This document shows positions 1-64,000 of a stretch of DNA of 64,000 nucleotides, piece by piece. The DNA comes from Marsupella aquatica. Taxonomy: Eukaryota; Plantae; Marchantiophyta. How positions within the stretch are numbered: the stretch's first letter is position 1; every line of letters begins with the position of its first letter. Made by a program: the position numbers and the translations under genes. The notes below the pieces were generated by a model. The model ran no database searches, had not been told where the DNA came from, and saw only the letters and a list, made by a program, of their open reading frames with translations. The stretch covers positions 6,209,239-6,273,238 of the forward strand of contig OZ316893.1 in NCBI GenBank assembly GCA_973895155.1, given 5' to 3'.

Positions 1-411
1 AATCGAGATTGTATGCATGTGTGCGCATATGTGTGTGGGTTTCTCGTATATGGGTGGCAGTGCCGGGCCGAACGCACTACCCGAGACGTGCACAGGGTGC
101 AGCCTGCGGGTAAGTGGTTGCGAGCACGGGTTGAGGACCTGTATCATCGAATCCGGATCGAAGGCGGACAGCACGAAGGCTTAGAAGCCCTTAAGCCGGG
201 GTCGATCCTGCTATCGACTAGGGTACGTTCCGGCGGCGGAACACAAACCATACCTAGGAGGTGTCCGTATTTAGCAGTATGCGCACTTAGCGCTAGTTTA
301 CGAGAATAAGGTGCATTACGTGCTTCCCTTCCTGCCCGAACCCTCAGATTTACGAGGGATGTGCCCGTCTAAGCTGAAGTCTGAGTTAAGGCCGAAGCCT
401 ACGACGTGACA
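1..411 (+). repeat. 3' end of the 5' LTR of the family-1 element
   Basis: Direct repeat of 10083-10493; ends in ACA and is followed by a PBS-like TGG motif. Confidence 0.92.
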
Positions 412-423
412 TAGCCTTTGTTT

Positions 424-441
424 TGGCGCTAGATGGAGGGG
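424..441 (+). promoter_or_regulatory. Putative primer-binding site TGGCGCTAGATGGAGGGG
   Basis: TGG-initiated motif 12 nt after the LTR end; cognate tRNA not determined. Confidence 0.6.
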
Positions 442-534
442 GCACTCTACATATCGTAGAGGGGAGACATGTGCGTATTCACCTAGGCAGGATACATCAG
501 GACGTAGTACTAACCATTGCATTTATATGAGTAA

Positions 535-2596
535 ATGCCCGTCACTCGTTCTCAAGCAGCTTACTTGAGGAGATTGACCAGCGAACGAGAAAGTGCAACC
601 ACAACAAGCTCCGACTCGTCGGGCTCGGAGGACTCGCAATCGTCCCGACGTATGAACATACCCCCGGGATCTTCGGGGTCCGGTTCGACCGGCCCTGCTG
701 CGGTTCCACCACCACCACCACCACCACCACCTATGGCAGCCGCTCCACCGGTGGCCCGCGCTGCTCAGGCGCCTCCACAAATATCGCAATGATCGCGATT
801 TCATTATCGACCTTTCAAAGGGCGTCATGGGGATGATCCGGATGAATGGTTGGATGAGTTTGAAGCCACTGCTAAAGCTAATGGGGAAGACGCCATTAAG
901 CTAACCGTCCTCCCGGGAGTAATGCGGGGAGAAGCTCGTCCATGGTACAACTCGTTACCACCCGGGACTACCTGGGCACAATTCCAAGCTGCATTGCTGC
1001 AGGATCAGAACAACGTTCTCTATTAAAGATTGGCCAGCTTCGCATGGGAAAAAAAGAGTCCCTGCGGAAGTTCATTCAAAAGTTTCAGAAACTTGCGGCC
1101 AAGATCCGGCCCAGGCCAGGAGACGCGCTCCAGCTTACATGGTTCCTTCATGGTTTGCCCACGAATATGCAATTCTGGGTACGCCAGAATAATCCAATTT
1201 CAATGCAGGCGGCCATAGCGTGCGCCGAAACTTACCGGGAGTCCACCTATAACTCCCGGCGGAGCCAGCGAGCACGCCGCAGGAAGGGTAAGTACGAAAC
1301 CTTCAGTGACAGTGACTCCGAATCGGACGACGAGAGGAAGAAGAAACGGAAGAAGAAGAAGAAACATCGTTCGACCTCGTCCAGCTCCGAGACGGAATCC
1401 AGTTCGGATTCAGCTTCAAGCATCGGATCCTCTACCCCCAGTTCATCAGGAAGTGACTTGGAGAGCGAAAGCCGGAGCAAAAAGAAGAAGAGACGAGTGA
1501 AGAAGGAGGGGAAGATTAAAACCCCGGGCGCGAAGAACGATACCAGATCCAAAGGCTGCCGAAGCAGACAAGCTGAACGAAATCACGGATCGACTCAAAG
1601 CACTGTCAGTACATCTTGCGGAGAAGCCGGTGGAGAAGAAGAAGCCATCTGAGATTCGAGCCCATGCGTGGTGTTCAAAGTGCTTCCAATCCGGCCATGT
1701 GGTGCAGGAATGCCCAAGGTGGAAGAACCGAGTTCACCAAGTAGAGCTGGATGATGTTGACAACCCGGGCCCCGAATCGGAGTCCACGGAGTATTTCTTT
1801 GAGGACCCCTCCTGATTCCGTGTACCAGATTTCAACGGTTGGTCCGCGTAATTTAGCGGGTAGAACTGCGTACCCCTACCCAAGTAATGGCCGGAGTTTC
1901 CAGGTTATCAGTAACCCGAGCATCCCTCCTAAGCCAGGGATTTGGCGGTCCCCGGTTTGTTACAACTGTGAAAAGCCAGGACACTTTGCGAGGGAATGCA
2001 CCGAACCAAGACGTCAGGGAGATGGCCGAGGCACCCCACTATGTCAAGTTTGCAAAACGGAGGCTCATTCCACGGCCAACTGTCCGTTGGTAATCGCTGC
2101 TCGAACGAGTGCGGCTAGACCGGCCCAGGCTGGACCAGTCACGAGCGATGCAGTCGTCCAAATGATTGCTGTAGAATGGCAAGATGACAACACCGAGTGG
2201 GTGAATCTGGTGGACGTGGCGGAACACCCTAATCCATTGGATGAGGCCGAGTGCTACCGAGTGTCGACAAGGGCCGAACGGAAGGAAGAAAAGACGGAGG
2301 AGAAACGGAGGAAAAAGCAAGATACTATTCCGGTGCAGCCAGCGATAAATATACCCCCGGAAAAGGACGATGACTACCGACGGGACGACCCGAAGCTATT
2401 TTTCCCCCGCATCGAAGAATTGGTAAAGAAACAGCTGGAGGCTTACGAAGCTCGGGAATACCAGAAGGCAATCGATAAGGACATCAAAGCAGCCGAGACA
2501 GCCCGGCGTCAAGAGCAAGAAAAGCAAGATAAACAAGAGGAAGCCAAGTAGCAGCCAACGAAAGAAACAAAGGAGGACTATGATATTAAGGAGGAC
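535..2596 (+). pseudogene. gag: gag, disrupted by stops and frameshifts, three zinc knuckles
   Basis: MPVTRSQ start; past TGA 790-792 reads ..FKGRHGDDPDEWLDEFE..; knuckles CSKCFQSGHVVQEC, CYNCEKPGHFAREC, CQVCKTEAHSTANC; TAG 2549-2551 is in frame with pol. Confidence 0.85.
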
Positions 2597-5500
2597 GTGA
2601 AGAGTTGCCCGGTTACAGCGACGGTGGGGCAACTGCTGCAGAACAACCCACAGTACAGACGACAACTGAGGGAGTTGCTCATGGGTCGCCGAAGGAGAAG
2701 ACTACCCCGAGTTGGGAGTGCGGACTGCAACATGATATGCGAGGACCTTGGAGCGCCGGACATCTCGATCGAAATTAATAACTGTACCATCAAGATGGTC
2801 CTTGTAGACGGAGGAGCGGGAGTCAACATCATGACTGAAGAAACGTCAGTCAAGTTAGGATACCTCACGTATCAACCCACGGCCCGAGCTATCAGATTAG
2901 CAAACGGGGCAAGGGTCCTCCCATTAGGCACGCTCACACGAGTGCTCACTCTGGTGGGAGGGGTAGAGTTCTATCTCAACTTCTTAGTCATGAGGCCGGT
3001 TCGTCCCTCCTCTTATCCGGTTCTTCTGGGCAGGCCGTGGCTGTACGGTGGCCGTGTAGTCACGGATTGGGGAAAGAAGGAGCTACGGTTTGGGGAACCC
3101 ACCGTACGGGTATCCTGGGCAATGGACGATTATCAGGGAGAAACCCCACAAGGACCCAAGGAATATGATTCGGAGACCTCGGAGGAAGAGGAACTCAATA
3201 TGATCGAACTCATCTCGTCCCTATCCGAGGAAGATGTCTTCGGAGTTGAAGCAACCCGAGAAACACATCTCCTAAATTACCCGAGGGCTGCCATTGAGTC
3301 CACCCCAAGTACATCTACTGTCGGGGATGAGGAAACGCACGAACAACTCGTCGAGACGGAGGACACGGCTCCAGCCAAGCAGGGAGCCGTGGCTACTCCT
3401 TCCATTTCAGAGCCTTGTAACCATGAACCAGCCCAACAACCGCCTGAGGCCGAAAACTCGAGACCGAGACATAAAAAGCGAGTCTCATGGGATCCGTCCA
3501 TTCCGCAATTGGAGGAAGTAAACCCCATCCCGAGACCAATCCCGGTCCCACCCATGTACGGAGGGGTTCGGTTAGCTGAGCTTGACGCGAGCCTGGACCC
3601 GAGTCTGCGAAACCAGGTTGAAGTCATCAGGAAGGAGCACTACCGGAAGTACACTATTGGGATGGACAAATCTTTTAACCTGGGCCACGCTTTGACGGGG
3701 AAGGCTGAAAAAGCCATCCAAGCTTTGCTCAAGGAATATGAAGATGTGTTTGCATGGAGTCATCATGATTTAACAGGCGTCTCCCCCGAGTTGGGAGAAC
3801 ACACAATCGATCTGAACCTAGGAGCCCATGCGGTACGACAGCGACAACGTCGCATGAATCCGAGGTACTCCATCTTAGTGAAGGAGGAAATTGATCGTCT
3901 CCTCGCCGCCGATATCATTTACCCGGTAATGGCCAGCGACTGGGTCTCTCCCATTGTCATTGTACCAAAGAAGGGAGGTACGGATGGAAAACCTAAGATT
4001 CGTATCTGTCAGGACTACCGTAAGCTGAATGACGCAACCCGAAAAGACCATTACCCATTACCATTCACGGATATGGTTCTAGATATGGTGGCCCGAAATG
4101 AAATCTATACATTTCTTGACGGGTATTCAGGTTATAACCAAATCTGGATTCGTCTCGCGGATCAGCTCAAAACAACGTTCACTACGGAGTGGGGAACGTT
4201 CGCATTTCGGAGGATGCCTTTTGGTCTGTGTAACGCCCCGGCTATGTTTCAGCGCCTTATGATGAATATCTTCCACGATTTCCTACGGGAATTTTTGGAG
4301 ATATTTATCGATGACTTTGCCATCTTCGGAACCGTTGCCATGCACCCCGAACACCTACGACGAACGTTGCAACGATGCCGAGATGTTAACCTCAAACTAC
4401 ATCCCTCCAAATGCTTCTTCGGGGTAGAGGAGGGGGTGTTACTCGGGCATCGTGTGTCCAAACGGGGCATTGAGGTGGACCAAGAGAAAGTTGCAGCCTG
4501 GATGGCGGTGGTGTTCCCCTTGGATCAAAAAGCAGTACGATCCTTCTTGGGCTGCGTAGGGTATTACCGCCGGTTCATTAAAGACTTTGCTAAAATTGCG
4601 TTGCCCTTAACTGAGATGATGAAGAAGGACGCAGCGGTCGAGGAAACACCCCGGAGACGGATTGCTTTTGAGGAACTCCGTAAACGACTCACCACCGCGC
4701 CTATCATGGTCACCCCAGACTGGAATAAGGAGTTCCACGTGTATGTCGATGTGTCAGGGTTCTGTATCGGATCCGTACTTAGTCAGCTAGATGAGGATGG
4801 ACGTGATCACCCCATCTATTTCGCTAGCCGTCAACTATTTGCAGCCGAAAAGAATTATTCCCCCACTGATCGAGAAGCTTTGGGAATAATCTACTCGTGT
4901 AAAAAGTTCCGACACTATCTGCTAGGCTACAAGGTCATTTTCCACACGGATCATGATAGCCTGAAGTACATGGTCAACAAAGCGGATGTGACAGGACGGA
5001 TAGCCCGGTGGGTGCTACTTCTCCAGGAATTTAATTACGAAGTTCGGGTTCGGCCAGGAAGGGTACACCTCAATGCCGATTTCTTTTCACGACTGGACGG
5101 CGTACCAGTCGATCAGCCAATTGATGATATTTTTCCGGATGAGGAGTTGTTCCACGTAGGGGAAGGGACACCAACGTGGTACGGCTCAATAATCACCTTC
5201 CTTTTAACGGGCCGCATCCCTGACGGCATCAATCAGGAGGCCGCCGCTGTGTTTTTACGGAAAGCCGGGCCTTACGTCATGATACAGGGTCACCTACATA
5301 AGGAAGGTATTAACGGAAAGTTACGACGCTGCTTAGAGTATAAGGAGACACTTATCGTGATACGGGCCCTGCATGAAGAAGAAGCTGGAGGCCATTTTGT
5401 GGCAGTTACGACAGCCCGAAAGATTCTGGACTCGGGGTATTGGTGGCCTACGTTGCATCGGGATGTACAGCGCTTCATTAAGGGCTGTGACTTGTGTCAG

Positions 5501-6514
5501 CGAGCGGGGGCCCCGAGGCGGGCTCATCATCACCCGCTCACATCTGTGCTTCCATTGGCACCATTCGAAAAATGGGGAATTGATTATATCGGACCGTTCA
5601 CTCCCGTTACCCGAAGGCGAAGGTGCAGGTACATCCTATTAGCTATTGATTACTCCACCAAATGGGTCGAAGCGCGGGCTACGGTAAAGGATGACGCCGC
5701 AACCAGTGCCAGATTCTTATACGAACAGATTTTCACCCGATTCGGACCGCCCTTAGAATTGGTAAGCGACCGTGGAACCCACTTCCTCAATGACACCGTA
5801 GCCCAGCTTACGGAGCGTTACCTAGTCAAGCACCGCAAGACTACCCCATATCATCCTAAAGCCAACGGGATGGCGGAGAGAGCAAATGGTATCATTGGGA
5901 AGATCCTCAACAAAACTGTAGCTGCGCACAAAATGGATTGGGATGATAAGTTGTACGCGGCGGTGTACTCGTATAATCTAGCTTACAAAACTACTACGAG
6001 TCATAGCCCGTACTTTCTGGTGTTCGGCCAACATTCGTTGGTGCCCGTCGAATTTGAAGTGCACACTCCACGGGTCAGCATTCGGGATCGCTTACCTGAA
6101 TCTGAAAGTCTGTCAGACCGAGCTTATCAGATTGAAGCCTTGGAAGAAGCACGGCTACTGGCAGCTCGACACACCGTGAAGAAACAGGCAACTTCGAAGA
6201 AGCAGCACGACAAAGGACTACGGAGGGTCGACGTCGTGGCAGGCGATCTAGTCCTTCTGTACGATAGTAGGTACATGCAGTTTCCAGGGAAGCTGCATAC
6301 CCGGTGGTTGGGGCCCTTCCTTGTCAATCAGATCTACCGAAACGGATCTTTGGAGCTTGCGACGTATGCCGGCGATTTACTCCCCACGCGAATCAGCTAC
6401 GATCGTGTGAAAAAGTACCACCATCAAGATGACGACGCCGATAGCGATGTTCGCGAGGACGCTTCACAATTAAGCAGGGAGCTATGTGACGCCGCCGGTA
6501 CGGCGGTTAAATGA
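2597..6514 (+). CDS. pol: Gypsy pol (protease, RT, RNase H, integrase with GPY/F, no chromodomain)
   Basis: LVDGGAGVN; DYRKLN, MPFGLCNAP, FIDD; DVSG, TDHDSL; H..GGHF..CDLC; GIDYIGP, SDRG; LGPF. ORF runs across the PPT 30 nt into the 3' LTR. Confidence 0.97.
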   Translation: MKSCPVTATVGQLLQNNPQYRRQLRELLMGRRRRRLPRVGSADCNMICEDLGAPDISIEINNCTIKMVLVDGGAGVNIMTEETSVKLGYLTYQPTARAIRLANGARVLPLGTLTRVLTLVGGVEFYLNFLVMRPVRPSSYPVLLGRPWLYGGRVVTDWGKKELRFGEPTVRVSWAMDDYQGETPQGPKEYDSETSEEEELNMIELISSLSEEDVFGVEATRETHLLNYPRAAIESTPSTSTVGDEETHEQLVETEDTAPAKQGAVATPSISEPCNHEPAQQPPEAENSRPRHKKRVSWDPSIPQLEEVNPIPRPIPVPPMYGGVRLAELDASLDPSLRNQVEVIRKEHYRKYTIGMDKSFNLGHALTGKAEKAIQALLKEYEDVFAWSHHDLTGVSPELGEHTIDLNLGAHAVRQRQRRMNPRYSILVKEEIDRLLAADIIYPVMASDWVSPIVIVPKKGGTDGKPKIRICQDYRKLNDATRKDHYPLPFTDMVLDMVARNEIYTFLDGYSGYNQIWIRLADQLKTTFTTEWGTFAFRRMPFGLCNAPAMFQRLMMNIFHDFLREFLEIFIDDFAIFGTVAMHPEHLRRTLQRCRDVNLKLHPSKCFFGVEEGVLLGHRVSKRGIEVDQEKVAAWMAVVFPLDQKAVRSFLGCVGYYRRFIKDFAKIALPLTEMMKKDAAVEETPRRRIAFEELRKRLTTAPIMVTPDWNKEFHVYVDVSGFCIGSVLSQLDEDGRDHPIYFASRQLFAAEKNYSPTDREALGIIYSCKKFRHYLLGYKVIFHTDHDSLKYMVNKADVTGRIARWVLLLQEFNYEVRVRPGRVHLNADFFSRLDGVPVDQPIDDIFPDEELFHVGEGTPTWYGSIITFLLTGRIPDGINQEAAAVFLRKAGPYVMIQGHLHKEGINGKLRRCLEYKETLIVIRALHEEEAGGHFVAVTTARKILDSGYWWPTLHRDVQRFIKGCDLCQRAGAPRRAHHHPLTSVLPLAPFEKWGIDYIGPFTPVTRRRRCRYILLAIDYSTKWVEARATVKDDAATSARFLYEQIFTRFGPPLELVSDRGTHFLNDTVAQLTERYLVKHRKTTPYHPKANGMAERANGIIGKILNKTVAAHKMDWDDKLYAAVYSYNLAYKTTTSHSPYFLVFGQHSLVPVEFEVHTPRVSIRDRLPESESLSDRAYQIEALEEARLLAARHTVKKQATSKKQHDKGLRRVDVVAGDLVLLYDSRYMQFPGKLHTRWLGPFLVNQIYRNGSLELATYAGDLLPTRISYDRVKKYHHQDDDADSDVREDASQLSRELCDAAGTAVK
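6472..6484 (+). promoter_or_regulatory. Polypurine tract
   Basis: AAGCAGGGAGCTA directly before TGTGAC; sister family has AAGTGGGGAGCTA before TGTGAC at 26131-26143. Confidence 0.75.
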
Positions 6515-6843
6515 GTGATTCAGTCTAACTGCGCTCGGCACGCGCGTTAGGTGGGTCTTAGGCCACTATTATTAGCATAACGACAGTATTTAGGTAATCA
6601 TTAGGGGTAGGATATCATTAGGCAATAAGGGGGACTTCAGGTTCGGGCTGGCGGCGGGTCGCTATTCGCACACCCGGGTTATGAGCATGGAGGGGCCCCT
6701 CCCTCGGGTCCGTATAACGAACTTAAGGAAGCGGCCACTGACGCACGCTGACTCAGACCGGCGGAGTGGCCGGTACACCACAAGCGTGAGCGGTTCAACC
6801 TATGGGCGTCGAGGAGACGTCGGGGATCGACAAGCCCTCAAAG

Positions 6844-6850
6844 TATAAAA
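6844..6850 (+). promoter_or_regulatory. TATA box upstream of the LTR-encoded ORF
   Basis: TATAAAA ~108 nt before ATG 6952; kept in minus-strand copies near 31990, 50430 and 56450. Confidence 0.6.
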
Positions 6851-6951
6851 GGGGAGCCAACCCTTTGTAGTGCACCAGTCCATCAGTCCGCGCGCCAGCT
6901 TCGACCCCAGCCCTCTCGTTCTCTCTAGGTCGCCACTACTATCTCCTCTGA

Positions 6952-9594
6952 ATGTCGCACACGATCCTCTCCAGCTCGGCCATTCGATTCTGGACGCAGT
7001 TCCTATCTACCGGAAGGCACTTGGCCGATTCATTGAAACACGCCAACCCGCGCCGATACGAGATCGAACGCGAATACGAGAGAGCCATCCGCCTAGCAGG
7101 ACGACACCACTACGTCCTTAACTTTGACTACCCGTCTCAGAGCGAGCTTTACCGACCAGCTGAGGTATCTGGGTACTTCTTTGACGGAGACAAATATATC
7201 GGGTTCTGGGAAGCATTGCTTCGGCTTCCGGACGAGGTCTTCAATATCCCGGGTACAATCGACCTGCAGCGACATCACTTCGACCACATCCCTGCCCAGG
7301 TTCGGGCAGTCATTAACGGCGAGTCCAGTACCAACCGTTCGACAAGGGCGTCCGCACTCGCTTCGGAGAACTTCTACCAGCACCTACAGAGCTTCATGGG
7401 AACTCGGCCATCAACCAACATGACCAACTCAGCCGTACCCGTACCCGTACCCGTACCCGTGCCCATGCAACCTCAGCTTCAGCTTCAGCCTCAACCGCAG
7501 CCTAGCCAAACCCCACCACCTATCACCCAGCCAGCACAGGTACGCTCCGTCATCAACGCTGTGGATCTTAGCGATGACGACGAGGCTACCCCACCCTTGA
7601 CCAGGCGGCCCAGAGGAACAAGCGCTCGGGGGGCCGACACTATATCGTCCCCACCCCCTGCTCTGACCCCAGGAGCGGCCCCAGCAGACAACATGGTGAC
7701 CGTGGCCACCCCGGGCCCGTTACCAACCGCAGTGGCACTCCCCAGGCCCGATCGGGAGGATGGGGAAGTATCACCTTCCCCGAGTCAGTCACGGGGAAAG
7801 AAGAGGAAGGAATCCGCCAGTGCATCCGGGTTACCGTTGGCCACGGTAGCCGTAGCCAAGGTAACGATGCATCGCATGGGGGAAAACGTTCACAGCAACA
7901 TCCTCCATCCCAAGCATGCGGTGTACCTGAAGACTTAGGGATTTGAGCACCTCGCCTCTCTCCCCTGGAACACTTGCAGGTACTACGGGGAGGACATGAC
8001 AGAATTCATCAAGAATTATGACGACATACGTCAACAGACTCGGCTGCGGGGAAGGAATATGTCCCTCACAGAAGAACGGCTCAAGATGATCTTCGGGTTA
8101 CCCAAAGGTGACCATCGAGTCGAATCACGGGCTCCCGGGGGCAAGGGGGCCAAGTACCAATCTTCAAGTTTTCCCTCAGAGGGATCAGTAGACAACGGGT
8201 TCGTGATGAGGACCTGCCTCATGCCCGAGATAGCTGAGCGGCTGGAGTTCCAGAGGTACGCTCTCCACATGATGGAACCCCGGGGGGAGATCTCCGCCGC
8301 CCAGGTCATCCAGGTCGAGAACTATCGACCTAGGAAGTGGGCGTCGTACTTCGCTAAGAAATTCCATGAAGAGATGGAGCGGCGAAGGAAGACGTTGTAC
8401 ATTGGCGGGAAGGCGTATTTCGCTAGCCACATCGAAATCATTCTTGAGTGGTACGCCCGGTTTGATCGACGAACCCTTCCCCGCATCAACGTTACAAAGC
8501 TGGTCCCAGCTAGGTGGGTTTTTCCGGCATTGGAGAGACGGCCCCAACCCGAGGCCCGAAGTCCAGTGGACACGCCAGCTTCACCCACCCCACCTCCACA
8601 AATAGCTGTAATTGTAACCGAGGAGGCGCCGGAGGGGTCGGTCGTCGCAACCGTTGATGCGACCCAACTAGCCGGGCTAAGTACAGAAGTTGGTACGGCA
8701 GAGGTCTTACCCGAACCCGGGTCTCCCAAGGACCCGCCGGTGGCAATTCCGGAGAACCGGACATCGCTGCAGGAGGATACTCCGGCCCCTTCCAACGTTA
8801 TGTCCCCAGGGCTGGATGTCACTGCCCCGGCCCCTGCGCGTGTTGATGTCTGCCCGTGCCCAAATCCGGACAGGCACAACTTGGACCACCCGGAACTCTT
8901 CGTACAGGGTACGTTTCTGAACGGGCTTCTGGGAGATTTCTCTCATCAAATTGCCCGGGATACCGGGGAGTTCATGGCTCGGAAGGTAGCCTGTTTCTTC
9001 AATCAGGAGTTGGTTGCCGCCATAAAGGCAGGGCGGGCCCAGTCGGAGGCCCTTCAGAGGATAGAGCGGTACCGGGTGGAGTCCGTGTACCTAAAGAACG
9101 AAGTGGCGGCTCAAGAGGCTGAGCTTCTGCAACTACGACCCAAGGTTGCAGCCGCTGATGAGTTGTTAGCAAAGGCGTACGCTCTTACCGCCCTAGCCGA
9201 ACAGGCCAAAGCTGGGAACGAGGCCGAGATTACACGACTCCGGAACCAGATTGACAGTTTGAAGAAACAAGCTGTCACCTGGCAGAAAGACCTGGAGGAG
9301 GCCGAGGAGCGAGCCCAGCGAGACGTGACGGAGATAGCCACGCTGCAGGCTGAGATGGCGCGGCTCCAAACCGAGGCCGAGAAGCAGGACCAGCTGGCGA
9401 GTAAACTGGCGAGCGACGCCCAGCAGCTGGAGGAGGCATGTCAGGAGGCAGCAGAGGAGACGGACGCGGCGAGGTGAGAGAACGAATCTCTGCTAGACCA
9501 GGTCCAGCTCCTCAAAGCGGACAATGACAGGCTTCGAAGGCAGCGGGATGGCCGTTCCCATTCGGGCGGCTCTGGCAAGCGTGCCAGGCATTAG
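6952..9594 (+). pseudogene. LTR-encoded ~880-aa accessory protein (central PMD/plant-transposon-protein-like domain, Pro-rich linkers, C-terminal coiled coil), two in-frame stops
   Basis: ORFs 6952-7938 and 7996-9477 share a frame; TAG 7936 reads CAG in the copy at 24775-26055 and TGA 9475 reads Arg in copies at 33.8 and 53.2 kb; shared end ..GKRARH*. Confidence 0.85.
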
Positions 9595-10493
9595 CGGCGG
9601 AGTAGGAATAGATTAGGATTAGGATTGGCTTAGTCAGGCTCTTGGGACAGGCACCTGCCTTAGGTACGGCAGCGCTGCCCTGCTGTCCAGCCTGCGTAGA
9701 TTAGGATCTTCTAATAAGACACAGCCGTTTTCCGGCCTGACTGTCAGCTTAGTTAGGACCTTGGTCAGCAAATCTTCGGCGGGAGGACACCCCGTTCCTC
9801 GGCTCTTAGTATTTAGTGCACCCCTCGGTAGAGGCAGGGGGGGTTTTTAGTTTCAGAGTCGGACATCCGCGGGACATGCGGGGAGTCCCGACCTCTGGGA
9901 ATGACAGAGTACCAAGGGGAGGGGGTAGGACTAAGCTTGCCGGGCGAGTGCGGAGCCGGGCTCCGTTGTAGTGTGCACCCTTGGCCTTGAACCTGTGCAT
10001 TCCAGGGCTGTCGTGTCAACTAAGTGTACGCATATGTTCCCTTTGTAGTAAAAATCCTTTCCCATCATTTTTCCTTCGTGTAAATTGAGATTGTATGCAT
10101 GTGTGCGCATATGTGTGTGGGTTTCTCGTATATGGGTGGCAGCGCCGGGCCGAACGCACTACCCGAGACGTGCACAGGGTGCAGCCTGCGGGTAAGTGGT
10201 TGCGAGCACGGGTTGAGGACCTGTATCATCGAATCCGGATCGAAGGCGGACAGCCCGAAGGCTTAGAAGCCCTTAAGCCGGGGTCGATCCTGCTATCGAC
10301 TAGGGTACGTTCCGGCGGCGGAACACAAACCATACCTAGGAGGTGTCCGTATTTAGCAGTATGCGCACTTAGCGCTAGTTTACGAGAATAAGGTGCATTA
10401 CGTGCTTCCCTTCCTGCCCGAACCCTTAGATTTACGAGGGATGTGCCCGTCTAAGCTGAAGTCTGAGTTAAGGCCGAAGCCTACGACGTGACA

Positions 10494-10867
10494 TATCCCG
10501 GGCAATTTGATGAGAGAAATCTCCCAGAAGCCCGTTCAGAAACGTACCCTGTACGAAGAGTTCCGGGTGGTCCAAGTTGTGCCTGTCCGGATTTGGGCAC
10601 GGGCAGACATCAACACGCGCAGGGGCCGGGGCAGTGACGTCCAGCCCTGGGGACATAACGTTGGAAGGGGCTGGAGTGTCCTCCTGCAGCGATGTCCGGT
10701 TCTCCGGAATTGCCACCGGCGGGTCCTTGGGAGACCCGGGTGTGCGAATAGCGACCCGCCTAAATACTGTCGTTATGCTAATAATAGCGGCCTAAGACCC
10801 ACCTAACGCGCGTGCCGAGCGCAGTTAGACTGAATCACTCATTAACCGCCGTACCGGCGGTGTCACA
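10494..10867 (-). mobile_element. Internally deleted family-1 LTR fragment, into which element 1-10493 inserted
   Basis: Reverse complement of 6485-6593, ~6653-6678 and ~8717-8962 joined, one junction at shared CCCGGG; intact TGTGAC terminus at 10867. Confidence 0.85.
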
Positions 10868-13028
10868 CCTCCAGTGAGAGAGAAGGCTGTGGGCTTGCCC
10901 ATTTACCAGGTCCGACACATCCAACCATATTTCTTGACCCAATTGACCTTGCGGATGAAGACTGGAGGTGCCAGTCCACTTGCAGCTCCATTTGTCCTCT
11001 TGGTGGATCCAAAGGAGTGTGCTACTAGGCAAGACTTTGATTTTTCAAGGAAAGCTGATTACCATTATTATGTGATTGGGGGCAACCATTCAGCCTGTGC
11101 CAAAGCAGACCTTGCTCTTCAGTTCCCTAACAACAAGGCATTTCGGAGAGTGCAATCTTGGATATTTGCGGGATTGAGTGTGCAAGAGGCAAGAAACCTG
11201 GCGTGGAGTCACAATATTGATTCTGAATTTCGACAACAGATGACGACAATCCAGAGAGTAAATTATATTCACATGAGATTTGTTGAGAATGGATTGTTGT
11301 CCAACCAGGATTTCAAGAAAGAGTGTGCTACTGAAATCAATCTCAAGGATTGGGGTGTACGAAAGGATGCTGAGGTTCTTAATGCCAATGATAACCTATT
11401 TCAGTTGGCATTCCGACAAGATCCTGTGTGGTCATTTGTGAGGCAGATTTGTGACAAGTGGGAGATGTGTGAGATCAAAGGTCAAAAAGGAGACAAGGGC
11501 AAGAAGAAAGTCTCTAAGTCTGGAGATGCCAAATTGCCTTATGAGGACATGAAATTAACAGAGTGGAGACACATGCAGGCCTTGAAAGATCCTGATATGA
11601 TTTGCCCAGTGTTACAGAGAGTTCTTACTAAAGAACTCTCTTTACAGGAAATGGGTCACGAATTTACTCGACACAAATTTCAGATGCAGGTGCAGAAGGC
11701 CTTCCTCACGTGTCTACACGAGGAGAGTTGGTCAGGTTGTAAAACCAAGTACCCTGAGCATTGCACAGACAATGTGCTTAAGAATTTTGTACCTGTTTTC
11801 CAGACATGGGTAAGATTCTGTCACCTTTCTTCGAATGATTGTTTGAATTCATTTAATATTTGGAATTCTAGAGTTCCTTTTTGTAGAAAGATACCACCTC
11901 CCGGAAAAAGAAGGGAGATGAGGAAGGCAAAGATCTCAAGTCATTCCCGGACAAATTCAATGCGCATATTGTGCAAGACCAAAATTGGCTATCCATGAAG
12001 ACTTCTAGTCGGCAAACCCAAGAGGGGGAACTTCATCCAAATTCGTTTGAGCATCCAGAGTTTGGTGATGTGCACTATGATATTTTTACTCATGATGCTC
12101 AGCGATTACATGAGGTGGTTCCGGGTCGGGCTTACACATTAGCTTTAGTGGATATTCCCTACGGGTTTGCATTGCCTGGATGTCTTCATGAAGACACTAT
12201 TGGATGGGGAACTGAGGAGATCACAAAAATGGTCCAATCGTTCAAGGTGGCTACTACTGCAAAGTTGTGGCGTATTATCATTCACCACAGCCTTGACCAA
12301 TATGAGGCCATCAAGACCGTTTTGAAAGCGGAGTGTAATGGAGGGTTCCAGAATTGTGTGTGGTAAGAAATATTTGTTTTTGAAAAAAACAACTATTAGT
12401 TATTCATGATTTCATGAACCATGTTTCTCAGTTTAAATAACTCCTTGACTTTTTGTGACTTTTTAGGGTTAAGGATAATGTGAAGAATGCTGGTGGACCA
12501 AGATTGAACAACAACTTTGAGTGCTTTACAATTGGCTTTCACAACCAGGATGGTAAACGGTCATTGGAGCACTTCAATTTTGACACAAATGAATCAAGGA
12601 ACAATGTGGTTGTATGCGCAGCTGTGACTAAGAAGCTGAAACACAACGGGGATAACAAGGCAGTGAATGTTTATCAGAAACCATGTGCATTGTTAGATTG
12701 GGAAGTGAGTCATTTTAGTCAGGTTGGAGACTGGGTTTTGGATATTTGTTCAGGATCAAGGACTGGGACAACCTCCTCCTTGGCCATGGGGAGACATTGC
12801 GTTGCCATTGAGATTGACGAGCGACAGAGCAGTGTGTTGAAAGGGAGGATTCTTAACCTTGCAGATAACATTGAAGAGGAAGACGGACAGGGGGAGATGG
12901 ATGAGGAGAGTGAGGAAGACATTCCTCAGGCCGGAGAGGATAGCGTGGTTGACGATGCCACAATTGTTCCAGAATTGACGACAGGGACTTCCGGAACCGA
13001 GGAAGGGGAAGCGGTCCCTTTGGATTAG
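10868..13028 (+). CDS. ParB-like domain + beta-class N4C/N6A DNA methyltransferase, paralog A (5' end cut by LTR insertion); exons 10868-11809, 11887-12362, 12467-13028
   Basis: APFVLLVDP..YYVIGGNHS..LAWSHNID (ParB/Srx-like); LALVDIPYG (motif IV), YQKP (X), DWVLDICSGSRTG (I), AIEID; two GTAAG..TAG introns join the three ORFs in frame. Confidence 0.8.
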
Positions 13029-13349
13029 ACTAGATAAATAGAGGGACTCGTAGCATTTGAAACCACTTGGGATTAAGTTGGATTATATTTTGTAAAACTT
13101 TGAGTTTGACTTAAACTCTGATCGATGAGTTTGATTTTGATTACTTTTATAAAGTGCATATTTCAAGGTTTATACAATTGTGAGAATATCATATAAGATA
13201 TGCTTAGATTTTGGTGGTAAAATTCTCTTGAGTCTAGTTTGGAAAATACATACCATTTTTTGGTGGTTTTTTGGTATACATTTTTTAATATCATGAAGAT
13301 TTTGAAAAGAGAAATAAGGCTTTGGACTCATCCCTTAAGGCTTCTTGTT
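12823..13349 (+). repeat. 527-bp segment duplicated in inverted orientation at 49723-50249
   Basis: Near-identical reverse complement; same peptide SSVLKGRILNLAD..EAVPLD. Confidence 0.95.
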
Positions 13350-15177
13350 GACAATGTTCACAAGAACATCCTCCACCCCAAGCATGCATGCTATCTGAAG
13401 ACCCAAGGGTTTGAGCACCTCGCCTCTCTCCCTTGGAACTCAAGCAGGTACTATGGACAGGTTATGTTGTCACGTCAGCAGCCTTGGCCTTAACTCGGGC
13501 TTCAGCTTTAAACGGGCACTTCCTTCATAAATATGAGGGTTCGGGCAGGGAGGGAAGAGCGTAATGCACCTCATTCACGTAAACTAGCGCTAAGTGCGCC
13601 TACTATTAGATACGGATATCTCCTAGGTATGGTTTGTGTTCCGCCGCCAGAACGTACCTTAGTCGATAACAGGATCGACCCTGGCTTAAGGACTTCTAAG
13701 CCTTTGTGTTGTCCACCTTCAATCCGGATTCTATGATACAGGTCCTCAACCCGTGCTCGCAACCACATACCCGCAAGCTGCACCCCGTGCACAACTCGGG
13801 TAGTGCGTTCGGCCCGACGTTGTCACCTATACACGAGATTCACACACACATACACGCGCACACGCATACAATCTCGATTTACACGAAGGAAATAATAGGA
13901 AAGGATTTTACTACATAGGGGACATGTGCGTACACTTGGTTGACCCGATAGCTCCAGAATGAACAGGTTCAAGGCCGAGAGAGTATACTACAACGGAGCC
14001 CGGCTCCGTACTCGCCCGACGAGCTTAGTTCTACCCCCTCCCCTTGGTACTCTTTCACTCCCAGAGGTCGGGACTCCCCGCACATACCACGGATGTCCAA
14101 CTCTGAGACTAAAAACCCCCCTGCCTCTACCGAGGGGTGCACTAAATACTAAGGGCCGAGGAACGGAGTGTCCTCCCGCCCGAAGATTCGCTGACTTAGG
14201 TCCTAACTAATCTGACTGTCAGGCCAAAAAACGGTTGTGTCTTATTAGAAGATCCTAATCTACGCAGGCTAGACAACATGGTAGTGCTGCTGTAACTAAG
14301 GCAGGTGCTTGTCCCAATAGCCTGACTTAGCTATTCCTAATCCTATTCTATTCCTACTCCGCCGCTAATGCCTGGCACGCTTGCCAGAGCCGCCCGAGTG
14401 GGAGCGGCCATCCCGTTGCTTACGAAGTCTGTCGTTCCGCCTTGAGGAGCTGGACCTGGTCCAGCAGAGATTGGTTCTCTCGCTTCACCGCGTCTGTCTC
14501 CTCCGCTGCCTCCTGGCATGCCTCCTTCAGCTACTGGGCGTCGCTCGTCAGCTTGCCCGCTAACTGGTCCTGCTTCTCGGCCTCGGTTTGGAGTCGCGCC
14601 ACTTTGGCCTGTAGCATGGCTATCTCCGCAGTGTCCCGCTGGGCCCGTTCGTCGACCTCCTCCAGGTCCTTCTGCCAGATGACAGTTTGATTCTTCAAAC
14701 TGTCAATCTGGTTCCGGAGTCGTGCAATCTCGGCCTCGTTCCCAACTTTGGCCTGTTCGGCTAGGGCGGTAAGAGCGTACGCCTTTGCTAACAACTCGTC
14801 GGCGGCTGCAACTTTGGGTCATAGTTGCAGAAGCTCAGCCTCTTGAGCCGCAACTTCGTTCTTTAAGTATACGGACTCCACCCGGTACCGCTCTATCCTC
14901 TGAAGGGCCTCTCACTGGGCCCGACCTGCCTTGACTGCGGCAACTGACTCCTGATTGAAGAAACAGGCTACCTTCCGGGCCATGAACTCCCCGATATCCC
15001 GGGCAATTTGATGAGAGAAATCTCCCAGAAGCCCGTTTAGAAATGTACCCGGTACGAAGAGTTCCGGGTGGTCCAGGTTGTGCCTATCCGGAGTTGGGCA
15101 CGGGCAGACGTCAACATGCGCGGGGGCCGGGGCAGTGACATCCAGCCCTAGGGACGTAATGTTGGAAGGGGTTGGAG

Positions 15178-15598
15178 TGTTGGGTATTTACTCTTACGTC
15201 TAGGTTAGGTATGACGTGGTTGGTACAACAACGTGGGTTGGTACAACTACGTGGTTAGGTACAACTACGTGATTAGGTACAACTATGTGGTCAGGTACAA
15301 CTACGTGATTAGGTACAACTATGTGGTTAGGTACAACTAAGTTGCACACTATATCATAAGAGGCATGTGTGCTTGGAGAGGTAGAACCAAGGCTCATTGT
15401 TATGGAGCCACTTGAGAGATAGGGAGAGCTTACACTGTGGAGACTCGGTATAGCCGACGGGCTTAGAGTTCAGTAAAGCTCTCTTGTGTGTTCCCGTGGA
15501 CGTAGCCTCAAGGAGGTGAACCACGTATCTCTTGTGTCGACTATTGTGCGTTGGATGGTTCATGGGCTTGCCGTTGCGATCGTCGTCTATGCTCAACA
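15178..15598 (+). repeat. Copia 5' LTR (421 bp) with 18-bp minisatellite
   Basis: TGTTGGG...CTCAACA; GGTACAACTACGTGGTTA-type units. Confidence 0.95.
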
Positions 15599-15600
15599 AT

Positions 15601-15612
15601 TGGTATCAGAGC
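15601..15612 (+). promoter_or_regulatory. PBS for initiator tRNA-Met
   Basis: TGGTATCAGAGC 2 nt after the LTR. Confidence 0.95.
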
Positions 15613-16929
15613 ATGCTTGGGAGGTGACGTGTGTTCGTGACGGGATTTCATGACGGTTTTTCCAGCGTTGAGTGTTGGTGGATTTTCCAGAGTTCCATCG
15701 CATGGAACTTGGAGTTTATGGGCTCAACGGATAGATCAGGGCAAGAGCTTTCTAACGGTGTGAAGAAATCGTTGAACGGAGCTCGTGGTGCAGAGAGATC
15801 TAAGTTTTCGTCATTCTGGATTTTGTGAAGAAAGTTGGCAATCGACTCGGAGGGAGAAGCGTCAAGTGTTTTGACTCAACGGAGAGATTGAGGCAAGACG
15901 ATTGTTTTTGAGTCCGGGATTGGCTCTTTGATGCAAAGAGGAAGGCTAAGCAAAATCAATTACCTTGTTGGACTTGGTGACGGCACCAAGTGCAATTGAT
16001 CAACATTCGTTGTTGACAAGGTACCATTTTTTTCTCTTTGAAAAACTGATTCGAAATTGGCTATGGCAATTGAGAGAAATCTGTCATCTTTACCAATTTT
16101 TTTCTCCCTCGTTCTTTCCTCGTTTTGGGTGCTTCTTATATCGATCTTCATCGCCTCGGAGTCTAGTTTCCAAATCTGAAATCGGATCTTGATTTCGTCA
16201 AAACCCGAGTGAGATATCTTGCGTTTGGTGTCGAGGGGTACATTCTGCCGTGTGTATTTTCTGCGCGCGCGACCAGATTTCGACGACGAAGGGTGGTAGG
16301 GGGTTTTGGGGGTTCGAGGACACATGTCAGCCCCTCGATTGTTCTTCCAAAATTCCCACAGGGCCTGTACAAGGGTCATAGAATATTCCAAAAAACTAGA
16401 GAGCTATTTTTTGACCGTCCGACAAAGATTTCATCCGCCGAACGGTAACTTTTTTGGTTATTTTTCGGCGAGGTCGTAGCCATTGAAGTTGGCAATGCAG
16501 CGCACCAATCACATCGCAATTCCGACAACGGGTTGTACTTGGTATTTCGGTTATTCCCTGAGGTGGTCAAAACGGGGGAGTTTCCCAAGGTTTTACCCAC
16601 CTCGACCGAAATTTGAATAACTTTTCCGTCAAATTTCGATTTTGATTTTGGTTTTCAGTATTGGACTCCTAGCTTTGTGGGCTACGCGGCGGTGTTGAGT
16701 TTCGAGTTTTTTGAGAAGTTGTGAAAAACAACATTTTTTGTGACTTTCTCATATGAGTGATTCGGAGGAGTTTTTCGAAGACGTGGAACTTGAAGCACGA
16801 GGATCACCGCGGAGGTTTCAGGGGCAGAGAGAGGAGTAGGAGGAAGAGCACGTGACACCGATACCATCACCGGTGCGGCGTGTGGTGGAGGAAGCAGTAC
16901 TACTACCGGAGCTCACGGTAAAGAAGAAG

Positions 16930-17787
16930 ATGGGGACTTTCAAGCTTGGGGGACCCAAGTATGAAGTGACAAAGTATGATGGGCGCTCTGACTACTTGCT
17001 ATGGGAGAAGCAGGTGAAGGGAGTGCTTTATGCGTCAGGGATGGGCCAACTGCTGAGCCCTCGTGAAGACGATGTTGATGAGAAACAATGGGACCGCATG
17101 CAGGAGCAGGGAGTGTGGTGTGTTACACTCTATCTCATGCCTCCCATCATCAAGCAGTTAGGTGCACATAAGGATTGCATGTCCTTGTTTGCGGAATTAC
17201 AGAGCAAGTATCACCGCAAGGAGTTGTCGAACCGGCTCTACACTTCCTACAAACTGATGAGTTTCAGGATGAAGGAATCTGGTACGAAGTTGCAAGACCA
17301 TGTGGATGCTTTCAACGACATGGTCGTTGACTTGGAAAACCTTGGGGAGACTTTGAATGATGAGACGAAGGCTCTGCAGCTTCTTAGTTCATTGCCTCCA
17401 TCTTACCAGTCCCTATCACGAGTGTTGTTGCATCGTGATAGGGATACCATTTCATACAATGACGTGGTAAGTTCTCTGCTTAGTGATGATCTTCAGCAGA
17501 AGATGCACATCACGTCACAGCCTTCATCATCTGGTGCTGCCCTCAATGTTAACCGTGGGAGGAGTATGCAGCGACCAACTGGGGACCGTAGAACCCAGTT
17601 TAGATCTAAATCCAGATCTAAGTCCAAGGGTAAATCCCCTCAGAGGAGGCAGGTGACATGTTGGAAGTGCAACCAAGTTGGACACTTCAAGCGAGACTGT
17701 AAGGGAAAGGCAGCGGAAACTTCATCGGCAAATGTGGCTAGGGCTGATGGAGAAGCTGATTTACTCAATGATGAGTATGTTTTATGA
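16930..17787 (+). CDS. gag: Copia gag
   Basis: KYDGRSDYLLW, LLSSLPPSY, CWKCNQVGHFKRDC; ends in TGA in frame with pol. Confidence 0.93.
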   Translation: MGTFKLGGPKYEVTKYDGRSDYLLWEKQVKGVLYASGMGQLLSPREDDVDEKQWDRMQEQGVWCVTLYLMPPIIKQLGAHKDCMSLFAELQSKYHRKELSNRLYTSYKLMSFRMKESGTKLQDHVDAFNDMVVDLENLGETLNDETKALQLLSSLPPSYQSLSRVLLHRDRDTISYNDVVSSLLSDDLQQKMHITSQPSSSGAALNVNRGRSMQRPTGDRRTQFRSKSRSKSKGKSPQRRQVTCWKCNQVGHFKRDCKGKAAETSSANVARADGEADLLNDEYVL

Positions 17788-17832
17788 AGCCGGGGGTATG
17801 CCCTGTGCACGTCATCTAGGAGAGCAGATGAT

Positions 17833-20800
17833 GTGTGGATTCTTGATTGTGCTTGCTCTTTTCATATTTGTTACATTCGTGAGTTTTTCAGTTCTTACTC
17901 TGTTTCAAACGGTTCAGTTCTGATGGGAAATGATCACTCCTGTCAAATTGAGGGAATTGGGTCTGTGAAGATTCAAATGTTTGATGGCGCTGTGCGCACA
18001 GTGTCCGGAGTCAGGTATGTACCTGGCATGCGTAAGAATCTGATTTCACTCGGTGTGTTGGATTCAAATGGTCATCAATGGAGCGTTATTGATGGTGAAC
18101 TTCAAGTCAGGTCGGGAGAGACAGTGATTTTGAAGGGGAGTAGACAAAAGAATTTGTATGTGTTACAGGGCAATACTGTATGTGGAGAGGCCAATGTAAC
18201 CAAGTCTCACGAGGAGATGACTCAACTGTGGCATTCACGGCTAGGCCACATGAGTGAGAAGGGTTTGGCTATCTTACGGAAGAATGGACTCATTTCTGAT
18301 TTGCAATCTTGTAAATTAGAGTTTTGTGAGCATTGCATTCTTGGAAAGCAGCATCGTCGTGCTTTTGGTGTTGGAACTCATCGTTCCAAAGCGGTTCTTG
18401 AGTACATACATAGTGACGTGTGGGGTCCATCCCCGACTCCCTCACACTCTGGAAAGTTGTACTATGTATCATTTATTGATGATTACTCAAGATTTGTGTG
18501 GATTTATTTCATGACGCATAAGTCTGATGTCTTGTCCATTTTTAAGAAGTGGAAGGCCCAGGTGGAGAATCAGACTGGAAACACGATCAAGTGTTTGGAT
18601 ACAAGGGTGAAGAGTCTGAGGTCAGACAATGGCGGGGAGTACACTTCAATGGAATTTGAAGAGTACTGTTCAGAACAGGGGATAACTCGCCATCTCACCA
18701 CAGTTTATACTCCGCAGCAGAATGGTGTCGCTGAGAGGCTCAATCGGACATTGTTGGAGCGATCACGGAGTATGTTGAGCCAATCAGGTTTACCACAAGA
18801 ATTTTGGGCAGAAGCTGTCAATACCGCAGCTTATTTGGTAAATCTTTCTCCTTCTAGTGCTATCAATTTCAAAACGCCGTTTGAGATGCGCTATAAGCGG
18901 CAAGCAGACTATCATGGCTTGGTAATTTTTGGAAGTGATGCATATGCTCTCACACCAAAGCAGAATAGGACCAAGTTGGATCCTACCTCCAGGAAATGTG
19001 TTTTTCTTGGGTACCAGAGTGGTGTGAAAGCCTATAGGCTATGGGATCCTATTGCCTATAAGCTCGTTGTCAGTAGGGATGTTTCCTTCAATGAATCCAG
19101 ATTATTGAAGGAGGGGGAGAATACTCAGGTCTCCCGTACTGACAAAGGAAAATCTCCTATCCCGGATCTCGTTGAGGGGGAGATTGGTTATGAGGTGCAT
19201 GACCGGAGAGAAGGAGTTGCTCCAATTATGGAGCTGGTTCCTGTGCCAGAGGAACCAGAGGAGTTTGTTGATGCTGGTGAGCAACAAATGGATGCTGTTG
19301 AGCTTCAAATTGTACCAGCACACGCAGATCAACCGGAGTCATCGGCTAGAAGAACATCTGGTCGCACTGTACGCGCTCCATCAAGGTATGGACAGTGGGT
19401 TGATTCATCTCAACTGCAAGAGGATGATTTTACAGCTGATGATGAGGGTGATGCGTTAATTTTGGAAGAAGGAGAACCTTCTTCATTTCATGAGGCAAGT
19501 GCTTCAAAAGAGAAGCAAAAGTGGACTGCAGCAATGCAAACGGAGATGCAGTCACTAAAGGACAACAAAACTTGGGAGCTTGTTAAGCTGCCTAAGGGTC
19601 AGCAAGTGGTGGACAGCAAGTGGATTTACAAGCTGAAGGATAATTCCATAGGAGGTGGATCGAAGGTCTACAAGGCTAGATTGGTAGCAAAGGGATTCAC
19701 ACAAGAGAAAGGTGTGGATTACAATGAGGTCTTCTCACCAGTTGCTAAGTACTCTACAATACGACTATTGTGTGTACTTGTTGTAATGTTTGGTCTGCTC
19801 CTAGATCAGATGGATGTTGTCACAGCTTTCCTCTATGGCACATTGGAAGAGGTGATCTTCATGAGACAACCGCTAGGTTTTGTGAAGAGAGGACAGGAGG
19901 AATTGGTTTGCAGATTGCTGAAATCCTTGTATGGGTTGAAGCAGTCACCAAGACAGTGGAACAAGCGGTTTGACGATTGGATTCGGTCACAAGGTTTTCA
20001 CAGAAGTGTATTTGACCCTTGTGTGTATTTGAAACCGGTGAAGAATGTTGTCTTTGGGTTCATTGTTTTAGTACTTTATGTGGATGACATGCTAATTGCA
20101 GCCAAGGATAGGTCTGAGATTGTTAAGCTCAAGGCACTGCTTAGTGCAGAGTTTAAGATGAAGGACTTAGGGCCAGCTAAGAGGATTTTGGGTATGGAGA
20201 TCACTAGGGACTTGGAGGCTGGCAAGCTATGGTTGACGCAGAGCAGTTATGCGAGGAAGGTAATTGCAAGGTTCAACATGGAGAATAGCAAGCCAGTAAG
20301 TACCCCGTTGGCTCCACACTTCAAGTTATCATCAGCGTTCTGTCCTACGGATGACACAGAGAAGGGGTTGATGTCAAAGGTTCCATATGACAAGGTAGTG
20401 GGGAGTCTCATGTATTTGATGACTTGCACTAGACCTGATCTTGCCATGGCTATGGGCAAGGTGAGCAGGTACATGTCGAATCCAGGGAAGGTACACTGGG
20501 AAGCAGTGAAGTGGATTATCAGGTACTTGAAGGGTACCGTGGATCATGGTCTTTTATTTGATGCGAATGCAAAGAATGCTAGATCATTGATTGGCTATGT
20601 AGATTCTGACTATGGACAAGATTTGGACCGAAGGAGATCAACAACAGGATACGTGTTCACACTTGGCGGTGGATGCATAAGTTGGAGGTCTACTTTGCAG
20701 AAGTGTATTGCTCAGTCTACTACAGAAGCGGAGTATGTTGCAGCTGCGGAAGCAGCAAAGGAAGCGATTTGGTTGGATAGACTTATCACTGAAATGGGAT

Positions 20801-21060
20801 TGCCACAGGGGAATGTGAAGCTCCATTGTGATAGTCAAAGTGCGCTCCACCTTGCTGTGAACCAGGTGATGGACAGCAGAGTGAAGCACATTGACGTCAG
20901 GTACCATTTTATCAGGCAGGCTGTGTCTGATAATTTGTTTGAGCTAGTCAAGATTGATGGTAAACTCAACCCGGCTGACGCATTTACCAAAGTGATTCCT
21001 TTGGAGAGTTTCTCTAGACACCGTGACGTATTGCAGGTTTTGCAATTGCATCACAAGTAG
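17833..21060 (+). CDS. pol: Copia pol (PR, IN, RT, RNase H)
   Basis: WILDCACSFH; WHSRLGH..CEHC; SDVWG, SDNGGE, QQNGVAER; KARLVAKG, LYGLKQ, YVDDML; HIDVRYH, ADAFTK. Confidence 0.97.
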   Translation: MWILDCACSFHICYIREFFSSYSVSNGSVLMGNDHSCQIEGIGSVKIQMFDGAVRTVSGVRYVPGMRKNLISLGVLDSNGHQWSVIDGELQVRSGETVILKGSRQKNLYVLQGNTVCGEANVTKSHEEMTQLWHSRLGHMSEKGLAILRKNGLISDLQSCKLEFCEHCILGKQHRRAFGVGTHRSKAVLEYIHSDVWGPSPTPSHSGKLYYVSFIDDYSRFVWIYFMTHKSDVLSIFKKWKAQVENQTGNTIKCLDTRVKSLRSDNGGEYTSMEFEEYCSEQGITRHLTTVYTPQQNGVAERLNRTLLERSRSMLSQSGLPQEFWAEAVNTAAYLVNLSPSSAINFKTPFEMRYKRQADYHGLVIFGSDAYALTPKQNRTKLDPTSRKCVFLGYQSGVKAYRLWDPIAYKLVVSRDVSFNESRLLKEGENTQVSRTDKGKSPIPDLVEGEIGYEVHDRREGVAPIMELVPVPEEPEEFVDAGEQQMDAVELQIVPAHADQPESSARRTSGRTVRAPSRYGQWVDSSQLQEDDFTADDEGDALILEEGEPSSFHEASASKEKQKWTAAMQTEMQSLKDNKTWELVKLPKGQQVVDSKWIYKLKDNSIGGGSKVYKARLVAKGFTQEKGVDYNEVFSPVAKYSTIRLLCVLVVMFGLLLDQMDVVTAFLYGTLEEVIFMRQPLGFVKRGQEELVCRLLKSLYGLKQSPRQWNKRFDDWIRSQGFHRSVFDPCVYLKPVKNVVFGFIVLVLYVDDMLIAAKDRSEIVKLKALLSAEFKMKDLGPAKRILGMEITRDLEAGKLWLTQSSYARKVIARFNMENSKPVSTPLAPHFKLSSAFCPTDDTEKGLMSKVPYDKVVGSLMYLMTCTRPDLAMAMGKVSRYMSNPGKVHWEAVKWIIRYLKGTVDHGLLFDANAKNARSLIGYVDSDYGQDLDRRRSTTGYVFTLGGGCISWRSTLQKCIAQSTTEAEYVAAAEAAKEAIWLDRLITEMGLPQGNVKLHCDSQSALHLAVNQVMDSRVKHIDVRYHFIRQAVSDNLFELVKIDGKLNPADAFTKVIPLESFSRHRDVLQVLQLHHK

Positions 21061-21251
21061 AGTTTTCTTAAACATTCATTGTAATTACTGATATATGCTC
21101 TTCCTCATTCCTATGTATTAGGCTACGGCTTAGTTCTGGTTTGCTCTAGTTAGAGAGGGAAACCGGTTTGGTTTCTGTCCAGAACTTCCCGCTGAGGGAT
21201 CATATACATTGGCAGTATTACTCTCCCCTAGACCAGAGTCAAGGGGAAGAT

Positions 21252-21708
21252 TGTTGGGTATTTACTCTTACGTCTAGGTTAGGTATGACGTGGTTGGTAC
21301 AACAACGTGGGTTGGTACAACTACGTGGTTAGGTACAACTACGTGATTAGGTACAACTATGTGGTCAGGTACAACTACGTGATTAGGTACAACTATGTGG
21401 TTAGGTACAACTACGTGATTAGGTACAACTATGTGGTTAGGTACAACTAAGTTGCACACTATATCATAAGAGGCATGTGTGCTTGGAGAGGTAGAACCAA
21501 GGCTCATTGTTATGGAGCCACTTGAGAGATAGGGAGAGCTTACACTGTGGAGACTCGGTATAGCCGACGGGCTTAGAGTTCAGTAAAGCTCTCTTGTGTG
21601 TTCCCGTGGACGTAGCCTCAAGGAGGTGAACCACGTATCTCTTGTGTCGACTATTGTGCGTTGGATGGTTCATGGGCTTGCCGTTGCGATCGTCGTCTAT
21701 GCTCAACA
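21252..21708 (+). repeat. Copia 3' LTR (457 bp)
   Basis: Matches the 5' LTR except for two extra 18-bp units. Confidence 0.95.
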
Positions 21709-22413
21709 TGGAGTGTCCTCCTGCAGCAATGTCCGGTTCTCCGGAATAGCCACCGGTGGGTCTTTGGGAGACCCGGGCTCGAGTAAGACCTCCGCTGTAC
21801 CGACTTCTATACTTAGCCCGGCCTGTTGGATCGCATCTATGGTTGCGATAACCGACCCATCCGGTACCTCCTCGGTTACGACTACAGCTACTTGTGGGGG
21901 TGGGGTGGGTGAAGCTTGCGTGTCCGCTGGACTTCGGGCCTTGGGTTGGGGCCGTCTCTCCAAGGCCGGTGTCCGGGTGACCATGTTTTCTGGCAAGAGC
22001 ATGTTGGCTCTTTTGAAGTTAACCTTGCATGCTCATAAGTTCTACACTAAAATCAAAATGATAATTCTAGTAACAAGGGTAGTAGGTATTAAGAAAGGTT
22101 CAGGTGAAACTAAAATACTGTTAAACCCTACTTCACCATATCTGCGGACCAACACATCACGAAAATTAGTTTTCTTACAACATATGATCCTAATATCTCC
22201 AAGAGAAAATGAAACAGGAATATCATCCGGATTCCTATTCAGATCCATGACTTCAATAAAGGACAAAGATGATGCACTCCCACTCCTCTCGGTACGACAC
22301 CACTGGGTATATTATTGACTCATTAGAAACCATAACAGCAGTTGCAAACTGAGCTCCAAAATGATAGGTTAGATGTTGCCTCATAGATGGTTTGTCTAAA
22401 AGATGGACTCTAA

Positions 22414-23770
22414 TCAAAAACGGATTACGAAGGGGAAGACCAAGGCATTCACTATCGGTGGGTGCCCTCGCTCAATCTTTCCATTTCCTTCTGGGTTGTA
22501 GGCAGTAGTGAGTTTGAGCTTGATGTTGAACCGGTCGAAAAATTCTGCAGCCTCTTCAGAATTCAACTCTCCTCTATCTGCTCTCATTTGCACAAAACAA
22601 CCATGACGTGCTATAACGTCTTCAAGTATGAACCTGCATACTGCTTCTGTAGTGTTAGAGGTTAAAGCCCTTCCTTCAACATAAGAAGATAAATCTTCTC
22701 TTGCAAGGACAAGGTACTTTGCCCCCCTAATTCCCCATGGCATGTGCACCACATCTACTATCCACTGAAAATGCAAAGAAAGAGGACTAGTGGGATTAAG
22801 TCCATCTCTAAACTGAACTTTAGAGTAATACTGACAACTCTCACAAGATCCAACATAGGATTTTACATCCACATACATGCCTGACCACCAGTACCACCTT
22901 TGAACCCGCTCATAGGTAGCTCTAACTCCTTGATGTCCTGCTTCAACAGCATCATGAGAATCCCATAAGACTCTCTTCTTCTCTTCATCTGTATCAAGAA
23001 CTCTACAAGAAACATGTCCTTTCTTCAAAGACCTTCTCCATAAAACACCATCCTTGAGCATGAACTTGTAAGCCTTCTTCCGTAATTGTTGAAACTTCTC
23101 TTCTTCATTTTAACAGGCCTTTGAAGAGTACTAAGGTACCTTCCAATCAAGAGCAACTCTCCAGAATAGAGCTCCTCTCGAAATGTTAAGACCTCAAACT
23201 CTCCATTCATTGCTTGAACTGCCTCCACTTCATTCTGATCATAGCGGGCTCTTGAAAGCATATTTGCTACTGGATTATCTTTTCCAGCAATGTGTCGAAG
23301 CTCGGGGTTGATCATCCTAATAAAAGCTATCCAACGTAGCATAGCAATGTCTGGAGTATCACAGTTAGCAATCATCCCTAAAAGTGGTAAACAATCAGTC
23401 TCAAGAATGATTTGTGCTCCAATCAAGTAGACTTTTTCTTGACACAAGGCTATCCTTGCTCCCCACAACTCTCGCTTGATTTGAGGGTAATGCCTTTGCC
23501 TTGCTGAAAAGATCTTAGCTCCAAACCTTGCTGCAAATCTTCTCCCCTTCTCATCATCCTGCCCTACCGCCCATCCAGCAGCATCAGGACTTGAATCTAC
23601 AATGACAATGATGGGTCTTCCATCATAGCATAAGGGACGTAAAACAAGGGGGCTAAGTAAGGCCTCCTTTAACCTTTGCATAGCCTCCTTATGTGCCTCT
23701 GTCCAAACAAAGTGCACATTCTTCCTCAATAATCCGTACAAAGGATCAACAATATGTGCAAAGTGAGGAA
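22414..23770 (-). pseudogene. pol: RT connection-RNase H-integrase remnant, frameshifted
   Basis: VDSSPDAAG, KRELWG, ETDCLPL; H..AGH..CESC; VDVVHMP, ADRGE, YNPEGNGKIER. Confidence 0.88.
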
Positions 23771-24361
23771 TCCAAGAGAAAATGAAACAGGGATATCATC
23801 CGGACTCCTATTTAGATCCATGACTTCAATAAAGGACAAAGATGATGCACTCCCACTCCTCTCGGTATGACACCACTGGGTATATTATTGGCTCATTAGA
23901 AACCATAACAGCAGTTGCAAACTGAGCTCCAAAATGATAGGTTAGATGTTGCCTCATAGATGGTTTGTCTAAAAGATGGACTCTAATAAAAAATAGATTA
24001 CGAAGTGGAAGATCAGGGATAACTCTCTCTCCTGGATTCATGATGGCTCTCCTATTCCTTTGCTATCCGGGCCAAAGGACGCCCCACCCCTATATTCCCA
24101 AAGAAACTTTATTCCCTAAGGTCCTATCTATAAGTCTACCACACATTCTTTTGCTATTCGGGCCAAAGGACGCCCACTACTATGTTCAAGGCACAAAAAA
24201 GCTTCACAACCTTGAATGATAAACACTGCGGAATGAGGGGAGAGTGCCCCTCACCACTTTATTTATAGTGCACACCAAGAGGGCATGGATTAAGCCCAAG
24301 CACTTGGATGAAGGCCAAGTGTCAAACATCTAATACCTAAGAGTGTGCTAGTACTGTTCAT

Positions 24362-24595
24362 AGTTGGTGAAACTACTTTTAGTAGGTGGAACTACCATGC
24401 GTTGGTGGAACTACTATACGTTGGTGGACCTACTATGCGTTGGTGGACCTATGTGCGTTGGTAGAACTACTGTAGTTGGTAGAACTACTATGCGCTGGTG
24501 GACCTATTGTGCGTTGGTAGAACTACTATGCGTTGGTGAATATTATTGTAGTTTGGTGGAACTACTCATATGCATTGGTGGAACTACTATAGTCC
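24362..24595. repeat. Degenerate ~19-20-bp minisatellite TTGGTGGAACTACTATGCG
   Basis: About a dozen imperfect tandem units. Confidence 0.85.
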
Positions 24596-24774
24596 GTTAA
24601 TATAGCTAAAGAAGTTTAATAAAGTCTAAATTTAATAATCTAACTACTAAATTACTTATATAATCTATAGCATATTAAAACAAATAATTTTTTATAACTT
24701 AAGAGAAATCACGACACCGGAAAAACCCACCTAGCTGGGACTAGCTTTGTAACATTGACATGAGGAAGGGTTCG

Positions 24775-26055
24775 TCAATCAAACCGAGCGTACCACTCAA
24801 GAATGATCTCGATGTGGCTAGCGAAGTATGCCTTCCCGCCAATGTACATCGTCTTCCTTCGCCGCTCCATCTCTTCATGGAATTTCTTAGCGAAGTACGA
24901 CGCCCACTTTCTAGGTCGATAGTTCTCGACCTGGATAACCTGGGCGGCAGAGATCTCCCCCCGGGGTTCCATCATGTGGAGGGCGTACCTTTGGAACTCC
25001 AGTCGCTCAGCTATCTTGGGGATGAGGCAGGTCCTCATCACGAACCCGTTGTCCACTGCTCCCTCTGAGGGAAAACTCAAGGATTGGTACTTGGCTCCCT
25101 TGCCCCCAGGAGCCCGTGATTCGACTCGATGGTCATCTTCGGGTAATCCAAAGATCATCTTGAGCCGTTCTTCCGTGAGGGACATATTCCTTCCCTGCAG
25201 CCGAGTATGTTGACGTGCGTCATCATAATTCTTGACGAATTCCGTCATGTCCTCCCCGTAGTACCTGCAAGTGTTCCAGGGGAGAGAGGCAAGGTGCTCG
25301 AATCCCTGAGTCTTCAGGTACACCGCATGCTTGGGATGGAGGATGTTCTTATGCACGTTTTCCCCCATGCGGTGCATTGTCACCTTGGCCACGGCTACCG
25401 TGGCCAATGGTAACCCGGATGCAGTGGCGGGTTCCTTCCTCTTCTTCCCCCGTGACTGGCTCGGGGAAGGTGACACCTCCCCATCCTCTCGATCGGGCAT
25501 AGGTAGTGCTACCGCCGTTAGTATTGGTCCTGGGGTGGCCACGGTCACCGTGTTGTCTGCTGGAGCTGCTCCTTGGGTCCGAGCATGGGGAGGGGATGAT
25601 GTAGTGTCGGCCCCCTGAGTGTTTGCTCCTCTGGGCCGCCTGAGCAAGGGTGGGGTAGCCTCGTCGTCGTCGCTAAGGTCCACAACGTTGATGATGGAGC
25701 GTACTTGTACGGCTGGCGGGGCGATCGGTGGTGGGGGTTGCCTAGACTGAGGCCGAGACTGAGACTGAGACTGAGACTGAAGCTGAGCCTGAGCCTGAGC
25801 CTGAGTCTGCGTTGGTGCGGGTACGGGTATGGGGTCCACTGGGCTGGCGCCGGCCGTTGCGGGTCTAGTTCCCATGAAGCTCTGCAGGTGCTGGTAGAAG
25901 TTCTCCGAAGCAAGTACGGACGACCTTGTTGAACGGGTAGTGCTGGACTCGCTGTTGATGATAGCCCGAACCTGAGCAGGGATGTGGTCGAAGTGATGTT
26001 GTTGCAAGTTGATCGTACCCGGGATATTGAAGACCTCGTCCGGAAGCCGAAGCAA
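24775..26055 (-). pseudogene. Fragment of the LTR-encoded accessory ORF
   Basis: Near-identical peptide to 7216-8466 and open across the 7936 stop. Confidence 0.88.
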
Positions 26056-26143
26056 TGCTTCCCAGAAACCGACAACGAGCGTTCACCAAGACAACGAGCG
26101 TAATGATGTTCATGAGGATGCTTCACACTTAAGTGGGGAGCTA

Positions 26144-29100
26144 TGTGACACGGGTAACGTGTCACTTAACGGAACCCAGGTCGTAGATTAGGCCTTATAC
26201 GGGCATTAGGACCGTAGCCATAGTGTAGAATAGCACGTGTAGCGGTCTGTTGCCATTATGAATAGATTAGGAGTAGGTTAAAATGACCGAATAATTACGA
26301 GTTCAGGAAGAGGATTATTACGCACGACCGGTGGCGGAGTAAAAATCAGTTAGAAGAATCACGCTTGGACCGAGGCGCCGACTTCAGCTCGTTATCAATG
26401 ACCAAAACGGCCTGGCCTTCTCACGCTTGGGATCATCCTGGCACCTCCATAAGAGAGGAGCCGATGGTGCTGCGGGCCATTTGCTCATGTCTATTTTTTT
26501 TGAATTCGTGGACGTCGCCACCCACTCGCCCTTCTGATCGAATCAAGTCGACCTTTACAAGGAGATTAGCGAGGGAGAAGAGCGGAATGTGGCGAGATTT
26601 AGTCAGGACGAGCGAGGCCTCCACGAGAAAGAGGACCAGCCGGGTGGGAACGCGGACTCAACAAACCGGACTACGAGCCGATTACGAACAAAGATACGCG
26701 AAGCTGGTGACCAAGGTAGCACTGGTTAATTGCGAAAGGATAGCCATCACCAGGGATTCCAGCTACAACGAGCTGCGAGACTACATCATTGAGCTATATC
26801 TCAGCGAGGAGGGGCTTAGATCGGTAGCTGAGGCGATTCTTGAGGTTCCAGCGAAGTTCTTTAAGCTGAAGGGCAGCCAGCGGCTTACTCAAGCGGAGTT
26901 CGACAAGATTCCAGGGTACCTAGACCAGCAGATCGCAGCCGAAAAGAGCCAAGAAGACATCAGCAAACAACAGGAAGCGGCGCGTAATCTTATGTTCCTC
27001 GGGGAAAGCTCCAACGCCTTCAACTGGGATATGGCTACCCCGATACCACCGGTGCCTCAGCCGATGACCACCGGCGTACCGCCGAACAGGTCCCAAGTCC
27101 GTCCAGTAATCAACACAGAGTGTTCTTCGGGTTTCGAGCAAGCTAGTCCGCAACTCGAACAGCGTCCTCGTAAGCGGCCAAGGACTACGACAGCCCCCGA
27201 ATCAACAACGCGGACCAACGCCACGCCTGCACCTGCCCCGGTAAACCCCTCGACCAACCAGACCCGACGGCCCCCGGATAACCCGAAGTCCAACTTATTA
27301 CAGGTAATCCACGTCCTCGAAGTAGTCTGGATCGCGATCAAGAAACTCGAACATGCGGACTATCTAAAGGAGCACCAGTTGGAGCAGTTCACTCACTTGC
27401 TTTGGAGGCCGTGCGCCGCCGGGCCGAAGGAGATTTGTGAGTTCATCTCCAATTTCGACACTGACGCGTCGACCACCAAGGTTTCGGGGCACGCCTTATC
27501 ACTCATGGAGCATCGGTTAACGCAAATCTTCTGCCTACCTACCGGGCCAGTGCCGGTGGAAATCTGAATTCGGGATAAGGAGTATACGCCGCGGCACTTC
27601 AAACCCGAGGGTAAGACAGACAACGGATACAAGCAGGGGGTGTGCACCAACTTAACCTGTATGGAGCGGCTTAACTTCATACAGACTACCCTACACATGA
27701 TTGAGCCACGATCCGAGATTTCCCTCTGCACGATCGTGCAGGTGGAACAGTACAAACAACGAAACTGGGCCCAATTCTTCTACCGAAGATTCTTAGGGGA
27801 GCTGAAGCGGGCTCAGGGTGGTATGGCTATTGGGGGGAAGACTTACTTAGGAAGTCATATCGCCATTATCCTCGCCTGGTACAAGGCACGGCGGGAGGCC
27901 AGAGGAAAGAATATGGCCACCCCCGCCCCGGAGGAGGCAACCCCGAGCACGCGGACTACCGTCCCTCGGGCAAACCCCGAGCCGGAAGCCCCGACTAATA
28001 CTCCGCCACCTCCTCCTGTGGAAATTCCGCCGCCCCCTTCCGTTGAGCCTCCACTACCCGCAGTACAACCACCCCCAATCCCTCCACCACCTGAAGATAT
28101 CTTCCCCTCCCCAGCACTGACTACAGAGGAGATCGTTGCTCCACCCGAGGAGCCACCGGTACCCGAGAGGATGGAGGACTACCAAGTAGCCCCGGGGACC
28201 ATGGCCTACGACCTGGTCCTGAAGTTTAGCCAGACTATGTCTGGGGAGCTGGCAACATATATCGGACAACAAGTCTCGGCGTACTTTCAACCAGCCTTCT
28301 TCATGTTAGAGCACCAACCACGGATCGTAAGCCGCTTGGAAGAAGAACTCATGGCGAAGGGGAATGAGATCGGGCGCCTCCAGATGCTGGTAGAGCACCT
28401 CGAGGAGGAGGCAACAACCCGCCGTGAGGAGTTAGTCCGCACCGTCGAACAGAGGGACGGACTAACCCAGGAGTTAAGCGGAGCGCAGGCCGAACTCAAG
28501 AAGTTGGACGACACCATGCTTCAATTATGCTCAGAATCTTTGGCTCGGGTTACCAACCTGACCGACCTCAACAAACAATTCCTATAGGCAGCACAGCAGG
28601 TGGCTAGTCTCTCTGCCGAACGAGATAAATTGCTAGCGTAGGACCAGATCCATCGCGACTCCATCGACCAGCTCAATCTGGAGGTAGCGCGGCTCTAGAC
28701 CGAGGCCGATGAAGCTGCAAATGAGGCGGAGGAGGCGGTACAGGACAACAAGGCCTTGCAGGACCGCATTACCCTGCTCGTCCTCCAGCGGGGAAAACCT
28801 GGGCCCACCTCTGATCAAGGCGGCTTGAGGTCTCGTCCCGACAAGGGGACCAGCCCTGGTCCAACCACTGCACACACGTAAGGGGTAGTTAGCGAAGGGT
28901 GGAAGCAGGTGCCGCGCGAGGCAGTTAAGTCAACGACATCTTTTGGTTAGGCGTAACGACAGAATGACGGTTATTAGGCACCGATTAGCGGCAGTAAGAA
29001 GAATTAGGGCCGGATCAGTTAGGATCAGCCAACATAGGATGGAGTCCATCAACGGACTAGAGTTTGTCAGTAGGATTGGCCGCTGCCATCCCGGTCGGCA

Positions 29101-29863
29101 CCTTGTCGTCGACGGTCAACCAGTCAGTGCGGTGCGGCCAGTAGTCAGTAGGTAGTTAGTCAGTAGGTAGTATCCCGGAAGGCAGTATCCTCCGGCTCTC
29201 CTCCGCGATTGTAGTATTTAGGCTTCCCCTTCCGCTATGGAAAGGGGAGAAGGCTTAGTTATCTCAGCAGAAGAGAGGTGAGGCACGGGGAGTCCCGGCC
29301 TGAGCAGGGTCAGAGCGCATCAAGGAGTGAGAGCCAGAGTCGAGCTTGCTGGGCAAGTGCGAGGCAGGGCCTCGTAGAGACTGGGCATCGACTGCTGTTG
29401 GGCCCGCTGACCCCCTTTGAAGTCGAGTCAACCATGTAAACTGATGCTTCGCTGAGTAAATGTAGTCTTTTCCCCCTAATGTTTCCGCAAGTAACTGGTG
29501 TTGTGTGTATACTTTGTCTGGATAAAGACGCCATTTTAAGGGACGTACCGGGTGCGGACTAATGGTAGGGATTGCCACTCATTGTATGTCACAAGGTCCT
29601 GTCGTGTCGATGGCTTGAAAGGCCCCAAGCCGGGAGTTAGTCCGAGTCACTAACTGAGGGAATATTCCAGCGGTGGAAAACAAATATACCTATGACTAGT
29701 ACAAATTATGCAGGTGTTATACCAGTAAGTAGATCGACTTAGCCCGACTTAGGGCTAATAGAGGTCACTACACACCTCCTTGCCCGAACCCTAACCCTTA
29801 CTGGTGGTCGAGGTCGCACCATGGCACTAAACTGGATTTAAGGCCCTGGTTAGCGGCGTGACA
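26144..29863 (+). mobile_element. Family-2 long LTR (3720 bp), preceded by ~73 bp of its pol end and PPT
   Basis: AAGTGGGGAGCTA|TGTGAC...GGCGTGACA; upstream peptide DVHEDASHLSGELCD matches the family-1 pol C-terminus DVREDASQLSRELCD. Confidence 0.85.
26463..28881 (+). pseudogene. Family-2 LTR-encoded accessory protein, four in-frame stops (start uncertain)
   Basis: ERLNFIQTTLHMIEPRSEIS..RNWAQFF..IGGKTYLGSHIAIILAWY aligns with ERLEFQRYALHMMEPRGEIS..RKWASYF..IGGKAYFASHIEIILEWY; C-terminal coiled coil. Confidence 0.82.
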
Positions 29864-30410
29864 ACGGGAAACACCACCGCCATCCAAGCCGCGACCTTCT
29901 CTTGGTCCACCTCGATACCCCGTTTGGACACACAATGCCCGAGTAACACTCCCTCCTCTACCCCAAAAAAGCATTTAGCGGGATGTAGTTTGAGGTTAAC
30001 CTCTCGGCATCGTTGCAACGTACGTCTTAGGTGTTTGGGGTGCATGGCGACAGTTCCAAAGATGGCGAAGTCGTCGATAAATATCTCCAGAAATTCCCGT
30101 AGGAAATCATGGAAGATATTCATCATGAGTCGCTGAAACATGGCGGGAGCGTTACACAGTCTGAACGGCATTCTCCGAAATGCGAAAGTCCCCCATTCCG
30201 TAGTGAACGTTGTTTTGAGCTGATCCGAGAGGCAAATCCAGATTTGGTTATAACCCGAATACCCGTCAAGGAATGTATAAATTTCATTTCGGGCTACCAT
30301 ATCTAGAACCATATCCGTGAATGCTAATGGGTAATGGTCTTTTCGGGTCGCGTCGTTCAGCTTACGATAGTCCTGACAAATCCGGATCTTAGGTTTTCCG
30401 TCCGTTCCCT
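29864..30410 (-). pseudogene. pol: Family-1 RT remnant
   Basis: Near-identical to ~3975-4519 (FLDGYSGYNQI, FIDD). Confidence 0.92.
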
Positions 30411-32353
30411 AAACATCGTCTTCCTTCGCCGCTCCATCTCTTCATGGAATTTCTTAGCGAAGTACGACGCCCACTTCCTAGGTCGATAGTTCTTGACCTG
30501 GATAACCTGGGCATCGGAGATCTCCCCTCGGGGTTCCATCATGTGGAGGGCGTACCTTTGGAACTCCAGTCGCTCAGCTATCTCGAGGATGAGGCAGGTC
30601 CTCATCACGAACCCGTTGTCCACTGCTCCCTCTGAGGGAAAACTCAAGGATTGGTACTTGGCTCCCTTGCCCCCGGGAGCCCGTGATTCGACTCGATGGT
30701 CACCTTCGGGTAATCCGAAGATCATCTTGAGCCGTTCTTCTGTGAGGGACATATTCCTTCCCCGCAGCCGAGTATGTTAACGTGCGTCATCATAATTCTT
30801 GACAAATTCCGTCATGTCCTCCCCGTAGTACCTGCAAGTGTTCCAGGGGAGAGAGGCAAGGTGCTCGAATCCCTCAGTCTTTAGGTACACCTCATGCTTG
30901 GGATGGAGGATGTTCTTATGCACGTTTTCCCCCATGCGGTGCATTGTCACCTTGGCCACGGCTACCATGGCCAATGGTAACCCGGATGCAGTGGCGGGTT
31001 CCTTCCTCTTCTTCCCCCGTGACTGGCTCGGGGAAGGTGACACCTCCCCATCCTCTCGATCGGGCATAGGTAGTGCTACCGCCGTTAGTATTGGTCTCGG
31101 GGCGGCCACGGTCACCATGTTGTCTGCTAGAGCCACTCCTTGGGTCCAAGCATTGGGAGGGGATGATGTAGTGTCGGCCCCCTGAGTGTTTGCTCCTCTG
31201 GGCCGCCTGAGCAAGGGTGGGGTAGCATCGTCGTCGTCGCTAAGGTCCACAACATTGATGACGGAGCGTACTTGTACGGCTGGCGGGGCGATCGGTGGTG
31301 GGGGTTGGCTAGGCTGAGGCCAAGACTGAGACTGAGACTGAAGCTGAGCCTAAGCCTGAGCCTGAGCCTGAGTCTGCGTTGGTGCGGGTACAGGTATGGG
31401 GTCCACTGGGCTGGCACCGGCGGTTGCGGGTCTAGTTCCCATGAAGCTCTGCAGGTGCTGGTAGAAGTTCTCCGAAGCAAGTGCGGAGACCTTGTTGAAC
31501 GGGTAGTGCTGGACTCGCTGTTGATGATAGCCCAAACCTGAGCAGGGATGTGGTCGAAGTGATGTCGTTGCAAGTCGATCGTACCCGGGATATTGAAGAC
31601 CTCGTCCGGAAGCCAAAGCAATGCTTCCTAGAAACGGATATATTTGTCTCCGTTGAAGAAGTACCCAGATACCTCTGCTGGTCGGTAAAGCTCGCTCTGA
31701 GACGGGTAGTCAAAGTTAAGGATATAGTGGTGTCGTCTTGCTAGGCAGATGGCTCTCTCGTACTCGCATTCGATTTTGTATCGGCATGGGTTGGCGTGTT
31801 TCAATGAGTCGGCCAAGTGTCTTCCGGTAGATAGGAACTGCGTCCAGAATCAAATGGCCGAACTTGAGAGGATCGTGTGTGACATTCAGAGGAGATAGTA
31901 GTGGCGACTAAGAGAGAACGAGAGAGCTGGGGTCGAAGCTGGCGCATGGACTGATGGACTGGTGCACTACAAAGGGTCGGCTCCCTTTTTATACCTTGAG
32001 GGCTTGTCGATCCCCTGACATCTCCTCGTTGCCTATAGGCTGAACCGTTCACGCTTGTAGTGTGCCAGCCACTTTGTCGGTCTGAGTCACCGCGTGTCAG
32101 TGGACGCCTCCTGAAGTTCGTTATACGGACCTGAGGGAGGGGCCCCTCCACGCTCGTAACCCGGGCGTGCGAATGGCGACACGCCGCCAGTCTGAACATG
32201 AATTCCCCTTATTGACTAATGATTTCCTACTTATAATGGCTTCCTAAATACTATCGTTATGCTAATCATAGCGGCCTAAGATACCCCTAACGCGTGTGCT
32301 AAGCACGGTTTAGACCGAATTACTCATTACTCACCATACCGACGGTGTCACAT

Positions 32354-33953
32354 ATGTCGGAGTTCATTCAGAACTTCGACGAGGCCCGTCAACAAACCCG
32401 GGCGCACGGGAGAGTGATGTGTCTCAATGAGGCAGGTCTAAAGATGATTTTTGGTTTACCCGAGGGGATAAACCGAGTAGAGTCACGGGCTCTTGGGGGC
32501 AAGGGAGCTAAATACCAGTTCTCTAGTTTCCCGCCCAAGGGGATAGTGGACAATGGGTTCTTAATGAGGACATGCCTCATCCCGGAGGTAGCAGAACGCC
32601 TGGAGTTCCAGCGGTATGCCCTCCACATGATGGAACCCAGAGGAGAAATATCGGCCGCTCAGGTCATCCAGGTGGAGAACTATCGGCCCAGGAAGTGGGC
32701 GCCCTTCTTCCTCAAGAAGTTCCACGAGGAGATGGAGCAGAGAAGGAAGACTTTGTACCTTGGTGGAAGGGCGTACTTTGCTAGCCACATTGAAATCATC
32801 ATCGAGTGGTACGCTCGTTTCGACCACTGGAGCCTCCCGCGTCTCAACGAGCCCGAGCTGACCCCGCCAAAATGGATGTTCCCAGCCCAGGTGAGGCGAC
32901 CGCAGCCCGAGGCCCAAAGTCTGGCAGCTGCAAGTCCTGCTACCCCGGCCCCGCAACCCGCCGCTGCCGCCTCGCCAGGCATACCCCATTGACGTTATCG
33001 CGACCTTAGATGCGATCAATCGGGACAATGCAATCGAAGCCGGGCCGAATGAAGCCATACCCAAAGCAGATGCCACGGTAGCCGAGGGGATTCCGCCACC
33101 CCTCGCGGTGGTGCAGGAGAACCGCCCACCTCCAGTGGAATCAGCCCCTTCGACCGACTTACCTCAAGGGCTGGATGTGTCCACTCCTACTCCCGCACAG
33201 GTTGGAGTCTGCCCGTGCCCGAATCCAGATGGACACAGTCTAGATCATCCGGAACTCTTTGCGTCGGGCACATTTCTGAACGGGTTGTTGGGAGATTTCT
33301 CGCAACAAATCTCTCGGGACACCGGGGAATACATGGCCCGGAGGGTGGCCTACTTCTTCAACCAGGAGTTGGTTGCGGCTGTAAGGGCAGGACATGCGCA
33401 AGCAGAGACAGCGCAGAGAATAGAGCGATATTGGGTTGAGTCTGCCTCCCTGAAGGACGAAGTGGCAACCCTAGAGGCTGAACTCCAGCAACTACGGCCT
33501 CAGGTAACGGCCACGGAGGATCAAGTTGCCAAAGCTAAGGCCCGAGCAGCTTTAGCAGAACAGGCCAGGCTCGGAAAGGACATCGAGATCGCACGGCTCC
33601 GGGCCAAGATTGACGGTTTGAAGGGACAAACCGTCAGTTGGCAAAAGGATCTGGAGGAAGCTGACTCTAGATCTCAGCGGGACACAGCCGAGATTGACAC
33701 CCTGAAGACAGAGGTGGCGCGGCTTCAAGGAGAAGCCACAAAACAGGCCCAGTTGGTGGATAAGCTGACGAGCGACACCCAGCAACTGGAGGAGGCATGC
33801 CAGGAGGCCGCGGAAGAGGTGGACGCGGTGAAGCGGGAGAAAGAATCTCTGCTGGACCAGGTCCAGCTACTCAAGCAGGACGCCGACAGACTCAGAAGGC
33901 AGCGGGATAGCCGCTCCCACTCAGGCGGTTTTGGCAAGCGTGCCAGGCATTAG
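32354..33953 (+). pseudogene. C-terminal part of the LTR-encoded ORF (subfamily b), frameshifted near 32980
   Basis: Homologous to 7996-9594; ends GKRARH*. Confidence 0.85.
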
Positions 33954-34849
33954 CGGCGGAGTAGGATTAAAATAGAGTAGGAGTAGCTAAAGTAGGCTAT
34001 AGGGACAAGCACCTGCCCTAGTTAAAGCAGCACGGCCATGCTGTACAACCTGCGTAGATTAGGATCTTCTAATAAGACAAGCCGTTTTCCGGCCTGACAG
34101 CCAGCTTAGTTAGGACCTTAGTTAGCAAATCTTTGGGCGAGAGGGCACTCTGTTCCTCGGCCCTTAATATTTAGTGCACCCCTCGGTAGAGGCAAGGCGG
34201 GGGATTTTTAGTCTTAGTGTTGGACATCTGCGGTATGTGCGGGGAGTCCCGACCTCTGGGAGTGAAAGAGTACCAAGGGGAGGGTGTAGGACTAAGCTTG
34301 CTGGGCAAGTGCGGAGCCAGGGTCCGTTGTAGTGTACACCCTTGGCCTTGGACCTGTTCATTCCAGAGCTTTCGGGTCAACTAAGTGTACGCATATGTCT
34401 CCTATGTAGTAAAATCCTTTCCCATTATTTCCTTCGTGTAAATCGAGATTGTATGCTTGTGCGTATGTATATGTGTGAATCTCGTGTATAGGTGCCAACG
34501 CTTGGCCAAACGCACTACCCAAGTCGTGCACGGGGTGCAGCTTGCGGGGAAGTGGTTGCGAGCCCGGGTTGAGTACCCATACCATCGAATCCGAATTGAA
34601 GGCGGACAACACGAAGGCTTAGAAGCCCATAAGCTGGGGTCGATCCTGCTATCGACTGAGGTACGTTCCGATGGTGGAACACAAACCATACCTAAGAGGT
34701 GTCCGTATATGACAATAGGCGCACTTAGTGCTAGTTTATGTGAGTTAGGTGCATTCTATGCCTCCCTCCCTGCCCGAACCCTCATTTTGACAAAGGATGT
34801 GCCTGTCTAAGCCGAAGCCCGGGTTAAGGCCTAGGCTGACAACGTGACA

Positions 34850-35416
34850 ACGGCCATAATATCTCGGGCAAAAAAGTGTCATTCGAAGCTGTGTGAGTAA
34901 ATGGATTTGGAAACAATCCATTCACGTCATAATTCAAAAATGCCTTCAATGGAGAATCATCAATAAGAACTGTATTAGAAGCATCATATTTTTCTGGAAA
35001 ACGGTCCCAAATGGTTTGCAGATTCTTCAAAAGTAAGTTGGCCTTCCCGTCTGTTATATCTGGCCTTTGGATGCAACTATCAAAGGTATCTTCTTGAGTA
35101 AAGACAAACTTGAACTTCTGTCGCTCCTCCTCAGTGAAAATCATCTCCATTAAGTCCATTGTTTTTGGCCTCCTCGCATAGGTCCAAATTGTGACGTCAA
35201 AAGCCATGAAAGCTGCATATAGAAATTCATGGAGGTAGGGGCGCTCCACATACATGAAATTAAACCCTCCACGTCTCCCCCAGTGCACACCACGTTAACT
35301 TGTCTGATTTCGCCATGGTCCTGAGCTTCTGGTCTTAATGCAATCCCAACAAATCTTGTTAAGATCAAGAACCAAGAGCTTTTGCCGGATCGGAGAGTGT
35401 AGTATTGGAGTGAAGT
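34850..35416 (-). pseudogene. FCP1/NIF-like HAD phosphatase domain, 5' part
   Basis: KLLVLDLN (~35380), one in-frame TAA, then ERPYLHEFL, VTIWT, LLKNLQTIW, YDASNTVLIDDSPLKA; cut by the LTR at ..EILWP. Confidence 0.8.
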
Positions 35417-35830
35417 CTGGAAACATTAAAATAAACCCTTAGTCAATGTCACTCAAAGTTTAAACAATTACTACCGAGGAAAAATCTCAAAATTTGAAAT
35501 CAAACAAACTTTGTTATAACATTTGAAGGAGAGAGGAACGACCCTGGGGCGACCCTCCTAGAAAAACAATTACATTCAAAATTTGCTATTTTTTAGATCC
35601 AAGGTATACCTGGGTCAAACCCTTCCTCCACAGCAACGCTTTCCGAGGGAATGCCATTAAAATCATTTGAGGAAGGAGATTCTACGATGCAACTTTGGTC
35701 TGTAAAAAAATATATTATTACAAAGATAAAGCTTAGATTGTCATTAAAATACCAAGAACCAAAGAAAAGGCTAATAATTTCTGATGTTAAAATGCCCAAA
35801 TTCATCTATCGTCTGATCACCTAGAACACT

Positions 35831-37410
35831 CTATATCTCAGAGTTGATGCCACCGGGAAGTTGCTCTTCAAAGGATGGGGGTGCAAAAATTGGGCTCAAT
35901 CTCAAGTTCATTTTTTTGTAATCTGATTTTGCCATTATCTTTGGAGCTTCGTCTAGTGATTCTATCATTCCAACCTTTGGTCCATTTCTCCATATGAAAT
36001 GAGTTGCACGACGGACTGTTTTCATATATCCAGTCCTGCCTATCTCAGATCCAGAATTTTGTGAAAATGATAATACTATAGGGCTTCCTGTAGAAGCACT
36101 TGTAAAAACCAATTTACTCCCTGATGAGCAATATAGAGGAGACAGGGGAGGAGTTGAAGCACCTGCCTTCTCTTCTTCATTTGCTGCGGTCTCAAGCACT
36201 TGGCGATCATCCTCCTTTGCAAGCGCAATGTCTGGAATTTCTTCCAATTCTACTCCGCCAATATTGCCTAGATCACCTACGGTTGCCTTCCATTGTGCGT
36301 CCAATGTGGACGATGTAAGATCTGGGTCCGATTGGTGCATCCAATTCTCTACACCGGCAAAGGGATTTTTTGGTGGGTCGCCCTCAGGTCGACGCACAAC
36401 ATCTGTCAACCCCACACCAAAGTAGGGAGTACCTACCACTTGTGTTCCACGTTCATCCAAATTTCTGGTGACCCTATCGTCTGTGTCGTGACCCGATTCT
36501 CCTTCCTCAATCTCATCTTCACCCTGGTCTACGCCTTCTTTGGCGCCAACACGCTCAGAAACCACATCGCTGGATCTGCCAAATTTGGAACCGCCCATCC
36601 CGTGACTCATTATGGAAGGACCCTTCTCGCATAGAACCCTTCCATATGCTTGAGTGAAATCATATTCATCCTCAGTGTTTGAATACGCAAAGCATTCTTT
36701 GAAACACAACAAGGACACCTTCATAACCTGTCCTCCCAAGAAAAAGTCAAGGATAGTTTCCCCTTCAGCCAAAAAAAATTCAATAATACTCTGCAGCATA
36801 CATTTTGGCTTAGCGTGAATATTCACAAAGCCACCTCTACTTCCCACCATCTCAAACATGGGAGCCTTTCGCAAGAAATCTCCAATGTGAAATGTCACAA
36901 TTGACTCGGCCTCTGTCTCCTTACTTGTCTTACTCTTATTCTTATCTTGCTTCTCCATCTTGTCTCCCACTTGGAAATCAGGGTCTATTGCCGAATTGTA
37001 AGAAAATTGGCAATTAAATCCAGGCCTAAACACTTGCTTCCAATCAAATTTCTCCTCAGTGGTGATTCCTGCAAAGATTATCTCCTCCATACCACAATTG
37101 AAAAGTAAGCCCTCTAGAACTGGTGTATCACTCCGTCGATAGCTCCCGTAATCAACGTGGATGTCCATTCCCTTTTCATGGTGCAATTTCCTAAGGGCAC
37201 TCAAAATGTTTGTAGCAAGTGGCCCCGGATGCACAGTCATGACAACAACAATTGTTGGATTTCTTGGAAGATCCACAATGTATTGCAGTTATGGAATAAT
37301 TTCAGAATCAGTCCAAAACACGATTTCGGACCGACCGAGAAGTGTGTCGGAGTTCTCGTTTAGCCCGATCCCATTTTTTTCTAAGGCAATGCAATGATCG
37401 ATAAAACTGG
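35831..37410 (-). pseudogene. Degenerate DNA methyltransferase-like protein with acidic C-terminal extension
   Basis: NIHAKPKCMLQSIIEFFLAEGETILDFFLGG resembles motifs X and I; same frame upstream (past a TAA) gives FIDHC where DIPY is expected. Confidence 0.55.
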
Positions 37411-38727
37411 CAAAAACTCTCCGAAACGCCACTTTCCTCCATTGCATCGCCGCGGGAATGCAGGGAGCGATACGTGCATCGGGTTTTACATTCCGTCAGT
37501 GAAAAAGTCCGAACTGCGAGTAACTTGGTCCAAACCGCGTAATCCAGGAATGACCACGCACTAACCCAGGTAAAAGGGGAAATTAACCATGGTTTAGAGC
37601 GTCTCCTATATAAAGAGGAGCGGGCTGCCCATAAAACGTTTGCTTTCGCCAGAGCAAATATCTCCTGACTGAGAGCGAATACCAAACTCCCATCAAGTCT
37701 TACATTCATCCCAAGCGATTCGACTCTTTCTACCGAAAACCCGATAAATTTATCAGAACAACCATTCCTGTTCAAGTTCTCCATGTAAGACTAACTAGTC
37801 ATTTAGTGTAAAATGTCCAGATCCGAGCGGACTGCGATAAATTTATCGCATTTTGCATTCCTCTGTTGCAATCATTTGATCCAGTGTGTTTAGAGAGGTG
37901 TTGCCTTCATTCCGATAAATTTATCGGAGTCTCCATTCCTTTCATGGAAAGAGGAGTAATTGAGAATCCGATAAATTTATCGGAGTTGTCATTTTTGTGA
38001 AAGATTGAATTCAGGGCTTAGGTGTTTGAGGAAGTCATATTTTCAATTCGAATGCGGAGTGCGATAAACTTATCGCATCCTCCTGTGAGAATCATTTTCC
38101 TTTGTTTTGTTTGGAGACTCATCTTCATCTCTGATGTCGCAGTGTTGCCGGGTTTAGGAGGCACAACGGAAGGTCGATTGCACTCCGTGGACAATAGGTA
38201 TTGTGACAAATGGCTGTCTTCCTTGAAAATCGTGTCAAACGTGCACGCCGGTTGTACAAGAGACTCGTGCGACTCAAAGTTCTCCCCATCGGTATAGGAG
38301 CATTGTGGATGGGTGGTACTGATCCTGGAGATAGGCAGAATCCTCTCCGCATTGAATTCTGCGGAATGAATGATGCAGGAGTTCCAATTCGTTCGAGGTT
38401 GATGTTAACGGCGTGTTTACATTCTTTGGAGTTTTCTTGTAACTATTGTTGTCGTCGTCTTGATAACAAGTACCACAAACAGGCTCACTTCTGTTGTAAG
38501 ATTTGGAACGAAGACCCTTGGGTGAACCTTTCACGATGAGTATTTCAACCTTTTCATTGAGGCGCATCTTGGAAGGACATATTTAAATAAACAAGTCCTA
38601 CCCTTGCGCAGCGAATATAATACGTCACGAGTCCTAATCGTTAAACTGTCGTGCAGGGTTGGTACTGTGTTTGGTTACACCTGGTGATTGAAGGTATTTT
38701 TATTGGTGGTTTTGGTAGCTCTGCTTC

Positions 38728-39276
38728 ATGGCTGCATCGGAGAATCTAATCGTTGCAAAGATGGGATCCGTTTTAGCCCACGAGCGTAGGAAATATATTC
38801 GAGGAAAAGTGCCCGGTGTGGAATGCGGAAGTTTGTTGAATGGACTTCCCGATGAACTCGTTGAATCTCACATTTGGCCCCTCCTAGCCTTGTCTTGCAC
38901 ACAAGATGAACACCTTGGCCTTGACCTAAAACTTCTACCAGAAGAACGACTGACTCGAATGAGAACAATCATTTGTCTTGGAGCCACCTCGAAGAAATGG
39001 AACCATCTTGTTGTTGGTACACAATTTTGGGCGCTATTGAAATATGCAGTCCGTGAGATCAATGACATAAACAAAATGCTCGCAAGCATTCCTAATGCCG
39101 TCCTTCTCTCAAACCTACATATTGCTAGGGTCTTCCGAGAGGAAACTCATTTCCTCCCTCCCATAGATATGCTTGGGTGCTTCTCGTATGACCGATTAGA
39201 TGCGTTTCTTAGAGTTTGGGTGAATCTTGGAGAAAGCGGGAAGCGGACAATTCTTGCATGGTTTGGACGAGTCTGA
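38728..39276 (+). CDS. F-box-like protein
   Basis: LLNGLPDELVESHIWPLL...CLGATSKKWNHLV; ATG-started 182-aa ORF. Confidence 0.55.
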   Translation: MAASENLIVAKMGSVLAHERRKYIRGKVPGVECGSLLNGLPDELVESHIWPLLALSCTQDEHLGLDLKLLPEERLTRMRTIICLGATSKKWNHLVVGTQFWALLKYAVREINDINKMLASIPNAVLLSNLHIARVFREETHFLPPIDMLGCFSYDRLDAFLRVWVNLGESGKRTILAWFGRV

Positions 39277-39568
39277 GTGGATGAGGCATTGCAGTGAACA
39301 TCCGATAAATTTATCGCACTCCTCATTCCTCTAGTCGATTTTGGGTGCTTGTAAAGAAACACTTTGAATATAATTGACTCTGCCTCCCCTGACTTCGGGT
39401 TGTGTGGTCCAGAGTGTATTTTTTTGCGCCTCTTCGGACGATTAGCTGACAAGTGCATTGGCTTCACAGCCCGTTATACAAGGTACTGTAAAGTTGGATG
39501 AAACTTGTAGAATTGTAATTAGTATGTTCTCCAAAATTTATTCCTGATTTCTATTCGGTGATCAGGCC

Positions 39569-40282
39569 ATGCTCGAGCGACGCATTTTTGTACCCTTCCC
39601 GGATCCTCCAGAATGGGGGAATGGAGCCATGCTGGACCAGCTAAGGAGGCTGGATGAGTCACTAATTTTAAAGATATGCAGGTTGGTAGTAAAACCGTTT
39701 TACCATAACGCATTTCACTTCTACGTAGATCAGGTAGGGGGAGAAATTTATATTCGGTGGGATAGATATGTTGGATTTTCTAGAAGAGTTATCCTACTCT
39801 TTCTGAAAACCGGTGCAGTAAGACGTTTTATACTCCACTGCTGTCATGTTGTGAAGGGCAATCCTGCTTATGAGCCAGAATTCTATGCCGACAACAGACG
39901 TAGAGCATTCGATGAGATTCAGGATGTGATTGACGAGCTGGACAATCCTCTTGCCACCGAGTTTTTTATTGACACTGGTGGGAAACTATATTCATACAAG
40001 ATTCGTCAACTCCCCCCCCAGCCGGTCTGTGGGCTCTTTAACTTGATCTATGTAAGTTGCCTGTGGACGAACGTCCTTGCCAATGGTGAGATCTGTCCAT
40101 GCTGCACAAATGCTTGTTGTGACATTCCGTCACGCCGGTATTCAGTAGCAGTAGTGAATCCTGAGACTGGTGAAGTTGATTTCCATTGGCTGTGGGCTTA
40201 TGATCATCGCGTCACTCATATTCCCCAATGGCCCAAGAAGCGGATCGAACGCTTCGCTCTGGCGAGGTTCAACTATGATTAG
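39569..40282 (+). CDS. Hypothetical 237-aa protein with Cys cluster
   Basis: ATG-started ORF with globular-type composition; CPCCTNACC. Confidence 0.5.
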   Translation: MLERRIFVPFPDPPEWGNGAMLDQLRRLDESLILKICRLVVKPFYHNAFHFYVDQVGGEIYIRWDRYVGFSRRVILLFLKTGAVRRFILHCCHVVKGNPAYEPEFYADNRRRAFDEIQDVIDELDNPLATEFFIDTGGKLYSYKIRQLPPQPVCGLFNLIYVSCLWTNVLANGEICPCCTNACCDIPSRRYSVAVVNPETGEVDFHWLWAYDHRVTHIPQWPKKRIERFALARFNYD

Positions 40283-40502
40283 GGTTTAGGTTTAGGGGTT
40301 AAGGTTTTGGATTTAGGGTTCCGTAGCTGATTCTTCGACCTGTACACTCGGCCGTCAATTTAAAGAAGGCTCACTTTTGCGATAATTTTATCGGTCTCTT
40401 TGTCCTTGTGTGATGAGATGTCGTGTCCACATGTGCTGTGAGATTGGCGGTGATAATTTTATCGCTCTTTGCATTGGAATTTGTTTATTTGCAGACTTTT
40501 CC

Positions 40503-43500
40503 ATGGCTGCTAGTGGAAAGAGTGGATCTGCTGAGGCAGAGAGTCTCATGACAAGCCTCACCAATGCAATTTGGACAAGTGAAGACATTTGTGAAGAGAT
40601 CAAGTGTATCAAGAAGTCATGGTACTTCCGTGATGCCAGATTACAGTCCACGGGTTTCGAAGACTGTGTTACCCCAATCCTTTGGGTCCAGTTGCAAAAA
40701 TCGGCGAAGGTTAATGTTTCGTATGGCCCTGTCATTGCTTTTGCCGTCGTCGAGTTCATGGTTGGCCACGGGGACGGAAAAGTGTTGACAGAGGGCCTTA
40801 GTTTCTTGACAATGTGTGGGCGCAAGGGTTTCACATCTCTCATTGTTACTCTCGATAACTTTGATGAGAAATCGATGGACAGTTATCCACAAGATCCCCT
40901 TGTTGCCGATGTTCGGGCAGCAAGAGAGATGAATGTTATGGGTTCGGCTTGGATCGGCCAGTATGTGCAAGATTGTGATGCCATCATGCTTCCAAGGGTG
41001 AACGCAGAGTACAAGAGACTTGTGGGTGAAGAGTTCAAACCTGTCCGCAAAATTGTTTTCAAGAAACCAGGTTCAAGTGGAAGCGGTGGTTCTAATGCCG
41101 ATAAAATATCGGGGTGGAAAGAACCATTGCAATCCTCTACACATATTGACGTGGACGAACCTACAACTTCTGGTCGGGTTTCGGGAAGTGGAAAAGGGAA
41201 AGGGAGAGGTAGCGGCAGGGGAGATGCCGCGGGAACCTCTGACGGTGGGAAGAAGAGCCAGGAAACTAGCGGTAGTGGGAGAGGCCGGGGCAACCATCGA
41301 GGACCATCCGTTAAACCAAGCGAAAGTAAAGGATCCGAGGGATCCGGGCCATCTGGTTCTGGACTTAGCACAAAGAGGAAGAGGACTGGCTGGACTGAGA
41401 CGGTGGCTGCAGAAGTAGATAGAGCTCCATCAATTCCATCAGTTCCAATCGCGGTTCCTACGGCGCCATTGGTAAGTACTACGTCGTTGTATTGTTTAAC
41501 AAACACGAAATCCGATAAAAATCTCGCTGTTTATTTCCTGAATTGCGGATTGTGGAGTTATGTTGAACAAATGCGAACTCCGATAAAAATCTCGCAGTTT
41601 CTTTCCTTAATTGAATTTGCAATGCTTTTGTAGGCTGATCAGGAGGAGGAGACGGCTCTTTCGATGTATGAGACGGACGCGATCAAGGCAGAGCTCAGTC
41701 TTCTGATGCAACGAAGGGTGCAAAGGACAACTGTGCTTCTGCATGTCGACAATCTCATATTTGATGAGGAGGGGGATTTGACAACTTTGATTAGACCAGT
41801 GGATAGATTGCATGTGGAAAATATCAAGATACTTCTCATGAAAAACCCCACCAACTTCAGTGCCCCGTTCGTGCTGTGTGTGGATCCGAAGGATTGTCCC
41901 ACAACCGCAGATTGGGACATCCTGAAGTCAAGGGTATGGAAGTATAGAATTATTGGAGGGAATCATGGTGCTCAGGCAAAGTCCGAGTTGTTTAAAATGT
42001 ACGGGAAGCAAATATATGGTGAGCTGGAAGCTTGGGTTTACGCTGGGCTTACGAGATCCGAGGTCCGAAAGTTAGGCTTCCAGCATAACTATGACCAGGA
42101 GTATCGGAAGAACATGACTAAATTTGACCAAGTTCGCGCTTGTCACAATATTTTCCTTGAAATGGGTGTGGGCTCAACTAAAGATGTCCGCGAAGCATGT
42201 TGTCAAGAATGCATGATGGAGTACACGCCAGGAGTTCGTGACTCCATGGCCAAACATGATCCGGCTTTCCAAATTGCTTTCTGAACAGGTGAAATTTGGG
42301 ATCTTCAGGAGCAGATTTTCCAGATGTGGGAGAAAGGTATTGTCTTAGGACAACCCAAAAAAATTGTGGCAACGACGAACGCAAAGGGAAAGGTGAAACC
42401 TTTGACGGTAAGGGAGATTAAAATGAATAAACTTGCTGGTGACCTCAACTTAAATTCATTTCGAGGTCTCCAAGGACTGTCAAATAAGGAGCATGTCAAG
42501 CGTCTCTTGAATAGGGTTATCGGGAAGGTGATCACTTTGGATCAAATGCACAAGGAAGGTGAGAAGTTGAAAAAGCTTGCCAAGGTGAAGAAACTATTTT
42601 TGCAGATATCTGGTCAGCCAGATTGGGCAACATGCAGAGAAATGTTTCCCAACGAAACAGATGTCTCGGTCCTTGGCATATGGGCGGAGAAATTGAGTGA
42701 CGCGGTAAGCATTCCTCTCACAGCATGCTCTATCGCGAGATTTTTATCGGCTTTAGCATTCCTTTGTTGGTTTCTAAGCGATTGCATCTATCAGCTAGCG
42801 TGCTCCATCGCGAGATTTTTATCGGCTTTAGCATTCCTTTGTTGGTTTCTAAGCGATTCCATTTATTGGCTAGCGTGCTCCATCGCGAGATTTTTATCGG
42901 CCTTAGCATTCATCTCACGCTATTCTAACTGTAGATGTGTCTGACATTCTTATAGCTGAAGATTAATTCAAAAAGGAAAAGCAAAGTGGTTCCGGCTGTC
43001 ACTTATAATTCTGCGGGGGAGGTTATTGTTCCCTCAGCTGAAATCCCTTATGTGTTTAAGAATTTTGTGCTTGCTGCAATCGATAAGTACAATCGGCTGA
43101 GGTCCTTAGGCAAGGGCACAGCATAAGCGTTTGAACAAACATGGAAAAATACAAACGGGGATTCTTTTCCCTACTATCTCCATGTTGGTGATGTTCGAAT
43201 TTTGGATTCTTTTGTTCAGCCAAGGGCTTACACCCTTGCGGTTGCGGATATTCCGTATGGTTTTAATGTTCCTGGTTCGGAGTTTGATGAAGTGGCCTTC
43301 ACAGAAAAGGACATTTTAGACATGTTGACAAGTTTCTCAAAGATGACGACCGCTAAGCAGTGGAGGTTTGTTGTGATCCATTCACTACAACAAACGCATA
43401 TGGTGATGTCTGCACTGGAGAGTGTATGCAACTGTGGGGTCAAGGCTGGAATCTGGGAGAAGACTAACATTCATGAGCGTCCCGCTGGAGCTCGATTGGC

Positions 43501-44068
43501 GTGGGGTTTTGAGAACTGGTCGATAGGTTTCTATAGCGAGGAAGGCATTCGGAACATGAACATGTACAATTTCCAACCGGATGAGTCTCGCGTCAATATC
43601 ATCAAGGTTCCATGTGTAACCAAGAAGTCCGTTGATCCGTTGGGATTTGTTGTGAACCCATATCAGAAGCCGGTTGGTTTAGGGGCTTGGTTTGTTTCCC
43701 ATTTCTCTAAGAAAGAGGATTGGGTTATTGATCTTTGTTGTGGAACCGGATCGACATTAGCTGCTACGCTCCTCAATTCTCACCAGGGTTGTGCTGTTGA
43801 TAAGAGTTCTACGCAGATTGGTTTTGTAAAATCCCGGATCATGATTCTGGAGTCAAACTGGAATTTATATGAAGAATCCCAGATTGAAGGGCACGGCGTT
43901 GAAGGTCATGAGATTCAACCACCAATTGCAGGCCAATTGGGTGTACTCGGGACATCGACTTACGTAGTTGAGGTCGTGAAGGAGACCGAAGAGGAACAAG
44001 AAGAAACTGAGGAAGAGCCTCCCAGAACACCAAATGAGGATGATCTCAACGACATGTTATTAGATTAG
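40503..44068 (+). pseudogene. ParB-like domain + beta-class N4C/N6A DNA methyltransferase, paralog B; exons 40503-41471, 41634-42704, 42956-44068; nonsense codons at 42282 and 43124
   Basis: LIRPVD..APFVLCVDP..YRIIGGNHG..LGFQHNYD; LAVADIPYG, PYQKP, DWVIDLCCGTGST, AVDKS; both GTAAG..TAG introns are phase 0 and restore the frame. Confidence 0.82.
42720..42912. repeat. 75-bp tandem repeat in intron 2 of paralog B
   Basis: CGAGATTTTTATCGG at 42736, 42811 and 42886. Confidence 0.9.
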
Positions 44069-44325
44069 TTGCGTGTGCTCGTTAGGATAATGTCAATCAC
44101 CAATGAAGTTGTCGATAAATTTATCAACTTCTGTATTCCATGAGGAAGAACCTTTGTCACATTTATTAATGCGATAAATTTATCGGACTTTGCATATATC
44201 GGACTGTCGCGGTGTTCCTGCTGGGGGAATGGAGTTGTCGATAATCTTATCGGACAGCATTGTATTCTCTAATTGGTTTGTCATTGTAATTATTTAAAAA
44301 AAAAGATATCATTATAGCTTCGGAG

Positions 44326-44990
44326 CCCTGGGCCCCCAGCCTTTGTAAACTAAAGAGGTATACGTGCGTACACCCCCCTCCCTAGTACCCCTTATTATTT
44401 TTGGAAGCCTATAAAAATTTCTCTTGTTATTCTTAAAAACTTAATTTTGGAGAATAAATCTGCCCCTTTGAGATATTATAATTTCACATTTTACACCATT
44501 TATGAAAGCCTTGAAAAGTTATAAATTTATCATGTGCAAACGGTTCTAAAACTGATGGGAGTGTTTTAGAAGGGTTTTGGGTACATACATTTTTGTGTTC
44601 GTGACCCTTTAACCCCAAACTTCAACTTTGGGGCATTTTTGAACCACATGGCAGGGTAGTCAGGGTTCAAAAGCTCCAAAGTCCTAAACTACTCTGAATC
44701 ATAGATGTTGCAAGCATAATTATATGTCATATACACATGTTCCAATAAAGGGTGACCACAAGGACCAATCCTATTGTGACGCGTGTCACATCCATATTAC
44801 ATCACCTCTTGAAGCATATTAACTTGGGTGACATTTATATAAGCCTATATTAGTTAGAAAAGGTTCTTTGAATAAAACCATCCCTTGATATTTCTAAGCC
44901 AATTATAAAAATTAATCTCAAATCAGATTTTTTGCACCCTTCATCCGTTCGCACGTCCAGCCCATTATTAATAATGTTGGGGGCCCAGGG
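44326..44990. mobile_element. 665-bp MITE with 8-bp TSD (hAT-like by TSD length only)
   Basis: TIR CCCTGGGCCCCCAGC / GTTGGGGGCCCAGGG; TSD CTTCGGAG; inverted second copy at 54025-54689. Confidence 0.9.
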
Positions 44991-45069
44991 CTTCGGAGTA
45001 CATAGTCCCAGAACGATAACCACTGTACATATTCATGGGAACGATAACCATTATAACTTAAACCTGAAA

Positions 45070-48000
45070 CTAGCTTCGACTATCAACGACTACAGTCTCC
45101 ATTGCATTTTGAATGATTCGTCTTGTTTGTATAGGGAGAGTACTATTTGCCAATAACGCAAAGTTATACGCATAAATGGCAGTTTCTGATAGGGACAATT
45201 CATCCTCCAGTACTTTGCTAGACGAAGCCTCTTTCTCCGGATAATATCTGCCTTCAATTGCAGACTCTTCCTCCGAATCCATTGCATACCAAGTGATTTT
45301 AATCCGCTCCGGGATGTCGTTAATTCTTGTGAGAATCTCAGTCACTTTTGCCATCCAGAATGGTCTTCCCTTGGGATCCTGATGGGCTGCTACACATATC
45401 ATTGCAAATTTAGTATTCACCTCTAGATCCTTGAAGTCTCCAATTTCCATGACTTTTCTTCGACTTCCGGAATACATGACTGTCCTCACACCCGCTACTT
45501 TATCAACCAAGCTAGGTTCCATTGCTGCTTCCGTAGGATTACTCAAAAGTTCTCTCTGTACGTTTACCTTGGGCCAACTCCAATCAAAACTCCATTGTGC
45601 AGGTTTCAGGTGGTGCTGAATCACTTCTTTTTGTTTGTCAAAAAAACGACCCCACCATAGACGATCTGTGTCGTCAAAGTAATTGAATCCATCTTCAATT
45701 GCTCTTCGATATTTTTGAAGAGTTGACAAATAACTTTGAGCCGCCCGCTCATCTTGTTCCTCAGCATCATTCTCTTGCTCTTCATTGTCTCCTGTCGCTC
45801 CCGTGGCCGGCTTCAATGCCATTTGTGGTGCGACCCACATTCCAGATGATGGAATGTACCGAACAAAATCCACCGTCTCCCCCCAATCGATTGTCGTTGA
45901 AAGATGTTTGGCATGGAATACGGACCGAGCACTTCCATCTTCGAGTACTCTAGTAATCCGAAATTGTGTTTGAGCACTTATGCCGTGGAGAGTACGTAGA
46001 ACCTGACCATCCATATCCTTGTCATTTGCTTGATCCTTGTTTGACACAAATTTCTTGAAATCGGCAACCTCGTTGACGAAAAATATCTTTGCCGTAGGAT
46101 TGTAGGATTCCTCTATGATTGCTGAAAGAGTGTCCAACCGAAAAGCTTTCCGCTTGTTCAATTTTGAAGAAAACTTGCTAAACATTTGATCAATTTGATC
46201 ATGGGTGTGCCCCACCAATAGGAAACCAACCTTTATTTTCTGGAAAACACCTATCTCCACCAACATATTCAAATATGCCATAAGATATTTATTCTTGTTT
46301 TCTCGAGCTGTGTTATCAAGCTGGAGGTAAAGCACTGGAGGGAGCAGACCTTCCCAGGTATTCAGAATATGCTGGATAACGTGGATGGTCAGGTTGCTAT
46401 CATTGTGAATATTTGGATAGTTCAAAAAAACATTTGAACTTAATTGTTTGTTGAAGATCAAACAACCCACTACGTGTACGGGGATGAAATACTTTTCATC
46501 CATATTCTTCGGACACCGAATGAAATGAGGTAACTCTGTCTTCTTTTGATCCATTCCATCAATACAGATGCCCAAATATTTCTCCGGACTCTTGTAACAT
46601 TTGCTCCGGTGCTTTGCTAACTTCTCCCTCTCGACTGCTTGTGCCTTCCGATGCTCGTTTAGCAATGTTGAGAATTTTCCTACAACAATAAAAAATTTTA
46701 GGACAAAACATGATAACCGCAATGTTGAACCCTGACAGCGATAAATTTATCGGGTTCAGTATTCAAACACGAGACCGTAATGATAAACCCTGACAACGAT
46801 AAATTTATCGGGTTCAGTATTCAAACACAAGACCGTAATGAAAAACTGTGACAGCGATAAATTTATCAGGTTCAGTATTCAAACTGTTCAAACGATATAT
46901 TCACTCACATGGCCAAAGAAGAAGCACATGAATACTCAACCCGATAAAATTATCGGGAGTAACACACAGGTTTAGAAATTTACTCTTTTCTGCTTCGAGT
47001 GTTGCCTTGTCACGGAGTGCTTTGAATTCAGTACACGGGGCGCAGGTGGAGAAACGGCTCCTTTTGGGGATGCGCACACGAGGAAACTCCTTGTTCCAAA
47101 TGCGAACAAACCACGAATATGTCATGCCTTGTTCTTGGCGCATTAGAGTTTCGGACTGGAAGGCATCAAAAACTTCTGTTTTTGTCCAATTGTCAGGTAA
47201 ATGAAAGATATCCTTGTTGGGGAGACTCTCGACATTTGTGGAAAAAAAATCATCCAGCCATTGGACGAGACCAAGATGTGCGGGTGATTTTTCTCGACAA
47301 ACTGTACCGATCTGTATCCGAGAAAACATGTTCTGCGAGATTTTTTGGAGACGATTATTTCCCAGTGAAAATAATTTCTTAAAACCACTTCGACAAAAGG
47401 ATCTACCGCTAACTGAGTAACCACTTGCACCAGCATGCCCACCCTTCACACATCCTCTTAGAAGGACGTTCTTCTCTGGGTAGGATAGCCCATAGTAATA
47501 AGTGCGTTGTTTCGTCACGGCTAGCAGACCCAAATTCCGCAGACAGTAATTATCACAACACGAATACTTATGAATTTCTCTCATTTTGTTTCTATTCAAT
47601 TTGTCATTTATCACATTATCTTTCCTAGTAATTCGGTCCCTATCTTTTTTACTAGGCTCATTTGACTTCTCTACAACCTGAAATCCGTTCATAACATTGG
47701 CATTTTCGGGTCCTTCAGGTGCCTCGCGAATAGATGCATCACTCTCTGTTGAGCTACCATCCTCTATAGATCTCCTTGACGCATTTAGAGGGGCACTGAA
47801 TAGACGACTATAGCTATTCTCTTCGACAGCTCCTTCTAAACATTCAGACACAACTTGTGCTATTATATCGGATTCTCTATCTCCTTCCTCATCTTCGTCC
47901 TCCGATGCACTCGACTCATCTGAAAACACAATTGGACTCCGTGGCTCTCTATACATAACCCGAACGCCACTAAGACCTCTCCTCGATACTTGGAGCCTGG

Positions 48001-48661
48001 AACCAATGACAGTCCGCCCTTGAGAACTTGGAGATTCTGGATTCGCACGTGCAGTCCCAATGACTCCGCGAGCTGCTGGAAAATTGAGCACTTGTTCACC
48101 ACGATTCCCACGGACCATTCGAGAAAGGGCTGAGTCTGGACTTCGCAGTCCGATTCCCTCGCTTGCTCGCACATCCAGTCCAGGCAATGCAAAGACCGAT
48201 CGCCGTATCGGTCTTTGTATTTCTGTGTCCCGATCCTCACCCGGAGACTGAAAGATCCGTCGTTGAACTTGTGTTGAATGTGACGACTTGAATGCCGATT
48301 GCGATAAGCGTATCGGTCGCCGGATACCCTCTCCATAACCCGGGATGGATGGCCTGAAGCGACGTCTCGGACCTAAACCTCGGATTGAAAGTTTCTCATT
48401 TCTTGGCGATGGAACGCTCAAGAGACGACGCTTCTCAGGTTTACTAGGCGACACATAGTAAGCACTGGGCTCAGGACCAGAACTTGCATCAGAATCTGAG
48501 TCAGAGATTTCGGGCACTATTTGCTGTGAGAGAGGTAGAGCTTTAAGTATGCGACTTGGCAAACAGCGAGCGACAAGATTAGGAGAGGAGTCAACTGAAC
48601 TGGAAGGTGAATCTGTGTCTGATTGAGACATGGCTATCCGAGACACTATGGGGCTTTGCAT
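45070..48661 (-). CDS. DUF7869-type (Sola-like) RNase H-fold transposase, ~1090 aa; exons 48661-46984 and 46679-45070
   Basis: CCDNYC, FSTCAPC; IDGMDQ, LQLDNTARENKN, FLLVGHTHDQIDQMFS; phase-1 GT..AG intron joins the two long ORFs with no stop; start could be 48631. Confidence 0.8.
46728..46885. repeat. 58-bp tandem repeat in the transposase intron
   Basis: Palindrome recurs at 46739, 46797 and 46855. Confidence 0.9.
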
Positions 48662-48919
48662 TCCTCCCACAATCAGGGAAAACGAAAGGCTCAACGGACA
48701 GAATGTTGCTCCAAGAACACAACTCCCAAAACTCTACTCTCGATAATGACGCCAAAAACTTATCGGTGGTGGCCCTTTTATAGTGTCTGTTGAGGGGTTG
48801 GCCCACGTGTCCACTTTTGATTGGCTGTCACCCTAAACGACAAAATAGCAGAAAAGGGTATATTTCTTGGATTTCCAATTTCATTCTCACACGTGCATCG
48901 TCTAGAAGAAAACAGGGCC

Positions 48920-49720
48920 CTTTATGACCAATCACCCAATGACAGAGATGAATAAATGACCAAAAGTTTTAATGACACAAAAAGAATGACAGGGGAATGA
49001 CTGTCCACAATGACCAATAGACTGAAATGACAAAATGTTAATTTTTTCGTCATTTTGTATAATGTCTATAATGACTGATGCGACCAAAATGACCCAATTT
49101 CCCTAAATGGTCAATTTAGACACATGTCTTAAATGACACAATTAATAACAAAAATGATAAATCAGTGTTTAGCAACATTATAGTCACTCTTGACAATGAC
49201 TGAAATGACTAAAAATCTATTTGGATCATTTTGGACAACGGTGATAAATGACAAAAAATGTATTATCGTCATTTTAACCAACGGTGTTAAATGACAAAAT
49301 TTAGAGTCAATCTGAAAATGAGAATATATCAGTGTTTACAACAACATATTGTCATTATGGACTTCTGCCATAAATGACTAACTCTAGGGTCAATCTTGAA
49401 ATTAGGACATATCAGTGTTAACAAGAACATACCGTCATTATGGACTTCTCTCATAAATGACTAACTCCACACTCAATTTTGAAATTAGGATATATCGGTG
49501 TTTTCAACAACATACTATCATTATGGACTTGTCACATAAATGACTAAATATAGGGTCAATCTAAAAATCAGGATATATCAATGTTTACAATAACATACAG
49601 CCATTATGGACTTATTGCATAAATGACTACTTATAGAGTCATTAAAGAACCCAAGAGATATGAAGATTAAAATACTCAATAGTCATTCCAGACACCTATC
49701 ATAATTGTAGAGTCATACAC
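48920..49720. repeat. AATGAC/GTCATT-rich array including ~83-bp tandem units
   Basis: Many AATGAC in both orientations; units with GTCATTATGGACTT..CATAAATGAC at ~49290-49630. Confidence 0.85.
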
Positions 49721-49722
49721 CT

Positions 49723-50249
49723 AACAAGAAGCCTTAAGGGATGAGTCCAAAGCCTTATTTCTCTTTTCAAAATCTTCATGATATTAAAAAATGTATACCA
49801 AAAAACCACCAAAAAATGGTATGTATTTTCCAAACTAGACTCAAGAGAATTTTACCACCAAAATCTAAGCATATCTTATATGATATTCTCACAATTGTAT
49901 AAACCTTGAAATATGCACTTTATAAAAGTAATCAAAATCAAACTCATCGATCAGAGTTTAAGTCAAACTCAAAGTTTTACAAAATATAACCCAACTTAAG
50001 CCCAAGTGGTTTCAAATGCTACGAGTCCCTCTATTTATCTAGTCTAATCCAAAGGGACCGCTTCCCCTTCCTCGGTTCCGGAAGTCCCTGTCGTCAATTC
50101 TGGAACAATTGTGGCATCGTCAACCACACTATCCTCTCCGGCCTGAGGAATGTCTTCCTCACTCTCCTCATCCATCTCCCCCTGTCCGTCTTCCTCTTCA
50201 ATGTTATCTGCAAGGTTAAGAATCCTCCCTTTCAACACACTGCTCTGTC
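49723..50249 (-). repeat. Inverted duplicate of the 3' end of methyltransferase A (inversion breakpoint)
   Basis: Reverse complement of 12823-13349. Confidence 0.95.
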
Positions 50250-50265
50250 CACCCTTTACCACACT

Positions 50266-50799
50266 GATAGACAGGAACTGAGTCCAGAATCGTATGGCCA
50301 AACTGGAAAGGATCGTGTGCGACATTCAGAGGAGATAGCAGGTGACTAAGGAAAAAGCGAGAGAGCTGGGGTCGAAGCTGGCGCGTGGACTGAAGAACTG
50401 GTGCATTGCAAAGGATCGGCCCCCTTTTATACCCTGAGAGCTTGTCGATCGCCCGACGCCTCCTAGTCGTTTATAGGCCGAGCCTTTCACGCTCGTAGTG
50501 TACCAGCCCCTTCGCCGGTCCGGGTCAGCTCGTGCCAGTGGCCACCTCCCGGAGTTTGTTATACGGACCCGATGGAGGGGGAAAGGGGGCCCATTACACG
50601 CTTGCAACCCGGGCGTGCGAATGGCGACCCGTCGCCAGCCCGAACATGAATTCCCCTTATTGACTAATGATTTCCTACTCATAATGGCTACCTAAATACT
50701 GTCGTTATGCTAATAATAATGGCCTAAGATACCCCTAACGTGCGTGCTAAGCGCGGTTAGACCAAATCACTCATTACCCGCCGTACCGGCGGCGTCACA
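50266..50799 (-). mobile_element. 5' end of the LTR whose 3' end is at 34849
   Basis: TGTGAC terminus at 50799 flanked by GCCGT, the reverse complement of ACGGC at 34850-34854; includes MSHTILSS start. Confidence 0.88.
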
Positions 50800-51050
50800 G
50801 CCGTATCTTTGAAAATTAAGAAAGGCCTACTATGTTCAACATTATATCACTGTCAACAATCCAAAGTGGTGATCATGCTGCCATCTATGCTCTTTTGGAG
50901 GTGAAGTGGGGAGATTGTCGTTGTATCCATAAGGAGTTTGGAACCATCTTGGATGTGACTCCTGAAGAGATTCCTTGGGACGGAAAGGAGGAGGTGCAGC
51001 ATTACCCACCACTAGAGATGTGGACCACGGATGAGATCGAGAAACTATAA
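50800..51050 (+). pseudogene. 3' continuation of the FCP1-like gene
   Basis: Joining at the TSD gives EILWPYL*KLRKAYYVQHYITVNNP, a plausible end of this domain. Confidence 0.65.
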
Positions 51051-53080
51051 ATGCTATACTTGGAGACAACTATTCTGGTCCTCATAGACAAAATAGAAGG
51101 CATTTTATTTGGAAAGTTCTAAGAACTAGGGATCTCACCAATAAGTTTAAGAACCATCATGCGAGAGATACTTGCAACCGTGACATCCGCTATGATAAAT
51201 CAGGAAGCAGACTTTCTTGTTCAAATGAGTTTTGTCTTGATCATTAGGAGATAGGGTTGCTCTAGTGCCTACCCTAAATTGTGCATTCATATTATGTCAA
51301 AGGATATGTTTTGAACATGTAGGATAAAGTAAACAATTAGAATATGCTTAGTGTGAGGCTCATTGGACTGGACAATTTATTAATTATATTGTGGGTCAAT
51401 CTCATTATGACCCTTGATTTATCATCATAGATATTTTTTAATCTATGGTTTGAGTGGTATTGGCCTCTGATTTTTGGACTGAATCAAATTTACTTTAATT
51501 TATAAATTAATTAGAATATATGATTTAAGTTCTTATTAAACATTTGGGTGAAAAAAACAAAAATTTGGGCATTCAAAAGTGAATATTTGGGCTAAAAAAA
51601 TTTAATATTTGGGAATGATTTAAAAGAAATTTGGCCCGAAAAAAACAACTTTAGGGTTCATATTTTGGACTTTAAAAGTACAGTTTTAATGAATATAGTG
51701 ATAAAATAAAAGTCATCACGGTACACAACAATCCATCAAGGCCAGATTTTCTAAAGTTGATGTCACATGTTGATATTGATCAAGATTGAATGTTTTCAAT
51801 GGGAGCTTACATTGTGAATGGGCAGTGTGTCCTCCATTTAACAAAACTTGCAATTATACCTAAGGTAGCCCGACCAATGCAACATTTCTACCTGCATGCG
51901 CTCTCCAAAGTAACTTCCAAGGGATCAAAGGCGCATGTGGGTTGTTGAGATCCAAAAGGTTAATAAATGGATAAATATTGAGCATTTTTATTGATGGGGG
52001 TTTGTGTGCTACTCTGTCCAATTCAAAACAGGGAAAGAAATGAGTAAAGGGAGGAGGAAATGTCCCATGAAAGTCCTTTGATTCTTTTGTGAGCTGGTAT
52101 AAAAGCCCTTATGTGATAGGAGCAAAGTAATGAATAGGATAATTAATACTAGCCTGGACATAATAGAAATCTTACTATAAAAGTACCAACTTAAGTCTAC
52201 TTGTTACGTCGTCAGCCTGGGTCTTAACCCGAGCTTCGGCTTAGACAGGCATTCCTTCGTTAGTATGAGGGTTCGGGCAGGGAGGGAAGCACGGAATGCA
52301 CCTAAGTAACTAGTCCCATAAACTAGCGCTAAGTGCGTTACCTACGGACACTTCCTAGGTATGATTTGTGTTCCGCCGCCGGAACGTACCTTAGTCGATA
52401 GCGGGATCGACCCCGGCTTACGGGCTTCTAAGCCTTCGATTCGGATCCAATGATACGGGCACTCAACCCGGGCTTGCAACCACTTATCCGCAAGTTGCAC
52501 CCCGTGCACGGCTCGGGCAGTGCGTTTGGCCAAGCGTTGGCACCCATACACAAGATTCATACACACACACACCCACAAGCATACAATCTCGATTTACATG
52601 AAGGAAATAATGGGAAAGGATTTTACTACACGAGTCGACATACACTTACACTTGGTTAACCCGACAGCTCTTGAATGAACAGGTCCAAGGCCAAGGGGCG
52701 TACACTACAACAGAGCCCGGCTCCGCACTCGCCCAACAAGCTTAGTCGTACCCCCTCGCCTTGGTACTCTTTCACTCACAGAGGTCGGGACTCCCCGCAC
52801 ATACCGCGGATGTCCAACTCTAAGACTAAAAACCCCCTGCCTCTATCGAGGGGTGCACTAAATACTAAGGGCTGAGGACCGGAGTGGCCTCGTGCCCAAA
52901 TATTCACTAACTAAGATCCTAACTAAGTTGGCTGTCAGGCCGGAAAATGGCTTGTCTTATTAGAAGATTCTAATCTACGCAGGCTGGACAGTATGGCAGC
53001 GTTGCTTTTAACTAGGGCAGGCGCTTGTCCCTATAGCCTGATTTAGCTATTCCTAACTCTATTTTAATCCTACTCCGCCG

Positions 53081-56000
53081 CTAATGCCTGGCACGCTTGC
53101 CAGAGCCGCCCGAGTGGGAGCGGCTATCCTGTTGCCTTCTGAGTCTATCGGCATCCTGCTTGAGTAGCTGGACCTGGTCTAGCAGAGATTTGTTCTCTCG
53201 CTTTGCCGCGTCCGTCTCCTCCGCGGCTTCCTGGCATGCCTCCTCCAGTTGTTGGGCGTCGCTCGTCAGCTTATCCACCAATTGGGCCTGCTTCGTGGGT
53301 TCTCCTTGAAGCCGCACCACTTCCGCCTTTAGGGCATCAATCTTGGTCGTGTCCTGCTGGGCCCGAGCGTCGGCCTCCTCTACATCCTTTTGCCTGCTGA
53401 CGGCTTGCAATCAATCTGGGTCCGGAGTTGTGCGATCTCGGCGTTCTTTCCGAACCCGGCCTGCTCTGCTAAGGCTGCCCGGGCCCTAGCTTTGGTAACC
53501 TGATCCTCCGTGGCCGTTACCTGAGGTCGTAGTTGTTGGAGTTCAGACTCTAGGGCCACCACTTTGTCCTTCAGGTAGGCAGACTCAACCCGGTACCGCT
53601 CTATTCTCTGTGCAGTCTTAGCCTACGCATGACCTGCCTTCACGGCCGCAACCAACTCCTGGTTGAGAAGTAGGCCACCTTCCGTGCCATGTACTCCCCG
53701 ACATTCCATGCGATTTGTTGAGAGAAATCTCCCAACAACCCATTCAGAAACGTGCTCGGTGCAAAGAGTTCCGGATGGTCCAGACTATGCCCCTCCGGAT
53801 TTGGGCAAGGACAGACCCCAGCCCGTGCAGGAGTTGGAGTGGAGACATCCAGCCCTTGAGGTAAGTCGGTCAAGGGGGCTGGGTCCACTGAGGCTGGGCG
53901 GTTCTCTTGCACAACCGTGGGGGGTGGCAGGATCTCCTCGGCCACCGTAGTCTTGGGTTCGGGTTTGGCCTCTGCCGGTCCGGCTTCAATCGCGTTGACC
54001 TGGTTGATCGCATCCAAGCTCACGCCCTAGGCCCCCAGCATTATTAATAATGGGTTGGATGTGTGAACGGATGAAGGGTGCAAAAAATCTGATTTGAGAT
54101 TAATTTTTATAATTGGCTTAGAAATATCAAGGGATGGTTTTATTCAAAGAACCCTTTCTAACTAATATAGGCTTATATAAATGTCGCCCAAGTTAATATG
54201 CTTCAAGAGGTGATGTAATATGGATGTGACACGCGTCACAATAGGATTGGTCCTTGTGGCCACCCTTTATTGGAACATGTGTATATGACATATAATTATG
54301 CTTGCAACGTCTATGATTCAGAGTAGTTTAGGAATTTGGAGTTTTTTGAACCCTGACTACCTTGCCCTGTGGTTCAGAAATGCCCCAAAGTTGAAGTTTG
54401 GGGTTAAAGGGTCACGAACACAAAAATGTATGTACCCAAAACCCTTCCAAAACACTCCCGTCAGTTTTAGAACCGTTTGCACATGATGAATTTATAACTT
54501 TTAAGGCTTTCATAAATGGTGTAAAATGTGAAATTATAATATCTCAAAGGGGCAGATTTATTCTCCAAAATTAAGTTTTTAAGAATAACAAGAGAAATTT
54601 TTATAGGCTTCCAAAAATAATAAGGGGTACTAGGGAGGGGGGTGTACGCACGTATACCTCTTTAGTTTAAAAAGGCTGGGGGCCCAGGGGGTCGCGATAA
54701 CCGCGTCTACGGGGATGCTTGGCGGGGCGGCAGCGGCTGGGTGCGGGGCCAAGGTAGTAGGGCTTGTGGCTGCCAGACTTCAGGCCTCGGGCTGCGGTCG
54801 CCTCTCCTGAGCCGGGAATACCCACTTTGATGGGGTCAATTCGGGCTTGTTGATGCGGGGGAGGCTTTGGCGGTCAAAATGGGCATACCACTCAATGATG
54901 ATCTCGATGTGGCTCGCGAAGTACGCCTTTCCGCCAAGGTATAAAGTCTTCCGCTCCATCTCCTCGGGGAACTTCTTGACGAAGAAGGATTTCCACTTTC
55001 TAGGCCAATAGTTCTCCACCTGTATGACCTGGGCAGCGGATATTTTTCCCCGTGGTTCCATCATGTGGAGAGCATACCGCTGGAAGTCCAGGCGTTCTGC
55101 TACCTCCGAGATGAGGCATGTCCTCATCAAGAATCTGTTGTCCACTGCCCCCTTGGCCAGGAAGCTAGAGGACTGATATTTGGCTCCCTTGCCCCCAGAG
55201 CCCGCGACTCTACCCGGTTTATTCCTTCGGGTAGGCCGAAAATCATCTTCAGACGTGCCTCATTGAGACACATCACTCTCCCGTGCGCCCGGGTTTGCTG
55301 GCGGGCCTCGTCAAAGTTTTGAGTGAACTCCGTCATATCCTGCCCGTAGTACCTGCTTCCATTCCAAGGGAGAGAGGTGAGGTGCTCAAACCCTTGAGTC
55401 TTTAGGTAGCATGCATGCTTGCAATGGGGTGGAGGATGTTTTTGTGGACATTCTCCCCCATGCGATGCATGGTCAGTTTGGCCACCGCAACCGTGGCCAA
55501 AGGCAGCCCGGATACAGCTGTGGGTTCCTGTCTCTTCCTACCTCGGGACTGATTCCCGGGGTGACTTGAAGAGGGGGACATTTCCCCATCCTCCCTATAG
55601 GGTGGCGGTAGCGCTACCGCCGTGAATATTGGTGCGGGGGCTGCTACGGTCACCGTGTTATCCCCTTGGGCTTGTTGGAGGGGTGCTGGGTTGCTTGGCG
55701 TATGCTGATTTGCACCCTGCGGCCGCCGGTTGAGAGTAGGGTGAGCCTCCTTGTCTTTGGAGCTAATGTTCACCGCATTCATGTACCACGGATTGCACTC
55801 TGAGAGGGGGTGCGACCGGCGGTGGAGATTGGCTTGGCTGAGGCCGTGGCGGTGTTGGCGCAAATACCAATGAGTTGGCGCCGGTTGTAGCTGGAGGAGG
55901 CGCCATTAGATTTAGGAAGTCAAGTGATGTTAAGGTAGGAGTCTCGCTTGTTTGGGCCGGGCCGAACTGACAGTCTATCATGGAGGCTTGAACCCGGGCA

Positions 56001-56345
56001 GGGATATGGTCATAGTGGTGCGGCTGCAAGTCTATCATGCCCGGGAGATGGTAAACCTTGTCCGGAAGCCAAAGGAGCGCTTCCCGGAAGCTGACATACT
56101 TTTCATCGACAAAGAAGTACTCGCTGATTGTGTCGGCTCGGCAAAGCTCACTCTGGAATGGGAGGTCGAAGTTGCCGTTATAGTGATTACGGCCAGCTAA
56201 GCGGATGGCGCGCTCTCTTGTAAGCTCGTTCGGTCTCGTATCGGTGCAGGTTGACTTTGGCTAATGACTTGGCTAAGTGACTTCCCACGGATAGGAATTT
56301 CAGCCAAAATCAAAGGGCCAAATTGGACAATATCGTGACAGACAT
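53081..56345 (-). pseudogene. Decayed LTR-encoded accessory ORF in the solo LTR
   Basis: Fragments HRMGENVHKNILHP, ALHMMEPRG, CPCPNP, GKRARH*. Confidence 0.85.
54025..54689. mobile_element. Second copy of the 665-bp MITE
   Basis: Reverse complement of 44326-44990; TSD degenerate. Confidence 0.9.
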
Positions 56346-56542
56346 CCAGGGGTGACGGTGGGCGACTAAGGAGGGGCAAAGCGGCTGAGATCGAAGCTGG
56401 TGCGAGGAATGGAGTGTTGGTGCAATGCGAGAGAATGGCCCTCCTTTTATAATCTGAGGGCTCATTGGTCAACTGGCCCTCCTCCCTTCCTATAGGCCGA
56501 GCCTTTCACGCTCGCAGCGTACCGGTCACTCCTCGGGTCCGG

Positions 56543-56814
56543 CTCGGGGGGTTCACCTTATGAAATTGTTGTATACCATGTGCAAACGCCCCTATTTAAT
56601 CACTCTCTCAAAAAGGAATAGGAAGCTCAAAAAACCCATCAATCATTTATTGACATGTGGCAAGCAATGAATCATGTGATGACAAGTGGCACTTTTTGAA
56701 TTGTTACCCCCTTACTTACTTCCTCGCTACTTCTAAGTACTTCCCTAAAATGAATAAAATGCCCCTTACTTTGTTCGCACATGATGTCAACATTTGTGGA
56801 AGTGACCCCCCGAG
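56543..56814. mobile_element. 272-bp MITE with 8-bp TSD
   Basis: TIR CTCGGGGGGTTCAC / GTGACCCCCCGAG; TSD GGGTCCGG. Confidence 0.88.
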
Positions 56815-57907
56815 GGGTCCGGTTCAGAGCATGTCAGGGGCCGCCTCCGAGAATTTGTTATACGGACCCGAGGGGGCCCCCTTACACGCTCGTAATCTGG
56901 AAGTACGAATGGCGTTCCGCCTCCATCCCTATTGTAAATGCCCCTTATTAACTAATGATTCCCTAGTCATAAGTACTACCTACTTAGTGTCGTTATGCTA
57001 ATAACTACGGCCTATGGTGGCCCTAATGTGCGTGCTAAGCACGGGCTAGGCCGAATCAATCATTAACCGCCGTGCTGGCGGCGTCACACTACTTCTAAGA
57101 GCCTAGGTCTAGAGTGAAGCCTCTAGATCCTAACAACATGGCCATCATGTGCATGGAAAAACTCATGTGCATGGGAAAAACAACTAGTACATGCAAGTTT
57201 TTTGTGACAATTTATAAGTACTTACATTCAAAAAATGGGCACTATGGCCCCACCACAACATATATGCATAGAAAGAAGGATGTGCATACAAAGGAGAACG
57301 GTATATTATATATGACTACTAAAATGATGGAATTTTTTTTTATCATTTTCATTAACATTCAAACAATATGAATAGAAAATATATTTTTGTATCACTTTTA
57401 TTGTACTCTCCGCTATTCACGTTCAAAGAACGGGTAGTCGGGGCTAGTGAGCAAAATGATGAAACTATATTTGATAATAGCCAGAAATAATAGGAGGAGC
57501 AAGGTGAGGACACCAATAATTAATACAAGCTTGAAGATGATGGAAATGAGCAAATACGAATACCTGTGTGGGTATGCCCAGGAAGGGCTTCCCTTACTCA
57601 AACTCACATTCTGCCGGTCCTCACAAGCACAGCCAAAATCTTTGTTCCCCTTATCAAGAAGCCATCTGCATCACTTCGCTCCTTTCTATCGCTGTGGGGC
57701 TAGTATTGATCATTCCTTTGATCACTTTGCTACTTCCTATTTATTCTTCTTTTTATCACTTTGCTCCTTTCTATGATCTTGGGTATAGATAGTCATCCTT
57801 TCATTTGCTCCTTTCTATCGTCTTGGGGCTAGTATTAATTCCTCCTTTCATCACTTGCTCTTTTTCCATCATAGGTCAACCACAACTGCCCCTATAAAGG
57901 GCTAGGG

Positions 57908-58092
57908 GTAAAGTGCACAAGTTAATGGGCTTTGAACTCCACAAAAGATGATGAGTGTAAATCATTTATTTGGTAAGTGCTACACAAAAGGGTGGAGAAT
58001 TGTAAAGTGCACAAGTTAATGGGCTTTGAACTCCACAAAAGATGATGAGTGTAAATCATTTATTTGGTAAGTGCTACACAAAAGGGTGGAGA
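57908..58092. repeat. 94-bp tandem duplication
   Basis: GTAAAGTGCACAAG...GGGTGGAGA twice. Confidence 0.9.
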
Positions 58093-59059
58093 GTGTTCCA
58101 CCCTATATGGTGAGTAGTGATACGGGCTTTTATAGTGGCAGGTGTGGTTTAAGAGTTTTTAATGCTAGATCTAGCCGCTTGCAGCGGACAAGCCCCCGCT
58201 ACGAAAGAGCCTTCTCAAACGTTTGTGAAGCTTGAGCAAAGCCTGCAAATAGAACAAGACTGTCAGTGACGCCTGTCTTCAAAATGTCACCAGCGAGCTG
58301 GTCGACTTAGTTTCAATGGATTTTCAACACGTCTATGTGAGCGATTGCCGGTCCCAGCTCTTTCGAAACATTCACTTCAATTGAACCAGCTAGAAATTCT
58401 ATCCTGGCAATCTCTCGAACTACGAAGGCACGAAGCAGCAGCAGCAGCAACACTCACAGCCTGTTCAGAATCGTCAGGACCACAATTGTGTCATTTCATT
58501 CCAGAGCTCGATTCCACAGCCACCAATCGAATTACTGTCTCAGACCACGCTTCAGACCCTGTGCATTGAGGAAGCTTGCAAGAAATCGCGAAACACTTTG
58601 ACGACCTTTGCAAATTTCCTCGAAACAGGTGCAAAGATGCCAAACGGGACCCCAAATCTGGAACGGTCGTGCTACCACATGATTTTTCTGTAGCAGCTTA
58701 CTGTTGTCGTAACGCACACCCGAACGTACAGCTGTCGAAAAGTCGGTCCACAAGCGGGCAGGTATGTGCGGTTGACAGGGACGCACAAGAATCCTACGCA
58801 CTACAATCAGATTGAATGCTAAAGTGCAAAGTGCAGAGATATTATAGATGTGGAGCTCACTCATTCCCGTTCATTGCAGTCAACTTCGATAGCGAGCGAT
58901 TCCCGGGGCAGGAAGCTGCTCGAGCAGCACACATACTTTGGAGCGAAGGCATAGGCTACTAGGCTCCTAAGAAATTGGGGCTGACCCGCAATCCACAGCA
59001 AGACAGTGGCTTATTATTACATATATGTTGCTATTATTACATAAATGTTGTACATCCCG

Positions 59060-59660
59060 GAATCCCGCGAAAAGGTCGAGTTCCTTGAAAGCGCGGGAAT
59101 TTACAGAATTTAGTTTTCATCGTACTTTTTCCCGCCAAACAAACCTTTTGAGGGCTGAGTATTTGACTATGGATTGCTTCCGGAATTGCGGGACTTCACA
59201 GCGCTTCATGTTTAGCCGGTGGTTTTTACAGTTTCTATGCGTTGACAACTTACATTTGCTTTTCAACAGTTCTCCCGACGACTTTGGATTGTTTGCGAAT
59301 ACGCGGGATTTATCGGGCTTCAAGTTTCGACGTCGTTTGCTACCATTATGCGTTGACATCTCGCCGTTTGCTCTTAAACAGGTTTTCCCAAGACTTTGGT
59401 TTATTCCCAAAACGCGGGATTTACAGGCTTTCATGCTTAGACGCATTTCTTTTGGTTGTCACAGATGTTAGGCGTTGACATCTTACTTTCTGCTCTGATC
59501 CATTTTTTTCAGAAGCTAAGGATTTGACTTTGAGTTCTTTCTGAAGGCGCGGGATTCACGTTTAGTTCTCTCTTTCTCGGAACATCCTGTTCGTTGACCT
59601 CTCAATTGTTTCTAATGCAAAATTTTCATTCCAGATGAGGATTCTGAACGCGCAAGATTT
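59060..59660. repeat. Degenerate ~110-130-bp tandem units with GCGGGA and CGTTGAC
   Basis: Alternating motifs repeated 4-5 times. Confidence 0.55.
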
Positions 59661-62600
59661 TTTTAAACTTTCCCTCGAAGACAGGCTTGCAAACCCATGT
59701 CGAGCACGTAACCACAATAATATGTTCAAGTGAAGATCGATGAGACGTGCTTCGTCATGTGATTAAGAGTCAACTATTCCTTCCATTCGGGAGCATCAAC
59801 ACTGAACAGGCGGTTCCCAGCCCCCAAAATTTAGCAGCAATCGAGCACCCGAATGCCCAATGCCCAGGGGACTCATGAAACATATTCCGTACGTGGCTCT
59901 GACTAAACAAGTGTTGCCTTTCCCAGACGATTACTTTCTCTTTCAAATCATTGTGTGAATATTATTGTTAAGAATAAAACATATACACAAACTTTTTAGA
60001 GAAAACAGCCAAAGAGAATACGAAAAAATAAACAAAAGAGGTCCGTCCCAAGGGGACAAAATTAAACACAAAAGAAATGAGCAAAAGGAAACCCCTAAAA
60101 ACCAAGAAGCAAGAACTAAACTATAGCAAAGAACTAAACTATAGCAAATGGACCTAGATACTCATGATTCCTAACAAATATGGAAAAAAACTAGTGAGCC
60201 ACATCAAATGTAAAAATTAAATGGGCAAGTGAGACTCAAATGTTCTCTAAAGGGAGCTAGCAGCTGCGGAGGCACATTAGCACCCACTATCAGAGATTCA
60301 AGGTGAGCATGCTATAAGGTGACTAAAAAAATAAACTCCATTTTCTTGACATCGTTGTTTAGAGTGAGATCCATGATTACTTTAGAAATTGTTGTTTAGA
60401 GTATTAAGCTCCATTCTGAAGTTAGTGCTTGCTAGTAGAACACGTTTGGCCTATACATTTGGTGGACCGAGATCTGTTCACCACCCAAAAATATACAGGA
60501 TCATGCAAAGAAGAATGTTATTTGAGTAAAAATCGCATGATTTCCAAGATAGTTGATGCCAATTAATGCCAATGCTGCCATCTTGGAAGACACAGTTTTC
60601 CGGCATTTTACCTAGACTAACGGTAAGATGATCGCAAAGCAAAGCTACTGTAAGTGTCTCCGTGGCTCTGGCCAGGTCAGTCCCATGGAGAAAATCTTAA
60701 GAGTGTCTTATTCCAGACTGTCGTGCGCAATGAAATTGGGGAATTAAACATCTGGGATCGAGGAAGGATTAATTTGGCCGCCTCTCCAATATTTGTACTC
60801 TACACGGTTGAGAATAATCATCATTCTCGAACCCAATTGTTCCTGAAGACTGGAACTCGAACAACTCCCATCAGCTGGATTCAAAGTCCAATGCGCAGTC
60901 CAATTTCTTACGAAAGGAGTCATCTAGGTTCTCCTCTCGTCAGACGAGGCTACTGTTAGTAGCTATTCCACAGCACACACTGATTTGTCCAAGCCAAATT
61001 TGTCATTGATAGTGGTTGCGGTGTGACTGTATGTGGGTCCCCTGGGATGGGATATTGTTTTACAGCGATCCACGCTCTTTCTCTGCAAGCCAAGAGAATC
61101 TCAGATTAACTCGTGACCGAAACTGATAGTTTCGGACTTTGGGTTTTCCGCAAATTTCCAGGTTTGGGACCCCAATAAAACTGGATTAGAAGCCTGCAGA
61201 AACGAAACTAGAGCACATGGATTTAAAAGATGGTCTCGACTTTGACCTCTCCTCCTCGAGCCTCTTGCAACTCCCTCGCGAATATCGCAGTACGGTGGCA
61301 CATGGTGACATTTCGACCGATCAGAATCTAAATGCCCGCGTCCCATTTTTGGTTTGGTGATCATGGTTTGGTGATCATCAGCGAATATTTGCTAGATTAC
61401 AAGTAGAAAGTCTTGCCACTGGCAAAACTAGTGGCAAGACTTTGCTAGGCTTTGTATCTTTCATCTCTCTTCCACTAGCCCACTTTCCCACCTAGCCTAG
61501 CCACCCCCTGAGCCAGATTCTAAGAGCCATCTCAATCCCTGAAATGAAAATGAGAGATTAATCTAGTACGTATAAGTACATTAAAAAGATTCGTAGTATG
61601 CTCTCCTTGGGCACAAACTTAGATTAGTCAAGGTGAAAACCTTTAAAATTTTGCCCAGAGTGAGGGTTGCGCATAAACTTAGATTACCCACTTAGGCCTG
61701 GTGAAGACCCTTTAAAATATTGCCCAACATTAGGCTTGAATGGTGACAGGAAAGGACTTAACCAGGCCCCTCTAGCATCTTGTGTACTTGTTTGACCATA
61801 AAGATGGATTCAGTATTTGATGAGGCCCTTTGGATTGTAGGCTGGCCATCATTTTTTTAATAAATTCATTATCTTGGCCGTAGTAGTTGCTGGGTCTATC
61901 TCCGCTGCACAGGGCATCAACACTTGACTCGGGGAATCACAAAACATACAAAATCTTAGTTTTTTAGAATCCCAACATCTTATTGGATGACTAAATCAAT
62001 GTTGTTTGAGCTGAAAATGGTTTGGTGTGATCTCTAACATTCAAGCTACCTTGTTGTCGCTCACCTTGCATTCTTGCACCCTCGTCAAAAAGCTGGAATG
62101 GTCAGTTTACAGAAAGCAAGCTAGGCAGGAGAACATCCTAGCCTTCACCAAGTATGAATTTTTCTGGACCTTTAGATTTGACCACCCATACACTCACCTT
62201 CCTGCTCAAACTGCCCTTACTACCACTACTGACACCTACCTCCAATGAAATAATCCCCATTGTTCATAGATTGACTCATTATTTCTGAGTTAATTTGAGT
62301 TTTAAGCCCAATTATGTGGACATTTACTTAATTTCTGGTCTACAGTTACAAATGTTATCATAGTTAAGGTTAACCTTAGTTGCAGACTTAGACTAGTTAG
62401 GTTAAACATGTTGTACTCTCCGAATTATTGTTACCAAACCAGGTTACATCATTTTCTTTTGGTAACAACATCTCGGGTTTCATTGCTACAAACCCAGGTA
62501 TCATTGTTTGCTTGGTAACAACCAACCCTAGATGTTGTTCCCAAGCCACTTGAGAAATAGGGACAACTTACTAGTAAGAGTCTCAAATGAAAAACCCCAA

Positions 62601-64000
62601 ATTTAGACGACCAAGAACAAACTGTCAAAATAGAGCTTTGAAATGTTTAGACTGATTACTTGCAACTCACTCTTTCGTCACACGGGCTAAGAAAACAATG
62701 ATTGGGTACTTGATTGGCCAGGTCTGAATAAAGAAATCCCATCAGGACAAAAGTACCTTACAACCCCAACCTTCAGAAGCATTGTCAGCAAATGGATAAA
62801 CCCGTACCCAGCACAACAGTAGTTTCTATTTCCAAATTCCAATGACAGGGTTGAGTATGTAATCACCAAGCCCTAAAGACCTTGTGGTCTCACTCATGGG
62901 ACCAATTTTGTGATCAAATACCCTTGTCAAATTCCAAATATAGGAAAGTACTTAAGGCTACCTTGATGGACCACAAATATGGATTCACTATTTGACCAGG
63001 CGGACTTGATGGACCACAAATATGGATCCAGTATTTGACCAGGCCTTAGTACAGTCAGCCGTAAAAAATCCAAAAAAATGCAATGACTCAGCAGTTATCG
63101 TCGTTGGGTCCTGGTATCCATCTTTAGTCGGATAGTATGCTTCACACCACCAGCACCAAGCATAGTTTTTTCAATTCTGTTTCAGATTGAGAAGACTTAA
63201 TAAACATTTATATGCAATAAGGAGTCACAACTTCAAAAATTACTCGCTCATCACGTTATTGGTTTAGAGCCTTGGGAAAGCTACTTATTTTGAAGTTTCT
63301 AAACGAACACAAAAAGTCCTATAGACTCTTATTACGGGGGTGCCTTCAAATACTGAGCCCTGTCAGCTTCAACCGCTAATAACTTCTGCATCACAACAAT
63401 CTTGGTTAAATACTCGGAGTGCAGTAAGGATTTTTGGCTCCAAGTAGAACACTCCCCAAAATGTGCAAAGGGTCTGCCGAAATTCCAGACCATATAAGGG
63501 CATAAGAGCAAACCCCCCAAGAAACCACTGCCATGTGATTTGTTGATGGCTAGAATCCCTTCCCGATGATTTCCTCTGCCCGCCCTGTAGGATTTATTTC
63601 CTTGGGAAGGATGCTGTGACACTTAAAACGTCAATCACTATCCCCTCAGCAAAACCTGGTCGATCCAGGGTTACCATAATTAGGCAAAATTTTGCTTAAC
63701 AACTTGAAGAAGTGAACTAACGGGTACTCCCACAACTTAGGGGACAGTTTAATGGAATTTTGAGTAATCTTCAAGACCTCCACTCCAAGAAGAACCATAA
63801 CACAAAAGGTTCAAACCCTGGAGTCTTGTTTACTTTGAGCTGAATCAACAAACTGACTTATTGAGGAACCTATTAGCCAGGGCGGGTCAAATGTACCACC
63901 CAACGGACATACAAGCATTTACTTCCAGGTTTATTTTTTTGTAGTTTTCAAGCAGGATGTCTCAGAAACTACCTCAGCAATGAATCAATTAATGAAGACC

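Follow-up and report, generated by a model that had tools for sequence, protein, structure and literature searches.

The 64-kb window (the whole stretch of Marsupella aquatica DNA analyzed) contains, at 37318..48901, a putative DUF7869 (Sola-like) DNA transposon of a multi-copy family. Its tentative ends are set by contig breakpoints: contigs of two runs cease matching at 37317, and four contigs of one run diverge past 48901; no TIR was found between these candidate ends, and TIR and TSD are unproven. The transposase, on the minus strand, is intact in this copy (1085 aa), with exon 1 at 46984..48631, an intron at 46680..46983, and exon 2, which carries the DUF7869 match (E = 1.4e-49), at 45070..46679. 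The label Sola-like follows the element layout described in PMC12477816. Among eight sequencing runs listed as matches, none was of RNA, which speaks neither for nor against expression.

On the plus strand, a TATA-like box (37607..37614), putative in function, lies upstream of two accessory ORFs (38719..39276 and 39548..40282, the latter with a Cys-rich C terminus). Neither has a family match, and neither matched any of 8 related loci, which hold little upstream DNA. The ParB-MTase gene lies on the same strand and encodes 1050 aa. Exon 1 (40503..41471) specifies a conserved N-terminal domain (residues 1 through 184) followed by a low-complexity linker, exon 2 (41634..42704) a predicted ParB N-terminal domain and helical DNA-binding region, and exon 3 (42956..44068) an N6_N4 methyltransferase (DIPY ... 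DLCCGTG). Introns 1 and 2 occupy 41472..41633 and 42705..42955; an alternative intron 2 acceptor at 42934 brings in an extra stop, and 42955 was used. The window copy of the gene carries two nonsense codons, 42282 in exon 2 and 43124 in exon 3. A MITE insertion with TIR and an 8-bp duplication, CTTCGGAG, occupies 44326..44991. Elsewhere in the window lies a truncated ParB-MTase of a second family (10868..13028, plus strand), 29% identical in the ParB exon.

Palindromic sites and a phased outer word

The initial annotation described about 20 copies of a palindrome within 37742..46955, seven of them exact. Both counts hold: 20 genuine copies lie within that range, and seven exact 14-mers were recounted. 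A search for CGATAAATTTATCG across the 64 kb at up to two mismatches gave 15 matches, all within 37742-46955, against a mean of 0.20 and a maximum of 4 in shuffled sequence. At up to three mismatches there are 27 matches, 23 of them at 37742-48765 and four scattered outside, each with three mismatches. A candidate 21st copy at 44519 is a CG-less chance match within the MITE, which does not carry the site. The core is CGATAA-AT-TTATCG (14 bp, a 6+2+6 shape), and all sites fall inside the transposon. Enrichment was measured within the window and the 8 related loci.

The array is wider than first described, spanning 37399-48765. At its left lie a half site with a phased outer word (37399..37412, minus strand) and a degenerate core, CGATAC-GT-GCATCG (37468), with outer words on both sides in a 38-bp palindromic frame (37456..37493). 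A cluster follows on the plus strand, comprising a site with one mismatch, where other copies have a G that makes the palindrome complete (37742..37767, with CATTC), and the three perfect 18-bp palindromes reported previously at 37833, 37911, and 37967 (37833..37860 and 37911..37938 with CATTC; 37967..37994 with CATTT); a spacer-variant site with its outer word at the left lies at 38050..38075 on the minus strand. An internal-deletion form of the element, which joins 38089 to 48754, keeps this left cluster. An exact intergenic site with CATTC lies at 39303..39328 (plus strand), two sites (40380 and 40451; 40380..40475, plus strand) precede the ParB-MTase start codon, and intron 1 holds variant sites at 41513 and 41581. 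Sites at 44113, 44172, and 44239 (44101..44252) separate the convergent genes. The transposase intron holds sites at 46739, 46797, 46855, and 46942, and a degenerate site adjoins the transposase's TATA-like box (48752..48782, minus strand), where a promoter role may be supposed. Clusters recur at intervals of 1.1 to 1.3 kb.

Coding DNA makes up ∼70% of the element yet holds 1 of 22 sites. The initial annotation placed all copies between genes or inside introns; almost all are non-coding, and the wider array adds two degenerate sites, 48197 and 48302, inside transposase exon 1. Tandem amplification had also been proposed. Arrays of 75 bp (×2.5, 42722-42911) and 58 bp (×2.9, 46716-46884) are present, each in a GT-AG intron; the former, in ParB-MTase intron 2, carries the three-mismatch variant CGAGATTTTTATCG at 42736, 42811, and 42886, each with CATTC. 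Most copies are nevertheless dispersed, since outer flanks are common to only three pairs among 24 sites. Per-base conservation at 37725-38100 in two deep runs shows five cores without change at a share of at least 20%, apart from one palindrome-restoring change; we give this little weight because most listed variants lie in a self-inverted stretch and are possibly mis-laid. CpG observed/expected ratios (element, 0.83; copia, 0.49; gypsy, 0.98; second family, 0.41) do not discriminate.

The site is bipartite and longer than 14 bp, consisting of the core, 7 nt, and YATTC. In the window, YATT(C) stands exactly 7 nt outside the core in 19 of 44 arms (14 of 34 with tandem copies collapsed), and other offsets account for at most two. 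The pattern CGA-N8-TCG-N7-YATT has 18 matches in the window, all at 37457-48315, with 0.12 expected by chance. Related families share the offset (L001, 22/36 arms; L002, 19/40; L003, 13/16; L005, 4/6). The word is one-sided in 17 of 22 sites, which fits beta-class enzymes, described as dimers acting on one, often asymmetric, site (PMC7544214). A phased outer word of this kind was not found in the literature searched.

Related loci and the ParB-MTase protein

A repeated 6+2+6 site occurs in 6 of the 8 related loci; L004, which is 1.1 kb and mostly exon, and L008 have none. The core is CGAGAC in L001, L003, and L005 (80 to 85% identical), CGATGT/CGATCC in L002, and TCATGA/TCATGC in a distant clade formed by L006, L007, and the second family of the window, whose intron holds TCATGA-TT-TCATGA at 12404..12417, a single occurrence in the window. 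Matched coding stretches of six related loci hold 1 of 57 sites. Synonymous sites are saturated between families (pS 0.75 to 0.85), yet L001 and L003 still align outside coding DNA, solely in short stretches over the sites, mostly of 38 to 42 nt, which points to constraint. Motif distance tracks ParB distance (Spearman 0.73; permutation p = 0.0095, eight related taxa), with a p value that overstates independence because kin share motifs. The motif-protein covariation that the initial annotation named as a check is present, but it amounts to co-inheritance and is silent on which protein binds, since the ParB gene travels with the transposase and L002 and L003 have the same transposase type.

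Exon 2 is predicted to adopt a ParB/Noc/KorB fold. Its model (pLDDT 87.9) gave 11 Foldseek matches at E ≤ 0.001; the matches listed are all Noc or ParB entries, ranging from 2.7e-5 to 3.5e-4, led by Noc (7nfu, 2.7e-5) and including ParB (6sdk, 5.2e-5). The N-terminal fold superposes on PadC (Z 9.3, rmsd 2.7, 93 aligned). A moderately supported helical DNA-binding domain is predicted to follow it, resembling the DNA-binding domains of KorB (1r71; Z 5.3, rmsd 3.7, 108 aligned) and ParB (6s6h; Z 4.2); the whole-chain comparison with KorB gives Z 8.0. Two of 58 members matched the HTH_ParB profile, with E = 3e-4 at best, and neither the ParB profile nor the MTase exon gave a significant match to sequences of solved structures. 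No relatives turned up in the viral contigs or prokaryotic genomes searched. For the exon-1 domain, no homologues were found among proteins of 107 to 343 aa, and its low-confidence model (pLDDT 60) gave no Foldseek match at E ≤ 0.001 and no DNA-binding fold, the best match being a SANTA domain (Z 5.7).

The CTP motif GxxRxxA, which is required for CTP use and spreading (PMC11229316), is found in 0 of 47 homologues (GGNHGAQA in the window), and Arg occupies the key column in 0 of 48, in a register set by the motif rather than by superposition. In the likely EN(I/L)QRE equivalent, HNxDxE, placed in the same way, Asn is kept in 42 of 46. A homodimer is predicted for the homologue P0003 (score 0.55 versus 0.00 for the best control; contacts agreeing by at least 74% between runs; pLDDT at least 72). 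In microbes, 21 of 30 solved homodimers attain the dimer mark and none of 23 monomers does; in eukaryotes the figures are 17 of 29 and 0 of 30. The P0003 score may reflect memory of solved ParB dimers. The predicted interface joins the N-terminal domains, including the GGNHG and HNxD stretches, and resembles a closed ParB clamp, so sliding stays compatible with it.

The methyltransferase part has the beta motif order, with DIPY before the SAM-binding motif DLCCGTG, and its conservation equals that of the ParB part in strength (dN 0.13 to 0.33). PF01555 scores above cut-off in L001, L002, L003, and the window's second family (12459-13028), and below it in the 37-48 kb copy. Motif IV reads D-I/V-P-Y in the window and five loci, keeping D and Y and departing from (D/N/S)PP(Y/F/W); DPPY occurs in 3 of the 12 homologues examined that have motif IV. 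No paper on a DIPY motif appeared among the literature matches listed. The TCATGA clade, whose MTase also has DIPY, shows YATT at offset 7 in 0 of 18 arms; the reader of the outer word may therefore be a clade-specific domain instead of the MTase.

Interpretation and rival readings

We favor, at a probability of about 45%, a reading in which the sites form an element-specific, two-part dock for a ParB-MTase dimer that acts locally and flags copies of its family to stay active. A dimer of the transposon's own ParB-MTase would dock on the core and act there rather than sliding along the element, the MTase would methylate an adenine of the outer GAATR/YATTC word, and this methylation would flag the family's copies and keep them active. 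The ParB-MTase is probably the binder and, if it binds, it likely works in place instead of sliding under the drive of CTP. Methylation of the outer word is a tentative proposal, and a purpose in anti-silencing or activation is an even bet. A stronger form is rather unlikely to hold in full: a CTP-free ParB dimer anchored on a family-specific palindrome, its fused beta-class MTase writing 6mA on GAATR at a 7-nt offset, would provide each family of land-plant DNA transposons with an epigenetic mark of bacterial type that is its own and recurs every kilobase along the element.

Two alternatives keep the same binder. Without methylation, the protein could be a KorB- or VANC-like regulator whose second contact is the outer word, read by the clade-specific exon-1 domain or by the MTase fold, with sites that control promoters or recruit chromatin factors. 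Consistent with this, motif IV is DIPY and not DPPY, the clade without the exon-1 domain also lacks the outer word, both TATA-like boxes have adjoining sites, and a CTP-blind KorB mutant is described as repressing from nearby operators (PMC11790492). We judge it unlikely given that the protein keeps its SAM motif, along with the catalytic D and Y, across saturated divergence and that the exon-1 model yielded no DNA-binding fold. The initial annotation had proposed that ParB loads at the palindrome, CTP closes the clamp, and the protein slides and methylates the whole element. An element-specific cis site bound by a dimer that the element itself encodes, most likely the ParB-MTase, agrees with the ParB/Noc/KorB fold, the change of motif with ParB family, and the predicted homologue homodimer; the fold, the N-domain interface, and the conserved Asn of the second CTP motif would also suit sliding. 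The load-and-spread part is not supported, as the GxxRxxA Arg is absent in 47 of 47, the fixed distance of the outer word points to on-site action, and clusters every 1.1 to 1.3 kb are a redundancy that a slider would hardly need; we regard it as improbable.

Binding by the transposase, for synapsis or autoregulation, is less likely still. The transposase is intact and co-inherited, degenerate copies are found close to each putative end (37399, 37468, and 48752), and the 38089-48754 deletion form keeps the left cluster. Transposases normally bind termini, however, and most sites here are internal, in the ParB-MTase introns of the window and related loci, which weakens this alternative; inverted-repeat arrays in a red alga adjoin a ParB gene on another transposase type, Plavaka (10.1101/2025.02.11.637652). 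We give equally little credence to four further readings: sites for another accessory ORF, sites for a host factor of GATA type, hairpins formed in RNA, and side products of tandem duplication. Two upstream ORFs lack a family match, GATAA lies inside the half site, the 18-mer folds as RNA (−7.1 kcal/mol), and part of the copies lie in tandem arrays. Those ORFs, however, are unmatched in the 8 loci, with their little upstream DNA; sister families do not keep GATAA, which led us to reject a host GATA factor; the intronic variant hardly folds (−0.5) and the L002 core is asymmetric, which led us to reject a hairpin as well; and the flanks of most sites are unrelated.

Comparison with known systems

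In the literature searched for the site or its covariation, only two papers, both from 2025 and on algae, were relevant (PMC12477816, 10.1101/2025.02.11.637652). They propose that a ParB cargo binds and modifies its own transposon and, in the text available, do not name the site; the Bostrychia supplements (Fig. 13, Table 6) may list repeats. The ParB-MTase cargo gene and the self-binding idea are thus already in print for algae. New here are the family-specific 6+2+6 palindromes that track the ParB tree, the bipartite site, and the missing GxxRxxA in homologues. Several families now have exact candidate sites, their cores (CGATAA, CGAGAC, CGATGT, and TCATGA) form a natural series of specificities, and one base at a constant distance from the core is a candidate target, so that the self-binding proposal can be put to a direct test.

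Sola1-1_Ec32 of Ectocarpus is likewise a giant DDE transposon; on the opposite strand it carries a gene for a protein (1104 aa versus 1050 aa here) that joins a ParB-like part to an N4C/N6A methyltransferase, and this protein is suggested to bind the element's own sequence and modify it (PMC12477816). It comes from a brown alga and has AACCG termini and a 282-bp TIR, neither of which was found in the Marsupella element; its account, as available, gives neither a binding motif nor an analysis of covariation or of the CTP motif. Plavaka PAG3 of Bostrychia shares the ParB-domain cargo and adjoining tandem inverted-repeat arrays, and its authors propose self-binding and draw the VANDAL comparison; its ParB is fused to a 2OG oxygenase, its methylase is on a separate gene, its transposase is EnSpm-type, and its available text does not describe an outer word (10.1101/2025.02.11.637652).

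ParB-parS, Noc-NBS, and KorB-OB resemble the present system in fold, in the dimer (predicted here), in a palindrome of similar length, and in a specificity that can be switched between paralogues (PMC7383237, PMC11229316, PMC11790492). The site had been called parS-like, but it is not parS: the parS and NBS consensuses are TGTTTCAC-GTGAAACA and TATTTCCC-GGGAAATA (PMC7383237), unrelated to CGATAA-AT-TTATCG. The element also differs in lacking GxxRxxA, in its fused methyltransferase and phased outer word, and in that no ParA was seen with it. The beta-class enzymes CcrM, M.RsrI, and M.EcoP15I share the motif order IV-TRD-I and PF01555 (PMC7544214); the element protein departs from them in its DIPY motif, its transposon-borne gene, and its ParB anchor. 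Marchantia DN4MT1 and bdelloid N4CMT, which share this order and domain, are described as host genes with SPPY that make 4mC; the favored reading, if true, would provide a plant example of a naturally occurring adenine methyltransferase with an anchor.

The VANDAL analogy drawn at the outset agrees with the distribution seen here: VANC motifs of Arabidopsis are family-specific, lie in intron, intergenic, and tandem-repeat DNA, and diverge together with the protein (PMC5735166). They are 8 to 9 nt and non-palindromic, and VANC has been shown to cause 5mC loss (PMC5735166). VANDAL pairs a Mutator-type transposase with VANC, and the present element pairs a DUF7869 transposase with a predicted ParB-fold methyltransferase; if the favored reading is true, transposons would have reached VANDAL-type self-recognition a second time, independently.

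Palindromic sites and their transposon

The 14-mer CGATAAATTTATCG occurs seven times exactly in the window and 15 times at up to two mismatches, always within 37742-46955, against 0.20 matches at that tolerance expected over the whole window; the three perfect 18-bp palindromes of the initial annotation, starting at 37833, 37911 and 37967, are likewise borne out. When the 12 outer positions alone are scored, 37600-48900 holds 22 sites. The 11.6-kb element has 41 copies of the half site CGATAA (3.5/kb), versus 13 in the remaining 52.4 kb (0.25/kb). Coding DNA, ∼70% of the element, holds one of the 22 sites (p = 2e-10, with approximate exon bounds). The tandem arrays of 75-bp and 58-bp units in the initial annotation are confirmed and carry sites, but outer flanks are common to only 3 pairs among 24 sites. 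Site clusters recur every 1.1 to 1.3 kb, mostly in introns, and every base of the element lies within 1,250 bp of a site. The sites are real, element-specific, and under selection. Four end-of-core mismatches in the window copy are CG to CA or TG changes, a pattern consistent with decay at host 5mC after the copy died. A 666-bp MITE (44326-44991 and 54024-54689; 97% alike; terminal inverted repeat CCCTGGGCCCCC) has an 8-bp duplication at its first copy; no site was found in this copy, which is inserted in the element.

The host element, a DUF7869 (Sola-like) DNA transposon, sits among LTR retroelements; its ends are placed tentatively at about 37318 and 48901, where a search for terminal inverted repeats found none. 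It encodes an intact 1,085-residue transposase (minus strand, one 304-nt intron), tail to tail with a three-exon, 1,050-residue ParB-methyltransferase (ParB-MTase) gene; the latter has two stops in the window copy, one at 42282, where other copies have C. Thousands of contigs from three runs cover the element at 80 to 99% identity, and the family is therefore multi-copy, although depth gives no copy number. Named homologues occur in Chara, Riccia, Adiantum, and Ceratopteris; in Riccia the DUF7869 and ParB-MTase genes have adjoining locus tags (R1sor_010795 and R1sor_010796). The window itself is taken to come from a non-seed land plant, probably a liverwort. Two intact accessory ORFs (38719-39276 and 39548-40282) match no family and are each flanked by sites. 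Two runs show 38089 joined to 48754, which marks a form with an internal deletion in which the left site cluster and the promoter end of the transposase gene are retained.

Upstream, 34824-37288 (minus strand) carries two ORFs, one for a NIF-type phosphatase (Pfam E = 2.5e-13) and one that is methyltransferase-like, the latter with a faint match only; no palindromes were found there. Because this segment is five times deeper than the rest of the window in run X4, it may be an element of its own that received the transposon near 37317. Contigs of three runs join 34855 and 50800 on opposite strands, and the phosphatase module seems to continue from 50800, moved by rearrangement between LTR-element copies. 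The region 48920-49720, rich in AATGAC/GTCATT, a different motif family from the core palindrome, contains tandem repeats of 43 and 83 bp and could represent subterminal repeats of the DUF7869 element or of a neighbor. At 49723-50249 (minus strand), the 3' end of the second-family MTase gene (12823-13349) recurs with 99.4% identity.

A family-specific core with a phased outer word

A blind search for repeated near-palindromes at eight metagenome loci that encode relatives recovered a site with a 2-nt spacer above all Markov controls in five, with L005 a marginal sixth. The cores are CGAGAC..GTCTCG in L001 (18 sites) and L003 (8 sites), CGAGAC..GTATCG in L005 (3 sites), CGATGT..GGATCG in L002 (20 sites), TCATGA..TCATGA in L006 (5 sites), and TCATGC..GCATGA in L007 (3 sites); the search found no repeated near-palindrome in L004 (1.1 kb, mostly exon) or the distant L008. 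A truncated ParB-MTase of a second family in the window (10868-13028, plus strand) is 68 to 71% identical to L006/L007 and 29% to the main copy; its corresponding intron carries a single TCATGA-TT-TCATGA. Only 1 of 57 sites of the related loci falls in matched coding DNA. Synonymous divergence between these families is saturated, and their non-coding DNA aligns only over the palindromic sites, which are therefore maintained by selection and exchanged as a set in each family. Motif distance tracks ParB distance (rho = 0.73; permutation p = 0.0095), a descriptive result given that the taxa are related.

The site is made up of a core and, at fixed spacing, an outer word. In the window YATT(C) lies 7 nt outward from the core in 19 of 44 arms (14/34 with tandem copies collapsed), against 0 to 2 at other offsets; it recurs at offset 7 in L001 (22/36), L002 (19/40), L003 (13/16), and L005 (4/6) and in 0/18 arms of the TCATGA clade. 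Across these four loci and the window the outer word and its spacing are constant, whereas the core differs by family. The combined pattern CGA-N8-TCG-N7-YATT is matched 18 times in the window, always within the element (0.12 by chance). The word is one-sided at 17 of 22 window sites versus 10.8 expected (p = 0.007), and in L002 always stands beside the same half of the asymmetric core. Contigs of other copies match the 37833-37868 unit alone, with different flanks.

The ParB-MTase and its probable reading of the sites

A model of exon 2 (pLDDT 87.9) matches Noc and ParB, its second half resembling the DNA-binding domains of KorB, ParB, and SopB (Z 4.0 to 5.3). For the homologue P0003, a dimer through the N-terminal domain is predicted (0.55 versus 0.00 for the best control; contact agreement at least 74%; pLDDT at least 72). 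The dimer mark is reached by 21/30 solved homodimers and 0/23 monomers from microbes, and by 17/29 and 0/30 from eukaryotes; the pass may stem from solved ParB dimers that the predictor has learned. Exon 3 encodes a PF01555 methyltransferase of beta order, with DIPY and DLCCGTG; among protein families it is matched best by phage DNA methyltransferases. The exon-1 domain (40503-41054), conserved in L001, L002, and L005 only, has a low-confidence model with weak likeness to SANTA (Z 5.7) and DNMT1 RFTS (Z 3.4), making a chromatin reader possible. The gene model P0002 (Chara braunii CBR_g41648) holds two tandem ParB-MTase units, with motif IV DFPY and DLPY.

Most likely, the ParB half anchors the dimer on the core and the remainder of the protein contacts the outer word, about one turn off the core. 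The beta-class domain, working as a dimer, would methylate at the outer word, the base being adenine by analogy with the motif-IV Asp. On the opposite strand this word reads GAATR, resembling GAATTC and GAAGA, listed as targets of the beta-class enzymes M.RsrI and M1.MboII in PMC7544214; the resemblance is a lead only. The cluster spacing is as expected of short-range action, and VANC motifs are distributed alike, as part of PMC5735166 describes. A KorB/VANC-like regulator that binds without methylating is the strongest rival, if an unlikely one; a KorB Arg mutant that binds no CTP acts only from nearby operators (PMC11790492, in part).

The initial annotation's reading is partly supported. 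Its load-and-spread model has the ParB fold behind it but finds no support in GxxRxxA, which bacterial ParB requires for CTP use and spreading (sections of PMC11229316): of 150 listed homologues 58 were aligned, and none of the 47 covering this column matches, GGNH[GS]A standing instead. CTP-dependent spreading is accordingly improbable. Its alternative is transposase binding. In the covariation it had proposed as a check, the motif does follow ParB distance, but this is compatible with more than one encoded reader: L002 and L003 have the transposase type of the window. We give transposase sites a slim chance, and all other explanations together one just as slim. A low-complexity ORF at L006:2-703 (minus strand), divergent from the ParB gene of the TCATGA clade in a head-to-head arrangement, had no match to the fetched DUF7869 transposases.

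Relation to known systems

For Ectocarpus, a giant Sola1 element with a ParB-methyltransferase as cargo has been published, along with the idea of self-binding (PMC12477816, in part); inverted-repeat arrays adjoin the ParB gene in Bostrychia, according to parts of 10.1101/2025.02.11.637652, and chlorophyte Dam-type enzymes fused to ParB-HTH are noted in a section of PMC4738411. Our literature search, whose coverage excluded the Bostrychia preprint supplements and Iyer 2011, turned up neither the sequences of the sites nor the covariation series nor a phased outer word. The system resembles VANDAL/VANC in how it works and ParB/KorB in its build, but by their definitions it belongs to neither.
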